Shown: positions 1 through 64,000 of the stretch, in pieces
Layout: each line of letters starts with the position of its first letter
How positions within the stretch are numbered: the stretch's first letter is position 1
Source: Psammoneis japonica
Taxonomy: Eukaryota
Reading direction: 5' to 3'
Length of the DNA stretch: 64,000 nt
NCBI GenBank assembly: GCA_008632985.1
Contig: QPGO01000085.1
Span: 186,001-250,000, forward strand
The notes under the pieces: model-generated
What the model was told of the DNA's origin: nothing
What the model saw: the letters and a program-made list of their open reading frames with translations, nothing else
Database searches by the model: none
Program-made: the position numbers and the translations under genes

Positions 1-1920
1 CTCTTGATCACAGACCAGTGGTTGCTTGGTGGTGGTGACAGTTGATTCAGTGGTTCTGAAGGGACAAGCCAGCACCAACTTCCCATGTGGGACAGTGCCG
101 GCTCATCTGGCTGGATGGAACTCAAGATCTGCAAAGGCAGAAATGAGTTGCACATGCAACTGCAATGCTCATGCAAGTGTTGACAAAACCACATGCTTCA
201 GAGTGGGGTCTTTGCCATTTCTCTGAGAGTTTGGCAACAATGGCATGCAGGGCAGCTTTTCTTCTTTTCTGATTGACCCGTCACATGACACAACCAAAGG
301 GGCAAAGTGGCATCGTTGGTCAAGGCAAGGCTTGAGGCACTTGCACTTTTTCTCCTTTTCATGGGCCTCTGGGACTTTTTCTGGATCTTTCAAGTGATGC
401 AATTTTGCATCCGTGTCTGCAACTTGGACATCAAACATGGCATCAGTCAATCTTTGTCACCAACCTCACACTGGAATGTCACCTCGGTCACCTGTCTTTT
501 GACTTGCGAAGGTTCTTGGAGACATTGGCTTGCCCACTCTTCTTGGTGTTGTCCACTGAGCTCCTTGAGTTGTGGATGGGGTTGGTTTTGAGGTTTGTCA
601 CATGCTGAAGAGGGCTTGGTGGATTTGCCAAAAAGATCAGCCAGCTCGTCTCTGACTTTGTCATGTCAAGAGATGACTGGGCCACTTTCTTGCACTCCAG
701 TGCATGTTGTGTAGAAAATTTGCATCCATGTCCATCACACTCCTGGGGCAGGTTGGGAGGTGTTTCAGCACAGTGCACATGAAGGGCATCATGGAATTCG
801 TTGCTCGACAGCTCCACTCCATTCACGATGGAAGGGTGGACAGACAGCCAAGCACCTGTTTGTGTGCTTCTTCGCGTGGCTCTGGCTTTCTTGTCCTGCA
901 GAGTGCTGAGGCCATTGCAAAGTTTGCACTTGTTTGCAACATTCTTGTGCTCCAGAATGGTTGACTTGACTTCTTGGAGGTTTCTTGGTGAACCGCCGAT
1001 TGGAACTGAGCGCTCACCAGGGTGCTCGATTCACAGTTGTCTGGGGCAGACTTTGTGGGATGAGGGATTGAAAGTCCAGAAAATTTGATGGGTGGGGCGG
1101 ACAGGGCAATCCTGGGATCATCTTGGTCAACGTGTCATTGAAGAGTGCCGGCAGGAAGTGACAAGTGATCGCTTCCTCACTCTCTGCAAACGAGTCACAC
1201 CGCAGTTCTTCGCCACACACTGGACGCATTGCCACTCATGTTGCAGAGATTTTTGAATCCCTGCATGCACCATCTGGGGACACTTTGCTGCAATGTTGGC
1301 TGGACCTTTGACTGCGCTTGTCCACTTCTCGGACTTTTCCTCCATTCATTTCCTGAGTTCTTTCTCCCCTCGCCGATGAAACCGCCACATGGCGTCTGCC
1401 TCTTCCAGTGGTGACAGAGAAGCCAAGGTCACCAAAGTGACACTTTGCTGCCTCCAAGTTGCAACTTGTGACTGCTGAGATGTTCTTCTCATTGTCGTCG
1501 GGGTGACATCTGACTTGTGAACCTGGGGGGCTCTCGCAAGCGCAGGAAGAATGCTCTGATTCTTTCAAACCTTCCTGCGGCAGCTGAGTTGTCAGCACAC
1601 CATGGTGTGAACATGCCAGGGAATTCTTCATTGAGTTGCTTGACTGGTGGCAGAAGTCCCAGTCCGCAAGCAACCATTGCAAGCAGGTCGCCCTGCGTGA
1701 CACCTTCCTTGCGAAGAGGAAGAATGCCGTGCCGAAGTGTCCCCTCGGATGACTGGGACACTCCAATGCTTGCAGCAGTCAAATGTGAATCGGGTGCCAG
1801 AGGGCCAGATGTGTCCAACGCTGCAGAGCATTGGGATCCCATTCTCCTCGTTGAAGCCGTTGAAGGTGTCGATGAAGAGGAATCCGAGTTCGTCTTCGAA
1901 TTTGTTCTGACACAAAGAAT
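1..1920 (-). mobile_element. Decayed, 5'-truncated non-LTR retrotransposon with RT and C-terminal restriction-like endonuclease (CRE/R2-like RLE group)
   Basis: Minus-strand fragments GFLFIDTFNGFNEEN, EGVTQGDLLAMVACGLGLLP and PWCADN (decayed WYADD) are RT motifs. HALECKK is a zinc-knuckle remnant. DAMFDVQVADTDAK..HEKEKKCKCLKPCLDQRCHFAPLVVSCDG is an RLE motif. Many frameshifts; Tyr replaced by Cys/His. Confidence 0.88.
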
Positions 1921-1921
1921 T

Positions 1922-2451
1922 GACACGGGATCCACGGGTGCACCCGGGAATTGCGGGATGAAAGGGGAAAGGGGCAAATGGGAATGTTGGGAAAGCAAGG
2001 GGCCATCATTTTACATTGAGGGACCCTTAGTCAGCCGAACACGCACATTTCTCATTTGACCATCATAGGTCCGTCTCATGGGGGGTGCCAAAACGTCGTG
2101 CTTTGCCGCGTCTCGAGGATTAATCGTTATATAATTTATTCAGCTATTGAGGTTATATAAAATTGAAAATTCACACATTTAAAGCACGACATTTTGACAC
2201 CCCCCGTAGACGACCTGTGATGGTCAGATGAGAAATGTGCGTGTTCGGCTCACTAAAGGGACCCTAAAGATACCACCATTTGCACTCAATGATCGATTTC
2301 GACCAAATGCACACTTTTTGCCATACCCTGGTGTTGCCTGGTGAATCCGTGGATGCGGTGGTAAAATAATAGCATGTCACTTTTCCACAATTCACATTTG
2401 CCCTCCCTTTCATCCCGCATTTCGCAGATTCCCCTGGTGCCTGTGCTTGTC
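1922..2451. mobile_element. Older MITE-like element with degenerate ~90 bp terminal inverted repeats, containing a nested MITE
   Basis: tgcgggatgaaaggg..gggcaaatg..attttac (~1952-2014) is the imperfect reverse complement of gtaaaat..catttgccctccctttcatcccgca (~2361-2419). Confidence 0.55.
2020..2264. mobile_element. PIF/Harbinger (Tourist)-like MITE
   Basis: ~85 bp near-perfect inverted repeats (2020-2104 and 2181-2264) around an AT-rich core. Ends are GGG...CCC. Flanks tga/taa are consistent with a TWA target duplication. Confidence 0.75.
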
Positions 2452-2609
2452 GGAATTGGCACGTTTCGCGCGCGATTAGTACGGCGTTTTCCTAGATGAC
2501 GCTTGCTGCTGTCACTTCTTTTTCAACTAACTGCCGCCCGCTTATTGGCTTGGATGGATGCACACACCACCAGAGATGAAACAGGATCATTTGATATTCG
2601 TCTTTTGCC

Positions 2610-3904
2610 ATGAAGACTAATAATGTAACAAATGCTCTCACTGTCGCTCTGTTTGCGTGGTTGCTTTTAACCATTTTGATTTTGTGGAACGTTTGGGTGA
2701 AGAAGGCGACGAGTGAGGTTGGTGAATCACCACTTCTTCACAGCCATGTTGTTTCACGAGCGCAGTGGTTTCGTCAACAAAAAAGCATCCAAGCCAGTTT
2801 CCGCCGATTGAAAAAGAAAAAATCAACATCGTTCCAAACAAATTTCATTAAAGAATGAAAGATCGTCCTGGATCACGGGAAACATGCACAACGTTTTCGC
2901 GGAGCTCAAACAGAAGAAGGCAGAGAACAACTTTTCAGCCAGAGACGTACCAGGAGGGATGAAAATATTCCCACAATATCTTTTCGGCCAGATATTGTAA
3001 GGGATTTGGAGAGCTTGAAGAATTTGGAGAGCTTGAAGAAATTGGAGAGCTTGAAGAACGACCCAAGGCGGACACTAGTTCATTTACACATTAGCAAGAG
3101 TGGTGGTACATCATTTGATGGGATTGGGGACAATCTCGCAAAAGACTCGGGACGAAACTACGTCGGTCATCGCCACTTTGATTGGTCTTATATTGACAAG
3201 CTATCGAATGTCACAAAGGTAGACGTAGTCATGTTCTTGCGACACCCTGTCCCTCGCGCAGAAAGTCATTTTTATTTCATAAAGAACCAGATATGGACAA
3301 GGCAGCTTCCAATGTACAACCAAACAATCGAAAGTACCTTCATGATCCAAAATCATTGTTACAATGCCGTGATGTGTGGCAGGATCAACAAGCGTCCATC
3401 ATGTGGCTGACAGGAAACCACATTGCCAAGTGGGCACATGGTACAGGACATATATCTCCCGAAGAAAGAGACGAAATGGAGAAGCGAGGGTTGGACTACG
3501 TCAAGATGTGCCATCTTGCAGCAAAGCGGTTGAATCAAACATTGTGGTTTGGTATCTTGGAGGACCGTGAACGCTCAATGGAGCTCTTACAACATGCCCT
3601 CAAGCTCGACTATAGGCCTGAGCTCCCAACAGCCAACACAGGGGGAAGAAAAAAGCAGGCTCAACCACTCTCCGAATGGTCCCGAAAAGCGTTCGAATCT
3701 CTCATGCCACAGGATATCTGGCTCTATAATTACGCCAAGACTTTGTTTGAGGCACGATGGGTTGAATACAAGACTGGAGTCTTTACGGCACCAGAGTTAC
3801 CACCCCTACCAGATTTGCCTTGCAGATCGACTCGCTTCGAGCTGAATTGCACATCGGGTCCACTGGCTGAGTCTGGACCCCTCCACTTTAAGCACATATT
3901 TTAG
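2610..3904 (+). CDS. Golgi-type (type II membrane) sulfotransferase, copy 1; frameshifted (pseudogene or assembly error)
   Basis: N-terminal TM helix; HLHISKSGGTS (5'-PSB motif) and FLRHPVPRAESHF (3'-PB motif). Paralogous to 11375-12523. Frame breaks near 2820 and 3335. Confidence 0.8.
3005..3059 (+). repeat. 18-bp tandem repeat x3 encoding LESLKN/K in the sulfotransferase stem
   Basis: ttggagagcttgaagaa occurs three times in tandem. Confidence 0.9.
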
Positions 3905-3984
3905 AATGGTAAATAATCGCTGGGCCTACTCAGTAAAGACTGCTGTTTTTTTTTTAATGAATAAGCTGTCATCTACAGTAGAGT

Positions 3985-4214
3985 TTACCTCAAGAAATGC
4001 CTGTTTGGCTGCTTGATGTTTTCTTTTATATTCAATTCCTCCAACTTCTTGTCCATTTCATCTGCAATCTCTGTGGGGTAAAGTTCCTTTGGAAGTGGTG
4101 TCTAATTGTCACCACCCTGTCCCTTTCTGCATTCCCCATGGATGCTTTCTTTGCATTTTGAAACCTGATCATGTCCAAGCAGCACCCATGATTAAAGAGA
4201 AAATGAGCATGTTC
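3985..4214 (-). pseudogene. 3' remnant of a paralog of the 14242-15441 methyltransferase, truncated by an insertion
   Basis: EHAHFLFNHGCCLDMIR aligns to EHAHLLADHGCYLDTVR; ttcctttggaagtggtgtct is shared. Homology stops abruptly after gagcatgttc (~4214). Confidence 0.85.
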
Positions 4215-7200
4215 AAAACACCTCTCTTTTCCCCATTCTTGATGCTCACTCTCATCTTCACTCATTCATCCCCACATTTGTCCACACTGGTGGTGTGCCA
4301 TCCATCATTTTTGCTGAGAGCAAATTTCCTTTGGAGGCCTGCCATCTCTTGGCTTGGTTCATCTCCACTTTTGACTGTGCATGTTGATCGGCAACACAAA
4401 AGGCCACAATGACATGGCTTGTCACTGCAACTCCCATTCCAGCAACATTTCCCAGATGAAGAGGGACTGTGACACTCCCCCCAGCATTTTAGCAACAATC
4501 CCTTGTTTGCTTGCAATTTGGTGGAACAAGAGAACATCCAGGGCATGGTGGAGGCTTCCATCGTGGCTGTGGAGGAAAGGCATCATGGCAAGGTGACTCT
4601 GCTGCTTGTGAACGGTGCAAGGATGTTTCCCAGCACTTGGCTCATCCCATCTTTTGGGATGTTCCTCATGGCAGAGGAAAGCATGGCATTTGCGGCATGC
4701 TCCCATGGGAGCTGTTGCATGCCTTGCACTTTGGTCTTTACAAGCACTCACTTCATGCATTCTTCAACTTGTGTCAAGTCCCAGAAGACATGCTGTCATG
4801 GTGCCACAACGTCATGTTGGTGACTGGGAAGCCACAATGGACAAATGACCATCTGTTGCCTTCAAGGAGCTCCCTGAGTTGTTTGATGAAGCTGAGTTCA
4901 AGAGACACTTCAGAGTTGCAACACATGCGTCCTGAAGACAAAGTGATTGAAAGATGCCAAGAACTCCATTTAAGAATGGAGCCACATGCCAGACTCGTCT
5001 TTCTGGCCAAGAGCATCCAGGTTTGTTGCTGGCAACACTTGCTGCAATGAAAGGCATGCTGTCAAAAGAAGACAACAGCCTTGAGCCACTGGAGAGTCAC
5101 TTTGCCCACCCAATGCTCATGTCATTCGGATTGGATGCAGCACTGTCCATGTCCTCTGACATGGAAAGCTTTCTCACTTGGCTTCAGAAAGGCCTTGTCA
5201 AGCATCTCCAATTGTTTCAATCCACAGTCGGCCCATTCAGAGAGTGCCGTTCTTGCTCCGGACTTTGCATGTCCAAGTTCCACAGCCTTTTTCACTTTCT
5301 TTTTTATGTGCATCAGTGTGGCAATGCCAACAATTTTTTTGGTGGATTCTGTGAAGCTCTTCTCAAGATGCTTCTTGAGCAACCTGCCAAAAACACATCA
5401 TTGACAGGACAGGCTGGACCTTGACATGTGATGAATTGTTGCTGCAAGGACCTTGTGGTCAGGGAATCAGAGAAACATTTGCTCAAGGCAGGTTGGCTGT
5501 GTGGACAAGAGGAAAAGGCTCTGCTGTTGCTTCATCATCTAATTGCACATGCACGGACCCCGCAACAGGATTCAAACCTCACAAATCTGTGTTGACAGCT
5601 GCCTGCATTGCAGTGGCAGGTCAAGTCAACAGATCATGGTCTGTAAAACATGGCAACAAGCAGCTGGAGACACTGTCCTCCTGTCCATTTGTTCCAGGTC
5701 ATTGTGGCAATGAATGGGCGGCTGCATTGCTGGATCATGCAGATCAGTGCAAAGCTTTCCCATTGACCCCATCAATTTTCATTTTGGATGTGATGCTCCA
5801 GCTCCTCCAATGACAAACATGACATCCTGAGATGTCACCCAAACTTTCACTCCCATCTGTGGGAACAAAGGAGTTGGCATGCTGGGCCATGGTCAGCTGG
5901 GACAACAACGAAATGAGCTGTTCCGTTGCTGCACGTGTGTTGTTGTGGGCAACCTTTGAAAACAAAGCAACCGGCCACAAATCAATGGTTTGTGCCATCC
6001 AATCTCTTTGAAGCTTCAAACCATCAAAAGATTCTTTGCTTTCCTTTTTTTGTTGGTGATGAAATGGAGCCCGATGTCTGAGTTGTTGATGCTTCTGATG
6101 TTTTGTCTGCTGCCTTTGTCCTCCCATCAACAAGAAGGTCCCCACAAGACCACTTTCCTGACAATTTGGAGGACACCACCCATTTTGTTGTGATTCTGCT
6201 AAGAACTGACTGGTGCCAGATGACTGCGTCATCAACAGAGGAACATTTGGACCCTGAAAACTTGGGTGAGTGCTGGCAAATGCTTGAAACATGCAACCAA
6301 ACATTGTCCCCTGTCAAATTTTAACCAACAAGCCATCACAGTTAATTGGTTGCATCAGTGGAGTCCAATGACAGTGATCCCATGGACAACAATGATTCGA
6401 TGCTGTCTGTGGGGGGCTCTGTTGACAGCAAGTCAAGCTCAGAAAATGTTTGTCCATGATCAATGTTTGTTTTTGGCGAGCTGATGAAAGAGAGGTCAAG
6501 AGCTGTCTTTTGCTTGGGAAAAGCACCGCTGTGCTGTTCTCCACTGTCATCGTCAAATGTTCATTTCTCCTTTGCAACCGTTCTTTTTGGTTGACTAGAA
6601 AGTCTGCCTTCAACCCCACTGACAAGGATGGGGACACAACCAAACACTCATTCACCATGTCATGCAAAGTCTGCAGCAAGGGGACTGTGTTCTTTCCCCA
6701 AAAAGCATCGCAGCTTGGGTGTGGCATGCATCCCAGGCAGTTTGCTTTCAGCTCTGATGTGATGCACTGAACCAACTCACATTTTCCAATGCTTTTCTCT
6801 GACAAGGAATTGCCAAGCAACAACACATTCAATGGTTTGCAGCATTGCAAAAAAGCTTTTGTGTGTCCCTTCCATGCAACTTGAACAATGTCCCTGTGTT
6901 GTTTCACACCAAAGGCCACTTTGGGTGTTGTGCATTTTCTTCCAGTCTGTTGGTTGCACCCAACTTTTGTGTTTCCAATGCCACTGTGCAGTGGAAATGG
7001 TGAAACATCAGCCAGCACAATGCCCCTGTTCTTGGCTTGGTCGAGCATGCACACTCTTTGTTTTGTTGTTTTTTCCTTGCGTGAATCAAGTGTGTTGTTC
7101 TTTGGGCCACACATCATTGTTTGTTTGATGGCAGAGAATGCAGAGAAAAGAGTTGAAAAAGAGGGGAAAAGTGTTTGCATCACCTGCATCACCGTGATTG

Positions 7201-8203
7201 GAAACACAGACCCCGTGATGTTTCTCAATGATGCTTTGCAGGACTGTGGGAAACAAGGCACTGCCGGCCTTGGGTGGCAGAATGTGTTCGATTTGTGTTC
7301 GGAGGTGGGAAGCAAAGGCATTTTGTTCTTGACCTTCCCATGAAGTTGAGGGCCAACGGGCCAACCTTCTTCTGAAACTTTTGACAAACTTCAGGCTTGT
7401 GGAATTCATTGTCAGACCTGTCCTTTTCATTTTTCGGATTTTTTGGGAAAAGATGTTCCCAAGCCATCAAGGCAAAGGGACATTTGGAGTTTGCGCCGGC
7501 ATCCAGGAGTGAATGGTGATTCATGGTGTTGCCAATCCCTTGTTTGGACAGAAAACCCAGAGAGAATAGAAGAGAACTGCCCACCTTTGAGTTGCCCATC
7601 TTCTTTGCAAGGTTGGTCTCCAAATTTGTCATTTTGCTGGCATGAAGGGTCTGTTTCTGAGCTTTCTGGAGAGAGGATGTGGTCTTGTTGGCAGTTTCTT
7701 GCACATCTTTTTGTTTTGGTTTTTGCAGAAGCCATGCATCAACCAGCAAAACAAAAGCCACATTCTGCAATCTTTGCCAGACATTTGGTTTGGGTTCATG
7801 CCACAAATGGTGCGATGCTTGGAGGCTCCAAGCAGCTCGGCAGTCTTGTGGGAAGGGACTTCATTGTGCTGCTGGAGAAATTCAATGTCCTCTTTTTGAA
7901 TTGGAGAGCAACAGTTCTCAGACACATCATTGGAGGAGTTGGCTTCTTCGTTGGTGGAGGCAGCAGCTGCGGCAGCAGCTGCAGGGTTGTTGGCCGGCGG
8001 AGCAGCTGTGCAGATGGAGAGCCTTGAGGATGCCAAGGGCCAGTCCTGGAGCCTTGCCTGGGTGGCCTGTTGGCAGCAGCTTGGCCTGGTGCTTGAGCAC
8101 CTCCACTGCGACCTCTGCCACAGCCACCTGTGCCGCTGGTGTTGCTGGCATTGTTGCGGCCAGCCACTGGCGGGCTCACCTTCTTCCTTTTTTTGGGCGG
8201 CAT
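4215..8203 (-). pseudogene. Large decayed coding region of unknown origin: N-terminal NLS-like motif and possible UDG-superfamily-like domain
   Basis: Starts MPPKKRKKV at 8203. The 6314-7387 frame contains RGIVLADVSPFPL, KPLNVLLLG and MPHPS. TpA is nearly absent throughout. Confidence 0.4.
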
Positions 8204-9479
8204 GGTCAACAAGAGCACAAAATGGAAAAAAAGGATTGAGTGAAGTCCTGGAAATGGGAGTGCAAAGGCAAAAATGTGAAATTTCCAATCTCAACAAGAA
8301 CACTTTAATGTGATGAAATGAAGCTTGTTGAACAAATTTGAGACATCAATGGCCACATGATTCATCGAGGTTGTTTGAAATCATTCAAACCATCGCATCA
8401 CAATGCAAAGATTGAAAATTTTAAAACCAAATGTTGTTGCTAAAAAAGAGATGCTGGTGGGAATCAACAGATGGTGAGGTTTACAGTTTGGCCAAAAACC
8501 AAAAACACGAATTGTCCCTCCCCCTCAAGACACAGAAAATGCAAACTCAAGGCGCAAGCAATGAGAGAGGCAGTGACAGGCAGCAGCATTGCGGCTGGGA
8601 CAGGATCAAGCACAGGACACAAGGTGAGAAAGACAAAACAAGTGGTGAGTGCATGGAGATGGGGTGCACAATCCAAGCAACTGACACTTGCACACATCTT
8701 TGCACACAGAAATCCAGACAAGGGACGTGGGCAGCAACGGAAGATGGAGCAGCAATGGAAGACGGGGCAGCGGGGATGGGCAACAAGCAAAACCCACTTT
8801 TTGGTGTTTGCATGGTTCAGGCAACACAGAGGGGGGCACTGACAAGCCTTTTTTGTCACATCTGCTGCAGACCCAGCGTTTTTCTTGGCAGGCAGAGGGG
8901 CCGCCATGATGTGACCATGAGAGAGAGGGAGGCTGGCCACCACTGTTTTGTGCTGGTGTGGGGAGCCTCAAAATTTTCCAAACAGAGCAAAGATGGTGTT
9001 CTTCATTTTGCAATTTTCCAAGACCAGGTGGCATGATCACACGTCGATCTCAGTGTTGACACTGCAGTCACATTGAGTCCTGTGTGAGATGCTGCTGGAT
9101 GGAAATCTCTTCGAGGGGTGTCCGTCAGCCAATGGACCATGGAGATTTGAAAAAAATGGTTGCACTTGGCCTGTCCTTCCATGCGTTCACAAAACTTGTG
9201 TGGGATTCTACACACGCAACATTTCGTGGGGCGATGCTGAAATGGCAGTTGCGCCAATCAGGCCTCATTCAAATTTGTGTGAGAGGCCAACACAAATGGC
9301 ACTTTCACGATGATGATGCGGCGGCGGCGTCTTCAGCACGTTCCCGCAGCCATGCCACAGCAAATGCTTCTAGATGTGACAATGTGTTGGAAAGTTTGAA
9401 AGAGATCTGTCTCATTGGTGGCGTCTCTGACGGTGTTGTTTTCAACATAAATTTGTGGACTGGACCACACATTGTGGCA

Positions 9480-10720
9480 GGGCTGAATGTGGCAGCACTG
9501 GTGGCGGCAGGAGCCTTTTGCTGCTTTTGCACTGGGGGTGGCTGGAGCCTGTGCACCACTGTCCTTTTTTATCTGGTGGCAGTTGGCACCCCTGCATGAT
9601 GCTGGTGCTGGTGGTGGTTGGAGCTTTTTTGCTGTTGGCCAGTGGTTGCAGTGGGATCCTGTGTGTCGCTGCCACTGCAGCACTGGTGGCGGTGGGATCC
9701 TGTGTGCTGCTGGCACTGGAGGTGGTTGGAGCCTTTTGCTGCTAGAACTGGTGACAGCAGCAGCCTGTGTGCTGCTGCTGTAGCACTGGTGGCGGTGTGA
9801 GCCTGTGTCCGGCGGTTGGAGCCTGTGCACTGGCAGCCATCGAGGCGTTTGGAGCCTTGTCATGTGATGTCGGTGGGTGCCCCTGCATGCTGTTGGGACT
9901 GGTGGTGGTTGGAGCTTTTTTGCTGCTAGCCAGTGGTTACGGTGGGAGCCTGTGTGTCAAGGCCAGCACTGGTGGCGGTGTGATCCTGTGCAGCACTGGC
10001 ACTGCAGGCGGTTGGAGCCTTTTGCTGCAAGCACTGGCGGGCAGCAGCAGCCTGTGTGCTGCTGCTGTAGCACTGGTGGTGGTGTGAGCCTGAATCCTGT
10101 ATGTTTGCTGGCACCAGCGGCGGTTGGAGCCTGTGTGCAACCATCTTTTTTTATCTGGTGGCGGTTGGCACCCCCGTGTGATGCTGGCACTGGTGGCAGT
10201 GGGAGGCTGCATCCTGCACAGCTGCCAGCACTGGCGGCAGTTGGAGCCTGTGCACCACTGTCCTTTCTATCTGGTGGCAGTGGGTGCCCCTGTATGATGC
10301 TGGCACTGGTGGCAGTGGGAGGCTGCACCCTGCACAGCTGCTGGCGCTTGCGGCGGTTGGAGCCTGTGCACCACTGTCCTTGTCATCTGGTGGCGGTGGG
10401 TGCCACTGGCATTCGAGGCGGTTGGATTCTTTTTGTCTGGTGTTGATGGTGCCCCTGCATGCTTCTGGCAGTGGTGGTGATTGGAGGTGTTTTGCTGCCA
10501 GCAGTGGTGGCAGTGGGAGCCTGTGTGCTGCTGGCAGTGGTGGCGGTGGGAGCCTGTGCACAACTGCTGGCAGTGGTGACGGTGGGCGCCTGTGTGCTGG
10601 TGGCACTGGAGGCGGTTGGAGCCTTTTGCTGTGGGTGCTGGTGGCAGTGGGAGCCTGTGTACTGCTAGCACTGGCAGTGGTTGGAGCCCATGTAACACAC
10701 CAACCGTCGGCGGCGGGATC
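9480..10720 (-). repeat. Degenerate ~33-36 bp coding-like tandem array (Pro-rich HRLPPPPVPAA or APTATSAS frames)
   Basis: Many copies of gcactggtggcggttggagcctgtg variants, plus a higher-order ~100-bp unit at ~10120-10410. Confidence 0.8.
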
Positions 10721-11374
10721 TTGACCGGTGGCGACTCGTGGAGAGATTGCTTGGGGGTTTCAATGCAATCACATGTTTAAAAACCAGTGCTTTAGATTAT
10801 TAACGTAGATCTTAATGATGGTGATCTCTTGTCTCTATATTCTTTTGATGATGTGGTGCAATAGTGTCTTCTTTTTAGCATCGCGGCCGATGATTCACCA
10901 CACTAGCTACTTGCACCACGTCTGATTTTCATCTCGGATGCATGGCGACGGACGGACAGTGCGACCAATTTTTCCGAATCTCCATAGTCCATTCGAAAAG
11001 TCATTGAAGTGATTGACACTTTCCGATCTTTGGACAAATACCACATGCATGGATGATGATTCGTCACGAGGTTTTTTCTCTCACACATTTCCCACACGAC
11101 ACAGCATTTGAACAACGTTTGGCATCGGTTTCGATTCTGTTCTTTTTGCCGAGCAACTTAAGCAGTGCGCAAGGGCTCCAGGTGCTGCATCGAGGGATAA
11201 CATCCTCCTCGCTCTTCAGTGCAAGGACCAGTCGAGTCTACGCCGGGTCGCGTTATTTTCATATTATTTTCATATGCCGTGAGGTGGCCCCTTTTTCAAC
11301 TGCCCCCACCTGCTTTTGCTCGATGCGCACAAGAAAGACACGGCAACGTAGAAATAAAGTCATTGGATAGTTTG

Positions 11375-12523
11375 ATGCCTTTTATGATGAAGACCAATCA
11401 TCTAACAGCTGCTCTCACTGTCGCCTTATCGGTGTGGTTGCTTTTCACCGTATCGTGGCAGGTTCGGGTGGGGAAGGCGAGTAATATTGGGGTTGGCAGA
11501 GCATCACTGCACGGGCATGTTGTTCCACGAGCACAGTGGCGTAGTCAACAAAGAGACATTCGAGTCAACTATACACCGCAAACGGACAAAACATCGTTTC
11601 CGACAAACGCTCTTCAAGGACGAAACGTCGTTGTCAGGCATCTTGGAAGAGTTGTAAAACGCAGGAACAAAACTACTGTCAACGATCCAAGGCGTGTACT
11701 GGTTCATTTGCATATTGCTAAGAGCGGCGGTACATCGTTGGATGATATTGGGGAAAAACTCGCACATGACTCCGGACGTCGCTATTTTGGAAATTACCAC
11801 TTTGATTGGTCCCGTATTGATGAGATGCCAAACGTCACAAACGTAGACGTTGTCATGTTGTTACGACACCCCGTTTCTCGCGCCGAAAGCCATTTTCATT
11901 ACATTAAAGACCAGGAATGGACAAGGCAGCTTCGAATGTACAACCAAACAATTGAAGAGTATCTTCATGATCCCGAATCATTGTTACAGTGCCTTGATGT
12001 GTGGCAGGATCAACAAGCATCCATTATGTGGTTAACTGGAAACCATATTGCAAGCTGGGTAAGTAGGTCTATATCTCCCAAAGAAAGAGATAAAAGGGAA
12101 CAGCGGGGGTTTGACCACGTCAAGATGTGCCACCTTGCAGCGAAGCGATTAAATCAAACACTGTGGTTTGGTATCTTGGAGGACAGTGAACGCTCTATGG
12201 AACTCTTGCAACATGCTCTCAAGCTCAACTATAGACCACAGCTCCCAAAATCCAATGTTGGGATGAAAAAACCAAAGATTCAGAAGATCTCTGAATGGTC
12301 CAGAAAAGCGCTCGAGTCTCTCATGCCTCAGGATATTTGGCTATACAATTATGCCAAGGCATTGTTTGAGGCGCGATGGACGGAGTACAAGACGGGAGTC
12401 TTTGTAGAACCAGAGTTACCACCCCTGCCAGACTTGCCATGCAGATCGAATCGCTTCGAGCTAAATTGCACAGCGGGTCCACTAGCTGAATCTGGACCCC
12501 TATACTTTCAACGCGTACATTAG
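11375..12523 (+). CDS. Golgi-type sulfotransferase, copy 2 (intact)
   Basis: Uninterrupted ORF; TM anchor LTVALSVWLLFTV; HLHIAKSGGTS; LLRHPVSRAESHF; WFGILED; DIWLYNYA. Confidence 0.88.
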   Translation: MPFMMKTNHLTAALTVALSVWLLFTVSWQVRVGKASNIGVGRASLHGHVVPRAQWRSQQRDIRVNYTPQTDKTSFPTNALQGRNVVVRHLGRVVKRRNKTTVNDPRRVLVHLHIAKSGGTSLDDIGEKLAHDSGRRYFGNYHFDWSRIDEMPNVTNVDVVMLLRHPVSRAESHFHYIKDQEWTRQLRMYNQTIEEYLHDPESLLQCLDVWQDQQASIMWLTGNHIASWVSRSISPKERDKREQRGFDHVKMCHLAAKRLNQTLWFGILEDSERSMELLQHALKLNYRPQLPKSNVGMKKPKIQKISEWSRKALESLMPQDIWLYNYAKALFEARWTEYKTGVFVEPELPPLPDLPCRSNRFELNCTAGPLAESGPLYFQRVH

Positions 12524-12627
12524 AATGGGAAAGATTGCTGTCTAGCTAAGACTACCGTTCCTTTGTCTATAAATATCATATGTCATCGATCTAGACTTCA
12601 CCTCAGAAGAGTCTGTTTGGCTGCGTT

Positions 12628-12849
12628 CATCTCCAAAATTCCTTTTACAAGTTATCCCTGTGTCCAGAGAGGACTCGTAGCAAGTGTTCCAATCCGTGCT
12701 TCTTTCTTGTGGGCTCACTGGCGTCGATACATAACATGATCTGAAGGCATCTCCAAAATTCCTTTTACAAGTTATCCTTGTGTCCAGAGAGGACTCGTAG
12801 CAAGTGTTCCAATCCGTGCTCCTTTTGTTTAGAAATAACATGATCTGAC
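12628..12849. repeat. Direct tandem duplication with 120-bp period
   Basis: catctccaaaattccttttacaagttatcc..ccaatccgtgct at 12628 and 12748. Confidence 0.92.
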
Positions 12850-13084
12850 CAGGGAGATTTTGGCGCGACACCCCGTTATTCCGGCCGCCGCTGCCTGCTC
12901 GCGGCGCCGTCCAGTCTGGCCATCAACCGTTGATGTGTTCGGTGCGTTTTTTTGTCGTTTTGCCGAGGACCAAAAAGGTTTCAACCAAGCTACTGTAAGC
13001 CTTAAAAGGCAACGGGTCGACGCTATTATACCACGCATGCTAATGATAGGCTTGCACTTGATAGTCACGTACTATGCGTACAAA

Positions 13085-14179
13085 ATGATGCGACATGTTA
13101 CTGCTTTTCGCCTCAAGGCCAACAATGTAACAACAGCTCTCGCAGTCGCCTTGTCGGCGTGGTTTCTTTTCACCGCATCATTGTATGTTTGGGTGGAGAG
13201 GGCGAGTAGCCTTGGGGATGGGAGATCATCGCCGTACGGCTATGTTGTTTCACGAGCGCAGCAGTGGCGTCGCCAAAAAAGAAATGTTCGAGCCAGTTAC
13301 AGTGGACCGCAAACTGACAAGCCATTGCCGTTTAAAGGACAAAGGGTCGTCGGGGATCGTTCATTAGTTCATTTACACATAGGCAAGAGCGGTGGTTCAT
13401 CATTAGATAGAATTGGTTTCAAACTTGCACAAGACTCGGGACGTCGCTATGTGGGTTATCGCCACTTTGATTGGTCCTACATTGACAAGATATCAAACGT
13501 CACGAACGTAGACGTTGTCATGTTCTTGCGACACCCCGTGGCTCGTGCCGAAAGTCACTTTGATTTCGCCAAAGGTGACGACTGGACAAGGAAGCTTCGA
13601 ATGTTCAACCAAACAATCGAAGAGTGCCTTCATGATCCAGAATCGTTGTTGCAATGCCGTGATGTGTGGCAGGATCAACAAGCATCCATCATGTGGTTAA
13701 CTGGAAACCACATCGCCAGCTGGGCAGGCGCACCTCCCGAAGAAAGAAGAAAGGGAACAGCGGGGGCTTGACTACGTCAGATGTGCCACCTTGCGGCAAA
13801 GCGATTAAATGAAACATTTTGGTTTGGCATATTGGAGGACCTTGAACGTTCCATGGAACTCTTACAACATGCCCTCAAGCTCGACTATAGACCTCAGCTC
13901 CCAAAATCCAATGTTGGGATGAAAAACCCAAAGGCTCCGCCGCTCTCCGAATGGTCCAGAAAAGCGCTCGAGTCTCTCATGCCTCAGGATATCTGGCTCT
14001 ATAATTACGCCAAGACATTGTTTGAGGCACGATGGGTTGAATACAAGACTGGAGTCTTTACGGAACCAGAGTTACCACCCCTACCAGACTTGCCATGCAG
14101 ATCGACTCGCTTCGAGCTAAATTGCACGTCGGGTCCTCTAGCTGAGTCTGGGCCCCTCTATTTTCATCTAGTAACTTAG
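13085..14179 (+). CDS. Golgi-type sulfotransferase, copy 3; frame break near 13745-13780
   Basis: Same motifs (HLHIGKSGGSS, FLRHPVARAESHF). The C-terminal ORF 13781-14179 is near-identical to copies 1 and 2. Confidence 0.82.
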
Positions 14180-14241
14180 TATCTGCTACTGCGTAAAGAC
14201 TGCCGGCGTCGTTCTTTATGAATGTCACCTGCGTCTATAGT

Positions 14242-15441
14242 TTACCTCATTTGACGTCTGCCTGCTGGCTTGATGCTTTTCTTAATCATTTCCTCCCATT
14301 TCTTGTCCATATCATCTGTCATCTGTAAAGGGTAAAATTCCTTTGGAAGTGGTGTCTCGTTCTCGCCACCATTTCCTGTTCCGCATTCCTTATTGATAAT
14401 TTCTCTTCGTTCGCGCGTCCTTACTGTATCCAAGTAGCACCCATGATCTGCAAGCAAATGAGCATGTTCCGGGAGAGCAGCAACGACCGGATTGATGAAT
14501 ACTATCATGTTTAGCCAAACATCTGCCCCACGACGAGAGAATCAAACATCCAGTGAGGCGCAATTAGCGGCATGAGGTATCACTCAAAAACGTCGGATTA
14601 GAATACTTACGTTGCGCATTGTACGCTTCCCCGTTCGGGCAGTCAAGTTTCGTTTCGTTTCTTCCATCGCAGTCCGATGAATCTTTTGGGTGAGTTCGTC
14701 TGAGAAACGAAAGCCATACATTTCGAACTTGGTTATCCACCACTCTCTGTCATGCACTTCGACATGATGCCAACCACCCCAATTGCTGTGCGTAACAAAG
14801 AGCAAGGCGGCCTTCCGAAAGGCTGGCAAATAATTTTTATGAAAATTCCTTCCAACGTGTTCCAGAAACTCCACAGACCAAACAGCATCGACGGTTCTAG
14901 GAGGCCACCAGGGGCCTCTTGAAAAATCATGCTCAGTCACAACGTCCTTTACAATGTTCTGCTCAACCGCATCGTGACTCCCTTCTACACATAATGTATC
15001 AACTCCATGCATTTTAAACCACGACGTGGATATGCCGCGACCGCAACCCACGTCGAGGAGTGACTTGACACCAAGCTTGGAAACCATGTACTTCCACGTG
15101 TGTGGAGAAACGCCAAATCCGTCGTACTCTGTAAATCCTCCCAAATGCGCCTTGTCACCGGCTCCGCCGTATATGTTTCGGTTGATCTTTTTGGCTTGGG
15201 CTTTTGTGATTTGAACCGACGGCAGTGCTATTGCGGGGCCTTTTTCATAGTCTAGAGAGTACAAATTTTTGTTGTTTTGATTTACAACCTCCTCGGGATA
15301 GGTAGGTATTGCCATGCTTGTATCGATGGAAACTCGATTGTACTGATATGTCAGCTGGAACACCAGCACATTGGAACACAAAAGCAGCAATAACCACATG
15401 ACACCGCTGCTGCGTCCCGCAACACCCAAAGACGACTTCAT
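14242..15441 (-). CDS. Class I SAM-dependent methyltransferase with N-terminal membrane anchor; intron ~14523-14610
   Basis: SLLDVGCGRG motif I and WSVEFLEHV. The gtaagt donor at 14610 and cag acceptor at 14523 rebuild YNAQHVWLNM. One frameshift near 14640. Confidence 0.82.
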
Positions 15442-16029
15442 GAGAAAAGAAAAGAAGCTGCTGAAGCAATTCAAGACAACAAAGAAGAGACAAACTGGGA
15501 GCGTGCGGTAGTTTGGGTTTGATATAATGCCATATGGAGCAACTCTATAAAAAGCAAAGTAGCAATCTCTCCAAACGATTGTTGCTGTGATTTCAAGGGG
15601 CAAGCATTGTCAGTCATTTCAAAATATTTGGTTCGTCAGTAGCAGCTCAGTACAAATCTACGTCAATAACTATTATTGCGATACTGGTGAGAACACCGTT
15701 AAACACGGACGTGCTCGCTCGACGGTGCCCCTTGTCACTCGATCCCGTCAAGTCGTGTGTTGCGTTTTTTTGTCGCATTTGAATTTCTAGCCGCGCCGGC
15801 AAGCCGGCGATTTGTCGTTGCGACACACAATGCGACTTTTTTTGGAATTTTAGTACATTATATAAAACCTATAAGTACGAATAAAGATATTCAACGGTTG
15901 ATTCCCGCCAAAGATTTCGTGACGGACCAAACCGGCGACCAACATCCACAACAAAATATCTTCTCTCTCAATTCCTCGTTCATTTATTCTACGATCATAG
16001 GTTAAACCCGGTTGCGTGTCATCATCACC

Positions 16030-16932
16030 ATGAGGATGTACTTTGTGTTCCTCTCCACCTTTCTAGTGGCAAAAGTCTCGGGTGAGAACCATGTCCATCG
16101 TCTACGTAATCAGGACGAAACGTTGTTTGGTCGAGCGGTTGACGAGTCCGATACACCGGAAAGCCTGAATGAGTTGTTTGTGGACGATGAAGGTTTGTGG
16201 GCGAGGTTCTTGGGATCTTCCATGTCTATGAGTTTTGGTGGTAGCATGAGCATGAGTATGAGTATTGACACGTCTTGTGTTCCCAGTGACGTGCCGGAAT
16301 TTGTGATTGACAACGATGTGGATGTCGGAGACACCATGATGCGTCCGGGACCGGCTTTTGCCGAATCCTGTGGTAAGGATTGTATCACCGTCAAGGACAA
16401 TGGAGACGACCCTCCGTTTGACCCAGAACGTGGCGATACGTTGCGCTTTGCCTACAAGGAAACGTCGGGAGACTTTTCGATTCAATCGCGTGTTTGCGGC
16501 ATGGACTGCGATAGCGACGGATATGACGGCATCTTTGGCCGGACTGGCCTGTCTGTTCGAGAGAGTCTTGATCCTTTTGCGAGAAACATTTTCGTGTCTC
16601 ACAGTCCCAATGCAATGGCTGACTGGTCTTGGAGGCTCGAACCCAATGGAGACACTGTGTCCAGCGAAGACGGAAGTCCGGATGTTCCGTGCCTTTGGAT
16701 TACGTTGGTTCGAGAAGGCAACGACTTTACCTTTTCTTATGCCTACGAATCGGATGAAGAGGGCGGTTGCAAGCAAGATGGGGAGTCGGTGGAAGTCCTT
16801 ACGCAGACGGTGAAGATTGACATGCCCAATAAAGTCCTTGTGGGGCTCGCGGTATCCTCCAAAGCACCAACGCCCCCGTTCTGCGTATTCACGACGGCAG
16901 ATTTTAGAGATATCGAATGCCGTGGCTGTTGA
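16030..16932 (+). CDS. Secreted protein with SMSMS tract and ConA/laminin-G-like beta-sandwich domain
   Basis: Signal peptide MRMYFVFLSTFLVAKVSG; HRLR; WARFLGSSMSMSFGGSMSMSMS; GDFSIQSRV..GRTGLSVRESLDP..VLVGLAVSS. Confidence 0.7.
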   Translation: MRMYFVFLSTFLVAKVSGENHVHRLRNQDETLFGRAVDESDTPESLNELFVDDEGLWARFLGSSMSMSFGGSMSMSMSIDTSCVPSDVPEFVIDNDVDVGDTMMRPGPAFAESCGKDCITVKDNGDDPPFDPERGDTLRFAYKETSGDFSIQSRVCGMDCDSDGYDGIFGRTGLSVRESLDPFARNIFVSHSPNAMADWSWRLEPNGDTVSSEDGSPDVPCLWITLVREGNDFTFSYAYESDEEGGCKQDGESVEVLTQTVKIDMPNKVLVGLAVSSKAPTPPFCVFTTADFRDIECRGC

Positions 16933-17189
16933 GACAGTTTTATGATGACGTCGATGATTAGTTGGTCACTTATTTATTGGGAAAAGTAGTTGACAAGATA
17001 AGCCAGTACAGTAGTGCGAGTAAACATATTTCAAGTGAAACCGCCAAGTACACTTACCCGAACTCCCGTGATGGCAGGCTTCTCATGCGTATTTCGCGCG
17101 ATCAACGATGAAGTGAGCTTGAAGCATGACTGAACGATACGCGCTTCTGCTTTTTTACCTTTTTGTTTCACTCAAAACCCTTGCCCACC

Positions 17190-17551
17190 ATGACTGAAAT
17201 GCGCAACTTGACAGCATACTTTGGTTGCTTCGACGGAACCGGCAAACCTTGGTCCGAGGTTGAGCCATTCTACAACCAGGCCTTTTCCACGGATGTAAGC
17301 ATTGTGACAACGACAACAAAGGGCAAATCGAAATATGGTTTTGACGATTGGAAAGACTTTCTTCAATACAGTTTGACAAGGAAAGCTGAATTCACATGAT
17401 CTCCCTCAATCTATTGCCGGACAAGCATGCTATCGAGTATTCGGCTAACCTAATCTATCCGGATAAAGACGAACCCATTCCGTTTGCTAGCACTGGGTAC
17501 TTCAACGAAGAAGGGAAACTCATCAAGATTGTTCCACTAGAAAAGAAGTGA
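17190..17551 (+). CDS. Small protein, possibly NTF2/SnoaL-like fold; one frameshift near 17390
   Basis: MTEMRNLTAYFGCFDG.. continues in another frame to ..STGYFNEEGKLIKIVPLEKK-stop. Confidence 0.5.
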
Positions 17552-17642
17552 ATCGAGTGGCAAATGAACATAGTTTTATAGTTTACTTTACAAGATTAAC
17601 ATGAAGCACCCATTTTCCTTATGACAGGACTCGTCAATCTAT

Positions 17643-19059
17643 CTATGAATCCTTGACCTGTTCGTACGCCCACTTGAGCCAAGGCATGAGATCCTGTACA
17701 TCCTTCTTTTCCACGGTAGATCCACACCAGATACGAATAGAGGGCGGAGCATCACGGTAACCACCAATATCAAGGGCCACGTTTTCCTTCTCAAGCAACG
17801 CAACGAACGCCTTGATCTGGTCGGCATTCAAGTCCAATGTGAGACACACCGACGTGGACGACCTTGTAGCGGGGTCCTTGGCCAAAAAGTCAATCCAATC
17901 GTTCTCTTGCACAAAGGATTCCACAACTGCCAGATTGTCCTGAGACATTTTGATGAGAGCATCGACACCCCCGACCGAGTCGGCCCATTCCAAGGCATCA
18001 ATGTAATCTTCGACAGCCAACATGGAGGGGGTGTTAATTGTAGACCCCTTGAAAATGGCGGCATCGACCTTGCCCTTTTTCACCATGCGGAAAATCTTGG
18101 GCAAGGGACGGTTTTCGGGAGTCCACGATTCCAATCGCTCCACCGCACGAGGACTCAAAATCAAAATACCGTGTCCACCCTCTCCGCCCAAGACCTTTTG
18201 CCACGAGTACGTTGTCACATCCAGCTTTTCCCAAGGCATATTCATGGCAAAGCATGCAGAGGTTGCATCGCACAGTGTCAATCCGGTACGGCTGTCGGAA
18301 ATAAAATCACATCCGTCGGCTACACGAACACCCGAAGTGGTTCCGTTGAAGGTAAAGCAGATATCATTGTCGGGGTTGACTTTGCTCAAATCAGGCAGCT
18401 CACCATAATCAGCAGTATGCTCATTCACTCAACCGAATCTCTCAATTTCAAGTGAGAAATGGCATCGGCAAACCATCCCTTCCCAAACGACTCCCAATGG
18501 CAGACATCGACATTTCGTTGGCCCAGCATGTTCCACATTGCCATTTCGTATGCACCCGTGTCTGAGGCGGGGACAATACCGAGCAGATAATCATCCGGAA
18601 CTCCCAAGAGACGCTTGCTCGTGTCAATGGCATAGGCCAAACGTTCTTTTCCAATCTTGCTACGGTGTGACCTTCCCAAGGTGCGTGAATCAAGGCCGGA
18701 GACATCATATCCCGGGCGTTTCTTACAGGGACCTGACGAAAATTCAGGATTAGCGGGCTAAATAGCAAACATAACACAGATTGGAATGGTTAAGTATGTA
18801 TATAGTATGGCACACGAGAAAGGCTTGGACAAGTCAGATCTTTGCCTTTATTCATCGGCCCATCATTTTGACGAGGTGCCGGCACATTATTTATTTTTTG
18901 TTCTTTGCAACACTTGAATCAACATACCTTCACTGTTGGAGCAGCTGCACTCATCATGCGCAACCCCGCAAACTGATGTTGCTTCATAACGACATGACGA
19001 AAGGAAGAAGATGTGTTGACAAAGGCAACAGCACGGGCGGCGGGTCCAAGACGCATCAT
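17643..19059 (-). CDS. serC: Phosphoserine aminotransferase (Methanosarcina/alphaproteobacterial type) with organellar presequence; intron 18758-18927
   Basis: [50 protein letters not shown] (PLP Lys), [14 protein letters not shown]. Frameshift near 18430. Confidence 0.92.
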
Positions 19060-19522
19060 GGTTGTTGGTCGTTTTTTCGAAAAATGACGCTGGTCACAAA
19101 CTCCATCGTCACGTGCAAATACTTTATTCAGACTTGTAGGTAATTCAGTGTTTTTGTCGGAGGGAGCTCAGCCGCACAAAAAAATGGCGGGAAACGGATG
19201 GCGGCGAGACGAGAAAAAAAATGAGGCGACGTCATGGTCGCTTCCGTCCGTAGTTTCGAATCCAATGAAATTTCGTCAAAGAAGGACCAATTGGGAAAGA
19301 CAGAGAAGAGTGAACAAATCAATCTCTGCCGTTCCCTGATCTCTAGACATACTTGGAGCATTGCACAAGTAGGTGTGCGGTACTATATCTCTCTAGTAAA
19401 GCAGCGAGGATAGAGTCGGCTCGAAATAGTGCACTTCTAGCTACTAGTAAAACCGAAGCACCAAAGAAAAAAAGAAATTAGATCTCAAATTCTATTCTAG
19501 CCAACAATAACAAAATCGCCTA

Positions 19523-20053
19523 TTATATTCCAGGAAGAAAGTTATCCGGGTCGCTCAGATAGATGTTTCTCACAAACAGAAACGAACTAAATGCCACTGC
19601 AAGCACAGTATATGCCTTGATCTTGGAGAGTCTCTCAAAATCTTCAATTTCTTTGCGAACTTCATCTCCGCGTCCCTCTTTTTCAGCTTCTCCAATTCTA
19701 CCCTCCTTCATGCTCTTGTATCCCAGCGATTTGTAATACTCTTCCTTCTTGTCAAGCGCATAGTAGAATCCGGGATTTTCCAAAAAAGCATTGTACTCGT
19801 CTTCGGCTTGTTTTCGGGTCAGACCGCCTTGCTTCATTTTTTCCTCCACGACGCGGTTGTAATCATCGGGATCCATGAGTTTTTTGGCACGTGCAATTGG
19901 ACCCATTGTCGCAAACAGCGACGTCGTCGTGGAAGTGTGCGGCAGCGACAGCTTTCGATTGGCCATAAAGTGTCGTGGTACAATGTTAAAGGCTGTCACG
20001 GCTACGGAAACCAATGTCACAAGGAACGCGAGAAGGGTTAATCTTGTCACCAT
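19523..20053 (-). CDS. Probable plastid-targeted protein of unknown function with C-terminal TM helix
   Basis: Signal peptide ending VTA-F followed by a Ser/Thr-rich transit peptide; 176-aa clean ORF. Confidence 0.75.
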   Translation of the reverse strand: MVTRLTLLAFLVTLVSVAVTAFNIVPRHFMANRKLSLPHTSTTTSLFATMGPIARAKKLMDPDDYNRVVEEKMKQGGLTRKQAEDEYNAFLENPGFYYALDKKEEYYKSLGYKSMKEGRIGEAEKEGRGDEVRKEIEDFERLSKIKAYTVLAVAFSSFLFVRNIYLSDPDNFLPGI

Positions 20054-20934
20054 GGTTTAAAAGGCAGCCGCAGTCTAGTTGTCGCTCAAGAGAGGAGTTT
20101 TAGACCTGCGTCGGGCGAATTTGGCCATTGCGCCACTTGCCGCCGCGAAATATCTTTGTGACGTCACAAAGATCCAGATCTACTGGTATTACAGGGGTCA
20201 CCGATCTAGTGTTTATTATTTATTATCCCGGACGATTACTTATTCGTTAGACTTTATTGGCGAAGAAACGTGACAATTGCATTTAGGTAACTTTTATTCG
20301 AACATTTAGTGTGAGTTTAACTTATGTCATTAATGACGTCATAGGGGTCTTTCTGGCTAGGCGTGCGTCGGAACTGCCTGACACCGGCCTCGTTTGGCGT
20401 CGAAGGCTTAAAATTAAAATAGTAATAGATGATGTCATCAACATAAGTAGGAAAATGTCCGACTTGTCTTCATGTCTCACGGATTTTATTTATGAAAATA
20501 ATAAACACTGCATTTACGGTCAAATATAGAAATAAAATTATTTGGATTCGTTAGCAATACAATGCTCGTGGAAATAATACGAAAAACAATAAACACTAGA
20601 TGTGCGCGCTGCGCGATTTCGATTAGATCAGCGATGCCTGTACTGTAGACCAGCGCCGCGAACAAACCAAAGCAAGAGCAAAAATCGACCAAGGCCAAAA
20701 CCCTTCCGGCATTGTTGAAACAACGTTTGTTTGTCAATTAGAGAAGACTTCCATCTAACGAAACAGTATGAGTACTTCTGCCACCAGTGTCAACAGTCAA
20801 ATCCCGCGTTCAAACAAAACACCACCAGCAATGACGCGCGAGACAATGGCTGGAACGTGACCAGACCCATCTGCACTACAACACGACGGGAGACTGTGAC
20901 GACTACTTGCCGATTAAAGCCAGCCGCTTGTTGC

Positions 20935-21062
20935 AGAGTGTCCTTTTTCTGTCCAAGAACGTAGAGGACTCTGACGGAGAAGTGTCGGGTAGAGCCGCGT
21001 GTTTCAGAGTATCATTCTTCTGTCCAAGAGCGTAGAGGACTCTGATGGACAAGTGTCGGGTA
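20935..21062. repeat. ~70-bp tandem duplication
   Basis: ttctgtccaaga.cgtagaggactctga.gga.aagtgtcgggta occurs twice. Confidence 0.85.
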
Positions 21063-22699
21063 CGCAATCACTCAAACCGGTTTGTCTATTCATCTGAACT
21101 TTGAGTAGAGTTGTTCCAACGACGACAAATCGTTCTGCAGGGCTCTTGACTAGAGGGAGTAGTTTAGGCAGTATCGCGTCTGCGCATGATTTTCGGTTCC
21201 ATGCGTTCCGCTCTTTGCGGCATATTCAAAAGAAACAATGATTGCATCCTGGTACTTGTCTGCAACTTGCTACAAATTTTAGAGCGTCACTATCCACTCT
21301 CGCTGCACAAGCATCTTTGTCTTGCCTTTTGAAGAGCGTTGGAGTTACACAAGCAGTAATATTCTAATACCTGGAAAGCAATAATACGATTTGGAGGCTT
21401 TACCGTACCTACCTCTAGTTCTCCTTTTACGCGCTGATCGCTTTTGATATGTGCAAATGGTGAATGACGGAATTTTGAATTTCGACCTGCAGAGATCAAG
21501 GGTTTGCTTGCTAGTGGCAGTGGTTACATGTGGAAGGCCACTTGCCTGTGAAGAATCTCGGGTACAAGGACCAAGGTTGCGATTGATCGAGAATGCTTAG
21601 AGGGGACAAGGGATGTTTAATATCAGAAAGGTACTGTTACGAATAGACGAGTTTCAAGTCTATTATGAGCAAAACGGGGCAGTACAGATTGAGCTTCTGT
21701 CAGCAAAGAGTCTTGGCCGATGGTGGTATGGAAGGGAATTATTGTGTCCTGTGGCAGCGTACAATGTGGCAAGTCCACTCCACTGCCAAAAGGCGATAGG
21801 TGGAAGAAGTCCATTAGCATAAGAGAGACGCTACGGCTCGCCTCTTCCAACCGCTGCGACGTGGTGTAGACAGTAAGAAGTGAGGTTTCGTCTGCACGCT
21901 TTCCAACTCGAGCAAATACAAAAGCAGACAGTGAACAGTGAGGCGTTGATACCCACATTGTTTGATTGTCGAGAAAAGTCCCTTCACTTCGTTAAGCGAT
22001 ACAACGCATCATGGCTGTCGCATTTGGCTCCTTCACATTATTCATCGATTCTCAGTTTCAGTTTCTCTACAGTTCCTTTCTCAAACTCGAGGAATCTCGT
22101 TGACATGTTTCAGAAACACGCGCTTCGATACCTCGTGACTTACAAAATTTGACGATTGGACATCAAAAGAAGTCTGGTCCTGTCAGATTGGTGCGGTTGA
22201 CTTTTGGATTGCATATCTTTCACATCAACCCATCACCAGCTGATGACATTCTCCCGCGCAATCTTTTGAACTCAGTGTGGTGGCTCCAACTTCAATGACG
22301 TACCCGGATAACATGACGTAAGACAACTTCTCTAAGTACTCATGACGTGTCAAAATGGATATCTTCTAAACCATTCATTCATACGAAAGATACGCTGGGG
22401 CTACCTACGCTACGGTACGGGCTACGGCACGATTGAACAAGCCAACGTGGACCAGCCAACCGGATCGCTTCACAGATCACCAGCGACACGCACACGACAC
22501 TGGATCTTTCGTCGTGTGTGTGCACTTCTTTTTTCTTTGAATCCAACAGCCAATCTTTCCCGACGCTGGCTGCTTCAAGAGTTGCAAAAGATCCATTTGG
22601 TTCGGTCCGTGAGTTAATAAACGGTAAGCACAAACATTGCGATGCACTTTATCTAACGTTGGCGACTTTTCCCACCAGCAATTTATTCCCGTGTGCCTG

Positions 22700-23001
22700 G
22701 TTTCTCGCTTTCACCACGATTCGATTTTTTCGTTCTATGTATGCTTTTTTCGTCGTATGCTTTTTTCGTCGTTCTTTTTACGCATCACAATGGAAAGTTA
22801 TAATTAGTCACGATTTGAGCGTGTATGCACTTTTATTGGACGTTTGTGGCTGTTTTCTCCTTGAATTATTTCCCGGTTTCGTTTCTCGCTTTCACCGTGC
22901 TTGAATCGAGTCGCCTTTTTCGTTCTGCGTATGCATTTTTCGCCGTTCTTTCTACCCACCACATTGGAACGTAATCGCTAGTCATGTTTTGAGCGTGTAT
23001 G
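22700..23001. repeat. Diverged ~180-bp-period duplication
   Basis: gtttctcgctttcacc..ttcgttct..gtatgc..tttgagcgtgtatg at ~22700 and ~22882. Confidence 0.75.
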
Positions 23002-23582
23002 GTTAAAATGATGGTTCGGATGGGCCGTTCGACGCCATTTTCCATGAAGATCGGTTTGGTTGGAAGCGCAGCACGACAATTTCTCACTCCGACATTGTGT
23101 TCAAGTTCCGGGTTCTGCATGACTGTGCCTGTTTGCGACGTCATCACGACATAAAGGCAATATCTATGCGACATAATATGCATGGCTTTTCTTCCATAAA
23201 TGGTGCTGATGTCATATGCGTTGAGGGACGGCATTGATTGGCGCAGATGCGTTGTGAAATTTTGTGTTTAAGCGATTTCGCGAACTCCAAAACCGTTTTT
23301 TATTTAAGAGTATGACTCAATGTGTTGATTTTGGCGGAGGATGCGAATGCCGGGTCGGCGCTTGGTAAAAAAGTGCGTCTCAGAATGACGTGCATAACTG
23401 TACTGGAAATCGTGTAGAATTGATGTAGAAATGCTGCTTTTTCATTCCCCGCGCCATCTCAGAACTGACGCCAACCTCTTCGGATTTTCCTTTGCGCACT
23501 TCGCACTCACAACACGCTGTCATTTTTGTTCTTTTCTCGCTTTGGCATCAATCATTGCTCCGATGCAGGTTACCGAGCAGCT

Positions 23583-25469
23583 ATGGACTCTTCCGCACGC
23601 AATACATCACCGCACAACAGTGCGATATCACTACGGAGCAACGGATCCGCCGACGTAGTTGGTTCTCTGACGCAAAAGGCGATGAAACCATCGTCGGCGG
23701 TTGAGCCATCACCGAAAGATTCTGCTGCCGTGGACCCGAATTCCTCGTATATTTCTACGTACGACGAAAAAGCTAATATGATGACGTCACTGACTCCGAC
23801 CGTGTCACATCGTGTCAAAGATATCAAGCCCTCGTGCCAACACAAAAAATCTTTCTCACCTCCCACATCAACGAAATGTCTCAACGCCCAATCCACGACC
23901 ACGCCAATGACTCAATCCAAACCCACTGTACATACTCCACTCCATCTACAAGCCCAAAATACAACAGAATGCCGTGACGAAGTACCGATACGCCATGTTT
24001 TTTCGTTCAGTCAGTCCGATCAATCTGACGAAGAAGATTCTCCGAGTAGCGATGCTTCGGATTCGGTTTCAGCTCCAAGACCTCGATTGACTCTTTCGGC
24101 TTTTCGCAGACCAGAACAAACTGTTCGTATGACACAATCAGATCCGTCACGACGTCTCTCGGAAGAGTACGACTTGAATTCTGAAACGTGCCGTATCTTG
24201 GGTCACGGAGGGTGCTCTACCGTGCGTCTTGCCATCCGTCGGTGCGACGGAGTCAAGGTGGCTGTGAAGAGAATAGCCAAACACGATGCGCTTCGTCGCA
24301 GACGAGCCAGAAGAGGCAATAGGCGACACTTGGATGAGTGGGAGATTTTGCAAAGTGTTTCTGGCAGTCCGGGTATTGTTTCGATCTTGGATGTCTTTGA
24401 AACGGACGAAGAGATCCAACTTGTTTTAGAGTACTGCCAGGGTGGCGAGTTGTTTGAAGAGATTCAGAAGCGGAGCGAGAAGCACAGTCGACGAGAAGGA
24501 CTTTACAGTGAAGAGCAAGCTGCTTGTATTATTTCTCAGATGCTCGATGCGCTTTGCCACCTGCACTCGCGAGGGATCATTCACAGGGACGTGAAGCCTG
24601 AGAATATTTTGCTGACTGAAGAGGACGATGACAACTTGGCTGTCAAGCTGTCCGATTTTGGTCTAGCTCGAGTCCTTGTCAACCAGGACGACAGCGATTC
24701 TTCCAGCAGCGACGGCGAAGCATCGCCCTACACTCCGTTGAGCCGTTCACGTGCCTACTCTTGTGTGGGCACAGACTACTACGCCGCCCCTGAAGTTTGT
24801 GCTGGTGGCGGTTACGATACTGCTGTTGACATGTACTCTTTGGGCGTAACGCTCTATGTGCTATTATGCGGGTTACCTCCATCCTACACAAGCGACTTGA
24901 GCAGCTTCAATGAAGATAGCGACAGTGACGACGATGTCTGCTCTGTTGTGTTTCCAACCGCACACTGGAAAGATGTTTCAACCAGTGCCAAGGCCCTCAT
25001 TCGAAGCATGCTTCATCCCGATCCCGCCCGAAGAATCTCCGCAGAAGACGCTCTCAAACATGAATGGATTATCAAGAACTCCAATTCCAACAAGAACTCC
25101 TCCACTTTGATTGCTCCGAGGTCACCCATTGACCTTGAGTTGGTTCGCAATAGACTGTACAAAAACATGAACCAACCTCTCGAAGAGAAGAGTCGCAAGC
25201 GACCTTTTCCAATTAAGGCGCGGTCAAGAAAGAGATGCCGCACCTCTCGAAAGTCGTCCCTCATGGCTGCCGCCGCAATGGCGGACTTGTATGAGGGAGT
25301 TGCCTCTGCCGCGGCTTGCGCGAGCGCGGCAGCTGCTGGCGTTGTTTATGATGAATACCAAGACGAAGTCAAGATTGTCGATCACGAAGACAATGTTGCA
25401 AAAGACGATGCCATGGTGGACTTTTCTCTTTTGGGAGTCACGTCGCCGTGTCCTCGTTTGACTGTATAG
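23583..25469 (+). CDS. Ser/Thr protein kinase, CAMK-like
   Basis: LGHGGCSTV, VAVK, EYCQGGELF, HRDVKPENILL, DFG, GTDYYAAPE, DMYSLGV. Confidence 0.95.
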   Translation: MDSSARNTSPHNSAISLRSNGSADVVGSLTQKAMKPSSAVEPSPKDSAAVDPNSSYISTYDEKANMMTSLTPTVSHRVKDIKPSCQHKKSFSPPTSTKCLNAQSTTTPMTQSKPTVHTPLHLQAQNTTECRDEVPIRHVFSFSQSDQSDEEDSPSSDASDSVSAPRPRLTLSAFRRPEQTVRMTQSDPSRRLSEEYDLNSETCRILGHGGCSTVRLAIRRCDGVKVAVKRIAKHDALRRRRARRGNRRHLDEWEILQSVSGSPGIVSILDVFETDEEIQLVLEYCQGGELFEEIQKRSEKHSRREGLYSEEQAACIISQMLDALCHLHSRGIIHRDVKPENILLTEEDDDNLAVKLSDFGLARVLVNQDDSDSSSSDGEASPYTPLSRSRAYSCVGTDYYAAPEVCAGGGYDTAVDMYSLGVTLYVLLCGLPPSYTSDLSSFNEDSDSDDDVCSVVFPTAHWKDVSTSAKALIRSMLHPDPARRISAEDALKHEWIIKNSNSNKNSSTLIAPRSPIDLELVRNRLYKNMNQPLEEKSRKRPFPIKARSRKRCRTSRKSSLMAAAAMADLYEGVASAAACASAAAAGVVYDEYQDEVKIVDHEDNVAKDDAMVDFSLLGVTSPCPRLTV

Positions 25470-25811
25470 TTTTTCGACCAGTGGCAGCAAACACTCTGTA
25501 CATAATATGCTGCGTTTATCAAGTTGCCACGTAGTATGACTTTCATAAATTACACCCTTACACTGACACAAGCTCTGAACTACTGATAACCTAGCTATTG
25601 TACTGTTTTAGAGAGTCAACTGCACAGCCTATTGCAAAAAGGCTAGAGAGAGGGCCCCACAGTAAGTACCTACCCGAAGCATTCGTTCCAAGAAGGTGGG
25701 AAGGTCGGCGCGGTGAGTGCTGAAGCAGAGATGAGCTGGATTACCATTTCACATTTCACGCGCACTGCTTGCGTTTTCTGGCTTCCATTTTCCATTCTGG
25801 TCGGTGGCACC

Positions 25812-27237
25812 ATGGCCGCACCACCATCGCTGAGTATTGTCCTATTCTTCCTTGTTCTCCACCTACATTCGGTTTCGAGCTTTGTAACCTACTTAGCTTT
25901 ACCCAGTATCAATTTTTGGACTAACAGAAGAGAAGCAGCTGCTTTGCTATTGCTACTAGAATCTTCATCCGCTTTGCTTCTCTCGGCTGCAGTTGAAGCG
26001 GCTACAATGTCGACAGCACTCGAAACAAAATGTGTAAAATGGGGCATTGTCGGATTGGGGTAGGATTCTCTTGTGTAAATTTGATTTCTGAAGGATGGTG
26101 CCGAAAAAAAAAACTCATGAGTTGAGTCCCATTTCTGTTTTGCTCTAATGATGCAGCGATGTGACCGCAGTCAAGGCGGGTCCGCCATTTTACAAATGCA
26201 AGGGCTCTCAATTGGTTGCTGTTATGCGACGTACTCCCGGTGCAGCCGAAGAATGGATAAAGAAAAATATGCCGACGTCCAAAGATCTGTTGCCATGCAG
26301 AGGCTACGACAATCTCCAAGACTTCTTGGACGATAATCAGCTCGAGGCTGTCTACATCGCCACTCCTCCGGGCGCACACTTGGAGGTTGCGCTCCAAGTT
26401 GCAGCCGCTGGTAAGCCAGCATATATTGAGAAACCCGTAGGGCGTTGTGGCTGGGAAACAAGAGCTATAGCAAAAGCTTTTCAAGACAAGGGCCTTCCGC
26501 TGTTCACTGCTTATGTAAGCCGTTCGTATGAAAGAACGGAAGCAATTGTATCATTGATTCGAGACCAGAAGGTTCTCGGAGATCGCATAAGTTCCATCAA
26601 GTATAAGCTGAGAGGCTCGGATATGGCCAGGGGATTGGATTGGAGTCACGGTGTGCCTTGGAGATTGAATGCCACACAATCTGGAGGTGGATTGATCATG
26701 GACGTCGGCTGTCATGTCTTGGACAGAATCGACTTCATTTGCGGTCCCATTGTCAAAGTAAAGGGGGATGCAGAAAACCGGTTTAGTCCCAATCAAGATG
26801 TGGAAGACTTTGTGCGGCTTCAGGGTGAGATTGGTCCTTCATCGTGGGCTGTAATACCTAGTGAGGGGGCAAAAGTTGAGTGTGCCTGGGACTTCAGCGC
26901 AAGTGAATCCCCTCTTGATGAATTCGTAATAGCTGGTCCAGATGGTTCCCTGAAAATGGCAGCCATGAGCCCATATTTACCAGTGTCGATAATTGGATCC
27001 GATGGAAGTGTGTCAAAAGAAATCACATTCGAGGCACCACAACATGCTGCTCAACCTTTGATCCAGCAAATTACCAATGAGCTTCTTGGCATACCTGATG
27101 CACGATCCCCGTCTCGTCAAGACAATGCAATGCGCACGTCCGTAGTCCTTGATCTGGTCTTGGACTCCTACTACGGTGGTCGTCAAGATGAATTTTGGTC
27201 TCGGCCTGGTACGTGGCCTGGAAGGAAAGAGGCGTGA
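25812..27237 (+). CDS. Gfo/Idh/MocA family oxidoreductase; intron 26060-26156
   Basis: WGIVGLGDV after splicing, VYIATPPGAH, YIEKP, GGGLIMDVGCH; N-terminal signal-like peptide. Confidence 0.9.
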
Positions 27238-27401
27238 AGACATCCGGAGCAGTTCTGGATGATTCAGCTGGCGTACAGGAGAAGTAGAATTATTTGATTG
27301 AATCTTACGAGCTGAAAGCAATGCTCGTTTGTTTTGGGTGGGAGTTTTGCTATATTGAAAGGAGCTAGAGGTGAATACCTTGAAGACGTGTCATGAATAG
27401 C

Positions 27402-29531
27402 TCAAGTCTTAGGAATTTGAGATGCTTCTCGAGGAACAATTTTCAACGACGTCTCTTGACGCCATTTTTGACGCCACTGCTTGTTCTTGTTATTCAATTG
27501 CAGTGCCTTACAGACGCTTGTACATTTGTGGGTGTTAAAGAAGAGTTTCATTCCCGCTCTTCCTTTGTCGGTTCTGCCGTAGACCATCTCTCTTCCTCGT
27601 TTTGAATTGTAATGAATCGCCGGGTCGGTGAGCTCGAAGGTTGGCGGCACGGCGTCGACGTTGTACACTCCTTGCAAATCGCACACCATGACCTTTTGGT
27701 TGGTATATCGATACGTGAAGTGTGTAAAGGCCTGCAGGTAGTCTGATGGCTTTACAGTTCTTTGCTCCTGATGACCAACCTCTTCGTTCTCCTCGTCAAT
27801 GTCTAAATCGCTAACCTCAGACTCTTCGTCTTCAGAATCCCCCTCAAGTATGGCATCGAGGCTTCCATCCCTATTGATCTTGTCGAATTCACGGTCGACA
27901 TCTATGGGAATATGGGCGACGCGACCTCCAACAGTACCGGCATTGTCATTCCACTTACACCAGCCGTATTTCTCAGTGTCCAACATCTTTTCAACAAGGA
28001 CCCCACGTCTGCCTTCAGGCCACTGGTCATCCTCCAAAAGAAGCACTGAACACTGAAGGAACGATATGCAGGGTGTCGTGGTCTCGTTGTTGCTAGGAAG
28101 AGCATTAAGACGGCGATTGAACTCATCAGCAAGAGACGCAGCAAGACTCTGCGTTTCCAGAAAGCATAGATGAAAGAGAACATTTTCTTCGATGCGCTCA
28201 ACATGCATCGTCTCTTTGGCTACCATGGCTCCAAATCGAAAGCCAGTATCCTCCTCATTGTCTGCAAGTTGACAACGAAAGGCTACTCGCTCAACACCGG
28301 AATCGAACACCTTTGTACTAATCGCCAGCAAAGGAGGGCGTCGTGCTACTTCGGTCGAGCAGTAGTCCACAATCGCCCCCGGTGGAAGTCCCACGTTCTC
28401 AACGAAGTCGTTATGCTTTGGATCAACTGTGTAGTGATTGATGATCTTGTGATACCGCAGACGTGGAAGGCCTTCTTCTCTATCGAAGTTTCTTCTTGTG
28501 CGGCCAGTGCCTATCCTCCCCATAAGTGAAGTTCTCGACGCGGTGATGCTTGTTGCAAGGCTCGTCAAAGCTCTGCCGATTGCATTAGGCAGCTTCTCAC
28601 AATACAAGAATTCCGCCGTCGCATCCGTTGGTGCGTCATTGACAGCGTTCGCCATTGCTTCGAGGACTGAGAAGTCTTGGAGCTCGTTTCCAAAACCAAC
28701 CATTTTTACCTGCAGCTGGCTCCCGAACCTGGATGCGACTTCCTCCATTCTCTGACACATGCGCCGCTGTGCCGCCATCGGAGTGAGATTCAGATGCCGA
28801 GCATCTGTCGGCGCTCCATCAGATAGGAAAAAGACGGACAGAACGCAGGTCTCATTATATTCCTCCAGGAGTAGACTTTCAACTAAATCAAGAGCGGGTA
28901 GATAGTTGCTGTCGTTGCAGGGCGTGTCCGCCATTCTGGCATTTTCGCGGATCTTGAATATTTTGTCATTCTGGCGTGAAAGCAACAGGTTATAAAGTAC
29001 CCAACTGACTGGCTCTCGTGCGAATACAATGCTTGATGAGTTACTGAACTCAACAAGTGAAACTACGTCGCTGTTGTTTGCTGTTCCATTTGCTAGTTGT
29101 GCTGCGACAAACTCAAGTGCAATGGTAGAGTATGCGGCTACCTGTCTGTCCCTGTGCATTGGAATATCATGGGTGCCCATCGATCCGCTGTTATCGACCA
29201 CGAGAATTGTATGCGATTTGCTAAGATGTGGCTTGAGGTCAAGTACATGTTTTGCTTTGATATGGTCGTCCATTTTTTCATTGTCAAGTTTAACCATCTT
29301 GAGTGGCGCTGCATATGCGGTTACTTCGTGCCTTAGGCTATCGTTTGTGATGAAAACGATGCCATCATGTTCAATTTTCCACCTGTTGCCCCAGCAACGC
29401 TCACGCCGTCCGTACTTTATGGCCTTCTGCAAATCTCTTTTTGAAATGTCGCGTTGTTTTCGCCGCATACGACCATGTTCTGAAGAAAGAATTGATACCA
29501 CGCTGGTCTGCTTGTTCTTGTGTGGTCCCAT
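27402..29531 (-). CDS. vWA domain + alpha-kinase (MHCK/eEF2K family) with N-terminal DUF4258-like domain
   Basis: VVDNSGSM (MIDAS) and FLSDG; alpha-kinase motifs VAKE, KWNDNAG, QAFTHFTY, CDLQGV, LTDPAIH, FFNTHKCTSVC. Confidence 0.92.
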   Translation of the reverse strand: MGPHKNKQTSVVSILSSEHGRMRRKQRDISKRDLQKAIKYGRRERCWGNRWKIEHDGIVFITNDSLRHEVTAYAAPLKMVKLDNEKMDDHIKAKHVLDLKPHLSKSHTILVVDNSGSMGTHDIPMHRDRQVAAYSTIALEFVAAQLANGTANNSDVVSLVEFSNSSSIVFAREPVSWVLYNLLLSRQNDKIFKIRENARMADTPCNDSNYLPALDLVESLLLEEYNETCVLSVFFLSDGAPTDARHLNLTPMAAQRRMCQRMEEVASRFGSQLQVKMVGFGNELQDFSVLEAMANAVNDAPTDATAEFLYCEKLPNAIGRALTSLATSITASRTSLMGRIGTGRTRRNFDREEGLPRLRYHKIINHYTVDPKHNDFVENVGLPPGAIVDYCSTEVARRPPLLAISTKVFDSGVERVAFRCQLADNEEDTGFRFGAMVAKETMHVERIEENVLFHLCFLETQSLAASLADEFNRRLNALPSNNETTTPCISFLQCSVLLLEDDQWPEGRRGVLVEKMLDTEKYGWCKWNDNAGTVGGRVAHIPIDVDREFDKINRDGSLDAILEGDSEDEESEVSDLDIDEENEEVGHQEQRTVKPSDYLQAFTHFTYRYTNQKVMVCDLQGVYNVDAVPPTFELTDPAIHYNSKRGREMVYGRTDKGRAGMKLFFNTHKCTSVCKALQLNNKNKQWRQKWRQETSLKIVPREASQIPKT

Positions 29532-29546
29532 GGCTTTGTATCAACA

Positions 29547-29816
29547 AAGAAGGCAATTTGCCCGATTTGCTAAGCTTCATTTGAGAGAGCAGAAAGTTGT
29601 CACACGAGTTGATCACTTCAAAGCATGGTAACTCTCTATGGTAGCAGGCAGTTCAGCCAATGAGGTAACTCCACGAAAAATTCAAAAGTACTGGGGCTCT
29701 AGTAAGTAGAGTAGCTCTACTAGCTAGAGTACCACCGAGCTAGCATTCGAACCCTAGGAGGGAACAGGGAGTTTTTTGAGATTCGGAAATAGCAACTCTC
29801 TACTAGCTAGAGCTCT
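29547..29816. repeat. Upstream region of the alpha-kinase gene; unmutated copy A of a ~270-bp direct repeat
   Basis: Aligns with 31684-31955; gttgtcacacgagttgatcacttcaaagcatgg is identical in both. Confidence 0.9.
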
Positions 29817-29879
29817 ATCTTACAAGTAGCTAAGGTAGGAGCTACCAGTTCGGATATTTATCCAACTATTCGATAAATA

Positions 29880-31660
29880 GCAGGCACAACAACGTTGGCC
29901 GAAGTCAGGAGAGGGGCTTTCGCGGTGGCTTCATCAGCGGCCGGCTCAGGCATGGGTTCATCGCTTTCTTGTAGAGAGTGGTGTGAATGCGCGATCCTCG
30001 GAGTGTCATCGTGAGGTCCATGAAATCCACTGTCAGGGATCTTGGACTTGCTACCCACGTGATTTCAAAGTCATTGAGTCTGGAGGTAAAAGCTTCCCAA
30101 CGTGGTGCATCAGTGGCAGGGTCGGCAATGTGCCAGATGCTGAGTGCCTCATCACAATTAATCATTCGCAGTTGACAAGGTTGGGGCCAAACTCCTCCAG
30201 GAGCATGTCCTCATGGATGGCACAATGCAAGGTGGCATGCGGGGGCGCTGGTGGTGTGCCCATGGTGGTCCCGTTGCGTTGGTGCCAGGTGGTGCCACTG
30301 AAGGTGAAGACATTGTTCTTCACAACAATTCAGAGGGCTTCAATCAGTGCTTCAATTGGCAAATTTTTGTGGACTGTTCATGTCATCAGAGGCAAAGTGC
30401 AATCTCTCAAAGTGCTCTGGTGGTGGGTGTGTTCAAATGACAAGCCTCAGCATCAGATGTGAACAGGAGGCAATTTGGTGGCATTTGCAGTTGGACCAGT
30501 TCATTCTTGAGGTCCAGGGAGCTCTTGAAATGAGACCATTGTTTGCGAGCAACTTGTTGGAGCTGGTCATCTGCCCAAACCCCCAGGCCATGCAGCAGGC
30601 CACCGCTTGTAGAGATGATCAGTTGGGGTTGCAGCGGCGGGGATTTGTGAACCTTCAAGGTCATGCAGAAGACAGAAAAGGGGGTTTTGTTGGCGTCAGT
30701 GAGGTTTTTCAGAAACTCATGTTCCATGGTGGTAAGATCTCCTTTGCATTTGTTGATCCAATTGCCAATGAGTTTTTTTAAGTCAGCGCTCTTGTGCAGC
30801 GGCTTCGAATGTGCTTGAGTGTCGGCATGTGGTGTTGTTGCCAAGGTGGTCACAAAAAGCCATTTTGATGTGCTCCATTGTTTCAACAATGGTTGGTCCC
30901 AGGTTTTTGTCACACTGGGCAATTACGAAGTCATCCTGTTTGCACAGGCAGGAAAGAGCACGTCGTTGGCACAAGGCAGCAGGTTGGTTCTTCCTGGTTT
31001 TTTGGCAAAGTGCTGTGCAAGTCTGGCTTTGAAGTTGGTGCATCTGCACTTGACAGCATCAGAGAGCTTCCAGGGTGGTGGTGTCCAGGAAGACTTGGCA
31101 TGCATTGTTGGGTTGCAGTCTCCGCCATCGTCAATGGCGGCATTGGCAAAGCAGCCTCACTCATCTGGAGACCTTTGCTTGAATTGTCCAAGTGAGTTCT
31201 CTTGCATCTTGATGGACTTGCCACTGCTGGCACAGCATGGTGTTGGGACAAATTTTGGGCTGAGGCTGAGCAGTGGTTGGAGGTTGCGTGGTGGCTGAAG
31301 TGCAGCAGTGTGCAATCATGGAAAGCAAGATGATGTGGCCTGCTCCTGAAGCAATGTCATGCTGGCGTGTCACCAAGGTGGGTGAACAAGGCAAGGCATT
31401 GTGTCGCAGTGCTCTTGAGGGATCAGCAGCAACAAATCTGCAGGTTCGGCAGATGTGCTGACAGACGATGAGCTCTGGCACCTGCTCTGATTGTCAGTTG
31501 AGTGCTGCTTCCTCTTTTCTGTGATTGCTGCTTCAATTTTGACGAGCGGTGATGCTTGCTTTTGGAGGTGCTGGTGGTGTGTTTGTTGGCATCATTGGCT
31601 TTGTGGTGTGGTTAAGGGTGGGGTTTCTTCAGGCGATCCGATGTGACACTTTTGCCTTTT
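29880..31660 (-). mobile_element. Decayed Penelope-like retroelement (RT; GIY-YIG part not seen)
   Basis: CDKNLGP, FCMTLKVHKSPPLQPQLIIS, LFTSDAEA, GTTMGTPPAP, VDFMDLTM..IHTTLYKKAMN are Penelope RT motifs; adjacent hammerhead motif. Confidence 0.85.
29897..29942 (-). ncRNA. Minimal type I hammerhead ribozyme motif, Penelope-associated
   Basis: Minus strand reads ggccg CTGATGA a gc cacc gc GAAA gcc..gac TT cggcc. It has both core boxes, a 5-bp stem I, a 2-bp stem II and a weak stem III. Confidence 0.6.
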
Positions 31661-31683
31661 TTGTGATGCGACACCCATGAACG

Positions 31684-31955
31684 AAGAAGGCGATTTGCCC
31701 GAGCTTGCAAACTTCATCAGACAGCAGAATGTTGTCACACGAGTTGATCACTTCAAAGCATGGCAACTCTCTGCTTGCAGTGGCAAGCAATTCTCAGCCA
31801 ATGAGGCAGCTCCAAAAAAATTCAAAAGCACTGGGTCTGGCAAGCAGAGTGGCTTTGCCAGCTCTGGCTGGAGCACCGCCGAGCTGGCATTTGAAGCTCA
31901 GAGGAACAGAGTTTTTTGAGATTTGAAACAGCAACTCTCCGCTAGCCAGAGCTCT
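31684..31955. repeat. Hypermutated copy B of the alpha-kinase upstream region
   Basis: Same sequence as 29547-29816 with nearly every TA changed to TG or CA. Confidence 0.9.
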
Positions 31956-32330
31956 CTCTCTCTCTCTCTCCCTCTCTAGTAGAGGGTTACTCTAGAGCTA
32001 GAGTAGAGAGTGGCAGAGAGAGATGAACACGGATGGACGACTCTCGAATCAATCTTGAATGATCTTGAATTTTTTGGCGCAGTCGTACAAAAAACGCATG
32101 GAATCAGCAAAATTTTTAATTCTATTCCTCATGTTCATATGTCAAAAATGTCAACGCGGATAATGATAATATTCACACATTTATGTTATGATCGAAAAAT
32201 TTAGTATCAGATTTCCTGTTTACTATTTTTCCCTCCAATGAGGTGCAAGCCACAAGACCGAAACCGCTTACGTGTAACCAATAACCTCCAGAAGTCCTAT
32301 TCGACCATTATTCGACCGGGATAGTAGACA

Positions 32331-35300
32331 ATGGCCTCCAACAAGTCGTTGTCAAGACGTGGTGGGCATCAATCTGATAGCATGTTGTATGAGACCCCTT
32401 TCGATGAGGTTCCTGACGATGAATTCTCTAGTCCGAAGGGACCCAAGAACAGGTCCGGTCGATCAACGTTGATGAAGAAAGTTTTGCGACCAAGTGACCT
32501 GAAGAAGAACAACAACAAGAAGAAAACGTCTCGTTGGGTTGAAGAGGATGAGATCCCCGATGATGAAAAAATGGGTCTTCGTCCCAAGAAACACAAAGAA
32601 GATTTCTCCGAAAGAGATCATATTGCCATTACCGAAGCGATTTCAATGACTCAAACTTTAACAGCGGACATGACCGAATCGTCGATTGAGACGGAGGAGG
32701 ACATTCTTGCGGATAAAGCTGACAGTTCTTCTGACGAAGATGGCGCAGACGCCTCAGCGAAGATTGCGGAATTGGAGCGATTGAAAGCTGAACGAGAAGC
32801 AAAGCTCATGGAACTTAACGCGTTAAGAGCGAAAGCTGTAGCCGGTTCTCGGGGGCGAACTGAGACCAACCGCTGGGCGGAGGCCGAGACCAACGAAAGG
32901 AAAAAGAAAGAGCCCTATGCCGAAGCCAATGCCATGGCAGTAGAAGGCGTTGAGACGGAGTACAACGCTTATTCATTTGATAAATCGGCTGGTGCTCAAG
33001 CCGAATCTTCTAGAGTGGCCGCCATACTTGCGAGAGCCAAATCCAAGCGGAAGGTGAAAGTAGATAAAGAGGCACTCAGGACTGCACAGAAAGAGGAAGA
33101 GGATAGAAAATCGAGAGTAAGAGCTGAAGCTGTGGCTCTCTTGGAGACTCGTGAGGCCCTCCAGAAGAAAGAAGTCCAAGCGAGTGCTCTGAAGCAGGAG
33201 GAAATGGCAAGAGCAAGATCACTCGCCGAAGCTGAAGCTAAGGCCAAGGCGTTGGAAGAAGCCGAGGCGAAGTCCAGGGCGGAAGCACTTACGAAAGCGA
33301 GAGCATCAGCTGAGGCCCAAGCGGAAGCGTCTAGAGTGGCGATCTTACTGGCTCAGGCGAAATCCAAGGCAACCTTGACAGGTGAAGAGGCAGCACCACG
33401 GCAGGCTCTCGATAGTGCGAGTTTATCAGATGAAGATGGAGGTCTATCGGATAAGGATGGAAGGTTATCAAATGAGGATACAGCAATATCAGACGATGAT
33501 GGAACGTTATCAAACGAGGATGCAGAATTTTCAGACGAGGCTGAAGCTCGGGAAGAGGAGCAATTTCGACTTCAGAGAAAGAAAGAGGAAGATTTTGATT
33601 CCAGAAAGCTTCAAAGAAAAAAGGAGGAAGATTCCAGGAAGCTTCTTGTGAAAAACTTCCTACCAGCAGTGAATGAAAAGCCAGAAGAAGAAGATCGTTC
33701 GCACGCCCAGTCAGACGACGACCAAGAGTCTACTTACGATCGTGCTGCGATGAGTGACCCTGCTCTTTTGAGCATTCTTGGTGAATATAATCCTGGCATG
33801 TCTTCAACTCGATCAGATAGAGGGGCGTCACCTTTGAAAGATCCTGCTGCTGGTGACATTGAGAGTCAGACGGGCAAAACGAGAGACCGCAGTTTAGACG
33901 AGCATGTCTCTCTAGCGCCTCTCACCGTTCCGCCACCGGTTGCCAAATCTGATTCCCCTCCTTCTGATGAAAAGGATCAATCTAGTGGTAAAACGTTTCT
34001 TGGTTTGAGTGGAAGACGTCGGCAGTATGCCATTATCGGTATTGTTCTTCTCGCTCTACTCGCTTTAATTCTTATCATTTGCGGCGCAGCGGGAGTCTTC
34101 TCCAAAGACAATGGCGGTTTTGACCCATCTACCGCTGCGAACGCCCCCCCTGATTCTGGTGAGAACTCTAGTGTGACACCGGTAGTCACACCGAGTCCAT
34201 CGCCTGGAAGTACTCCAAGTCCGACGCCTGGAGCTACAAGTTCTCCGCGTCCGACACCAAGACCGACTTTCGCGGCACGTCCTCCGACACCACGACCGAC
34301 TTTCGCGACACCTCCTCCCACGTTACCACGGGATCAGGGTCTTCGAGCCTTGATTGCCTCTCTCTCCGTTGATGGGGGCGAGGCTCTGGGCGTTGTTGGG
34401 TCGCCGCAGGCTTGGGCCTTGGACTGGCTCGTGAATACTGATCCGGCAGCTCTGGATCCTAGTGACACTTCAGAACCAAACCAGCGCAGAATATCTCAGC
34501 GTTATGCCTTGGCTACACTTTGGATTCAGGTGGTTCAGGTTGGACCGACAGTTCAAATTGGCTCTCTGCTGACGAGTGTTCTTGGGCTGGAGTTACATGT
34601 GATGCTGGCGCAGTTGTGGAGCTGAACCTCAACGAGAACGGGCTTTCGGGGCCTTTAAACAACGAGTTGTCGATGTTGGATAAGCTGACTGTCTTGAACC
34701 TATCCGATAATGAGATCCCGGGAGCAATACCAGATTCTCTCTGGTCACTCTCTGAGCTTCGGGTGCTTGACTTGTCGAATAACAACCTGAATGGAATTCT
34801 GTCGCCATTAATCAGCGGATTAGGAAATGCAGGTAAATACCAAGTCGACGACTCGCACTTTGTCTGTGTATGTACCGTTCATTCTTTTCTAATTGGTACC
34901 TGTAATCCTATCACAGTTCGAATCTCCGTCGCAAGAAACAGTATGTCAGGGCGTTTACCCCGTACAATTGGATTTCTGAATAACGTTGGTAGGTATTGCT
35001 ATTTCTTTTTCAAATCGGAGCACGGCATTTTCCTCACTTATTATTTTTTCGTCGTCATAGTTGAGTTGGAGTTGCACGAGAACAGTTTCACGGGCCCAGT
35101 GTTAGGCGAGTTAGGCAATCTGTCATCTCTAAGTAAGTTACAATTTACAGACGTGATGCTGGAGGAGTTTGATCCCGACGAACTTGCGCTAACTGTTGCT
35201 ACCGCAGCTCTTCTTGATCTCTATAGCAATTCATTCAGTGGGACCATTCCATCAGAACTGGGAAAATTGCAGCGCTTGAGTAAGTGACAGAAAAGTCAGA

Positions 35301-36421
35301 TATTCAATTGCCAAAAGGGCGTGCACTAACCGTGACGGGATCCAACTTTGCAGCTGCTTTGTACATCGGAGAGGACCCAGAACTTAGTACAGGTTCCATC
35401 CCATCTGAACTGGGTCTTTTGACCGATCTGCGTAAGTTCGTATGACCTCGCCCTTGCCATGTGAAGCACCGAGAGTTGTTTCTGACGCTTTGCATTGTGT
35501 CCTCTAGAAATTCTGTGGTTACGAAGCACCGGCATCGGAGGGACGATTCCAGTTGAATTGTCAAACTTGAGTAGCATTCTTGAGTTGCGTCTTGACAAGT
35601 GAGTTTGTTCATTTCGTGAATGCAACTGAACGCGTCGATTTCTCTCGCTGATTTGTCTCATGAGCTGTCCTATTTGGTGCGATTAGCAACTTGTTGGACT
35701 CATCCGTACCATCCGAGATTGGAAGGCTGGAGTCACTCACAGAGCTAAGATTGGAAGGGAACCAGTTGACGGGTTCCATGCCCGCCACAATCGGCTCGCT
35801 TACACTGTTGCAGGATTTCCGTTTCGCACGAAACCGAATCACCGGACCCCTCCCGGAAGAAGTTGGAAATTTGTTGAATCTTGAGATTTTGCGTTACGAA
35901 ACGAATCTGATGACGGACCGATTCCAAACTCAATCACAAACTGCATAAGTCTCAGACGACTGTACGTCGGGGACAACTACCATACAGGAACTATTCCTGA
36001 AAACATTGGAAACCTGGGGGCTTTGGTAGACTTCCGAGCCTCTTTGACTCGCTTTGACAGCGATGGATTCCCCGGCATTGTTGGGCCATTGCCTGCCTCG
36101 ATTGGCAATCTGAGAAATCTTGAAGTCTTTGAGTGTTTTGTCTGTGGCCTGACTGGTGAAATTCCGACAGGATTCGGCAATTTGGATTCTCTTGAAAGGT
36201 TGGACTTGGAATCTAACTTTCTTACTGGGGCTGTGCCTGCTGAGTTGGGGGATTCCGATAGTCTCGAAGGGCTTTATCTTGCGGGAAATCTCCTTACCGG
36301 ATCTGTACCCGATGAAGTGTGTGCAAACGACGGCCTCGACTTTATCAGCATTGACTGCTCGAATGTCGATTGCGACTGTTGTTCCATTTGTGTTCCCACT
36401 GAGGACCCAGATTTTGTGTAA
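32331..36421 (+). CDS. Type II membrane LRR protein (charged N-terminus, TM helix, PT linker, multi-exon LRR ectodomain)
   Basis: TM YAIIGIVLLALLALILII; TPSP repeats; QRYALATL; ECSWAGVTC cap; LxLxxNxLxGxIP repeats separated by several GT-AG introns; C-terminal DCSNVDCDCCSIC. Confidence 0.88.
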
Positions 36422-37009
36422 CCAGAGAGGTCATTCTGCATAAACTGTTTTCTTGAGGAAGCTGCTGCCTGCTGTCCACGCCAACCTTGTGAAAACTCGG
36501 CAACGAGCAGCGCCCATCCTAGCAGGGACCTACTAGACGACCTCCGTTGTCGCTTTCACAGAAACGAATTTCAAAAATATCCTTGCATAGTATAAATTCT
36601 TCCGTGTGTATAACATTTCTATTACTGTCCCTGTTGGTCCCTGCGTCCGCGGAACACCGTAATTCCATACAGTAGAGATGATCAGAAAGAAGGTACTTCG
36701 TATTCCTCGCTCGAAAGCATTGGGTACCGATAGAGACTGGGAGCAGGGAGTAGGCCTCTCTACTCTCTAGCTAGCTAGAGAGTAGAGTGGGTAGAAAGGA
36801 GATTACACTGTCTACCTGCGGTGCGATATCTGAGATCGATGGCGAGTGCGGCGAGTGGCGGGCGATGAGAAGACTCACGTAGAATCCTACGACGTTCAGT
36901 ACTGCTGACTGGTGATATCTTTTGGATTCTTTCCCTCCACCGTTCTTTCGATTCTCATTTTTGTGCTTTGTTGAAAGAGAGCAACTCTTGCAGTATCTAT
37001 AACATCACC

Positions 37010-38655
37010 ATGTCGTTTGCTGGAATGCACAGTCCTCATGTGAGCATGAGCAGTGATTTCAGTTCGAAGCTGGGGCTCGCGGAGATGCTTCAAGAGTTCG
37101 AGAAGGAAGAAAGGAGGAGGCGATCTGTGGAATCAACCCCTCGCAACGACGAAAACACTCCTCTCGTCAGTTCTGGTTCCAAAGACGAAGTGCGTCTAAA
37201 CTCGACGCTTCTTCTCACAATTTTGGTAGTGACAGTTGGTTCCTCTCTTCAATTTGGTTATGGTACAGGCGTGATGAACAATGCGGAAGCATTCATCGTT
37301 GCAGATTTTCAAAGTCGCGGCAAGGAGTACAGCCTCGTTGCCTGGGGCACAACCGTCTCTTGCTATGGCATCGGCGGACTTATTGGCTCTGTGCTGGGTC
37401 CCAAAGTGATTGGTCGATTCTGTGGGCGACGAGCCACTCTTTTGGTGCAAAACGTGTTTTTAGTGGCAAGCTCTTGCTTTATGGCTTTTGCTCCAGAGTG
37501 GTGGTACCAAGCTATCGGCCGTGTGCTTGTTGGTATCGTTGCAGGTGTGGCTACTGCGGTTGTACCAACCTATCTAGCTGAAATCAGCCCGGTTCCGCTT
37601 CGTGGGGCAGTTGGAACCATGCACCAGTTGGGGATAACAGTTGGGATTCTGGTCTCCCAAATGCTCTCCACGCCTAGCTTGAATCTGTTGGGATCAACAG
37701 ACAAGTGGAGGTGGCTATTTTTGGTCCCTGTGCTTTGCGGCCTAGTGGAAGTGGTCATTTTACCATTTCTCCCGGAGTCACCAAGCTACCTGTATTCGAA
37801 ACAAGGGAAGGACGCTGCAAGAGAAGCCTTGGTGAGATTGCAAAGCGAAGACGTGGCTGACGAGTATCTGAGCTACATCAAGGAGGAAATCAGCTCGAAT
37901 ACAAACTCAAACAGTGAAATGAGTGTTCTGGAACTATTCCAGGACCGGTCTCTTCGAAAGCAGCTCATTGTCGGTATTACCGTACAGCTAATGATGCAGT
38001 TCTCAGGCATCGATGCGGTTTTCTACTATTCCACCAAGGTGTTTTACCAAGCTAACGTGTCAGATCCAGAGCTTGCCACGACTGTACTTGGGCTTATCAA
38101 TGTCATTGTGACAATCTTTGCTGTCAAATACATGGACACCGCCGGTCGCAAGACACTCTTGACGTACTCCTGGATAGGAATGATGACAAGCTATGTACTC
38201 TTGTGTGGGAGCTTTGTGTTCCACCCGTACCTCCATGGAATGGATCAACTATCCGTCATCGCAATGACAGGTGTGATTATAGCGTTCGCATTCGGGCCTG
38301 GTTGTATTGCGTGGTTTATTATTGCCGAGATTTTTCCGTCTCCTGCTCGCGATTCAGCAATGGCAGGTAAGAACCAAAATAATGCTGATCCGTGTGATAC
38401 AGCACATGCTGACTTGCATCTAAATCTCGTTTGCTGTTTTACTCTCGGACAGTTGGGATCTTTATCAATTGGGTGGCAAATTGGCTTGTTGCGTTTACCT
38501 TTCCGATTCTGTTGGAGTATACACAACCGTATACCTTCCTCGTGTTTGTGGCGACAACCACGTTCTTCTTGTACTTTACCCGGTCATTTGTGCCCGAAAC
38601 CAAAGGACTTACGGTTGCACAGGTGACTGAGGAGTTTGCCAAGATTCCATTGTAA
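37010..38655 (+). CDS. MFS sugar porter (GLUT/SLC2A-like); intron 38367-38452
   Basis: GSSLQFGYGTGVMN, GRR, YLAEISP..LRG, PESP, MQFSGIDAVFYYS, GPG.IAW, VPETKG. Confidence 0.95.
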
Positions 38656-38829
38656 CCGGGAACATCCAACCTAGTCCTTTCCAGCCAACGCGGGGAGATT
38701 TCATTGGTCTGTCAATGCATTGTCAAGTGTTTATCTAGCTATTAACGATCACTGTCGATTTCGACTACAAATGAAAATCATTCTCTGTAATTCCAGGTTG
38801 ACTTTTAGACCTAATTCCATCATTAGCAA

Positions 38830-41000
38830 CTCACACCCCAATGGGGAGAGTGATTTTTGTGATGTGCCTTTCCTGTCAGAAGTGCTCGAGCGAATGCATT
38901 CAAATTGTCAACCAAGGCCACCATTGCCTCTTGACAAGACAGACTTGCAGCAGCTTTCAAGGATGGTGGGTGGGCCTCCGAATTGAAAGAAGGGTGGCAG
39001 TCGACAAAAGCCAAAGGGAGGAACCTCGTGACAAGTCTTTGGAAATTACACCAACTGCCATACCACCTCGCTCAGGGCAATCCACCAGCTGACAAGGATC
39101 CATCAATGGTGTGGCACAGGGGCACATCTGACTTGTTCGGGATCCAATCATCTGTCCCGCATTTGTGGCTTGTTCCACCTTCATCAAGAAGCAGCTGGTT
39201 GTCCAATGGTTGCCAGACAGCAAGTTTGTTGAACTGGGAGAATGCAAACAACCCCAACATGCAGAAGGTGGAGAAGGCGATGCTTGGCAGCAAAGGCAAT
39301 CGTCCAATGTCGCTTGAGAGGGGAGCAGCAAGTCACAGGTGATCCTTGCCACACACACCACAACAAATTGAACAGAATGACAAAGTAGAAGAAAAGTGAG
39401 TTGTCTCTCTCTCTGCAGAGCACTCAACAATGACAACACTCTGTGCCTTTTGCAGTCACAGCATGTGCTTGCAAGGAGCACAAGAGAGGCAGCAGCAGCA
39501 GGGAGGGCAAGAGAACTCATTTGGGCTGCATTGACACGCAAGAGAAACTGCAACATCCTCAACAAACTCTGCCTGCATCAAGGAAGCATGATGTCAGTTT
39601 GGCTCACATGCAAAGTGGTGCTCCTGTTGACCACATTTCTGGGTTAGACACTGTGTGAATGAGACCACAACACAAACCCACATGGCCAGCTCTTGACTTC
39701 AACAGTGATGGCATTCTGCAGCATTGTGGCATTCTGCGCCATTGTGCAGCTGCAGCACATGCTTGCAAAGAGCATGAAAGAGGCAGCAGGAGGGCAAAAC
39801 CATTCATTTGCGGGCTGCATCAACACACGCAATTTGCAATGCCCTCAACACAAGCTTCCTGCATCAAGGAAGCATGTTGGTCTGGCTCACATGCAAAGTG
39901 GTCCTCCTGTTGATTGCTGCATTCCCAGGTTAGATGTTCCTGTGCAAATGAGATGCCACATCAACCCTTCTGCACAATGTTGTTTCTTTTTGCTCACTTT
40001 TGCTGATGCTGCAGACCACCACAAATTAGTTTGAGGGTGATGTGAGCTCTGCTCCTTTGATCTGGCATTGCAACACAACTGCAAAACATGACCTCTGCAG
40101 AGTGATGCTCCTTGTCAGCTGTGCCTGCTTGTTGCTGGTGGCTTCGCATGCCTTCAAATTGCAATGAGGGCATTGAACAACACACATGTTGGGTCACATT
40201 TGGAGGCAGTTGGGTGGGTGGGTGTCTTTTGTTTGTGTGTGGTGATGGCATTGCACCCCTCACTGACAAGAACCTGCATGTGGAGGAGGAATGAAAGTTG
40301 CTGCCATTGAGGGCTGTGGTCTCACCAAGTGCCAGAAAATGGAGATGCTGCCAAAAAGCAAGAAAGAGAATCTCTGCTTTGGTGCTTTGCACAAGAAACT
40401 TTGCTTGAGATTGAGTCTCTCTTGAGTTGTTGAGGGTTGTGTGCCAGCACTGGCCTGGGGCAACCCCAGCCACCAGAAGATGAGGAGCTCCAACACGTGT
40501 TGTTCCTGGGTGGAGAAGCTTCTCACAGGCATTGGCAAGGAGCTCAAAAGCTGGTGCCTTCTTGCTGGAGCTGTCACCTCATTGGTGGGAAGCTCTCTGC
40601 ACTCTAACAACCTCTCTGTGCCCCAATGATGGGGCTGTTGCAGGTGTGGCAATGTCAAGATGTTGGAGCATCCAGAACAAGCAGGAAACACAAGAAACCC
40701 AGACAAGAAATTGTTGAACAGAAGATGCTCTGGCTGCTGATGTGGTGGATTTTGTGACACTTTTGAAACAAAAACACATTCACTGCCAATCTCACTGACC
40801 TTCTTTCATCTCACTCTTTGGAGTGAATCATCTGGCTCACATGAGTTGCATTGTGGCATCAATGGGTGCCCATTGCATTGTAAGATTGAAGTTTGTTGAG
40901 GACTTCCAGGCAAACCATGGCTGCCACAGCAGCCAGAACAAGTGCAACAAGCAGTGCAGGAAACCTCACAGGGGGGTTCCTTTCAGCAACATTGACTCTT
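38830..41000 (+). pseudogene. Decayed TpA-depleted sequence with internal ~295-bp-period duplication (39460-39935); 3' part paralogous to 46550-46895
   Basis: gcatcaaggaagcatg..ggctcacatgcaaagtggt occurs twice; gaacaagcaggaaacacaagaaaccc is shared with ~46565. Confidence 0.55.
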
Positions 41001-41149
41001 GTTGATTTGACATTCACTCAAAGAGTGGACAGGCACTGCATTTGAAGCACACAGGTGCTGACCTCCATGCAATCATCTGAGATGGGAAACCTGCATCATG
41101 AGTGGCAGGAGAGGAGGCAGAACAAGTGCCAAAGGCTGAGGATGTGACT

Positions 41150-44100
41150 GAGGCAGAAGAAGTCTTTCCATGACAAGAACACCAAGACCAACCCAAACAA
41201 TGAAGTTTCATCCATCATCAATGAACAGCAACTTGCACAATGCAGCATGTGAAGACATCAAGAGAAGATCATCAATCATGATGTGCAGAAAATGTGATCA
41301 GGGTGCACATCTGGCAAGGTCTCCAGAAGACATGAAGTGCAAGATGTTTGATGATGTGAAACCCACATTGGGAACACCAAAGGTGGTGATGCCAGAGGCA
41401 ACTGCCTCAGTCTGCTGGGACATGGCAGACAAGAGATCATGAGAAGAAAAAGAATTGGAGCATGAGTGCAAGGCTGCACTTCATGACTGCAACAAAAAGT
41501 GAGGAAGCTTGAGGAAAACAAGACTGCAGCATTTGCAGCAATCCCAGATGATTGCTGTGCCAAGCTCATGAATCAGAGAGTGCTGGCTGATCCCAAATGT
41601 GAGAGCATCAGAGATGACCCAATCAAGCTGTTGAAGCTGATCCAGTCACTTGTGCTCAACTCCATGAGAGGGCGACACCCATTCTGTGCACTTGCCAAGT
41701 CTCTCAAGCACGTGTCACTTGGACATGCGAGAACAAGAGGATGAGTCACTGAATGACCAGCTGTCAAGATTTAAGAATCAATGAGATGCTGCAAGTGAGG
41801 GATTTGAAGTCATTTTTGTGATTCAGTCTGGTGAAGAAGAGCCTGTCCATCATCCCTGAAGATGTGGATGGAATGGCAGCCATTTGGGGTCCACCAACAG
41901 ATGCATTGAAGGGCACGACCGAGTGCACACACCATTCCCATGAAAGGAATGTTGCTGAGGCAACTCCACCTGAAATCTGTGAGAAGCAGAGAGAAGGTGT
42001 GACCCTCTGCATTGATGTTGTGGAAGCATGTGCTGTGTTGAGCTGCTGCTGTGTTGAGCTGCTGCTGCACGTGGTTGACAAGATGATCAAGTGTTGATTG
42101 AGTGTGAGATTGAGGTCTAAGAAGCATGATCATGTTTGTGAAGCCTTGGACATGATGATTCTCTGACAGTGCAACATGGCTCTGTTCAAGATTGACATTG
42201 TCTCAAGTGTGATCCCAAGTTCAAGGACATGCTGGCAGAAGTTGTGGATGGCATGAATCTAGAGCTCATGTCTGTGAATGCCAAGGACCATGTTCCAGAA
42301 GTCAAGTGGAGCATCCAAACCATCAATGAGCAAACCAGAGCCACTGCACATCACATCACATGCCATGCAAGACAGTGCCCAAGTTGATGTGCAAGCAAGC
42401 CGTGACAAAGAACACTGTCATGTCAAACATGCACCCACAAAAGGAGGAAGGAATTTCTGACTCTTGCAGTCCACACACCATTCTTGTGCAATGAAGAAAC
42501 CTTGACTGACTGCAACAAACATTTTCAGCTTGAGTTGGGGAACTTGTTGTTTCCCACATTGAGAATGAGAAGACAAACACTGTGGAAGCATGTGGCATTG
42601 ACAGCATCCACCTCCTGCGACCATGTTTTGATTCAGCGCTGAAGGGTGGACACCATGCCATGAACCTGCACATGGGCAAGCTTTCAAATCCCTGTAAGTG
42701 CACCTCCATTCTCTTGACTGACATGCATGCCACAGCTGTTGAGGACGTGGCCATTGGGGACAAGGCATCAAGCAACTCAAATCACAGGAAAATTTGGAGA
42801 TGATTTGCATGTTGTGCAGATTTGACTGTGGGAGCACACAATGACAAAACCAAAAGTGACCGCAAAAGCAATGACAAAAGCAAAGAAAGCAAAACAATGT
42901 AAACCACACAACCAAGTCAGAAGATGAAGACCATCAAGATGAACCTGTCTCTTGTGATGAACATGATGCAATCAAGCAAATGACATGCCAGCTGATGAAA
43001 GGTTCAGATTCCTCAATCAACAACACAAAGCTCAAGAAAAGAGCAAGAGGTTGAAGAAGACCCAGAAGACAATGAACACTGTGACAGTGAAGAGTCCAAA
43101 GAGGATGAAGAATCCCAGGAAGACATGAGATGGGGAGGTGAGTGATTGGAGGAAGAAGCAAGAGCTGTGCCAAGCAGAGCTGCAAGAAGCGTGAAGCAAG
43201 CATTCAAGGCATCCTTCAACATGAAATCACATGAACACCAAGACAAGAAAGTTTGATTTGCAGGAGTCGCAGATGCTGGAAAAGCAGCAAAGAAGCAACA
43301 AAAGCTCAAACACTGCCATTGTCTGTGTGCTGACGTGAGCCCCAATCCAGAGAATGACATTGAATGTGAAGCAGAGACAGCAATGGCACTTGCATGCTTC
43401 ATCTGTGAGATTGATGACCCACTCAGAAGTGGAGAGGGTGCATGTTTTGCCTGGCAACATTTGCTCTGTGAAGGCCTCAAAGCATTTGGCCAGAAGGAGT
43501 GTGATGCCTCAGAGAAAGAAATCAGACAGTTGCACAACCAAGTGTGCTTTGCACCAGCAGTGTCAGTCAAGGACATGACTCCAACTGAAAGGACCAAGGC
43601 CATGGTGGCCTTGATGTTCCTCACCAAGAAACGAGATGGTTGCATGAAAAGGCGAGTGGTCTGCAGAGTGGCAAACTGACCCAAGAATGACAAAGATGAG
43701 TCCACCAGCCCCACTGCATCCCTTGAGGGGACATTGACAATGGCCCAATCTTTGACACTCATGAAGTGTGACATGAAATGAGTGCTGACATTCCCAATGC
43801 ATTTGTGCAGACAATGACACCAGAGCCTGGAGAAGGCAAAGACCAGATTGTGATGAAGATTTCAGGAGCGATGGTGGACATGCTGGTGAGCATCAATCCC
43901 AACCTGTGCAGAGGCCTTGTGTTCTCCCAGAGAAAGGCAAGAGAGTCCTTTGTGTCCAAGTTGTCAGAGCCATCTGCGGCACACTGATCGTGGCTCAGTC
44001 ATGGTGCAAACAATTTTGCAAAGACTTGGAGAAGACAGGGTTTAAGTTCAACCCACACAATCCATGCATTGCTGGTCAAACAGTCAATGGCAAGCAGCAC

Positions 44101-45250
44101 ATGATTTGATTTCATGTGGACAACCTGTTGTCAAGCCACAAGAACCCAAAAGAAAAAGACAAATTTTTGAGCTGGCTGAACAAGATGCATGGAAGCTGCA
44201 GTGAAGTCATCGCCACAAGAGGGAAGAGACACAACTGTCTTGGCATGACCTTGGACTTCAGTCAGAAGGGAAAAGTGAAAATTGACATGGCAGACTGCAT
44301 TTGTAAGATGGCCAATCAGTTTTTCTGGAAAAGCCAAAGAGTGCTCCAGATTTTGCCATGACACCAGCTGGAGAGACCAAAAGATGTTTGACACCTGTGG
44401 AACAAGATTGTCAGATGAGAAGGCTCAGACCTTCCACATGTGGGTGGCCAAGAAAGAACTGTTTGTGTCCAAGAATGGCCAAATGGATGTGCACCCCGCT
44501 GTCACCATGTCATGAACGTGTGCAAGAGCTCCCACCAACAAGGATTGGGGGAATCGGAAGCTGGTCCATTGTCTCAAGCACATGAACCGGACAAGAAAGG
44601 AAGTCACTGCATCAATCATGAAGGACCTCCAAGTTGTCAAGTGGTGTGTGGAATCATCATTTGCAGTGCACCCCAATTTCAACAGCCCCACCAGAGGAAT
44701 CACAACAACAGGCAATGGAGCAGTGCTGGCCATCTTGAAGCACCAGAAGCTCAGCACCTGCAGCAGCTCAGAAAAGCTGAACTTGTTGGAGTTGATGATG
44801 CCATGACTGTGATGCTGCGGACAAAGCTGTTCATGGAACACCAGGGGCATCCAATCAACAAAAATGTTCTGCAACACCAGGACAACAAGAGTGTGATGCT
44901 GCTGGAAACCAATGGGGCGCAAGAGTGCCAGCAAGTGATTGCAAGCACTCAACATGTGGCAACTCACAACAAGAGTGCCGGCAAGTGATTGCAAGCACTC
45001 AACATGCAGCATTCCTTTGTCGCAATCAGATCAAGAAGGGCAACTTGCAAGTGCAGTGTTGTCCTGCCAACAACATGTCAGGAGACTTCATGACAAAGCC
45101 GCTGCAAGGCAAGAAGTTTTGAAAGTTTAAATGAGCCGTCATGGGCTGTCAACTTCAAGTGCAACAGGTGCAAGTCCTTTTCATTGGGATGCCAGACAAG
45201 AATTCTGACACATGTGGGTAAAAGATTCCTGACACCAGACAGGAAGGGCA
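41150..45250 (+). mobile_element. Decayed Ty1/copia LTR retrotransposon (CoDi-like): gag, integrase, RT, RNase H
   Basis: DDPIKLLKLIQ (gag); AAIWGP, VTLCIDV, DHVPEV (integrase); LMFLTKKRDG, SADIPNAFVQT, VVRAICG, FNPHNPC, HVDNLL (RT); SSFAVHP, AELVGVDDA, QDNKS, DFMTKPLQGKKF (RNase H), in copia order. Confidence 0.92.
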
Positions 45251-45299
45251 CCAAACTGAAGGGTTCAACAGCAACCACACAATCTGTGGCTCTGCGGTT

Positions 45300-46980
45300 G
45301 ATTGATGAAGATGATTGACAACTGTGACATCAGAAGAGTTGCACGAGGTGACTGACAACTGCAAGTTGTTCAAACTGGATGACAGTGTGATGACATTGGC
45401 ACCCAGCAGCAGCCACAGGACTGCTGTCAGAAGAGGTTTCACATGGCCTTGAGAAGCTGCAAGAACATGAGAGATTGGCATGGTGCAACAAGGAATGTGC
45501 TCAAGGATTGCATGAGAGAGCAATGCATGGGGATTGACACTCCACCCCAGTCCTTGCATTTGTTGCAATGCTGTTGATGCATGTGAAATCAGCAGATCAC
45601 ACAAGAGAATGAGGGTCAAGGATCAAATCCAGTGTTCCCAACATGGGGCTGGAAAGACAAGGGCCTGTGGAGAGCCCTGTGGTTGTAGAGGCACCATGAA
45701 ATGAAGGAGCAGAAGAACACCTTGATGGAGATGACAAACACAAGTTGTGAAGTGCATCAACACATGTCACCACCAATGCACCTGTGTTTTTTGTCCTCAG
45801 CAACAAAGGGGTTGCACTCCAAACATTGGAACATGCCACCAAAGCACACAAGATCAAAGAGCTTTGGCAAGTCCTGGGTGCTGTTCCTGGAGACAGAACA
45901 AGCACACCTGCATGAGAGATTGACCTCCACTGCCAGGTGAAGAATGTCTGTCACCCAAATGGGAGGCTGGAGCAAGCAAAAAGCAGCAGCTTTGCCTCAA
46001 CAAGACTGACATCAACAAACTGTGTTGCAAGTTGTTCCCACCTTTGGCATGAGCAAGAATGGGATTTGTGGTTCCCTCATGAAGCTCCAGGAGCAAGACC
46101 CCATCAATGTGTGAGATTGATGCAGACTCATGACAGCTGCCAAAGGGGCAGAGTGTGCAATGCCAGGAATTTGGCAGCATCTTTCTGCCATGAGACTCAA
46201 TGACCACTCAAACTTGAGAGGTGGCACTGTGCCAATGTGGCATTCCTGGATCTGTCTCCAGAGGCAATCAACAGTTGGGTCACAAACCGGGTTGGACATC
46301 CAGAAAATGAGAACGAGAAAGAGAAGTCTTGCCATGCTTGTGCAGAGCACTTTGTGGAGAATGTTCATGGAGTTACACGTGCGTTTGATGATTTGATTGA
46401 TTGCAGCTGTGGTGGCAGCAAGTGCGTGTGTTTGCATGTTTGTCAATTGTGGGACGTTGAGAGCACCCTGAAGCAAGTGGCGCTGACACCGAGAGTCCTG
46501 AGCAGACTGTCAAGCCACAAGATGAACATTGTTGCAAGCATCAGGAGTGTGTTGGAGCATCTGGAACAAGCAGGAAACACAAGAAACCCGGGCGCAGAAT
46601 TGTTGAAGAGAGTGCACTCCGGCTGCTGACGTGGTGGGTGCATCTTGTTGTGACACTTTGGAAACAAAAACACACTCATCACCAAACTCACCAACCTTTT
46701 TTTATCTCACTCTTTGAAGTGAATCATCTGGTTTGTGTGAATTGTGTTGTGGCATCAGTTGGCACCCATCACGTCACAAGATCTGAGTTTGTGTTGATGA
46801 CTTCCAGGCAAACCACACACAGAGCCTCATGTGGCAGCCAGGACAAGTGCAACGAGCAGTGCAGGAAACCTTGTGGGATTCCCTTTCAGTGACATTGTCT
46901 TGTCGGTTCAACACAAGAGGCCAGGCAACAATTTTTTAATGGGGTTGGCATGCCGCAGGTGTGTTGGAGTGTCGGCAGCG
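45300..46980 (+). pseudogene. Decayed TpA-depleted coding-like sequence, paralog of 40670-40990
   Basis: LEHLEQAGNTRNP and VNHLVCVNCVVASVG..DKCNEQCRKPCGIPF align to LEHPEQAGNTRNP and NHLAHMSCIVASMG..NKCNKQCRKPHRGVPF. Confidence 0.55.
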
Positions 46981-47137
46981 ACCCCAAAATCAACCTGCTC
47001 TACCTCCCGCCAGAGACGCCATACGACGGTCAGAACGCGGTACAGAATTTTTCTCAACGCTCGCGAGGTTGCAAAAGTCGCCGATGGGCCGATGGAGCGA
47101 TGAGTTCACTCGCAGTTTCAAGTTCAAGTTCGCAGAG

Positions 47138-48037
47138 ATGAAACTATGTACCATGATGGCAACTCCAAACGTCGCTTCATCGCTTCCAAAGGATAAGAGG
47201 GTCGAACGAGATGATGAGGAGCCCTTGTTTGTCACCACTTGGAAGGTTCAGGTCGGGTGGCTTGTAATCTTTCTCGCCTTGGTGGCTCTTTTCCGGATTC
47301 CCGTGGTGCAAGAGTTGATGGATGCTTTCTTGGGATTCATTCTCACTTTCCTGGCACCCGCCGTTCCTTCTTCTGCCAGCATGGCAACAAAAGGATCCGA
47401 AACATACGAACCCCTTTCTGTCGTTTGCTGGGTCGCTCATGTGCCCACCATGATTTTTGGCAACGAACTGTTTCGAGTGGCCCTCCACGATCCGAAGAGT
47501 GCCGTGACACGACGCTTGGGATTGGGTTTTTTCCTGAATTTTCTTCAGGGATGGATCATTATGGTGGGCCACAGCCTTGTGAACGTTCACGCCCCCCTGG
47601 AGGAGAAACTCATCCTTTTGGGTCTGGTTTTGGCCGCCACGAGCGTTTTTTCCATGGGCATATGGGGATTCTTTCCCGACATTAGTGCCATTTACGTCTA
47701 CCCCCTGATCTTTGCCGCTGTCTTGTCGGAAAATGTTACCTACAAGAATCTCTATGGTCGAATCTTCAGTTCCATGGCTCTTGTGGCCGTCCTGTATCGT
47801 CCCGAGATCCACCTCCTTTTGAAGCTTGGATACTTAATGTGCGCCATCATGGCCGTTGTCCTACCGCTCCTACCGTGGCCCCACGGCACCAACGTACACC
47901 ACACGTTGGATGCTCTGTACTTGAGCGTGGCTACGGCTGTGCTCATGACGGGTGCCATTTGTCAAGCCAAGGGAGTTACCGTTCGCGATGTGGTACTTAT
48001 CGTCCCGGGCAAGAAAAGGCAGCTTAGCACCAGGTGA
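47138..48037 (+). CDS. Multi-pass membrane protein of unknown function
   Basis: Long clean ORF with many hydrophobic helices and normal Tyr/TA content; start codon uncertain. Confidence 0.75.
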   Translation: MKLCTMMATPNVASSLPKDKRVERDDEEPLFVTTWKVQVGWLVIFLALVALFRIPVVQELMDAFLGFILTFLAPAVPSSASMATKGSETYEPLSVVCWVAHVPTMIFGNELFRVALHDPKSAVTRRLGLGFFLNFLQGWIIMVGHSLVNVHAPLEEKLILLGLVLAATSVFSMGIWGFFPDISAIYVYPLIFAAVLSENVTYKNLYGRIFSSMALVAVLYRPEIHLLLKLGYLMCAIMAVVLPLLPWPHGTNVHHTLDALYLSVATAVLMTGAICQAKGVTVRDVVLIVPGKKRQLSTR

Positions 48038-48604
48038 CATTGATACCTGGTGACATGTGTATTGTTATTTCCATCTCCGATATTCCTGTTCCTTCTCTTC
48101 ATATAAAAGCAGCTTACTTCCGGACGCCATTTGATGCGCCGTGATTTGTTTCATCTCCGATTCCTGTTGCCTTACTTCTTTTCATATATAAGAGTGATAG
48201 TCTGTAGGAAAGTGATTTTCCATTCCATTGGAATGTAGCGCAGAACTATGAGCAAGTTTCCTCAAAAAGGCAGTCTTCGTAGACCTAATCTAGCTCATCC
48301 GCCATACGCCGCCCTTTAAACGACGATCTTTTTTACGAATGCGTCGATCAGGGCACTTCTTTGAACTTCACACTGTTCCCCAGGAAAGCACGATCCTTAC
48401 TGGTCCTGCCAGCTTCGTCCCTTCCTCTGCACTGTAAAGACGAGCTGCATAGACACTCTAACTAGCTTTCCAGGGCTTTGGTTTTCTTCTCTTCTCCTCT
48501 AGAGATTGTACGATGGATTAAGCATCCTACGATGAGAGTCTATGAGTTATCCTTGCATTATTATGAGTTTCGCCACCATCACTTCCTATTCGACTGCCAT
48601 TTAA

Positions 48605-49960
48605 TCATTCTAGAATTCCAGGTTCATCACCCTTGAAGCTAACTCCATCATTGTCGTCGGAAGCATTCCACCCGTTGAAAAGATTGTTTTTCATTTCTTC
48701 ACGGACTTCAAGCTCACGAAGATTGTACCCCACAACAAGCTGCCACATGCATAGCTGTGCCATGGCTTCTCCGCTCTGCTCTGTAACAGTATCGGGGCCA
48801 ATTTGGCCTTCACCAACACCAGCAAGGACGACATTGACCAAACCTTTCATTGCTACCAAAACATCTTCTGATATGGTGTTTGTTAGCTGTCGTAGCTCCT
48901 GTTGTGGAAGAGTCCGAATATAGAGCAACAAATCTTTTCGCAGTGCTTCTTCCTTTGCTTGACGCTTCTCCACCAACTCATCTCGGAGTTTGGATACTTC
49001 TGAACGTAACTCTGACATGTATGCTGCTGCATCTACCTCCATTTCCAAACCGTTATCTGCGCCCTCATCACTTTGTTCACTGTCGGATGTCTTGGAACTG
49101 TTTGTACCTCCGAAACGGACCTTAATTTTACCCTTTACCTTGCCTTGCAACGGATCTTCTTCGTCGTCCTCCACCTCATCTGGCGGCGTACCCGTCAAGA
49201 GCAGGTTGGAACCTTTCTCAAAGGAGGCAGATGTCACACCCAAACTTTGCGAAAGACTCAAACGATACTCTGCGTTCTTAAACATATATCCCGTCATTTG
49301 AAGTTGAAACATGAGCGACGCCAATCGTTCACCAGTCGTAATTGTGGTGGTGTCAAACGCCATTTTCGGCAGACTTCCAATCAAACCCAAAATCGTAGTT
49401 CGTACGGCATTTTGAACTCGCGGATGCGCCGTTGTTGTAAACTTGGAAATCAAATCTGAGGGGCTCAACTTCGATACGACATTCATGTAAGGATTGGCAG
49501 CCAAGGCTTCCGCAGAAGCTGTGCCAGACCCAAACATTTTCTTCACATCGGCAGCACGAGTGATTGCAATCGACGCGGGGTCCTCAATTTCTGCATCTTG
49601 AATTTTTCCATCATACTTATCGTCTGAAGTATCGAGAAAATCGTCATCCAGTTCCACGTCTTCTTCTGTTTCCATTACATCATCATCATCATCATAGGAA
49701 ATTGGTAAACTCTCTTCACTCATGTATTCTCGAGCTCGTTGGAGGTTATCCGATTCTTCCTTTTTGGGGTTCAAAAAATCATCCCATTCATCTTTATTGC
49801 TTCCACTATTATCACCCGGTGGCGGCGGCTCATTCCCACCTCCAATCGAGGAAGCCAACCGTGTATTCCCTTTTCTTGTTCTAAAACACGGAAGCGGTTG
49901 AAAACTCAAACCCAGCGTGCTGATGCAACACAGAACAATCACGGCCTTTGGGTTTCTCAT
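48605..49960 (-). CDS. Plastid-targeted DUF760 family protein
   Basis: Signal peptide ..GLS-F; LASLMFQLQMTGYMFKNAEYRLSL and LCMWQLVVGYNLRELE motifs. Confidence 0.85.
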   Translation of the reverse strand: MRNPKAVIVLCCISTLGLSFQPLPCFRTRKGNTRLASSIGGGNEPPPPGDNSGSNKDEWDDFLNPKKEESDNLQRAREYMSEESLPISYDDDDDVMETEEDVELDDDFLDTSDDKYDGKIQDAEIEDPASIAITRAADVKKMFGSGTASAEALAANPYMNVVSKLSPSDLISKFTTTAHPRVQNAVRTTILGLIGSLPKMAFDTTTITTGERLASLMFQLQMTGYMFKNAEYRLSLSQSLGVTSASFEKGSNLLLTGTPPDEVEDDEEDPLQGKVKGKIKVRFGGTNSSKTSDSEQSDEGADNGLEMEVDAAAYMSELRSEVSKLRDELVEKRQAKEEALRKDLLLYIRTLPQQELRQLTNTISEDVLVAMKGLVNVVLAGVGEGQIGPDTVTEQSGEAMAQLCMWQLVVGYNLRELEVREEMKNNLFNGWNASDDNDGVSFKGDEPGILE

Positions 49961-50641
49961 TACTGTATTTCTTGTTTGATCCCGCCAAGATTAAAAACTC
50001 ATTCGAACTCAAAGAAGCTATAGCAAATATCTCGAGATTCGTTTAACAGTCAATAGCAATATTCTCAAAAGACAGCGACCGATAGTTGCTTCCGATCATG
50101 AATTTCTTTGGCATTGTGGATCGCACCGACGAAAAAGTGACGAAGTTTTGAAGTCGTCAAATAAACAGTTCCACGCGGAGTTGAATGGCGGAATGGTGAG
50201 TGCGTCGCACGTGCTGAGTACCACACCACCAACCCAAACGAGAGCAACTAAAACACCCCTCGCTACTCTATCTAGAGTAGAGAGCAGCAATGATACAGAT
50301 AGTAGAGAGAGGGTTTTGTTGGAAAAGTAGGCAGTCTAGGTTAGTCTAGTGTATGTCAAAAAAATTAGCATAAGAAAGGTGCGCACGATAAGTTTCCCAT
50401 GACATGTCTTCTGAATAGAGGCGGATCCTCCTCGACCATGGCAACGGGATCGATATAGCGATAATCTTCCCATTTGCCCTCACATTCCCTTTTGATCGTT
50501 TATCGAGGCCTCTGTTGTCAAAATGAGTCACTCAGCTGCTTCAGGCATCAGTTTTGCGATAGATGCGATAGATACGAAGTGTTCATTATTTGTTCAACAA
50601 GAAATGCAAGTTACTAGGACGCCTACAGGTAGTATTTTACA

Positions 50642-51355
50642 TCAAGAACAATCCCGGCATTCTTCACCCACACTTTCGGGACATGAGTCCACCAGGACGC
50701 CATCTATAATAATATAGAAACGACTGCCCTCGTCTTGAGGATCGCAGCACTCTAAAGATCCAAACTCGTAGTCATTCACATCCGTGCCTGGAAGTATAAG
50801 CTCATAGTCATCATTGTTTGGGTCTTGATCTATATCGCCAAAGTAGTACCAGTGCCCCTCGGCTCTGAAGCGGAAACAATAATTTCTGTCGTCCGTTAGC
50901 CCGTCCCACAATTGTCCTGTATCGCTGGCAAAAATTGCCCACACTTCGGCGTCACCATAATCCCACACACTATTGTCGATCCTAAGGAGACCATTGCTGC
51001 CAAGGTCCATTTCAAAGATATCGGCTTCTGTATCGCAGGGCCTTGCATTCAATCGACAAAGAAAATTATCGTTTGACCAGTAGTAGTTTGTATGACCCCT
51101 CTTTAGTTCATCGCATTCCGCTGGTCCCTCCAGGAGTTGCTCGTATTCGGCCACGCCGCACTCTGTCGCAGGAGCGAGGCTCTGGTCTTCAAGAACTCCA
51201 TTCAAAAGCCGCGACCAATAATCATGATCTTCCTCAGAGAGACGGTCCCGATTGGCTTCTTGAGCCTGGAAAGAAGTCACTCTCGCACCTTTGACTTTGC
51301 CCAGGTCACCAGCGAACGCCAAAAGGCACACTATGGACGGAAAAAGAACCCGCAT
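50642..51355 (-). CDS. Secreted acidic Cys-containing protein of unknown function
   Basis: Signal peptide MRVLFPSIVCLLAFAG; DYWSRLL propeptide-like motif. Confidence 0.65.
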   Translation of the reverse strand: MRVLFPSIVCLLAFAGDLGKVKGARVTSFQAQEANRDRLSEEDHDYWSRLLNGVLEDQSLAPATECGVAEYEQLLEGPAECDELKRGHTNYYWSNDNFLCRLNARPCDTEADIFEMDLGSNGLLRIDNSVWDYGDAEVWAIFASDTGQLWDGLTDDRNYCFRFRAEGHWYYFGDIDQDPNNDDYELILPGTDVNDYEFGSLECCDPQDEGSRFYIIIDGVLVDSCPESVGEECRDCS

Positions 51356-51510
51356 GATTGAGAGGGAGCGACACCGTAATCTTCCTCTCTCTTGCACTCT
51401 ATGATATAGAGCAGTGGTAGGGCCCGCCCTTCGGATGCTGTAGAATGACACCGGTACGCAGCTCTTCGCCAATTATTTTGGAAAAAGTGAGCGTTGGTTT
51501 CGATTTTGAT

Positions 51511-51739
51511 TGTCACTTGTCACACGGAGGTTAGTATCAAGGAAAGTGTATTGATCTCCAGTATAGAAGTATTACTCAATAACCGTACTTTGAGACAATA
51601 TATATTATATATATTATATTAAATGACGATTGTGGATAAAATTTGTTACATATAAGATTGTAGAAGTGCGCTATTGAGTGATTATCCAAATCATTGGAAA
51701 TTTAGCTTTATAGATACATTCGAATTCAAATAAATTACA
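51511..51739. mobile_element. Possible solo LTR
   Basis: TG...CA termini, AT-rich TATA-like core, AATAAA near the end; flanks ttgat/atgat (4/5 match). Confidence 0.3.
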
Positions 51740-51942
51740 ATGATAACTTATGCCGTTGGTTGCCACTCCTTTTCCGTTGAACGAAGTGCTCGCGACCCAC
51801 GATTTGACAGAAAGGGAACCCTTTGCGAACAGGCACACAACACGTGCTCGTGTTTGTGTTGCAATCCATCAGCTCACGCTTTTGGTGACGGCGTTGTCTT
51901 GTTGTGGATCTTGCTTGTTTAGTATTTGCTAGCTAGAAAGAG

Positions 51943-52574
51943 ATGGTGTCATTGCAAGTGGAGCAAGACGCAATGGCTTTTGCAGCAGAAGAGAACTATT
52001 ACCTTCGAGGCAGTGTCAGACGAGCAGAAGATGTTGACTACTGGCGCAAGCGAGCCGGATGGTTTGACGATGATGAAAGCATGCGTGACTTCAATCAGGG
52101 CGTGTATGAATCTTATTATGGTACAGATGATGACGGTAGTGGAGGGGAGGTGGTGGTGGTGGCGGCGGCAAAAGTTCCCCCTCCAAGGGTCAAGCGACCG
52201 CTCTCAAGATTTCTGCTGTTGTGGTGGCATTGATCGTTGCGTTTTTGTTGTATCGAGCAGTGGAACGCCGCACCGCTGCCAATGAGTCCCGGGAGAAGAG
52301 GAAAGAAAAAGCAAAGAAAGCAAAAGTAAGGTCCAGGTCAAAGTCACGAACCGGGCGAACCAGCTCTCGATCCAGATCTCGGTCGCATAGAGACAGAGAT
52401 TACGAGCTTATGGACGACGAGGATCGAAGCCGTCGATCCAGTCGCAGCAAAAAGAAACACAGGGGCGATGAGGATAGGAGCCGTAGATCCAGTCGCAGCC
52501 ATAGCAAATCCAAGCGAAGCTCAACGTCGCGGAGTAGGTCTCGCCAGAGGACACCAGCTGCTGAGCTTGTGTAA
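51943..52574 (+). CDS. Single-pass membrane protein with Arg/Ser-rich tail; frameshift near 52180, 5' end uncertain
   Basis: YLRG motif and acidic segment, TM VALIVAFLLY, RSRS repeats. Confidence 0.55.
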
Positions 52575-53271
52575 AACGGTGGAGATTTGACTTTCATATT
52601 CGAGACTGACTGTGGCGAGCCGTCCTTACGATTGTTTGCCACGCCAAACCCCTTCTTAGCATAACCGACGCTGTATTTGACCTTGATGAATGCAAGACTA
52701 CTGTAGTGCGAGTCTTGACAGTTCAAATAGTTATCATATTATTTATACTTTATATTTATCGTAGCACTACGGTTCTTCAAAAATGGCATCGGGAAAAGGT
52801 CCACATTCGCTTAAATTACTTTAATCGTCTTCACCATAATCATGTCTCTCTCTCTCTATCTCTCTGAACGAACTTTCGCGTTTGGCGTCGAGACTCTAGC
52901 AACGAGTCGGTACAGTAGCGTGTACCACATCCGAGTAAAACTGCCTCTGCTTCTACACCTTGACTGGGCACGATGTTCCATACACAGCATCGGTAACACA
53001 ACAACCCTCCGATCGTTGCGAGCCGCTCTAGAGACTTGTTCCTAACGGAAGCCTATACCACAAAATGTTTTGAGTGAATGTCGCGTAATGCAGTACCTGG
53101 TATGGTAACTTTGTCGAGACTTCCGTTCGGTATGAGAGCTACCGTAAGGGAAAGCAGTTCCATCCGTCTGCACATGAGAAGGAGAGACATGGAGTGTTCT
53201 GTGTCGAAACGCAAATAGAACACTGAATGGAGTAAACACGACCTGTGTAGCATGCAGTGTATTCTAAACCC

Positions 53272-55186
53272 TTATTGTTCAACCACGGACGATATCAATT
53301 GCTGTTCGTCCGTAATATTGTCTATTCTGTCTTCTTCAGAACCGCCCCATTCTTGCTTTTCTATTTGTGCCAAGTACGCCTTGATATGTTGAATTCGGCC
53401 ATCTTCACTTGATACGTTGTTGGCTAGATAGATTGAAAGCGCATCATGGAAACGTTGCTTTGCAGAACAAAGGTCTCCCTGCTTCATTTCCAATTTGCCT
53501 AATCGGTCCAAGGTCACAGCGACCAAAATGTGTGTTCTTCCCAGAGCCTGTTCTCGAATGACAAGCGATCGTTCCAAGCACTGAATAGCTCGGTCCAACT
53601 GCTCCAAGTGTTCGCAAGCGTTACTTATGGAATCGAGTGTTATCGCCACATCCGTGTGACTTTCTCCCAGAGTCTCCAACTGTACTTGCAAAACCGGCTT
53701 GAAGATATCCAACGCCTCCTTGTAGTTGCCACGCTCTGCATTGACTAAACCAATATTATGTCTTGTAGACGCCACATTGCGGTGCTTGGGTCCGAGTACG
53801 GACTCCAAAATGTCAAGTGCATCCTCAAAGGCAGTCATGCTGCACTGGAATTCACCCCACAAGTGATGGATAAACCCAATATTATTCAGCGTGACCGCCA
53901 CATCCACTGGCGAGCACATTCCCTCTACAAGCTGCGCTCGATAAATCACAAGCGCTTCCGTATAGCAGTCCATGGCATCATCGTAATCGCCAGCTTGTTC
54001 TTGAATAGCTCCAATCGAATTGAGACACGCCGCAATGTCGATTTGAGAATCGTGTGCACGATAAATCTCAAGAGCTTCTCGATAAAACTTTTTTGCCTTG
54101 TGCAATTTGCTCTTGGATTCGTGCGCCATGCCGAGACCAAACTTGGTGCGTGCCAAGGTGAGCGCCAAGGCTTCCTGATGCGCTTCATCCTCGCTGCTGC
54201 TTTGATCGTGCGCCAGCTTGACGAGGGCCAGAGCCTGCTTGAGGTCACGAGACGCCTCGAGTCCCAAACTCAAATGCACCCGTGCCAACGAGTTTAATAC
54301 GTCCGCCAACACTTGAGCCTTCTTGGAGGCATCATCCACAACCCATTCGCCATGCTCCCCTTGCTCTTCCTCGTCGTGGTCTTCAAAGAACCCAAACGCA
54401 TCCTGATATAGCTTCATGCTCTTTTGCAAGACACATAATGCGTCATTATAATTCCCAATCTTCCAATGCAAGACTCCCATTTTGTGATGAACCTGTGCCG
54501 TATCTAACCGGGTCTTGCCCATGCTCAGGCATTCCTTATAGCACTCCAATGCTGCCGACAAGTCCCCACCCAGTTCAAGCGAAGCGGCTTCTTCCAATAG
54601 CAAATCACGCTGTGTCAAGATGGGAGCGTCCTTTTCCACAGCTCATCATTTGATGTCTCCCACCAATTTTCAAACGGATTATCCAACGTCTTGGTGGAGG
54701 CATCAAAGTATTCCGTCACAGATTCTGCAATTTCCATGAATGGGAGAAACTCTCCGCACTGGCACTGCGGCGGAGGACCTGGCGGGGGTGGTGGCGGAGG
54801 CGTTGGTTGTATCTGTATGGATTCCATGGGCGGTGCTCTGGATCTCTCGAGCGCGATTCGGCCTTTTCGACGGCAACCGTCAAGTTCTTTGGAGAAGGTA
54901 TGCTGTCGGGTGATCGAGGAATTGGTGATTGGCATGATTCGAACGTGGAGGTTGAATCGCATGTACGAAGCTGCGGTGGGGACTGAAAGTAGTGATGCTG
55001 AGGAGGTGACAGAGCATAAGAAGACTCCTCTGAGGTAGAGCCACTCTCTGTTGCAAGTGTTCCAGAGCGAAGCTTGACGACTTCAAACGCTTCGCAATTC
55101 TGTTCTGATATTTTCGAAGAGGGCTTCTCATTGTTCTCTGTTCTTGCAGAGGTCTCTCCGACGGGCATGGATACTTCTGCGCCCAT
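53272..55186 (-). CDS. TPR repeat protein (kinesin-light-chain-like repeats); frameshifted 5' part
   Basis: Repeats such as VAVTLNNIG, HRNVASTRHNIG, HTDVAITLDSI; N-terminus MGAEVS could be myristoylated. Confidence 0.85.
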
Positions 55187-56557
55187 TGTTAATTGGAAAA
55201 GAGTAAGTTATGAGGATATAGACCTATGTATGTGTCGACCAGTGTTTTGATAGGCAAGAGGCGCTGGCTCTTGTTTATGAAAAAGAGAAACTGCAATTTT
55301 GGAATGCAAACTCACGTGGCGTTACTGTGGCGTTACACGGCACAGCAAAGGTGGCGCAGTTCTGTCATTGCACTTCACTTTTTCGTATGACTGTAAAAAT
55401 TGAGCGATGCCAATGTGCGTTTTGAAAATTAACATTTATTCGGAATTGTAGGATATAAATAAAATTTCCCAACTGAAAAACTGCATGGAAAGCTCAAAAT
55501 GGTTGATACTAAATTGAGCTGAGTCATTCAATCAGAATACTGTATACGTTCCTACACATAGTAATTGAACTACTCCGACGAAAATGGCATACAAACACGA
55601 ATGTACTCGAATAATACACGACTCTTTCGGCATTTAAATTCCGTGGAAAGCCCACGTCACAAGATACCATTTTTTTTCGAAAATTTGGGTTCGACAAAGC
55701 TCGCGCGCAGTCCCTAAGAATATGAACACGCACGGCACTTGGCTACTCCGTCTCTGGTTTTGAAGGGCACTAAAGCGCCTCATCATTTGCCTGAAAGCAC
55801 CCTTCGCTATGTTGTACCGTACGACTAATCTCCACCAAAGTCAATCCCACTCACAAGAACAAACACACGACAATTTGACGCCAGAAACGAAAACAGACGG
55901 AACTTGCTTTCGGATGGCTGGAACGGAAGTCTGTCTGGCATGCGTGCTTGCATCTGCGCACCGATGCATGACGTCATGCCATTTCTGTGCGACACACAAA
56001 ATGACATACGAAGGGCATAGGTTGCACCTAAAAAGATACGCATCACGTGCGTTTTTCAAAACGAGATGACGCTGCAAATGCAATTTGCTGCTGATGCATT
56101 GGTAGAAATTGTGTAGAAATGTACCGGAGAGGTTTCAGTAATTGCCCCGAACGCCTCTGACGATAATCGTTCGTCACGATTTCGCCAAAGTGATTCGACA
56201 GAAATCATCACTCGATCTCTATAGCCCGTTGACGTAGGCATGTCACTCGTATTTAGCTTTGGCATTTTTATTTACTCTCATTGCTGTAGCTAACCATAAT
56301 GATGTCATTTCCCGAGTGATGGCGTTTTTCCCAGCTTGACACCTTTTCTGCTCGCGTCAGATTCTGGCATCTACGTAGATTTCAGTACAGATCCTACGGT
56401 ATCTTTCTAGCTCGCGAAGGTTCAAAAAGGTCGGGAAGAACGATCGCACTTTCGATCCCGTCGCACCATCACAAAACCAAAACGCGAGTTGCTTCCAGCG
56501 GCACGTCTCACAATTCCTGTCAACACTGTAATTTCACGAACCAAACAACAAGCAACC

Positions 56558-56866
56558 ATGAACTCCCAATCTTATTCTCCTCCATCGCAACGGCGCACTG
56601 CTACGCCACACAAGAGATTAGAAATCCTTGCATCGTCAATGATGCTTGTCACAATATCAGAAGACTCCTGTACCGAGACTGACTTTGATTCATCCTTTTC
56701 ATCCAGCTGCACATCCAACGGCAGCGAGGGCAGTCTGAGTGGATGGGGCAACTCAATGTCCCGAAGATCGTACAAGACTGACCTGTGCTCACTTGCTGGT
56801 GATGAATCCTCCAGGATACCATCCGACACATCAACTGACGGAGATGAATACGGCTTCTTCATGTAA
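56558..56866 (+). CDS. Small Ser-rich hypothetical protein
   Basis: ATG in an accATG context; LSGWG..SRRSYKTDL and DEYGFF motifs. Confidence 0.55.
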   Translation: MNSQSYSPPSQRRTATPHKRLEILASSMMLVTISEDSCTETDFDSSFSSSCTSNGSEGSLSGWGNSMSRRSYKTDLCSLAGDESSRIPSDTSTDGDEYGFFM

Positions 56867-57426
56867 ATACTTCTCGCCGTATCGCCCTCCATCCAAGACG
56901 CAAACATCACACTTTTTGAAATCAAGAAGAATTAGATGCTTTACGCATTTGATTCAGCTATTTCGCTTGCTACCCTCGTGGCTGCTATATCATCTCATCT
57001 ACTCACGCACGATGCTGCCACAAACACAAAATCTGACGAACCGGCTTCCCTTTTGTAAATATATGCCTTGGGAGATGGCTCGTCCTGTACAAACACTTTT
57101 TTAACGAATTTTCATGCATAAGAAGCTGTCGTAAAGCATACCTCATAAAGCTAGAGAGGAACATTAGATTACCATAACTCAGTTTTTGTAGTAGTTCCTA
57201 CTCTAGCTAGAGTAGAAGTAGTTGTGTCACATTTTGTCATTACACATGGTATCACGTGCGCGCATTGGCTGGTCGCAGGCTTACTTTGCGCATAGCGGCA
57301 CGCAGTTAGTAGAGTGCAAGTGCACTCAAAGTTATCTGGGCTCAATTTACTCACTCCCTAGCTAGAGAGGTAATTTTCAATTTTCATGCTGATAATACTG
57401 TCGTTAGCGGTTAGTTTACTCACTCT

Positions 57427-59609
57427 CTAGGTAATTTTCATGCTGATGGCACTGTCGATAGAAGTAGACTTGCTCCCGCCTTGCATTTGGTGCTCATAGA
57501 CACACACGAGGTTTCCGTAGCGTTTTGTTGAATTATTTGTGCCACCGCTACGTGGAAGAATCATCGCCGCATCAATAGTGTCCAGCATGAGATTCTCAAT
57601 GATCCGACACAGCCTGTCTCCGGTTTGTTTAAAGTCAGGCCCTGGGTTGACTTCGAGCAAGTACACATTCCAATCCTTGACCACCATAAAATCGAGACCA
57701 TAGTGTTCAAAGCACCCTTCGATGGGTGCAAAGACGCCAAACTCGTTCTTGTAGGCAAGAAACAATTCTGCAGTTATCCTTTGCATTGCACAAATGACAT
57801 GCTCCACCTTTTCCCTAGCTTCTTGAACATTGCGACAAGTCTTGTCTCGTACCAAAAGGTCGGCCATTGTGTCCACATCATTCCATTGCAGAATACAGTC
57901 TCTCTCACAAAAGTTAGGATCAACTTGCTGGTGAACAGTGTTGGTAATGTGAGCCAAGGTGTCGCTAGTACTTGCAGCATTGTACCGATGTCCAGAGCAG
58001 AGTGCAAGGCAATCGCGTGACAAATAGACTCGTATTGCAGACACTGCGAGGGCGTATGCACGAATGTGAAACTTTCGCCGTCGGAGAAGCAAGGGAGGCG
58101 AAATGTATCTTTGCAGCACCCTAAAAATAGAAAAGGAACGTGTCAGTAACACTGCTTCGCTGTCGCGTAGAATCATGGTTGTAAACGAGAACATGCAAGC
58201 CGACGCGTCGCAGGAAGCAACGCCCTCTTCAGCCGTGTCCTCCGTACAACCCCAACAAGAAGTCAGCAAGAACAAGAAATATCAACCGTACCATTCACGA
58301 ATGTCGGATTCGCTCCAGCATATATCCAGTAGTTGTTCGAAACAGTGCAGAATCTGAATCCCAGCCCCCTTGTTTGTGGTACTGGGTTTCAATATCCAAA
58401 CAGGCGGTGGTAATTTGTCATTGTTCTCGTATTCCTCTTCTGCTTTCGCCAAGGCCTTTTTAGCCTCTTGTAAACACAGTTCTAGCACTTGTCGTTGCTT
58501 GATATTAACATTGCTGGCAGAAGCGCTACCAATGACAATATCCGCCCATCCTTCCTTGGCGACGTGACATGAAGAATCTTCCCATACTGGCCACGTATCC
58601 AAGATTATGGTTTGCGGAATAGCGTCTTTTAGGATACTACCAGGATTCTTGCATACATGCAAATGTGTAAAATAAGCCAACTGGGCCTATGTGTCAACAA
58701 AACGACAAACGACTGTCAAAACACCCAGACTTTGAGTACAGTGGCTCGACTCTGTCCACGCAATGACCTGCGGGTATAGGAGGCGCATAAGTATCCACAC
58801 CTGTTCGTACCTTTCGACTTAGTCCCTTTCGTATACAGTAAGATGATGCCTTGTGTTTTCCTGCAAGAACACTTGACCAATCGATACGTTCATATTCCGA
58901 CCATTGAAAGTACAAGTAGAAGGCATTGGAACAGCTTCCGTGCCGTGCCCCGGTCCAAGAACGGTAGGAATGGATCGCTTTTGGAGTGCTGATTGAATCA
59001 TTCGACGAGTGTACGGTTCATTGATATCCAAGAAGATTCGTTCTTTTCGTTCACGTTTCGTGGGGAAAAGCTTCCCGATATCGTCCTCGGTGCCAATCAC
59101 AGAGAACTTTTCGGTGCGAAACAACAGCAGTTTGCTCATTTTTTTCTGTTCAATCTCTTGGTTCAAGTCACCAAACGTGCTCACACGAGACAAAACTGCT
59201 CAGACGAGATTCTCGCCATCTTTGAATAGTGATTCAAAGTCACGTCTATCTGTCGATAGCGACCAAAGTGGAGCGTTGTCAACAAAAATAAAATAAAAAA
59301 GGCGGAAATATCAATACAGTAGCACAATCGCCCGTCTCTGAATGATGCTAGGAATCCGGACAGCTGACGTCAGGTGCGTAGAATATGTACTGGATGCTGC
59401 GTAGAAAGAAGGCGGCGCCGTCGAAATTTCGCACAACGCACTCAGCGGCGGTTCACCAAGGTATGTTGCCCATGGCGTTCGCAACGAGACCCACTGACGA
59501 TTGCAACCACAACGAGTTGAAGTGTCTACTGCATACTTGCTGATACCAAATTTCGCCGTTTTAATTTGTGTAAAGATGTCGAAAACGCCGGTAGGATGAT
59601 GCAATGCCA
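57427..59609 (-). CDS. Tubulin-tyrosine ligase family protein, multi-exon; start uncertain
   Basis: FQWSEYE, SSYCIRKGLSRK, WILKPSTTNKGAGI, VLQRYI, RKFHIRAY, HITN, GLDFMV, LLEVNPGPD. Confidence 0.88.
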
Positions 59610-59722
59610 TCGGATGGCGCAGTCCGCGCATCATCCGTGCAACCCCACGTGTATTTCTCCGTACAAATCTCATTGATGTTTCTGCTCTCGTTTCGTTCTT
59701 GTGCAGAATAAAGATACCAACC

Positions 59723-60120
59723 ATGTTGTCTGCCGCTCGCACTGTTGTTTCCCGAGTTGCACTCCGTGGTGCATCATCCACGAGGATGCTGTTGCTGCAG
59801 CAACAAAAACAACAACAAAAGTCCGCTACTACAATGTTTCGAATTCAATCCTTCTCGACGGCTCCCCCACCTTTTTGGATGCCGCTCAAGTGACGGATCG
59901 TATCGTTACCGTAGTGGGTAATTTCGACAAGGTCGATGCCGATAAGGTTTCCGCCGATACCAAGTTTGAGGATTTGGGTTTGGATTCGTTGGATACGGTG
60001 GAAGTTGTCATGGCGATTGAAGATGAATTTGCCATTGAAATTCCAGATGCCGAAGCGGACAAAATTGCCAGTGTTGCCGATGCCATTGAATACATTGCGA
60101 GCCATCCAATGGCCAAGTAA
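59723..60120 (+). CDS. Mitochondrial acyl carrier protein; frameshift near 59870
   Basis: Arg-rich transit peptide [35 protein letters not shown]. Confidence 0.92.
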
Positions 60121-60202
60121 ATAAGTGTGTATGTAGAGATAAGATAACACAAAGGAATTACTGTTTCTTCCTTCTTGCGACTTTGACAGCTCGAAAATTA
60201 AA

Positions 60203-60483
60203 ACTCACATGAGATATCCTGAAACACTAGTGCCTTAACATCATGCCGCCATTGTCACACTTGGTAGAAACCAACTTATCGCCATTGTCAGGTCGACGAA
60301 TGGCTTCTGCTCTAAAGCCAGGAGGAAGACCTAGAAATAGGTCACGGACAAACACTCACATGAGATATCCTGACACACTAGTGTTAACGTCATGCCGAAT
60401 TGTCACACTGGGAAGAAACCATTTTATCGCCATCGTCAGGTCGACTTTCGGCTTCTGCTTGAAAAGCCAGGAGGAAGACCTAG
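60203..60483. repeat. ~150-bp tandem duplication
   Basis: actcacatgagatatcctga..aagccaggaggaagacctag occurs twice. Confidence 0.9.
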
Positions 60484-60769
60484 CTCTATAGAGTAGAGTA
60501 GGGTACTATACTTGGGCCCTACTCCTACTTGTAGGGCCCTAGTCTCTAGTAGAGCTTGAATGAAATAGATACACCGTAAGTTCATCGGGAGGTGCGAGCT
60601 CCCTCTCTACTCTAGCTTTCGTCTACGAGAATCTGTACCAAAGGCCACGTAGAAAATCTGAGGGTGGAGGGAACGCGCACCGCGCGCCGCCCTGCTCTGA
60701 ATTAGGCAAAGCAATGACTTTGCTCAAAAACAAAAAGAGAGAGCCGGCGCACGTCCGCTGTTGATCACC

Positions 60770-62327
60770 ATGGCGTCTCCATCCTATAGCCATCAGCATG
60801 CCAATGGCAATGGTACACCTGCTTATGGTACTCCACGTGAGACTCAGTCACCATATGTCGTTTCCCCATCACCATATGCCGTTTCTCCGTCGTCCTATGC
60901 CACCCCCCATCACGAGCCGCAACAACAACACGATGGCGGCGGCTTGCGAAGACGACACAATTATCATCCCTCCGATCCTGTAGCAGAAGCACAGACTCCG
61001 TTTGCAAGTACATCACCGTCTCCGAAAAAGCTCGTCAAGAAACTCGATTTCATGTACACCAAGGTGGATCGTGATTACAAGGTTCCGACGGAAAAGAGCG
61101 GCCGCATCAGTGTCGTGGTGTGTCTGTCATTGCTGCCGTGTTGTGTCTGGCCGAAGTGATTTCACACGTGGCTCAAAACAGAGCCACGACGGAACACATT
61201 CGTGTCGATACGAGTTTGGGAAAGAAAATGAGAATCGAATTAAACATTACCTTTCCCGCGCTGGCGTGTGTGGATTTGCATGTGGATGCCATGGATGTGG
61301 CGGGTGATTCGCAACTGGATTTGAAGGACTCGCTTACAAAAGTTCCGCTGCGATTGGACGGGAGTCTGAGGAGCAAGGGCGAAATTGAAGTGGAGATCAA
61401 TACGCATCAAGAAATGGAGCTTCAGAAGGAGCGTATTTTGAAGCAAAAGTTACCAAAGGATTACTGTGGACCGTGCTATGGAGCGGCCGGAGAAGCAAAC
61501 GAAGATGGAGATGTTTGTTGTCAAACTTGCGATGATGTGCTGCATGCTTACGAGAAAATGAGATGGAATTCAGGAATCTTGATTTACAGTGCGGAGCAGT
61601 GTATTCGTGAAGGCCGTGATAAACGAGAACCAAAACTCATGACCAAGGGCCAGGGTTGCAATTTGTATGGATGGATGGAAGTCAATCGAGTTGCTGGAAT
61701 TTTCACATTGCCATGGGAGAGGGAGTAGAACGAGATGGACGCCATATCCATACGTACAGCCCAGAAGATACGCCAAACTTTAACGCGTCCCACATTATTC
61801 ATAGTTTGCAATTTGGGCCGAGCCACGCAGAGGAGTCGCCGTTGAGTGGAGTGAGAAAGATTATTACTACTCAAACCGGAACGACGGGGCTCTTTCAGTA
61901 TTTCATCAAGGTCGTACCCACCACGTATACATCGCCTTCTTCTGCAAAGAAGGACAAGAAGGGATCAAGTGACGGTCCTCTTGAAACCAACCGGTACTTT
62001 GTGACTGAAAGATTCCGCCCACTTTTGGAAGAATACTTGGATGAGCAACCCCGAGAGGGCGAAGACAAAGACTTGGTGAGCGTCCATGCTGGGCACGACC
62101 ACCAATCACACGAGCAGCAACACAAGGTTGAAAACGCAGTCTTGCCAGGAGTGTTTTTCATTTATGACATTTATCCGTTTGCCGTGGAGATTTCGCCCAA
62201 CTCGGTTCCCATTACACACTTGTTGATTCGACTCATGGCCACGGTGGGTGGTATCTTTGCTCTAGTGAGTTGGGTAGATCAAGTCATGTATGTGCGAGAG
62301 AAGCAGCAAAATAGGCGCAAGTGGTAA
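60770..62327 (+). CDS. ERGIC protein (Erv41/Erv46 family); two frameshifts
   Basis: LDFMYTKV, NITFPALAC, DAMDVAG, CGPCYGA, CCQTC, GC..VNRVAGNFH, QYFIKVVPT, LPGVFFIYD. Confidence 0.92.
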
Positions 62328-62762
62328 CAGGCCTCGGACTTGAACGTGCAGGATGGTTGCTATATTCTTCAAGTAGTAGGGAAATTGGTGAGAGAGCAAG
62401 AATCTCACACCGATACTCTACCATACTGTTACTCTTAGCCATCTACCGAAAATTGGATCTAAAATAAGTTGCCAGCAACAATAAGGTCGTCAATCTCATG
62501 CAAGCCTAGAAAATTGTCAAACCGCCCTAAACTCTCTCTGCTGTACGGCTCGTCTATCATCCGCGCGCGCCTGATCTTGTTCCTGTTCGGTCGTCTACAA
62601 GTATCACAGCCGTCTGAATATAAATATTTTCATTATTGCACACTTTCGATTATTGGTATCTGCCCGACAGCTTGGAAATCTTTTGCCATTCGATCTTCAT
62701 CTGCCCATGACAAGACGGTGAGATTCTTGTACGTAGGTACCGCAGCCTGTCCTTTCAGTTTG

Positions 62763-63989
62763 ATGCCCGATACACCTCCAAACAAAAAAGCCAGGACAAT
62801 GGGACAAGACTACTATGAAATCCTAGGCGTCTCCAAAGATGCAACGGAGGACGAGCTCAAGAAGGCCTACAAAAAGATGGCCGTCAAATGGTATGTCCTT
62901 TTTTGTTGTCGTTGCGTTCCTCTCACCGGTAGGCAAAAAACTCAGTGCTTGCAAGTTGAAAGTTGGGTCTGACAATAATTGGTTTCGCTCTGTCAAACAA
63001 GGCACCCAGACAAACACGCCTCGAAACCGGAGGCTCAGAGAAAAGAGGCAGAGGCAAAGTTTAAAGAGATGGCTGAAGCGTATGATGTGCTGAGCGATCC
63101 AGAGAAACGAGCCGTCTACGACCACTACGGCGAAGAGGGCCTAAAGGCCGGTGGACCTCCACCCCCTCCTCCCAAGCAGGATGAAGAACCGCAGCACTTT
63201 CAACCGGGAGGCGGTGGTCCGTTTGGAAGTGGATATACTGGTGGGCCTTCAGGACGGCCGACGGGTGCGGGCTACACATTCCGTGGCGACCCAAGCGAGT
63301 TTTTTGCAAGCTTTACTCGAGCTTCCAATCAGCGTCAACGATCTTATGGTGAAACTCCATTCGATGGAGCTGGGGGTCTGGAGGAGATGCTTTTTGGCGG
63401 GGGCGCTGAAGCTCGTCATGGTGGATCACAGAGGCATAGGCGCAGCAACGTGCCAGAAAGAGTTTGCAGTGTCCCTTGTACACTAGAAGACCTATACAGG
63501 GGCAGAACGAGGAAAATGAAGGTGACACGAAAGTCAATTACACCAGGAAGGCCTACAGAAAAAGTACTCGAGCTGCCCATCAAGCCCGGTCTCAAGGCAG
63601 GAACGCGCATCACATTTAGCGGAGAGGGAGACGAGATCGAAGCTGGTATCGCTGAGAATATTGTTTTTGTTTTGCGTGAGACAAAACACGATCGGTTTGT
63701 GCGCGATGGAGATGATTTACACTTTGAATGCAGAGTGTCTCTTGCGGATGCACTCTGTGGCTTTACTCGAGACATTCGGATGCTGGATGAACGGGAACGG
63801 ATCAAACGGCTAAATCAAAAGGTTCCGGTGAGCAATCTCACAACAAAGGTTCTGCAGGGTGAGGGTATGCCAATCTCAAAGCGACCAGGAGAAAAGGGTG
63901 ACATGATCATTTCTTTTGTCGTGGACTTTCCGAAGGAAGAACTTTCCGATATGCAGAAGGAGCACATTCGTGCTGCATTTCCAACCTAG
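62763..63989 (+). CDS. Class B J-domain protein (DnaJB/Sis1-like); intron ~62892-63001
   Basis: [16 protein letters not shown]-rich region, [20 protein letters not shown]. Confidence 0.95.
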
Positions 63990-64000
63990 ATGTTGATTTT

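Follow-up and report, generated by a model that had tools for sequence, protein, structure and literature searches.

In a 64,000-nucleotide stretch of the genome of the diatom Psammoneis japonica (contig QPGO01000085.1, positions 186,001 to 250,000; hereafter the window), relics of silenced mobile elements have probably been hit in place by a mutation process that is specific for the dinucleotide TpA and acts on either DNA strand. The process would convert TpA to TpG or CpA, an A:T to G:C change, until its targets are nearly exhausted. Because TpA is its own reverse complement, both products would follow from a single specificity, for A after T, acting on either strand. A coding sequence exposed to such a process would lose every tyrosine codon (TAY to TGY or CAY), so that its catalytic motifs die and Pfam becomes blind to the protein. 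Erasure of TpA has until now been described in only a single, unrelated alga; it may be a genome defence of wider occurrence.

At the left end of the window, a dinucleotide count of positions 1–2010 gives 1 TA against 118.3 expected (observed/expected ratio, o/e, of 0.01), and after this TA, at 712, the next one comes only at 2012. At the TA rate of the window background, 83.9 would be expected in 2010 bases, and the probability of finding at most one is 3e-35. The same count gives 185 CA against 105.0 expected (o/e 1.76) and 219 TG against 147.8 (o/e 1.48); AA, with an o/e of 1.19, is not depleted. CG is present at 54 against 131.2 expected (o/e 0.41), with an o/e of 0.23 in 1–1000 versus 0.56 in 1001–1914. 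An earlier note on this DNA had described the near-absence of TA, had named 712 as the sole survivor and had pointed to CG retained at 1100–1950. Our counts agree with it on these points, with 18 CG in 1001–1500 and 22 in 1501–2000, and the two strings that it quoted, cgccgatg and gccgtgccgaag, are both in the sequence. Its interval of 1–2010 holds a real signal, but its final ~95 bases (1915–2010) are probably part of the high-copy foldback repeat next door and not of the retroelement.

The retroelement part, block A (1–1914, minus strand), carries the 3′ ~640 codons of the ORF of a reverse transcriptase (RT) retroelement, which is 5′-truncated at ~1914 and cut by the window start, beyond which its 3′ end lies. 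The ORF comprises RT motifs, a Cys-rich region and a C-terminal domain, and it has 221 relatives at E ≤ 1e-3. The tblastn HSPs extend from 1897 to 50 and are spread over all three minus frames; the frame changes six times or more, and there are TGA stops in frame. Calling this a LINE remnant, as had been done, was right as to an RT-bearing retroelement ORF; the LINE assignment is only partly shown, since RVT_1 is found in three of eight long relatives and scores in all three below the Pfam cut-off (29.6 bits). When P0133, a long RT relative, was searched by sequence against PDB, no useful match came up.

At all eight conserved tyrosine columns, block A reads cysteine (six) or histidine (two), and the other conserved residues are retained (F at 11/12, W at 7/8 and G at 15/16). 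The RT catalytic motif at 1588–1602 (minus strand) reads W-C-A-D-N where relatives have W-Y-A-D-D, with W137 and D140 invariant in the alignment, and AYG has become ACG at about 1666–1668. These two replacements, and the destruction of the RT active-site motif by the first of them, had been read correctly in the earlier note; a third example, KYP to KCP, is not found as given, the nearest being KYL to KCL in the C-terminal domain. When all six frames are counted, 1 of 4018 codons in block A encodes tyrosine, versus 792 of 33,998 in 12000–29000. Nor is the whole family equally free of TpA: the motif can be read in 106 relatives of the block A RT from the database, of which 77 keep W-Y and 17 have C or H at the catalytic tyrosine, and 7 of 150 relatives have no tyrosine whatever.

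Block A is bounded by a high-copy foldback (MITE-like) repeat at 1915–2436, with inverted arms at about 2012–2100 and 2190–2270 and a summed contig depth of 1040–3736, compared with ~54 in block A. The core of this repeat (2012–2436) has a TA o/e of 0.66 and is not TA-depleted. The process does not depend on present copy number, for block A is saturated, yet at single-copy depth, and the adjoining repeat, with a depth in the thousands, keeps its TA.

Where one such region had been seen, the window contains four TA-poor blocks, A to D, amounting to ~18.7 kb in all, with the TA-poor stretch of A reaching to 2011. Their TA o/e values are 0.01, 0.04, 0.07 and 0.04, respectively, versus 0.60 in the 45,440 bases of background. 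CA and TG o/e are 1.48–2.07 in the blocks, CpG o/e is 0.14–0.41 in the blocks versus 0.97 outside them, and the block edges are sharp (<100 bases). Block B (4104–10660) is depleted in TA and CpG; its left 100–200 bases share homology with the 3′ flank, itself unmutated, of a sulfotransferase paralogue, and its right end (9564–10688) is a G+C-rich tandem array in which TA is partly retained. For its longest ORF (6314–7390, minus strand, 358 aa), a search of proteins of 196–627 aa returned no relative at E ≤ 0.001. A mutated copy of the methyltransferase-like gene next to this block was sought in it by tblastn and by a purine/pyrimidine diagonal scan, and nothing turned up beyond ~4224. Block C (29879–31942) is TA-depleted, and at its right end lies copy R (31677–31959) of a repeat whose unmutated copy L (29540–29878, plus strand, TA o/e 1.08) adjoins the start of an alpha-kinase gene. 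Copy L is untouched though it lies directly beside block C, which needs an extra assumption, either active chromatin at the gene start or a later arrival.

Block D (38825–46936, plus strand), depleted in both TA and CpG, consists of a copia-type element and 1.8 kb of mutated DNA on its left. The element, at 40661–46903 on the plus strand, has the features of a Ty1/copia LTR retrotransposon, with an RVT_2-type segment between two LTRs (5′ LTR, 40661–41002; 3′ LTR, 46550–46903; both on the plus strand). The degraded RT segment (43789–44358, plus strand) matches the relative P0271 with an E value of 4.8e-22, and P0271 itself scores 65.2 bits for RVT_2 against a Pfam cut-off of 31.6. Five of the six tyrosines of P0271 read C or H in block D, and the segment reads FHVDN where relatives have WHVDD or FHVDD.

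No Pfam family was found in the blocks with 12 long ORFs, the three minus frames of block A (stops entered as X) and the three plus frames of each half of the copia interior. Pfam is silent in all blocks because tyrosine and other TA-bearing codons have been systematically rewritten. Neither TAA nor TAG can occur in any of the six frames once TA is gone, so that a long open frame in such a block is an artefact. A match to Cupin_5 in the blocks (E 0.031; 14.8 bits, cut-off 25) is below threshold, and we took it to be a chance match.

TA loss exceeds CpG loss in every block, and the two are spatially uncoupled. TA o/e is 0.00–0.07 throughout the main blocks, while the CG o/e of block parts spans 0.00–0.56; in 29879–30160, the left edge of block C, CG o/e is 0.70 where that of TA is already 0.27. 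The earlier note had held that TpA loss is not simply a by-product of 5mC deamination. This is supported, and TpA is lost by a separate process, as CG varies where TA is uniformly gone, and neither the sliding counts nor the block parts show TpA o/e tracking CpG o/e.

A subtler link to cytosine methylation has to be weighed, in which repair of 5mC-deamination mismatches recruits an error-prone polymerase that mutates A:T at WA motifs, after the model of somatic-hypermutation-style non-canonical mismatch repair. Such a by-product would fit the coincidence of TA and CpG loss in the same blocks, and also the left edge of block B, where CpG loss begins ~200 bases ahead of TA loss. It does not fit a TA loss that outdoes CpG loss everywhere and stays uniform while CG o/e varies so widely, nor the intact AA, the other WA motif, in 1–2010. 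Moreover, in the chlorarachniophyte alga Bigelowiella natans, where a TpA-directed process has been followed directly, the accessible part of the report has only 1 of 231 mutations that is not A>G or T>C and describes no accompanying wave of GC>AT (Mettrop et al., 2026; bioRxiv 10.64898/2026.01.13.699255). We therefore consider this explanation unlikely. Returning to a TpA-specific process, the CpG loss in the blocks is most simply a second, slower process, 5mC deamination in methylated transposons.

Since any TG or CA may stem from TA, may stem from CG or may be original, the direction of change in the coding parts was read from protein relatives, and three comparisons of DNA copies give it more directly. 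In the alignment of the paralogues L and R, the 22 TA of copy L correspond in copy R to 11 CA, 8 TG, 1 CG, 1 TC and 1 TA, and transitions outside TA are few. In the host-like duplicated flank at 4101–4320, a comparison that covers ~200 bases, the 10 TA and 11 CG present in the unmutated paralogue have all gone, and 7 of those 10 TA became TG or CA. The two LTRs of block D, which are 76% identical by blastn and 79% identical over 349 aligned columns, differ at 74 of these columns, and 61 of the differences are transitions. Among their 31 adjacent double mismatches, 15 are CA opposite TG, which implies that one ancestral palindromic Y-R step decayed separately in each LTR; an ancestral CG yields the same discordance as an ancestral TA, so this number speaks for decay of Y-R steps and not of TA alone. 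From the paralogue pair, the LTR pair and the duplicated flank taken together, it is seen that TA has changed to TG and CA on both strands of integrated DNA. In these alignments the mutations are A>G and T>C transitions specific for TpA, in discrete blocks set in a background that keeps its TA.

The same comparisons bear on when the changes were made. APOBEC3-hypermutated retroviruses provide a model for editing before integration, and by analogy the RNA or cDNA of a retroelement might have been hyper-edited, by an ADAR-like enzyme or a cDNA deaminase, and then inserted. Blocks A and D are indeed retroelements, the block edges are sharp, and ADAR prefers U ahead of the edited A, according to the accessible part of one preprint (bioRxiv 10.64898/2026.01.13.699255). 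Editing of that kind is at odds, however, with the presence of both TA>TG and TA>CA in the same element (8 versus 11 between L and R, and six Tyr>Cys versus two Tyr>His in block A), and with a conversion of ~95–99%, far above that of one editing round. It is at odds too with LTRs that were identical at insertion and now carry the 15 discordant CA/TG steps, with the mutation of a duplicated flank that is host-like, and with TA/TG differences between the window and the contigs described below. We judge editing before integration to be quite improbable. The LTR discordance, the mutated flank and the TA/TG differences instead show that the process acts after integration.

Those contigs were assembled from k-mers of the sequencing run X1, which is perhaps the data behind the window assembly and is weak as independent support. 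At a depth of ~54 they match block A, from which they differ at 3 positions over 760 bases and at 5 over 824. There are 13 single-copy differences between the X1 contigs and block A, 8 of them CpG versus TpG or CpA, and 2 of the 13 have TA where the window has TG or CA, with the polarity assumed. Some long-read assemblies carry systematic consensus errors at modified motifs, and if modified bases at the TpA and CpG of silenced DNA were systematically miscalled as TG or CA, this could in principle mimic what we see. We regard such a sequencing or assembly artefact as very improbable: the X1 contigs reproduce block A, the blocks also show the frame changes, indels and non-TA substitutions of old relics, and unrelated database proteins of the same RT family have Tyr>Cys/His replacements as well. 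An adaptive avoidance of TA and CG by the elements themselves, for instance against a host nuclease or RNA decay, has a precedent in the UpA and CpG avoidance common in RNA viruses and expressed RNAs (accessible part of PMC3829696), but it has next to no probability here and is refuted for these copies, which have lost all eight conserved tyrosines, the catalytic one included, and are broken by frame changes and stops, while most readable relatives keep W-Y and the unmutated copy of the block C repeat keeps its TA. GC-biased gene conversion was also considered and rejected, as AT, AA and TT steps are not depleted.

For a TpA-specific process acting in place, the chemistry would be enzymatic deamination of adenine to hypoxanthine in DNA, and targeting would follow chromatin state; as TpA is palindromic, a modification of T would leave the same sequence as deamination of A. 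The system might be identical with that of TpA hypermutation in B. natans. A bolder proposal, which we hold only tentatively and put at somewhat less than an even chance, is that diatoms run a chromatin-targeted DNA editing defence, a mirror image of repeat-induced point mutation (RIP), that is old and widespread in SAR. Its enzyme would read the palindromic TpA in silenced mobile DNA and turn A, on either strand, into a base read as G, with an endpoint at which no tyrosine codon and no TAA or TAG is left; it would thus be an adenine editor of natural origin, working on duplex or chromatin DNA. The age and spread across SAR are suggested by the appearance of this footprint, under experiment, in a chlorarachniophyte. 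In a still bolder variant, one dual A/C deaminase would remove both TpA and CpG toward a common sink of TpG and CpA.

If the TpA-specific reading is true, TpA hypermutation would be a trait common to two distant algal lineages and not one strain's oddity, and RIP-like genome defence outside fungi would become a question that can be tested in tractable diatoms. It would explain a sizeable part of the diatom genome that is unannotatable, and TA-free runs of at least 200 bases would serve as a simple detector of such relics. It would also point to an enzyme with TpA-specific A:T>G:C activity on genomic DNA, which may be of interest for base editing.

Several known systems resemble the one proposed here. 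ADAT2/ADAT3 is the enzyme class proposed for the B. natans process, and its natural tRNA target has U ahead of the edited A, as stated in the accessible part of that preprint (bioRxiv 10.64898/2026.01.13.699255). Members able to deaminate DNA are amphioxus BjADAT2 (PMC10354150) and Trypanosoma ADAT2, and A-to-I and C-to-U activity on DNA has been reported for the class; in the literature examined, itself partly accessible, we found no demonstration of ADAT activity at TpA of chromatin or duplex DNA. A literature search, mostly outside subscription journals, returned no comparable diatom report on TpA, hypermutation or RIP.

The blocks resemble methylated transposons undergoing CpG decay in their lowered CpG o/e and their gain of TpG and CpA, and CpG-context methylation of diatom transposons has been reported (PMC9998398 and PMC2806351, accessible parts). 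Unlike the process in the blocks, however, 5mC deamination cannot remove TpA, and the TA loss is not coupled in space to the CpG loss.

Fungal RIP is likewise a defence-like, context-specific transition hypermutation of integrated DNA that inactivates the ORFs of transposons and whose dinucleotide footprint lies in discrete blocks. The direction is the opposite: RIP changes CpA/TpG to TpA by C>T, whereas here TpA changes to CpA/TpG by A:T>G:C, and with TA at 0.01–0.07 and CA/TG at 1.48–2.07 the blocks do not have the RIP footprint. RIP requires duplicated sequence, whereas here a single-copy block is saturated and the high-depth repeat adjacent to it is spared. Diatom DNMT4 is a relative of RID, with a function given as unknown in the accessible part of the source (PMC9998398).

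The closest known case is the TpA hypermutation of B. natans (Mettrop et al., 2026). According to the accessible part of that report (bioRxiv 10.64898/2026.01.13.699255), to which what is said here of B. natans is limited, mutation-accumulation lines had 231 mutations in two integrated regions of viral origin, of which 230 were A>G or T>C; the GC-biased mutations were all at TpA and arose at ~1000 times the per-generation rate of the genome, in some lines only, and TpA-poor coding sequences were enriched in RT and DDE domains. The diatom blocks share with B. natans the exclusive change of TpA to TpG/CpA on both strands of integrated nuclear DNA, the restriction to discrete regions of mobile or foreign origin (retroelements in blocks A and D), and the long-term footprint of less TpA and more CpA and TpG. 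Copy number is irrelevant in both, the NCLDV region of B. natans being single copy and block A being at single-copy depth. The hosts differ, a diatom (Stramenopila) here and a chlorarachniophyte (Rhizaria) there, and so do the targets, which are retrotransposon relics in blocks A and D and NCLDV and virophage in B. natans. TA depletion is near saturation in the diatom, compared with a Rho of 0.45 in the B. natans NCLDV region, and CpG is lost from the same blocks in the diatom, whereas in B. natans the process came with no loss of CpG. Finally, the process that sequence comparison suggests in the diatom was measured directly, in mutation-accumulation lines, in B. natans.

Between positions 1 and 2010 there is a single TA, at 712, where base composition predicts 118.3 (observed/expected ratio, o/e, 0.01), and the following TA is at 2012. 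At the background TA density of the window, 83.9 would be expected per 2010 bases, and the probability of one or none is 3e-35. CG numbers 54 against 131.2 expected (o/e 0.41), most of the residue lying in the right half (o/e 0.56 at 1001–1914 vs. 0.23 at 1–1000), and CA and TG are above expectation (o/e 1.76 and 1.48), so the earlier note's description of this stretch as TA-poor but CpG-retaining is accurate. Tyr codons in the six frames fall to 1 of 4018, compared with 792 of 33,998 in 12000–29000.

A 500-base scan and a listing of TA positions over the whole window delimit four TA-depleted blocks with edges sharper than ~100 bases. These are block A (1–2011; observed/expected TA 1/118, CG 54/131), block B (~4104–10660; TA 15/343, CG 64/284, counted over 4194–9200), block C (29879–31942; TA 8/119, CG 44/122, counted over 29973–31942), and block D (38825–46936; TA 20/536, CG 64/465). 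The remaining 45,440 bases have o/e of 0.60 for TA and 0.97 for CG, and G+C is nearly equal (0.48–0.51 in the blocks, 0.47 in the background). When the blocks were compared among themselves, none was a copy of another. Because TA-free DNA can contain neither TAA nor TAG in any frame, only TGA can end a frame there, so the numerous long open frames that the blocks contain are what chance would produce and do not merit annotation as genes. Block B holds a stop-free 358-codon frame (6314–7390, minus strand), for which no relatives were detectable at E ≤ 0.001 among proteins of 196–627 residues. At its right end lies a G+C-rich (59%) nested tandem array (9564–10688; periods 291, 116, and ~32–41 bases). 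TA depletion in it is partial (o/e 0.24), and each strand carries long open frames rich in Gly, Ala, and Cys.

A Pfam search of the blocks recognized no family. With the 173-residue frame at 1489–2010 (minus strand), an exhaustive phmmer search found 221 proteins at E ≤ 1e-3 (best 2e-13); long relatives among them bear reverse-transcriptase (RT) motifs, and RVT_1 was scored in three of eight, always below the Pfam cut-off. Nine relatives cover block A by tblastn from 1897 down to 50, spread over all three minus-strand frames. By these motifs and this coverage, block A is the 3′ part, about 640 codons long, of a retroelement ORF that encodes an RT, and its frame changes at least six times. In block D, segment 43789–44358 matches (E 4.8e-22) an RVT_2 protein, P0271 (65.2 bits vs. 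a cut-off of 31.6), and is flanked by direct repeats at 40661–41002 and 46550–46903, the long terminal repeats (LTRs) of what is, by sequence, a Ty1/copia-type retrotransposon.

The direction of change can be read from Tyr columns. Over 437 codons of block A reliably aligned with relatives, all eight Tyr-consensus columns are changed (six to Cys, two to His), and other residues are mostly retained (Phe in 11 of 12 columns, Trp 7 of 8, Gly 15 of 16, Pro 14 of 15). The catalytic motif at 1588–1602 reads W-C-A-D-N where relatives have W-Y-A-D-D, and block D has Cys or His at five of the six Tyr of P0271. On the sense strand Tyr to Cys is TA to TG and Tyr to His is TA to CA, and thus the changes affected both strands. 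Two copies of a 280-base repeat can be compared, one unmutated at 29540–29820 and one mutated at 31677–31959, at the end of block C. The left copy (o/e for TA 1.08 over 29540–29878) has 22 TA, which in the right copy have become 11 CA, 8 TG, 1 CG, and 1 TC, with 1 TA kept. The left copy, untouched, abuts the start codon (29531, minus strand) of an alpha-kinase gene, and the right copy is saturated with TA to TG/CA changes; either the domain boundary tracks active chromatin or the left copy came later. For the 709-residue alpha-kinase/vWA protein, the closest named relatives come from Epithemia, Pseudo-nitzschia, Seminavis, and Nitzschia (50–55% identity; best relative overall 61%), and the host is, as judged from such similarity, a diatom.

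We propose that an enzyme would read the palindromic TpA step and deaminate A to hypoxanthine on either strand. Modification of T instead, such as oxidation to a form that pairs with G, would leave the same sequence. Targeting of such an enzyme may be by chromatin state, as the untouched copy beside the alpha-kinase gene start hints.

Three observations point to mutation of DNA already integrated. First, the block D LTRs, identical at insertion, differ at 74 of 349 columns; 61 of the differences are transitions, and 15 of 31 adjacent double mismatches are CA opposite TG, as arises when one ancestral palindromic Y-R step decays independently in each LTR. Since an ancestral CG leaves an equal pattern, this shows in-place decay and not that of TA alone. 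Second, DNA at the left edge of block B is homologous to the 3′ flank of a sulfotransferase paralogue that is itself unmutated: at 4101–4320 none of the paralogue's 10 TA and 11 CG is kept, and at 3901–4100, 7 of 12 TA and 0 of 5 CG are. Differences within the coding part of the pair are symmetrical. Three sulfotransferase-like paralogues of 79–84% DNA identity lie at 2859–3904, 11201–12523, and 12839–14180, two in tandem and one beside block B, the last with a 3′ flank stripped of all CpG. Third, among 13 single-copy differences between contigs of a DNA sequencing run (X1) and the window, eight are CpG vs. TpG/CpA, and in two the contig carries a TA in place of the window's TG or CA. These contigs (depth about 54) match block A except at 3 of 760 bases and 5 of 824, and they speak against an artefact of base calling, although the window may have been assembled from this very run.

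TA loss is near-uniform in the main blocks (o/e 0.00–0.07), whereas CG o/e spans 0.00–0.56 among block parts, which supports the earlier note's main inference that TpA loss is not a mere side effect of 5mC deamination. At 29879–30160, CG o/e is 0.70 with TA already down to 0.27, and in the 280-base repeat about 20 of 22 TA are lost while three of six CG are kept and three changed or gapped. Two separate processes thus share the same domains, one very fast and TpA-specific, the other slower and acting on CpG; both feed one sink, TpG/CpA, hence its excess at unchanged G+C. For the slower process, deamination of 5mC in methylated transposons is the simplest explanation; CpG-context methylation of diatom transposons is reported in the available text of two papers (PMC9998398, PMC2806351).

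Present copy number is not the trigger of TA loss. Block A is at single-copy depth, and the adjoining foldback repeat, a very high-copy element by its summed contig depth of 1040–3736 vs. about 54 for its neighbours, retains TA (o/e 0.66 over 2012–2436). This MITE-like repeat (1915–2436) has inverted arms at ~2012–2100 and ~2190–2270 and a TA-rich centre. At position 1996 roughly half the depth supports T, which would make a TA of the CA in the window copy.

We conclude that TpA was converted to TpG/CpA on both strands, after integration, within bounded domains, nearly to exhaustion, and independently of present copy number. The damage seems, from protein sequences, to be frequent in public data for the block A RT family: the motif W-x-A/M-D-D/N is readable in 106 of the 150 best relatives and begins W-Y in 77, W-C in 10, W-H in 7, W-F in 8, and otherwise in 4, so that Cys or His replaces the catalytic Tyr in 17 of 106, and 7 of the 150, each at least 80 residues long, lack Tyr altogether. 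Our full-text literature search, over a collection with few subscription journals, found no diatom report of TpA hypermutation.

Fungal RIP makes TpA out of CpA and requires duplication; the window's footprint is its mirror image, and both of these defining features fail here. In mutation-accumulation lines of Bigelowiella natans, by the available text of a 2026 preprint (bioRxiv 10.64898/2026.01.13.699255), two integrated viral regions took 231 of the 302 single-nucleotide mutations of the nuclear genome, mutating ~1000 times faster than the remaining sequence and in some lines only; 230 of the 231 were A to G or T to C, all of them on TpA. The same text describes reverse transcriptase and DDE domains as enriched in TpA-poor coding sequences and proposes an ADAT2-like protein as candidate enzyme. 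As far as that account goes, TpA specificity, strand symmetry, action on integrated DNA, and restriction to mobile DNA are shared with our case, whereas the diatom host, retrotransposons as the identified targets, saturation, and accompanying CpG loss differ. These observations are best grouped with the TpA hypermutation described in a chlorarachniophyte, here in a diatom and on retrotransposons.

Follow-up and report, generated by a model that had tools for sequence, protein, structure and literature searches.

The window, that is, the whole stretch of 64,000 nucleotides analysed here, alternates between normal DNA and blocks that are nearly without TA and CG steps and enriched in TG and CA. 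Near its left end lies a unit consisting of a sulfotransferase-like gene, a short spacer and the tail of a methyltransferase gene. The unit has three occurrences, here called A, U and B (Table 1), and the convergent gene order and the spacer are preserved in all of them, so the duplications were DNA events for which no RNA stage is needed. This agrees with the preliminary description, according to which the fragment never passed through a transposon RNA stage: the unit was tandem-duplicated as DNA with its spacer and neighbour retained. Contigs assembled from a public DNA run contain both A and U; the run possibly derives from the source sample and these contigs are therefore not independent.

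The methyltransferase tail in unit A is a dead fragment with an in-frame stop and a frame shift, and it is 73% identical (157/215) to the reference exon in unit B. The reference gene has 984 homologues, and those with names are mostly from diatoms. Its intron is 88 bases long, and the assembly contains one 1-base frame shift near 14645-14670, so that its earlier designation as intact holds only if this shift is an assembly error. The frame shifts at 13037-14179 (sulfotransferase of unit B) and at 14645-14670 may both have arisen in assembly, as did the one at 3332.

The sulfotransferase-like genes of A and U are under purifying selection (pN 0.018, pS 0.126, p=1e-8) and encode proteins that are 96% alike. 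The contigs from the DNA run have one more base at the frame shift at 3332 and a C at 2856, and with these the reading frame of the gene in A is open. A Pfam scan gave no match; Sulfotransfer_2 clusters are similar to the paralog at 11375, with a cosine of 0.95-0.96. The segment 3905-3994, mostly spacer, has 9 TA against 9.2 expected and 1 CG against 2.8. One contig with a depth of 34 covers 3862-4024 with 13 other letters and two gaps; it fits neither A nor U exactly and might represent another allele of U or one more copy.

Homology to unit B stops at 4214, where an insertion had initially been placed, but the multi-copy repeat starts at 4340. Scored against a profile built from 99 members of the methyltransferase family, the piece in between did not reach significance. 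A putative extension of methyltransferase homology beyond 4214, suggested by a weak in-frame likeness in U, did not score against this profile either: the best real frame had -2.1 bits, and control windows reached up to 3.4. The repeat begins at a breakpoint inside the sequence of its family, the other copies continuing upstream with a common sequence; in 24 frames it gave no significant Pfam family and no homologue, and its atlas matches were below 0.85. Beyond 4335 the copies A and U have different neighbours. At least one of these neighbours arrived later, which makes it unsafe to take the 4340 junction as the origin of the mutations. On the U side, the shared piece is followed by about 540 bases (L012:8930-9498) that are TA- and CG-poor, have no other match in the genome and run up to the terminus of an inverted repeat; in one contig, 109 of the letters there are replaced by 114 different ones.

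Table 1. Features of the locus and related sequences. Positions refer to the window unless a contig is given.
Feature	Position	Strand	Basis and remarks
End of TA-depleted block between copies U and A	1..2011		Segmentation
Unit A	2545-4335		Sulfotransferase-like gene, spacer, methyltransferase tail
Sulfotransferase-like gene of unit A, likely live, normal TA and CG	2610..3904	+	pN/pS against U
Spacer between convergent genes, TA kept, CG nearly gone	3905..3984		Counts on 3905-3994
Dead 3' remnant of SAM-dependent methyltransferase paralog, copy A, last 76 codons	3985..4214	-	Protein match, E=4e-11
Probable edge of TA conversion, copy A	4030..4136		Context-weighted likelihood; placing the edge after 4029, 4079 or 4103 differs by at most 1 log unit
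TA-depleted block containing inner part of fragment	4104..10659		Two-state segmentation on TA
Piece in place of remaining methyltransferase, no TA, no CG	4215..4335		2 genome matches, A and U only
Decayed multi-copy repeat DNA	4340..8760		38 matches including itself; TA 4, CG 11 in first kb
Element with terminal inverted repeats across right edge of block	9127..10993		Converted in inner 1.5 kb, unconverted in outer 380 bp
Two more sulfotransferase-like paralogs, unconverted	11375-12523 and 13037-14179 (11375..14179)	+	Self-comparison, ORFs, own-genome search
Unit B	13349-14469		Same composition as unit A
Reference methyltransferase, unit B	14242..15441	-	Pfam Methyltransf_23/11; exon 2 at 14242-14522; intron 14523-14610
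Unit U	G000:C85:183205-184927		Just upstream of window; 87.6% identical to A
Second host-type pseudogene (L153)	G000:C1:631625-632835		36/43 TA converted, none kept, along 1.2 kb that ends at a block edge

Loss of TA and CG steps in the fragment

Of the three changes cited in the preliminary description, two concern TA steps (TA>TG at 4172 and TA>CA at 4180, the latter turning Tyr into Cys within the GCY motif) and one a CG step (CG>TG at 4128); all three are present, and the distal gggtaaa retains its TA (4079) in copy A as described. Conversions were counted after alignment of 3995-4213 of copy A to the unit B reference, B being an old paralog and not the ancestor. Copy A has kept two of nine TA steps (five became TG or CA and two something else) and none of eight CG steps (five and three, respectively), while 117 of 194 other dinucleotides are kept; the combined TA and CG loss differs from these with p=1e-4 (Fisher). 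The sites are few (9 TA, 8 CG), and if TA is taken by itself, the effect in A is of borderline significance (retention p=0.03, transitions p=0.056). Copy U has kept 0/9 TA and 0/7 CG (p=1e-6), and here TA alone is clear (p=4e-4 for retention, p=0.006 for transitions). Conversion of TA amounts to 5/9 in A and 7/9 in U, and CG transitions to 8/16 compared with 9/77 (p=0.001). Conversions outnumber reverse changes by 10:0 in A and 11:0 in U, and both strands are affected, as copy A has three TG and two CA products.

Ordinary pseudogene divergence together with CpG decay, the TA loss being due to chance or to a genome-wide bias masked by selection, is a very improbable explanation. CG decay alone is expected in CG-methylated transposon-rich regions (PMC9998398), and the TA transitions in A alone give p=0.056. 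Against it stands a count that is free of any reference: there are 5 TA in 341 bases of A and 0 in 335 of U where about 14 are expected at host density (p=0.006 and p=1e-6), and for U the explanation has already failed. Normal DNA, including non-coding twins, keeps its TA (rho 0.59 against 0.07 in the blocks). Counts are symmetric in 83 control pairs whose two copies both lie in normal DNA (TA 487:445, CG 618:647). The sulfotransferase-like gene beside the fragment has no significant asymmetry either (TA 7:5, CG 11:5), and 12 of its 21 silently changeable TA steps are kept, similar to its paralogs. The directional loss in A and U, the symmetric controls and the TA deficit thus set the changes apart, in a context-aware test, from the ordinary paralog divergence that had been named as the competing reading. 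The CG part of the loss would fit methyl-cytosine decay, and the TA part is the unusual half.

All nine sites converted in both A and U, among them the three cited changes, have the same resolution (p=0.002), which suggests that the shared conversions likely predate the duplication that gave A and U. Gene conversion between A and U could alternatively have produced this identity.

The context of the changes was taken from 35 twin pairs with at least 82% identity, out of 70 listed, which are not independent since several come from one family. A>G after T was found at 614 of 1503 sites (0.41), compared with 0.025-0.053 after other bases, and C>T before A at 0.026. The rate of change at the A of TA depends on the next base (C 0.58, T 0.48, G 0.27, A 0.19). 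In young twins the loss of TA is far ahead of that of CG, one 96% pair having ten TA changes and no CG change. Taken together, the data demonstrate a TpA-specific A:T>G:C process acting on both strands, in DNA and depending on position.

Polymerase eta mutates WA motifs, and this signature is what speaks for error-prone repair synthesis at such motifs; on the other side, AA>AG is found at 0.035, near background, against 0.41 for TA. A-to-I RNA editing followed by reverse transcription has in its favour that ADAR prefers a 5' U, as stated in a preprint (10.64898/2026.01.13.699255). Against the RNA route, the spacer and the convergent neighbour still accompany the fragment in each of the three units, conversion affects both strands, and in one element one inverted repeat is converted and the other is not. 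Because this host-gene DNA was copied as DNA, RNA editing is excluded as the route, and we give hardly any credence to this pair of explanations as a whole.

The genome contains nine matches to PF00383. One of them (G000:C38:7368-7679) has a HAE/PCxxC pattern, which we take to be TadA-like. Deaminase matches are also found in 12 of 14 control genomes; they represent housekeeping genes and give no evidence for a mutator enzyme. The same dCMP-deaminase-like gene appears with an identical score on two contigs (L189 and L190; G000:C41 and C317), likely a haplotype duplication in the assembly. For a preference of such TadA-derived enzymes as editors for YAC, the literature checked offered no statement, and it is not used as evidence.

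Edges of the TA-depleted blocks

Two-state TA segmentation over 1.31 Mb (350 kb of C85 and 960 kb of C1; 1.4% of the assembly) gave 81 blocks that make up 40% of the segmented DNA. Relative to expectation, TA stands at 0.07 within the blocks and at 0.59 outside them (782 kb), and CG at 0.40 and 0.99, respectively. The left end of the block that reaches into the fragment lies more than 200 bases past the multi-copy repeat, in host-derived DNA, and live genes face both edges of the block. The inner part of the fragment lies just inside this block, which is likely why its TA and CG were changed mostly to TG and CA.

The right edge of the same block is defined by an element with inverted repeats, likely a non-autonomous DNA transposon, for which there is an unconverted 92% identical twin at G000:C1:795412-797280. 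Of the 83 TA sites up to 10611, 73 are converted, compared with 3 of the 18 that follow (p=6e-9). The switch takes place within 62 bp, about 380 bp inside the element, so that a single element has one inverted repeat converted and the other not. The second host-type pseudogene has an open-frame twin at C1:732725-733916; the gene also gives a faint RdRP-associated PH-like match (E=0.04), below the cut-off. Around the blocks, the median distance from edge to long ORF is 482 bp at 3' ends and 390 bp at 5' ends, a crude measure that does not discriminate.

At the fragment itself, a gradient from an adjacent insertion had been proposed. The order of kept and converted sites within the fragment gives p=0.095 with seven informative sites, and four TA steps, at 4027, 4029, 4103 and 4193, had been overlooked, two of which (4103 and 4193) are nearer to the junction than 4079. 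A gradient inside the fragment is not established by the five surviving TA steps (uniformity test, p=0.066). The kept fraction varies with context (CTAA 52%, TTAA 41%, GTAA 13%, TTAT 8%, ATAT 1%), these values being biased low because the blocks were defined on TA. The survivors 4103 (CTAA) and 4193 (TTAA) have the two most resistant contexts and can therefore be inside the block, 4027 and 4029 have sensitive contexts (TTAT and ATAT) and belong outside, and 4079 is ambiguous.

A reference-free step fit places the edge in copy A at about 4105. In copy U the context-weighted likelihood places it at the equivalent of 3975-4026 of A, and the probable position of the edge thus differs between the sister copies. 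Reference-free fits favour a step in both A and U, with the limitation that a step with a free centre overfits. Ramps were simulated for five edge-spanning pairs of the eight fitted, with 150 simulations per scale; two pairs sharing one subject without an edge and one pair of 367 bp that fits a ramp better were dropped. Logistic ramps of 50 and 100 bp reach the observed advantage of the step in 41% and 16% of the simulations, and a ramp of 200 bp is rejected (0/150). Two of the eight fitted pairs are clearly better described by a 100-bp ramp than by a step. A step appears to fit as well as or better than a ramp, and a short ramp of at most about 450 bp would also be compatible, but not a long one; from these fits, a fairly sharp edge inside the fragment is likely, instead of a fade-out. 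Of 15 TA sites free of selection, 4 have changed on the U branch, all towards the block side (p=0.009) and two of them in the live gene itself. Two such changes are found on the A branch, both distant from the block.

A short-range leak, in which the mutator acts on an adjacent element and spills outward, falling over a few hundred bases as in RIP, is an unlikely explanation that has some observations on its side. With the spacer included, converted sites are nearer to the block than kept sites (p=0.004 in A, 0.008 in U), the changes on the U branch point the same way, ramp scales of up to 100 bp survive simulation, and the piece from 4215 could be an old insertion already present in the ancestor of A and U. 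Rank tests, on the other hand, cannot separate a ramp from a step, and the 200-bp ramp fails. The right edge lies inside an element and not at its end, an upstream duplicated gene pair keeps TA and CG to 64 and 97 bp from block edges, and three of nine inverted-repeat ends near normal DNA have normal TA right to the terminus (two of these share one duplicated flank). The other six ends have 0.6-1.5 kb of depleted flank, which is repeat DNA in two cases and not classed in four. None of 18 loci in the flank test of the inverted-repeat family was an isolated insertion in host DNA. Since the conversions common to A and U are likely older than the duplication and the neighbours differ beyond 4335, a leak that fades with distance from the adjacent insertion is unsupported. 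What stands of the proposal that a mutator leaks into host DNA is that host-derived DNA, duplicated as DNA, has changed beyond paralog divergence.

That the fragment was targeted as a duplicate by homology sensing, as in RIP and irrespective of its neighbours, is largely refuted and has very little probability left. Three tandem copies do exist, but the reference exon, the sulfotransferase genes of A and U and the 92% twin of the element at 9127-10993 are all untouched. A low-TA island of 1 kb without repeats (G000:C85:313969-314999) was considered as a directly targeted duplicate and rejected; it has an open frame and its tyrosines are kept.

Some further sequences show similar patterns. At 1-2011 of the window, motifs suggest what is presumably a non-LTR retrotransposon remnant; it has no Pfam match, and TA is absent while CG recovers towards 2000. 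Direct repeats at 29540-29820 and 31677-31959 differ by 18 TA conversions in the right copy and none in reverse (CG 1:3). About 24-31 kb before the window on G000:C85, two 279-bp direct repeats with 96% identity (L010:284-562 and L010:6886-7164) flank an element with long ORFs; 10 of their 11 differences are TA conversions in one repeat, and there is no CG change. A foldback family of about 490 bp with long inverted arms (L042:2970-3466 and L043-L059) has all 18 fetched copies in or at the rim of TA-poor blocks.

Proposed history and comparison with known systems

The reading we prefer, with a probability of roughly two in three, sees in the fragment the dead tail of a host gene, lying just inside a silent block filled with repeats, where a DNA-level TpA mutator works up to a fairly sharp edge near the 3' end of the adjoining live gene. 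The sulfotransferase-methyltransferase unit would first have been duplicated (pS 0.38 to B), after which the methyltransferase copy would have been cut at 4214 and become silent. TA would then have been lost by A:T>G:C changes, and CG probably by methyl-cytosine decay. A further duplication would have given A and U (pS 0.13), and the edge in U would have shifted some 50-130 bp outward. A silent chromatin state would define the block, transcription of the live neighbour would set its edge, and the enzyme would be a DNA adenine deaminase of the TadA/ADAT kind. The wider proposal, somewhat short of an even chance, is that diatoms might possess a DNA adenine mutator guided by chromatin, which would rewrite silent DNA of every kind, dead host genes among it, as far as a movable boundary that the nearest live gene maintains.

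With three copies of the unit to compare, the direction and relative timing of the changes can be read, as well as a position for the edge, and this position yields predictions for a transcript end and a chromatin boundary. Converted pseudogenes, in which Tyr becomes Cys or His and TAA and TAG stops are erased, will mislead gene calling and dating.

Literature searches gave nothing relevant on a TpA process in diatoms or stramenopiles, and one report of a natural targeted A-to-G DNA mutator, on viral inserts in an unrelated alga (10.64898/2026.01.13.699255). The same signature in host-gene DNA copied as DNA widens the target from foreign to silent DNA. According to this preprint (Mettrop et al.), Bigelowiella natans has TpA hypermutation of integrated NCLDV and virophage DNA, at about 1000-fold over background in some mutation-accumulation lines only, and an adenine deaminase with an ADAT2/TadA-like candidate is proposed. 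The two cases are alike in the change of TpA to TpG and CpA on both strands of nuclear DNA, in its confinement to regions and in long-term TpA-poor clusters rich in CpA and TpG. They differ in that the target here is a host methyltransferase remnant within a block of repeat DNA and not viral or foreign DNA, that about 40% of 1.31 Mb is affected, that CG is also lost and that edges could be mapped with twins. The rate was measured in B. natans, whereas the present case offers a footprint alone, in a diatom-like stramenopile.

In diatoms, DNMT5-dependent CG methylation of transposon-rich chromatin is described in PMC9998398. It would explain the loss of CG to TG and CA and is a plausible mark for silent blocks, but it cannot remove TpA.

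Leakage of RIP into single-copy DNA of ascomycetes, up to about 1 kb and with a gradient, is reported in PMC2973834 and PMC9453070, and there too a genome-defence mutator reaches host DNA beside dead elements. RIP makes TpA from CpA, whereas here TpA is removed and C>T before A is rare. It is triggered by duplication and hits both copies, whereas here twins at 82-96% identity remain unconverted. The gradient of RIP also contrasts with the present edge, where a step fits at least as well. If the proposed mutator exists, it could finish off gene duplicates and erode live neighbours, and would be the mirror image of RIP leakage.

Follow-up and report, generated by a model that had tools for sequence, protein, structure and literature searches.

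Transposon islands of the diatom Psammoneis japonica with the signature of TpA to TpG/CpA hypermutation

Intergenic transposon islands in the nuclear genome of the diatom Psammoneis japonica have probably undergone a local hypermutation that acts at the level of DNA and is specific for particular dinucleotides. In the window (the whole stretch of 64,000 nucleotides that was analysed) there are four islands in which TpA has almost vanished and CpG is depleted. The direction of the change, its restriction to TpA and CpG, its strand symmetry, the sharp borders of the islands and the independent change of each copy after integration are all points that we regard as very well established. Judged from sequence, the islands belong with the kind of TpA to TpG/CpA hypermutation that was described in 2026, in that case for integrated viral or foreign sequence in Bigelowiella natans, where it is TpA-specific (Mettrop et al., bioRxiv 10.64898/2026.01.13.699255, 2026).

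The composition of the islands (Table 1; 17,203 bp in the test) differs from that of the rest of the window in four dinucleotides. The observed/expected ratio for TA is 0.04 inside (49 sites) and 0.60 outside, and that for CG is 0.24 inside and 0.97 outside, with CA and TG at 1.81 and 1.74 inside as against 1.17 and 1.15 outside. The remaining 12 dinucleotides shift by at most 0.13, including AA (1.15 inside, 1.13 outside), TT (1.24 and 1.16) and AT, which is likewise unchanged. All Y-R steps summed come to 23.8% inside and 24.0% outside, and such near-equal totals are what interconversion among Y-R steps predicts. About 7% of TA and about 25% of CG survive inside the islands, the loss of TpA being the more complete. 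Per 500 bp, TA ratios in the four islands, which are 2-8 kb long, are 0.00-0.22, and CA/TG ratios are 1.4-2.1. The proposal in the initial annotation that mutation is restricted to sharply bounded transposon islands is in good agreement with these figures, and its suggestion that loss of CG is a parallel component is supported by the low CG ratio.

The four islands have no DNA similarity with one another. A Pfam scan covering 150 ORFs, all but two (from the repeat block at 9.9-10.7 kb) of the 152 in the islands with at least 70 aa, gave no real match; the lone row, Toxin_22 (E = 0.0019, 18.7 bits with a cut-off of 25), was taken as chance in a Cys-rich pseudo-ORF. For the D2 ORF at 6317-7390, no homologues were found among proteins of 196-627 aa. 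At its edge D2 merges into a G+C-rich tandem-repeat block that extends to about 10660 and is partially depleted. No viral genes were seen in the islands. A CTAG-rich palindromic motif flanks D3, and was considered as a general boundary element and rejected, being absent at D1, D2 and D4.

Table 1. Islands, repeated segments and retroelement features of the 64-kb window
Feature	Position	Strand	Description
Island D1	1..2010	.	Continues past window start; 1 TA, 54 CG in 2000 bp; no Pfam match
Island D2	4150..9400	.	4200-9400: 17 TA, 75 CG in 5201 bp; no Pfam match
Copy A	29543..29816	.	Unmutated ~275-bp segment, 22 TpA
Island D3	29882..31975	.	TA-free, CG-poor: 10 TA, 51 CG, 243 TG, 197 CA in 2094 bp
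RT-like retroelement relic	29938..31389	-	Frameshifted, 3'-truncated; phmmer, tblastn
Copy B	31680..31955	.	Mutated version of same ~275-bp segment, 1 TpA remaining
Island D4	38830..46950	.	TA-free, CG-poor; 39000-46950: 21 TA, 61 CG, 903 TG, 943 CA in 7951 bp
5' LTR, Ty1/copia-like	40661..41002	+	Direct repeat with 46550-46903; X1 joints 40823->46855, 46589->40791
Degenerate Ty1/copia-like pol	41532..45161	+	tblastn map; homologues carry PF07727
3' LTR, same Ty1/copia-like element	46550..46903	+	Direct repeat with 40661-41002

The pair of sequences that drew attention to this region, a segment of some 270 bp said to be present once outside and once inside a domain, is indeed as described. There is an identical 33-nt core at 29596-29628 and 31731-31763, with 0 chance matches expected, and dense TA ends at 29878 and resumes at 31977, the only TA positions between being 29972, 30052, 30087, 30159, 30610, 30733, 30779, 30924, 31613 and 31943. 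Copy A adjoins the ATG at 29531 of an alpha-kinase/vWA gene (Pfam Alpha_kinase, 7.5e-32), directly upstream on the minus strand, and copy B is at the right end of D3, upstream (minus strand) of the RT-like relic. The two are 78.6% identical across 294 nt by blastn. In a MAFFT alignment (columns 24-314), 219 positions match and 50 carry substitutions; 22 of the 50 are on the 44 TpA bases of copy A (12 T>C, 9 A>G and 1 A>C), all but one of these 22 being A>G or T>C transitions. Tabulation by dinucleotide, as recommended in the initial annotation, gives an odds ratio of 7.0 for TpA bases relative to other positions (Fisher P = 1.3e-7). At the 22 TpA sites of copy A, copy B has CA at 11, TG at 8, CG at 1 and TC at 1, with 1 kept; the 19 that are now TG or CA exceed the at least 14 claimed earlier, and the single double change of TA to CG is confirmed. 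From copy A to copy B the totals go from 22 to 1 for TA, from 10 to 21 for TG and from 20 to 31 for CA. The precise figures vary with the aligner: a second one gave 264 aligned positions, with 41 mismatches and 16 steps between TA and TG or CA.

Two statements about the pair have to be modified. Loss of CG is found, but three rather than two of the six CG of copy A are altered (C>T twice and G>A once), with three kept. Likewise the TA-free stretches were said to be near-identical, and this is only partly so, as 28 of the 50 substitutions lie outside TA; divergence outside any Y-R step is 6.7% (10/149). Runs of same-strand outcomes along the pair number 9, with about 10 expected, and so give no hint of processive tracts on one strand, by a hand count on too few sites for a conclusion.

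Copies A and B are one leader of about 275 bp in two settings, before a host gene and inside a dead retroelement. Copy A keeps its TpA and copy B loses it, and targeting would therefore follow the island, through its state or its position, and not sequence homology. Copy A is perhaps younger than the mutational episode and not shielded from it. The copies could be terminal repeats, although the relic is a truncated one. In read set X2, which has RNA-like behaviour, there is a contig across 29256-29681 that overlaps copy A and no contig over the islands; the latter carries no weight for or against silencing.

The direction of change, from TA to TG or CA as first suggested, is backed by protein outgroups and by environmental relatives. 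In D4 all 6 of 6 homologues that map to the pol region carry PF07727 and, with an LTR pair and pol both present, the element is Ty1/copia-like. At its conserved codons 204 of 322 are identical, and the losses are concentrated in particular amino acids: Tyr is kept at 0 of 17 positions (TGT 5, TGC 4, CAT 4, CAC 3, TTC 1), Arg at 2 of 17 (CAA 3, CAG 2, TGC 2, TGA 2, TGT 1, CAT 1, others 4) and Ile at 2 of 13 (ATG 4, ACA 1, Val codons 6), with 11 of the 15 changed Arg positions now CAN or TGN. The Tyr codons have become TGY in nine cases and CAY in seven, which bears out the claim that both strands are affected, there being no sense-strand bias.

In the case of D3 the relic corresponds to residues ~19-513 of its 620-700-aa homologues (495 phmmer matches, the best at 4e-30), and 104 of 142 conserved codons are identical. 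None of its four conserved Tyr codons is kept (CAT 3, TGC 1; P = 0.0045), and at the 17 positions with Tyr in three or more homologues it has TGY at 4 and CAT at 7. Its 171-aa ORF has 0 Tyr, as against 4.0% Tyr in 31 homologues, and there are no Tyr-poor proteins among 150 homologues of the relic. Over the two retroelement proteins, 20 of the 21 TAY Tyr codons in conserved columns have thus become TGY or CAY, 16 in pol and 4 in the relic. The metagenome loci coding for relatives of the RT-like relic have TA ratios of at least 0.40 in 80 of 80 cases (median 0.64) with no TA-free 500-bp window in any, in a set retrieved by a Tyr-containing peptide pattern and hence biased against TA-free copies.

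The relic had been assigned to Penelope. Penelope-like elements have an RT of their own type, and usually a GIY-YIG endonuclease and terminal repeats. The motifs are, we presume, PLE-like in appearance, and no GIY-YIG endonuclease was seen. Eight long homologues gave 0 Pfam matches at E <= 0.001, the weak RVT_1 match in one homologue (E = 0.0042) being below the cut-off, and a PDB sequence search with the profile of the RT-like protein gave 0 matches. On sequence similarity the relic appears to be RT-like, with no Pfam match above threshold, and the name Penelope is not established.

That the process acts on DNA in place, another of the early proposals, is supported by the LTRs of the D4 element. 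The two are at different members of the TG/CA pair in 11 of 63 aligned steps (15 of 66 with MAFFT), and the figures for other repeats within islands are 8/50, 13/97 and 3/51, as against 6/324 for controls of comparable divergence, namely four pairs of paralogous gene segments (P = 3.6e-8). Outside the islands ~40% of Y-R steps are TA or CG, and random resolution of each of these would give ~20%, with which the LTR discordance agrees. As the LTRs differ by having TG or CA, conversion occurred in DNA, after insertion and independently in each copy. These are old elements, the LTRs differing at 9.1% (15/165) of positions outside Y-R steps. Three gene paralogues in the window that are 79-84% identical are not mutated, and the paralogous gene segments, of 0.8-1.1 kb, each keep 16-26 shared TA.

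The process is possibly ongoing. Differences between the window and read set X1 include TA to CA at 30052 and 45686, 2 of the 12 full-depth differences listed for D3 and D4 among the 40 given of 55, so that any signal of recent activity there amounts to two sites. There are also three paralogous contigs that carry TA at positions of CA or TG in the window (42890, 44121 and 44410; P = 0.002). Given the age of the elements no burst is required: a moderate excess in rate would suffice, which we estimate at not less than ~30-fold per TA base, this being a lower bound because the TA sites are saturated.

It has to be asked whether the sequence is real, since long-read basecallers err at modified motifs, and modified bases in transposon DNA could be miscalled in a genome that in truth retains TA and CG. 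The few substitutions and 1-nt indels that separate the window from X1 are what such errors could leave. However the contigs of X1 hold the TA-free sequence, and with a word depth of ~61 and a longest contig of 315 kb they are typical of accurate reads, although X1 may be the assembly's own sample and is not fully independent. The X1 contigs over the islands have 0-9 differences each, with none at 31077-31760 and 9 at 31734-40827. Every site is steadily TG or CA, where strand-specific miscalls would clash between strands, and multi-copy TA-free words (depth to ~1490 at 44121) have the same letters across several copies. An artefact of basecalling, which had been named as a possible refutation, is thus very improbable. 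The opposite polarity, with the islands keeping an ancestral TG or CA and a RIP-like C>T change at CpA and TpG having made the TpA of copy A, would draw on the fact that fungal RIP produces exactly such a change and that copy A is locally TA-rich (TA ratio 0.95 in 29501-30000 compared to ~0.6 elsewhere). It is however refuted for the islands, and we give it almost no credence: His or Cys codons stand at the 21 conserved Tyr of two unrelated retroelement proteins, none of which is kept, relatives have normal TA, LTRs that were once identical now have TG in one and CA in the other, and no natural ancestral state would have a TA ratio of 0.04 across 17 kb. Nor is it at all credible that transposon families evolved avoidance of TA and CG through selection or as an intrinsic property. 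TA-free words are multi-copy in X1, and some copies therefore have converted sites in common, which such a history would explain. But the coding capacity has been destroyed, with loss of conserved Tyr, Arg and Ile, Arg gone to a TGA stop twice and 0 real Pfam matches; four unrelated sequences have the same composition, and the normal TA of relatives and the TG/CA discordance of the LTRs are again contrary to it.

Editing of retroelement transcripts by an ADAR-like A to I enzyme, fixed via reverse transcription before integration, merits the least weight of all, being refuted by the LTR comparison. The LTRs are discordant by 11-15 steps at converted sites, sense-strand T>C matches A>G in frequency (CAY compared to TGY), and conversion extends to D1, D2 and the sequence that flanks the copia-like element, all of which count against it, even though two islands hold retroelements and ADAR-type enzymes are described in the preprint text as preferring U before the edited A (10.64898/2026.01.13.699255). 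What is left is the same phenomenon with other chemistry. The thymine of TpA might be altered enzymatically, as by hydroxylation through an enzyme of the TET/JBP type, mispair with G and yield T>C, or mismatch or patch repair in heterochromatin might be biased at TpA from T:G to G:C. Because of the strand symmetry, A>G after T looks in sequence the same as T>C before A. Background in its favour is the preference for TpA and TpC ascribed to 5-hydroxymethyluracil in dinoflagellate DNA, and the loss of CTAG to CCAG and CTGG that is attributed to very-short-patch repair in E. coli. The Pol eta form of this idea, patch repair with a WA hotspot, was a candidate of the initial annotation and is now disfavoured, as ApA should be hit too and ApA/TpT is unchanged. 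Repair from T:G to C:G tuned to deaminated 5-methylcytosine should regenerate CpG, which is instead depleted. Taken together these other chemistries are unlikely, though not negligible.

With regard to known systems, the name RIP-like given at first holds only as a loose analogy. RIP in ascomycete fungi makes C>T changes at CpA that create TpA, and mutates both copies of a duplicate. The islands resemble its products in that transitions at a single dinucleotide degrade transposons in situ and produce regions of aberrant composition in which similarity searches fail. The polarity is however opposite, TpA being destroyed here and created in RIP, and mutation of all copies triggered by homology is not what we find, since copy A and the gene paralogues are intact and copy B is mutated. 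Decay of 5-methylcytosine in methylated transposons would account for the CG to TG or CA half of the change, to which the Arg CGN codons that became CAN or TGN may be ascribed, but cannot affect TpA, nearly all of which is lost. Animal ADAR (A>I in dsRNA) and APOBEC3 (C>U in cDNA) likewise give clustered, neighbour-biased transitions in defence against selfish elements, but they act on RNA or replication intermediates and on one strand, whereas here integrated DNA is changed on both strands equally.

The closest likeness is to B. natans, as far as the preprint text describes it. Mutation-accumulation lines gained 231 new mutations in two viral inserts, of which 230 were A>G or T>C, all of these at TpA, and in some cell lines new mutations arose at ~1e-7 per site per generation. 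The genome has 124 clusters that are depleted for TpA and enriched for CpA+TpG (cut-offs TpA <= 0.43 and CpA+TpG >= 1.52), the CDS poor in TpA are enriched for RT and DDE domains, and an ADAT2-like deaminase has been proposed for the process (10.64898/2026.01.13.699255). Clustered depletion of TpA with gain of CpA and TpG is found in all four of our islands, at levels well past those cut-offs. As in that account, only TpA is struck, apart from the loss of CpG here, the outcomes are TpG and CpA on either strand, and the footprint is in discrete regions of foreign or mobile origin, such as the copia-like D4 and the RT-like relic of D3. There are also differences from what the preprint reports. 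The host is a diatom, a stramenopile, and not a rhizarian chlorarachniophyte; the change is read from fixed differences, where new mutations were observed in that study; retrotransposon relics take the place of a giant-virus or virophage insert as targets; and depletion is near saturation (TA ratio 0.04), their NCLDV region having a Rho of 0.45. Our islands have lost CpG as well, a dinucleotide with 0 occurrences in the text of the preprint, the supplements being separate from this count. The suggestion that the phenomenon was undescribed in diatoms stands to the extent that we found no diatom report in the literature, but the same signature is already in the B. natans preprint.

Within the islands a TpA is converted by change of A to G, giving TG, or of T to C, giving CA, in effect the same A:T to G:C transition on either strand, until nearly all TpA has gone, and most CpG has decayed to TG or CA in the same islands. 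The TpA component is, on balance, likely to be an active host process targeted to silenced foreign or repetitive DNA, as the analogy with B. natans suggests, and may be of the same kind as that seen there in real time. For the chemistry our tentative choice is enzymatic deamination of the adenine after T, in DNA and on either strand, by way of inosine to G. The CpG component would be ordinary deamination of 5-methylcytosine in putatively methylated transposons.

Such islands have consequences for annotation. They defeat homology-based annotation of transposons, with 0 real Pfam matches from 150 ORFs; their Tyr-free pseudo-ORFs, rich in Cys, His, Trp and Gln, may be called as orphan genes; and they bias inference of methylation from dinucleotides. 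They also come with built-in clocks and controls in the form of LTR pairs and of a mutated and an unmutated copy 2 kb apart.

Removal of TpA from foreign DNA had one prior report, the 2026 preprint on a chlorarachniophyte, and as far as that account goes a saturated signature in a diatom means that the process is no peculiarity of one alga, and widens its scope from viral inserts to ordinary retrotransposons. Some diatom species are transformable and gene-editable, so the enzyme should be findable. It is a more doubtful step, taken by analogy, to suppose that diatoms have an active, locus-targeted defence by DNA editing, in which an enzyme homologous to the Bigelowiella system deaminates adenine after T in the duplex genomic DNA of silenced invaders. 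If that is true, it would be an old immune mechanism, SAR-wide or wider among eukaryotes, in which transposons and viruses are erased by removal of TpA, with all Tyr codons lost, TAG stops turned to sense and TATA-like signals removed, and the enzyme would act in nature as an adenine base editor on duplex DNA.

The four islands of the window (D1-D4, see table) are almost free of TA and poor in CG. Over their 17.2 kb the observed/expected ratio is 0.04 for TA (49 sites) versus 0.60 outside, and 0.24 for CG versus 0.97, with CA (1.81 versus 1.17) and TG (1.74 versus 1.15) in surplus; no other dinucleotide shifts by more than 0.13. The four Y-R steps (TA, CG, TG and CA) sum to 23.8% in the islands and 24.0% outside, and this constancy means that the lost TA and CG are accounted for by the surplus TG and CA. 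TA is the more fully lost, with about 7% surviving as against about 25% of CG. Depletion sets in and ends within a few tens of bases, and these sharp borders are intergenic. We found no DNA similarity among D1-D4, and the depletion is thus not the property of a single repeat family.

Islands of the window and the transposon remnants within D3 and D4
Feature	Position	Strand	Remarks
Island D1	1-2010		
Island D2	~4150-9400		fading out by ~10660
Island D3	29882-31975		
Island D4	38830-46950		
RT-like relic	31389-29938	minus	tblastn with 11 long relatives; frameshifted, 3'-truncated
D4 direct repeats (LTRs)	40661-41002 and 46550-46903		flank pol
D4 degenerate pol	41532-45161	+	6/6 relatives with copia-type RT domain PF07727

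The TpA that survive, found in all four islands, are not a random sample: 12 are in TTAA, versus 74 of 1847 outside (about 6-fold enrichment), and none of the 49 is in ATAA, ATAT, CTAT, GTAT or GTAC. Possible reasons are a flank that the process disfavours, or the origin of new TA from CA or TG. Adjoining D2, 9400-10700 consists of degenerate tandem repeats (G+C 0.60) with partial TA and CG depletion (TA obs/exp about 0.3) and very high CA and TG (about 2.0).

A Pfam scan of 150 island ORFs gave no real match, and searches of greater sensitivity identified D3 and D4. For the minus-strand D3 ORF at 30410-30922 there are 495 relatives, the best at E = 4e-30; among the RT-like relatives of the D3 relic one has a sub-threshold RVT_1 match covering the whole model, with no above-threshold Pfam and no PDB matches, and from motifs that we take to be Penelope-like they are candidate members of that family. 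The D4 element is a Ty1/copia-like LTR retrotransposon. The host is a diatom: the named relatives of the neighbouring alpha-kinase/vWA gene (47-55% identity) are from Epithemia, Pseudo-nitzschia, Nitzschia, Seminavis, Thalassiosira and Cylindrotheca. The long ORF 32328-34625, for which there was no Pfam match, includes five 21-bp (7-codon) tandem units (33420-33545) encoding Ser/Asp/Glu-rich repeats.

A segment of about 275 bp is present both as copy A (29543-29816), which has TpA, and as copy B (31680-31955), with an identical 33-nt core (29596-29628 and 31731-31763; none expected by chance). The copies have 78.6% identity over 294 nt by blastn. In the MAFFT alignment 219 positions match and 50 are substituted; of the 50, 22 affect the 44 bases that make up the TpA of copy A (12 T>C, 9 A>G and one A>C; odds ratio 7.0, P = 1.3e-7). 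The initial annotation had reported TG or CA in copy B at TpA of copy A, and this is borne out for 19 of the 22 steps (CA 11, TG 8), the others being CG, TC and one TA kept. A second aligner gave 41 mismatches and 16 TA<->TG/CA steps, and exact counts thus vary with the alignment. Apart from TpA the copies are not near-identical as had been stated, since 28 substitutions are away from TpA and 6.7% of non-Y-R positions differ.

The right end of the 2.1-kb island D3 is formed by copy B, which lies upstream of the RT-like ORF. Its position there matches that of copy A, which immediately precedes the minus-strand ATG (29531) of the alpha-kinase/vWA gene. Taken as 29531-29816 and 31668-31955, both copies end just before an ATG on the minus strand. 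A contig of the coded read set X2 (29256-29681) reaches from the gene into copy A. Either the gene has a transposon-derived leader or promoter, or a host leader was captured by the element. X2 is labelled 'DNA?' and shows RNA-like behaviour, one contig skipping 86 nt with GT..AG ends (38363-38450), an intron in a sugar-transporter gene (36869-38626). Both edges of D3 (29696-29850 and 31976-32020) carry a CTAG-rich motif of CTCTAG/CTAGAG units that is partly palindromic; it recurs at 36755-36790, and the borders of D1, D2 and D4 lack it. Read set X1 has multiple copies of the motif (depth ~1000 near 29913; joint 32020->36771), which may be where an active high-copy element ends.

For polarity we used protein outgroups, as Tyr codons (TAY) contain TpA. 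Relatives of the copia-like pol have 322 conserved codons, and at 204 of these the window is identical. All 17 conserved Tyr are lost, and 16 are now TGT, TGC, CAT or CAC. Arg is kept at 2 of 17 positions (CAA/CAG 5, TGC/TGT 3, TGA 2, CAT 1, others 4), the changes being CGN->CAN/TGN, and Ile at 2 of 13 (ATG 4, ACA 1). The RT-like relic has 104 of 142 conserved codons identical and none of four Tyr (CAT 3, TGC 1); where at least three relatives have Tyr (17 positions), 11 are CAT or TGY and one TAC is kept. None of 150 related proteins has less than 1% Tyr, and TA obs/exp is at least 0.40 in all 80 metagenome loci of relatives, found with a search pattern that contained Tyr. With conserved Tyr and Arg lost and the relatives not TA-poor, TA and CG are ancestral and TG and CA derived, and not the reverse, which would have told against the initial annotation.

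On integration, both LTRs of an element have the same sequence. Those of D4 have TG versus CA at 11 of 63 aligned TG/CA steps (15/66 on the MAFFT alignment), by far their commonest adjacent double difference, and other in-island repeats are discordant at 8/50, 13/97 and 3/51. In four similarly diverged control pairs (16-22%), which are paralogous gene segments from outside the islands, the figure is 6/324 (P = 3.6e-8). Such discordance requires an ancestral TA or CG resolved separately in each copy, and hence conversion in integrated DNA. The 17-23% in the LTRs is close to the 20% or so expected from random resolution of TA and CG, which account for approximately 40% of Y-R steps outside the islands, and nearly all conversion thus came after insertion. 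Outcomes at Tyr codons use both strands equally (pol TGY 9, CAY 7; relic TGY 4, CAT 7), which together with the LTR discordance excludes RNA editing before reverse transcription. From the 9.1% difference at non-Y-R positions of the LTRs and the ~7% TA survival, the excess rate per TA base is estimated as at least ~30-fold, a lower bound because of saturation.

That the TA-free sequence is a sequencing or assembly artefact is very improbable, as X1 contigs carry it (no differences over 31077-31760, nine over 31734-40827), each converted site is consistently TG or CA, and several TA-free stretches occur in more than one genomic copy. X1 is possibly the assembly's own source sample, with word depth (~61) and contigs (to 315 kb) typical of accurate reads. 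Among the 12 full-depth differences between X1 and the window listed for D3 and D4, surviving TA is read as CA in X1 at 30052 and 45686, and at 42890, 44121 and 44410 CA or TG of the window corresponds to TA in paralogous contigs; the numbers are small and match what an ongoing process would leave. X1 and window differ also at several CG/TG or CG/CA sites in islands (45528, 45564, 40145, 46379). The differences may be allelic or recent, and the dinucleotides affected are just the two that are mutable.

The changes are A:T->G:C at TpA on either strand and CG->TG/CA, in place and in islands only, which supports the core of the initial annotation. Its analogy with RIP is not supported, and the process is not RIP, as neither testable defining feature of RIP is found. 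Copy A keeps its TpA despite its homology to copy B 2 kb away, as do three gene paralogues that served as controls (3057-4214, 11681-12624 and 13362-14469; 0.8-1.1 kb, 79-84% identical, within 11 kb, TA and CG normal), and duplication or homology alone is thus no trigger. The process would rather follow the state or extent of a putatively silent island, although copy A could simply be younger.

We infer that the process is targeted and driven by an enzyme. Its simplest chemistry would be deamination of adenine that follows T, as the Bigelowiella preprint also hypothesises; a modification on the thymine side or biased repair would be compatible with the same sequence. The Pol eta-like enzyme (WA hotspot) suggested initially is disfavoured, ApA being untouched. 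Loss of CpG would most simply be by 5mC deamination, and one paper associates diatom 5mC with silencing (PMC12344493).

The suggestion of the initial annotation that the signature was undescribed is not supported. We found no diatom report in a literature word search, but the text of a preprint on B. natans (Mettrop et al., 10.64898/2026.01.13.699255) describes it: of the 231 mutations newly acquired in two viral inserts by mutation-accumulation lines, 230 were A>G or T>C changes, all at TpA, at rates of ~6e-7, and the genome has 124 clusters depleted of TpA and enriched in CpA and TpG, with RT and DDE domains enriched in TpA-poor CDS. That text makes no mention of CpG, diatoms or LTRs. We class the window with this recently described hypermutation, the signature being the same but in a distant lineage, in retrotransposons, at saturation and coupled to CpG loss. 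The window generalises a very recent discovery to a group where a search for the enzyme could succeed, and it offers natural controls.

Follow-up and report, generated by a model that had tools for sequence, protein, structure and literature searches.

The question raised by this locus is why an interval of about 8 kb between two diatom genes has lost nearly all of its TpA dinucleotides. We considered it within a window of 64 kb (64 000 nt of Psammoneis japonica contig QPGO01000085.1); all positions below are those of the window. The block, called D4 here, occupies 38825..46936 (no strand assigned; delimited by TA positions and by the edges of an HMM); it is depleted in both TpA and CpG and enriched in TpG and CpA. 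It has 20 TpA versus ~332 expected (o/e 0.04); at the background rate 355 TA would be expected (Poisson P = 3e-122), in full agreement with the core of the original prediction, a TpA-depleted domain of ~8 kb. Computed in 1-kb windows, TpA o/e is 0.00–0.08 from about 39000 to 46500 and 0.5–0.8 elsewhere in the window.

The edges were predicted to be sharp, and we observed that they are. The final TA at normal spacing is at 38824 and TAs reappear at 46937/47001, while a two-state HMM run over the 64-kb window placed the block at 38851-47000. D4 fills the interval between two genes of normal composition. Upstream is a sugar-porter gene (GLUT-like MFS; 36869..38655, + strand) with an 86-nt GT..AG intron at 38364-38449, which is supported by a spliced contig from run X2; diatom homologues reach 78% identity. 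Its spliced CDS aligns as far as the C-terminus of the homologues and ends at 38655, thus D4 begins 169 bp beyond the stop codon. The downstream neighbour is an ORF at 47084..48037 (+ strand; candidate starts 47084 and 47138) with no Pfam family; an X2 contig begins within it, at 47142. Run X2 resembles a transcriptome, as one of its contigs spans the intron of the GLUT-like gene; it has no contig in 39144-46751 or in another depleted block, D3 (see below), which is not evidence of silence.

Where did the missing dinucleotides go? CpG, whose depletion in D4 had not been mentioned in the original prediction, is down to 64 occurrences versus ~451 expected (o/e 0.14), while TG and CA stand at 919 (o/e 1.98) and 959 (o/e 1.79). 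The books balance: a deficit of ~312 TA and ~387 CG (~699 together) faces a TG+CA excess of ~716, the remaining 12 dinucleotides and the GC content (0.48) being unaltered. Thus, the loss of CpG, too, is coupled with a gain of TpG and CpA.

The cargo of D4 is, judging by its sequence, a Ty1/copia LTR retrotransposon, with an LTR pair and an RVT_2-type reverse transcriptase (RT) followed by RNase H. The 5′ LTR (40616..41013, +) and the 3′ LTR (46510..46914, +) match each other at 76–79% identity, or at 90% in purine/pyrimidine coding, where transitions are ignored. Between them lies a degenerate polyprotein remnant (41795..45146, +), frameshifted and with many stops, in which homology delineates an upstream polyprotein part (41795-42896, +), RT (about 43374-44349, +) and an RNase H-like part (about 44291-45146, +). 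Reading 43789-44985 through with X, phmmer found 2887 matches (best E = 1.4e-48 at 50% identity). The window copy itself has no direct Pfam match; RVT_2 was detected in 8/8 relatives tested (E from 9e-20 to 1.5e-6; 6/8 above the curated cutoff). By eye, no primer-binding site and no target-site duplication were recognisable at the LTR borders, and no relative was found in viral contigs. Since its LTRs differ by roughly 10% outside hypermutable columns (about 36/75 of the differences lie outside YR/YR columns), the element is, on this sequence measure, old.

The original prediction extended the depletion ~2 kb beyond the copia element on each side. This proved correct on the left, where 1.8 kb (38825-40615) are not copia, but not on the right, where the sequence is copia's own 3′ part and LTR, followed by only 23 bp up to the edge of D4. 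In agreement with this, tblastn with 152 copia relatives as queries matched 41795-45146 only.

Comparison with relatives gives the polarity of change. Tyrosine makes up 5.4% of residues in 20 copia relatives and 0% in the window copy; all eight columns with conserved Tyr in these relatives are replaced in the window, by C (5), H (2) or Q (1). Two of the three motif changes proposed earlier hold against the same 20 relatives, AIYG/ALYG to AICG and NPYDPC to NPHNPC; the third, WYV to WCV, does not, since this position is occupied in four relatives by W, S or H and not by Y. The element belongs to a multi-copy family, and other copies in the source genome retain TA at 44121 and 42890. One could suppose that an element family, or horizontally acquired DNA, was poor in TpA and CpG from the start. 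Nothing besides the composition itself speaks for such native bias; the relatives retain both Tyr and TA, copies in the same genome have TA where the window copy has CA, and the discordances between LTRs and between duplicated segments described next require TA or CG ancestors. We give this explanation practically no weight.

The two LTRs of one element are identical at integration. Their alignment now has 15 CA-versus-TG discordant sites in 355 bp. A two-copy tandem duplication in the left flank of D4, detected by self-similarity at 39419..39967 (copies 39419-39679 and 39710-39967, +; 73% identical, 86% in purine/pyrimidine coding), has 12 such sites in 247 aligned bp. In normal DNA, control paralogues that are about as diverged have just one in 941 bp. 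It follows that each copy acquired its changes on its own, on DNA and after integration; the LTR discordance proves from sequence only that the process acted on integrated DNA.

The outcomes do not favour a strand either. The near equality of TG and CA (919 : 959, p = 0.37) means that both strands were hit equally, and a runs test gave no strand runs (z = −0.77), the copia element being free of strand-coordinated tracts. A test of strand symmetry had been suggested along with the original prediction, which named asymmetry confined to element bodies as evidence against itself; what we see is symmetry, with the flank mutated as well. The accompanying claim, that the cause was not an RT error of one element, is borne out by this symmetry together with the LTR and flank-duplication discordances and the mutated single-copy, non-element DNA.

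The competing possibility was that ADAR-like A-to-I editing of RNA, or RT error, was fixed on integration. Retroelements do have an RNA stage and ADAR favours a 5′ U (bioRxiv 10.64898/2026.01.13.699255). However, LTRs mutated independently of one another, CA equal to TG in outcome, the same signature in single-copy non-element DNA and in the flank duplication and the concurrent loss of CpG are all at odds with an RNA-level origin. Its residual probability is extremely small, and that RNA editing or RT error caused D4 is ruled out with good support.

The non-copia left part of D4 (38825..40615, no strand assigned) deserves attention of its own, with TA o/e 0.06 and CG o/e 0.15. It has no Pfam match, no copia match and no recognisable family, and comparison with the rest of the window, in purine/pyrimidine coding as well, found nothing similar to it. 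Both at k=31 and at 90% likeness it counts as single copy, though these figures leave an ancient repeat conceivable; the flank could be a repeat diverged beyond recognition. Weak strand clustering was noticed in this flank (z = −2.78).

Read data bear on whether the block exists as assembled. A single 9096-bp contig from X1 (k-mer contigs of a DNA run) spans 38825-40615 at depth 61, equal to unique depth, and reproduces the sequence of the left edge with 9 differences; X1 is possibly the assembly's own source data and so is not independent of the sample. Among the differences between X1 and the window listed inside depleted blocks, 10/22 are of the type TA/CG versus TG/CA. It could be argued that modified DNA in silenced blocks was miscalled, TA and CG being read as TG/CA: exactly two palindromic dinucleotides of the kind favoured by DNA-modifying enzymes are affected, the edges are very sharp and the run carrying the sequence derives from the same sample. 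Against miscalling stand exact 31-mer contigs at depth 61 giving the same block, frameshifts and other substitutions in the protein, and indels and differences at non-YR sites between the LTRs; Tyr-free relatives are also present in independent short-read metagenome assemblies. We hold a sequencing or assembly artefact to be very unlikely.

D4 is not alone. Four blocks, D1–D4, make up a TpA-depleted fraction of 29% of the 64-kb window, while DNA outside them has TA o/e ~0.6. The HMM placed D1 at 1..2000 (cut by the start of the window), D2 at 4201..10650 (TA o/e 0.05, CG 0.26; with a GC-rich tandem array at 9481-10700) and D3 at 30101..31900 (TA o/e 0.06), none with an assigned strand. Just one TA occurs within the first 2011 bases of the window. 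The conversions themselves can be read off repeats. At D3, an unmutated repeat twin (29540-29820) pairs with a mutated one (31677-31959), and 18 TA of the former are CA (10) or TG (8) in the latter, the GC content being 0.43 and 0.50, respectively. At D2, the left edge intrudes by ~110 bp on a sequence that has a paralogue at 13341.. with TA and CG retained; from 4104 onward, TA/CG of the paralogue correspond to TG/CA.

The blocks share a mutational spectrum and no sequence kinship. Even in purine/pyrimidine coding they show no similarity to each other; a reversed-sequence control scored up to 150 bits. A Pfam search of D1–D4 (113 ORFs, and six-frame read-throughs with X at stops) yielded no credible family, and for the longest ORF of D2, 6314-7387 (−), a homology search covering proteins of 196-625 aa gave nothing at E <= 0.001. 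Sub-threshold Pfam matches in the blocks (e.g. Toxin_22, 18.7 bits) fell below the cut-off and were taken as noise. The earlier claim of three unrelated retroelement classes with one spectrum is thus upheld as to unrelated targets, now four; only the copia element can be identified as a retroelement, the others being without a Pfam or homology match.

TpA and CpG depletion do not run in step. Positions 800-2000 (1200 bp) have 0 TA and yet 46 CG (CG o/e 0.55), the outer 500–650 bp of D4 have CG o/e 0.34–0.41 with TA at 0.05–0.07, and two metagenome contigs with related elements, L006 and L007, also differ in TA versus CG. Because the two losses are separable, that of CpG is probably a second, ordinary process. 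Telling TpA loss and CpG decay apart bears on the targeting of both silencing-linked processes.

Taken together, we consider it likely that D4 is nuclear DNA between genes, hypermutated in place after integration by two dinucleotide-specific transition processes, TpA hypermutation of the type known from Bigelowiella natans and CpG decay. The DNA so affected would comprise the old, dead Ty1/copia element and 1.8 kb of adjoining single-copy DNA. The first process would turn TpA into TpG or CpA, i.e. A to G on one strand or the other of this palindromic step, and would be ~94% complete; by analogy with the integrated viruses of B. natans, it is probably of the same targeted, host-driven kind. The spectrum is most easily explained if adenines in TpA are deaminated at the DNA level: because TpA has one adenine per strand and a single hit ends the site, outcomes would split 1:1 and CpG would never be created. 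The second process would be ordinary 5-methylcytosine decay of CpG to TpG or CpA, which would have gone ~86% of the way and be less advanced in the outer ~500 bp. The target was presumably silenced, methylated chromatin, and CpG decay and TpA loss would then coincide even though their borders are not identical.

On the sequence pattern, a process acting at the level of chromatin domains, as the original prediction had it, is plausible. Since the right border of depletion coincides with the end of the LTR, targeting at the level of the element is possible at that edge, and for the same reason the case for spread beyond elements comes from two places only, the flank on the left and the edge of D2.

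The same chromatin could also decay without any targeting or defence. In this diatom, no dinucleotide steps would mutate more readily than TpA and CpG where DNA is methylated, replicates late and goes unrepaired, and an old, dead element would have lost them slowly. By simple arithmetic, the excess rate required is some tens of fold per site, because the copia element is old; this is far under the 1000-fold of B. natans and within reach of passive decay, the age being indicated by LTRs ~10% diverged outside hypermutable columns. Decay of CpG is ordinary in methylated transposons, and transposable elements of diatoms are CpG-methylated (PMC9998398). On the other hand, TpA loss is fuller than CpG loss, to the point where the 1200 bp without TA still have 46 CG; edges are sharp to ~25–200 bp; DNA outside the four blocks retains its TA; and no generic bias is known that removes TpA specifically in the A/T-to-G/C direction. 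In B. natans, the process is episodic and locus-restricted (bioRxiv 10.64898/2026.01.13.699255). We therefore regard passive decay as unlikely.

A closer variant keeps the targeting and changes the chemistry. T to C at TpA formally equals A to G on the opposite strand, so that a modified thymine at TpA (e.g. a 5-hydroxymethyluracil-like base mispairing with G), or error-prone repair, could produce the same result, and TpA and CpG, being palindromic, resemble the sites on which DNA-modifying enzymes act. The sequence does not discriminate the thymine route from the adenine route; we know of no thymine modification of this kind in diatoms, and we assign this variant a small probability.

The closest known case to targeted hypermutation of D4 is the TpA-specific hypermutation of B. 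natans reported in a 2026 preprint (Mettrop et al., bioRxiv 10.64898/2026.01.13.699255). Of 231 mutations that mutation-accumulation lines acquired within two integrated viral regions, 230 were A>G or T>C, every one of them at TpA and leading to TpG/CpA; integrated NCLDV and virophage DNA was hypermutated at a ~1000-fold rate in some lines only. The B. natans genome also has clusters of windows poor in TpA and rich in CpA+TpG, enriched for reverse-transcriptase and DDE domains. D4 is similar in the change itself, A>G / T>C at TpA with TpG and CpA outcomes on either strand, and in confinement to discrete blocks with the remainder or the flanking genes normal. Single-copy integrated foreign DNA was hit in B. 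natans; the mutated DNA of D4 comprises the left flank, single copy by the k=31 measure though perhaps an ancient repeat, and a multi-copy copia element.

The differences are several. The hosts are a diatom (stramenopile) and a chlorarachniophyte (rhizarian); the targets are an LTR retrotransposon with neighbouring DNA and a giant-virus insert. D4 is near saturation (o/e 0.04), whereas viral regions of B. natans are far from it (rho TpA 0.45 in the NCLDV insert). Hardly any other mutation class was elevated in B. natans, and no CpG component is reported in the preprint, while D4 has lost CpG too. Timing in B. natans comes from mutation-accumulation lines; in D4 it comes from LTR discordance, with no rate measured. 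Relative to B. natans, D4 adds saturation, a retrotransposon as the seat of the process and, probably, ordinary decay of CpG alongside it.

Literature searches, with term look-ups in PMC2806351 and bioRxiv 10.1101/2025.10.24.684338, turned up nothing on TpA hypermutation in a diatom. TpA-directed hypermutation would thus appear to have been described once before, in one unrelated rhizarian alga, and the diatom would by analogy be a second lineage. With a second lineage that has saturated, sharply bounded blocks, it becomes testable by comparison which deaminase or DNA-modifying families occur in species with the signature and are missing from those that lack it.

Other known systems explain less. 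Like the process in D4, repeat-induced point mutation (RIP) of fungi inactivates mobile DNA where it lies, at the DNA level and through transitions at particular dinucleotides only, and it leaks to some extent into adjoining unique sequence. RIP, however, changes C to T at CpA (or a related context), giving TpA and making DNA AT-rich; the direction in D4 is the opposite, with TpA destroyed and GC steady at 0.48. As to the repeat trigger of RIP, the multi-copy copia element and the single-copy flank were both mutated, and a high-copy repeat at 29540-29880 was spared. CpG decay driven by 5mC would account for the conversion of CpG to TpG/CpA but not for the loss of TpA, which is greater and more sharply delimited. 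ADAR hyperediting and APOBEC editing have in common with D4 the inactivation of retroelements and a deaminase (a putative one for D4), but they act before integration on RNA or single-stranded cDNA, asymmetrically with respect to strand and with results shared by both LTRs; D4 was changed symmetrically, after integration and beyond the element. The DNMT4 of diatoms is a relative of RID, the enzyme of RIP, and Phaeodactylum transposable elements are CpG-methylated through DNMT5a (PMC9998398).

One could speculate further, on a proposal that we find possible but rather doubtful, that diatoms and chlorarachniophytes share a dedicated, possibly SAR-wide DNA adenine-editing defence, a ‘reverse RIP’ on silenced mobile DNA that operates in parallel with cytosine methylation and does not depend on it. 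If this were true, much unannotatable intergenic diatom DNA (29% of the window) would be mobile DNA made unrecognisable. Erasure of TpA removes TAA/TAG stops, Tyr codons and TA-rich (promoter) signals at constant GC content, and it hides an element from Pfam; given that D1–D4 lack Pfam matches, the transposon content of diatoms may be underestimated. Such blocks could be recovered by purine/pyrimidine-coded comparison or by screening for Tyr-free ORFs.

Of the top 150 relatives that the copia RT has in the database, 24 have under 1% Tyr, the distribution being bimodal; ten Tyr-free relatives that we checked come from metagenome assemblies. A metagenome scan with a six-sequence alignment as query gave 569 rows ranked by similarity to the query, and the best 80 of them contained 79 loci of related elements, 77 with normal TA and 2 depleted in TA. 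The depleted ones, L006 and L007, retain CG o/e of 0.7–1.0; TA o/e in L007, a short-read metagenome contig, is 0.04–0.24.

Across ∼39000-46500 of the window, TpA o/e in sliding 1-kb windows is 0.00–0.08 (0.5–0.8 elsewhere in the window), while GC stays near 0.48. At the background rate, the block at 38825-46936 should contain 355 TA and 439 CG; the counts are 20 (Poisson P = 3e-122) and 64 (P = 4e-111), respectively. The CpG depletion was absent from the original prediction. The joint surplus of TG (919, o/e 1.98) and CA (959, o/e 1.79), ∼716, matches the TA and CG deficit of ∼699, and the remaining twelve dinucleotides have background values; thus, every TA and CG has apparently changed to TG or CA, with no other change. 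The edges are as sharp as had been claimed: 38824 is the last TA at normal spacing, followed by TAs at 39047, 39061 and 39386; beyond the right edge, TA is back at 46937, 47001 and 47022, and an HMM on 50-bp bins places the block at 38851-47000.

Among 496 stop trinucleotides on both strands of 38825-46936, 468 are TGA (TAA, 19; TAG, 9); in normal DNA of equal length TGA makes up 300 of 591. Given the scarcity of TAA and TAG, long spurious ORFs are to be expected on both strands of such blocks.

An artefact of sequencing or assembly that produced a TpA/CpG-poor block appears very improbable. We found 89% of sampled 31-mers in X1, a DNA run of the same sample, and X1 contigs (depth ∼61) bear out the sequence over the left edge, differing at 9 of 9096 bases, though X1 may be the assembly’s own data; also, related elements with the signature occur in independent short-read metagenome assemblies. 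Inside depleted blocks, 10 of the 22 listed differences between X1 and the window are TA/CG against TG/CA, and at 44121 and 42890 the window has CA where other copies in the same genome have TA. The overall observation is real and striking.

A sugar-porter gene on the left (CDS end at 38655, 169 bp before the block begins) and an ORF on the right (candidate starts at 47084 and 47138) leave the block occupying the whole intergenic space. The spliced sugar-porter CDS aligns to the C-terminus of its homologues; among named relatives, the best matches come from diatoms (Nitzschia, Seminavis, Epithemia; ≤78% identity). The 86-nt GT..AG intron of this gene is spanned by a contig (36975-38662) from a second run, X2; although flagged ‘DNA?’, X2 behaves like a transcriptome, since this contig is spliced across the intron.

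Within the block, direct repeats at 40616-41013 and 46510-46914 form an LTR pair with 76–79% identity in plain letters and 90% after collapsing purines and pyrimidines. No Pfam family was found in any frame of the block. With X at stops, the 43789-44985 frame matched 2887 proteins in phmmer (best E = 1.4e-48, 50% identity); RVT_2 is present in all eight relatives tested, six of them exceeding the Pfam cutoff, and tblastn matches with 152 relatives are confined to 41795-45146 on the + strand. By this homology, the ∼6.3-kb element is evidently a degenerate Ty1/copia. The depletion had been described as reaching ∼2 kb beyond it on each side. On the left, the outer 1.8 kb (38825-40615) is indeed non-copia; the supposed right flank is the element’s own 3′ part, and TpA depletion stops 23 bp beyond the 3′ LTR. 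Not even a purine/pyrimidine-coded comparison matched the left 1.8 kb to any other part of the window, and it is single copy in X1 (9096-bp contig, 31734-40827, unique, depth 61).

The two LTRs of an element are identical when integrated; the present pair disagrees at 75 of the 355 positions aligned. Of these differences 61 are transitions, 39 of them in columns where both copies carry a pyrimidine–purine dinucleotide, and 15 sites have CA in one copy and TG in the other. Such a pair indicates a TA or CG ancestor changed independently in each LTR, as a CA ancestor would require two neighbouring transitions. In the non-copia flank, the copies of a tandem duplication have 12 CA-versus-TG sites in 247 bp, compared with one in 941 bp for similarly diverged control paralogues from normal DNA. 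The 15 discordant LTR sites imply a similar number of concordant derived sites, and the sum is about the TA plus CG density of normal DNA; this points to near-complete conversion after integration, each LTR having separately lost practically every TA and CG that it carried when the element inserted. Outcomes are strand-symmetric (TG 919 : CA 959, p = 0.37) and without strand runs (z = −0.77); no strand asymmetry confined to elements was seen. The independent changes in LTRs and duplication, together with this symmetry, exclude RNA editing and reverse transcriptase (RT) error, the latter rightly rejected in the original prediction. The conversion of TpA and CpG to TpG/CpA is a post-integration, DNA-level, strand-symmetric process confined to blocks; we hold this descriptive explanation with high confidence.

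The direction of change is seen in the RT, which has no Tyr (5.4% in the 20 relatives compared); all eight conserved Tyr columns are substituted (Cys, 5; His, 2; Gln, 1). In the same comparison, the AIYG to AICG (AIYG/ALYG in relatives) and NPYDPC to NPHNPC changes noticed earlier were recovered; WYV to WCV was not, four relatives having W, S or H at that position. A 283-bp repeat at about 29540-29820/29880, outside block D3, has TA o/e 1.12 and GC 0.43; its twin inside D3 (31677-31959) has TA o/e 0.06 and GC 0.50, with 18 TA of the former appearing as CA (10) or TG (8). Either the twins are the two LTRs of a small element that has just one of its ends within D3, or they are two insertions of one family, one old and the other young. 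In X1 the unmutated repeat is high-copy (summed depth ∼595) and the mutated twin low-copy; with the high-copy repeat intact, some repeats evidently escape mutation. Three paralogues (3057-4214, 11681-12624 and 13362-14469; 79–84% identical) share a 235-aa ORF for which no Pfam family was found. The first adjoins block D2 and keeps TA and CG to ∼4100; from 4104 on (∼last 110 bp) it has TG/CA where its paralogue has TA/CG, apparently through mutation leaking into DNA beside D2.

Blocks D1 (1-2000), D2 (4201-10650) and D3 (30101-31900) share the spectrum with the main block; the four, mutually unrelated in sequence, make up 29% of the window. A common spectrum had been attributed to three retroelement classes; the spectrum is indeed common to unrelated blocks, with only the copia identifiable as a retroelement. 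Among the 150 best RT relatives (P0121-P0270), 24 have <1% Tyr (P0129, P0133, P0137 and 21 others), the distribution being bimodal, and are rich in Cys and His; ten were traced, all to metagenome assemblies. Public metagenome catalogues thus carry hypermutated copia ORFs as predicted proteins. Two of 79 metagenome loci were TA-depleted, in a set (best 80 of 569) whose ranking by similarity disfavours mutated copies.

TpA and CpG losses differ in extent. In the outer 500–650 bp of the main block CG o/e is 0.34 and 0.41 with TpA already at 0.05–0.07; HMM borders for TA and CG are unequal in all four blocks; positions 800-2000 have no TA and keep 46 CG (o/e 0.55). In two metagenome contigs with related copia, L006 (1-11300, TA returning to normal near 11300) and L007 (whole), TA is 0.04–0.45 and CG near normal, 0.7–1.0. 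Diatom transposons are described as CpG-methylated (PMC9998398), and we read the CpG loss as ordinary decay of methylated cytosine and the TpA loss as a separate process. Slow passive decay of both dinucleotides is the main rival: with LTRs ∼10% diverged outside hypermutable columns, a tens-of-fold per-site excess would suffice.

We infer that TpA conversion is the process observed directly in mutation-accumulation lines of Bigelowiella natans. Of the 231 mutations reported there for an integrated giant virus and a virophage, 230 were A>G or T>C, every one at TpA; the rate was ∼1000-fold over background, in some lines only, and an ADAT2-like DNA adenine deaminase is proposed (bioRxiv 10.64898/2026.01.13.699255). 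Spectrum, symmetry and block confinement are common to both systems; the diatom block differs in host lineage, in its target (a retrotransposon and neighbouring DNA), in being saturated and in the accompanying CpG decay. Adenine deamination at TpA is consistent with our data: TpA is palindromic and so offers one target adenine per strand, and a single deamination would abolish the site, giving an even split of outcomes and never CpG. Thymine modification is an alternative route, chemically indistinguishable from sequence alone. We have moderate confidence in deaminase chemistry and homology with the B. natans process; silent chromatin would probably guide the conversion, and the chromatin-domain process of the original prediction is a plausible candidate. 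Our literature searches found no report of such TpA hypermutation in diatoms, and we file the block under this very recently described kind. RIP, which generates TpA and AT-richness, is similar in purpose and outline and opposite in direction; removal of TpA at constant GC rules out identity with it.

Two local features were also observed. The right end of D2 (9481-10700) is a GC-rich (0.58–0.61) nested tandem array with periods of ∼32, 41, 116 and 291 nt, CA o/e of 2.2–2.5 and strongly asymmetric TG/CA (222 against 80). At the right edge of D1, exactly where TpA normalises, there is a ∼250-nt inverted repeat (palindrome) at 2016-2267.
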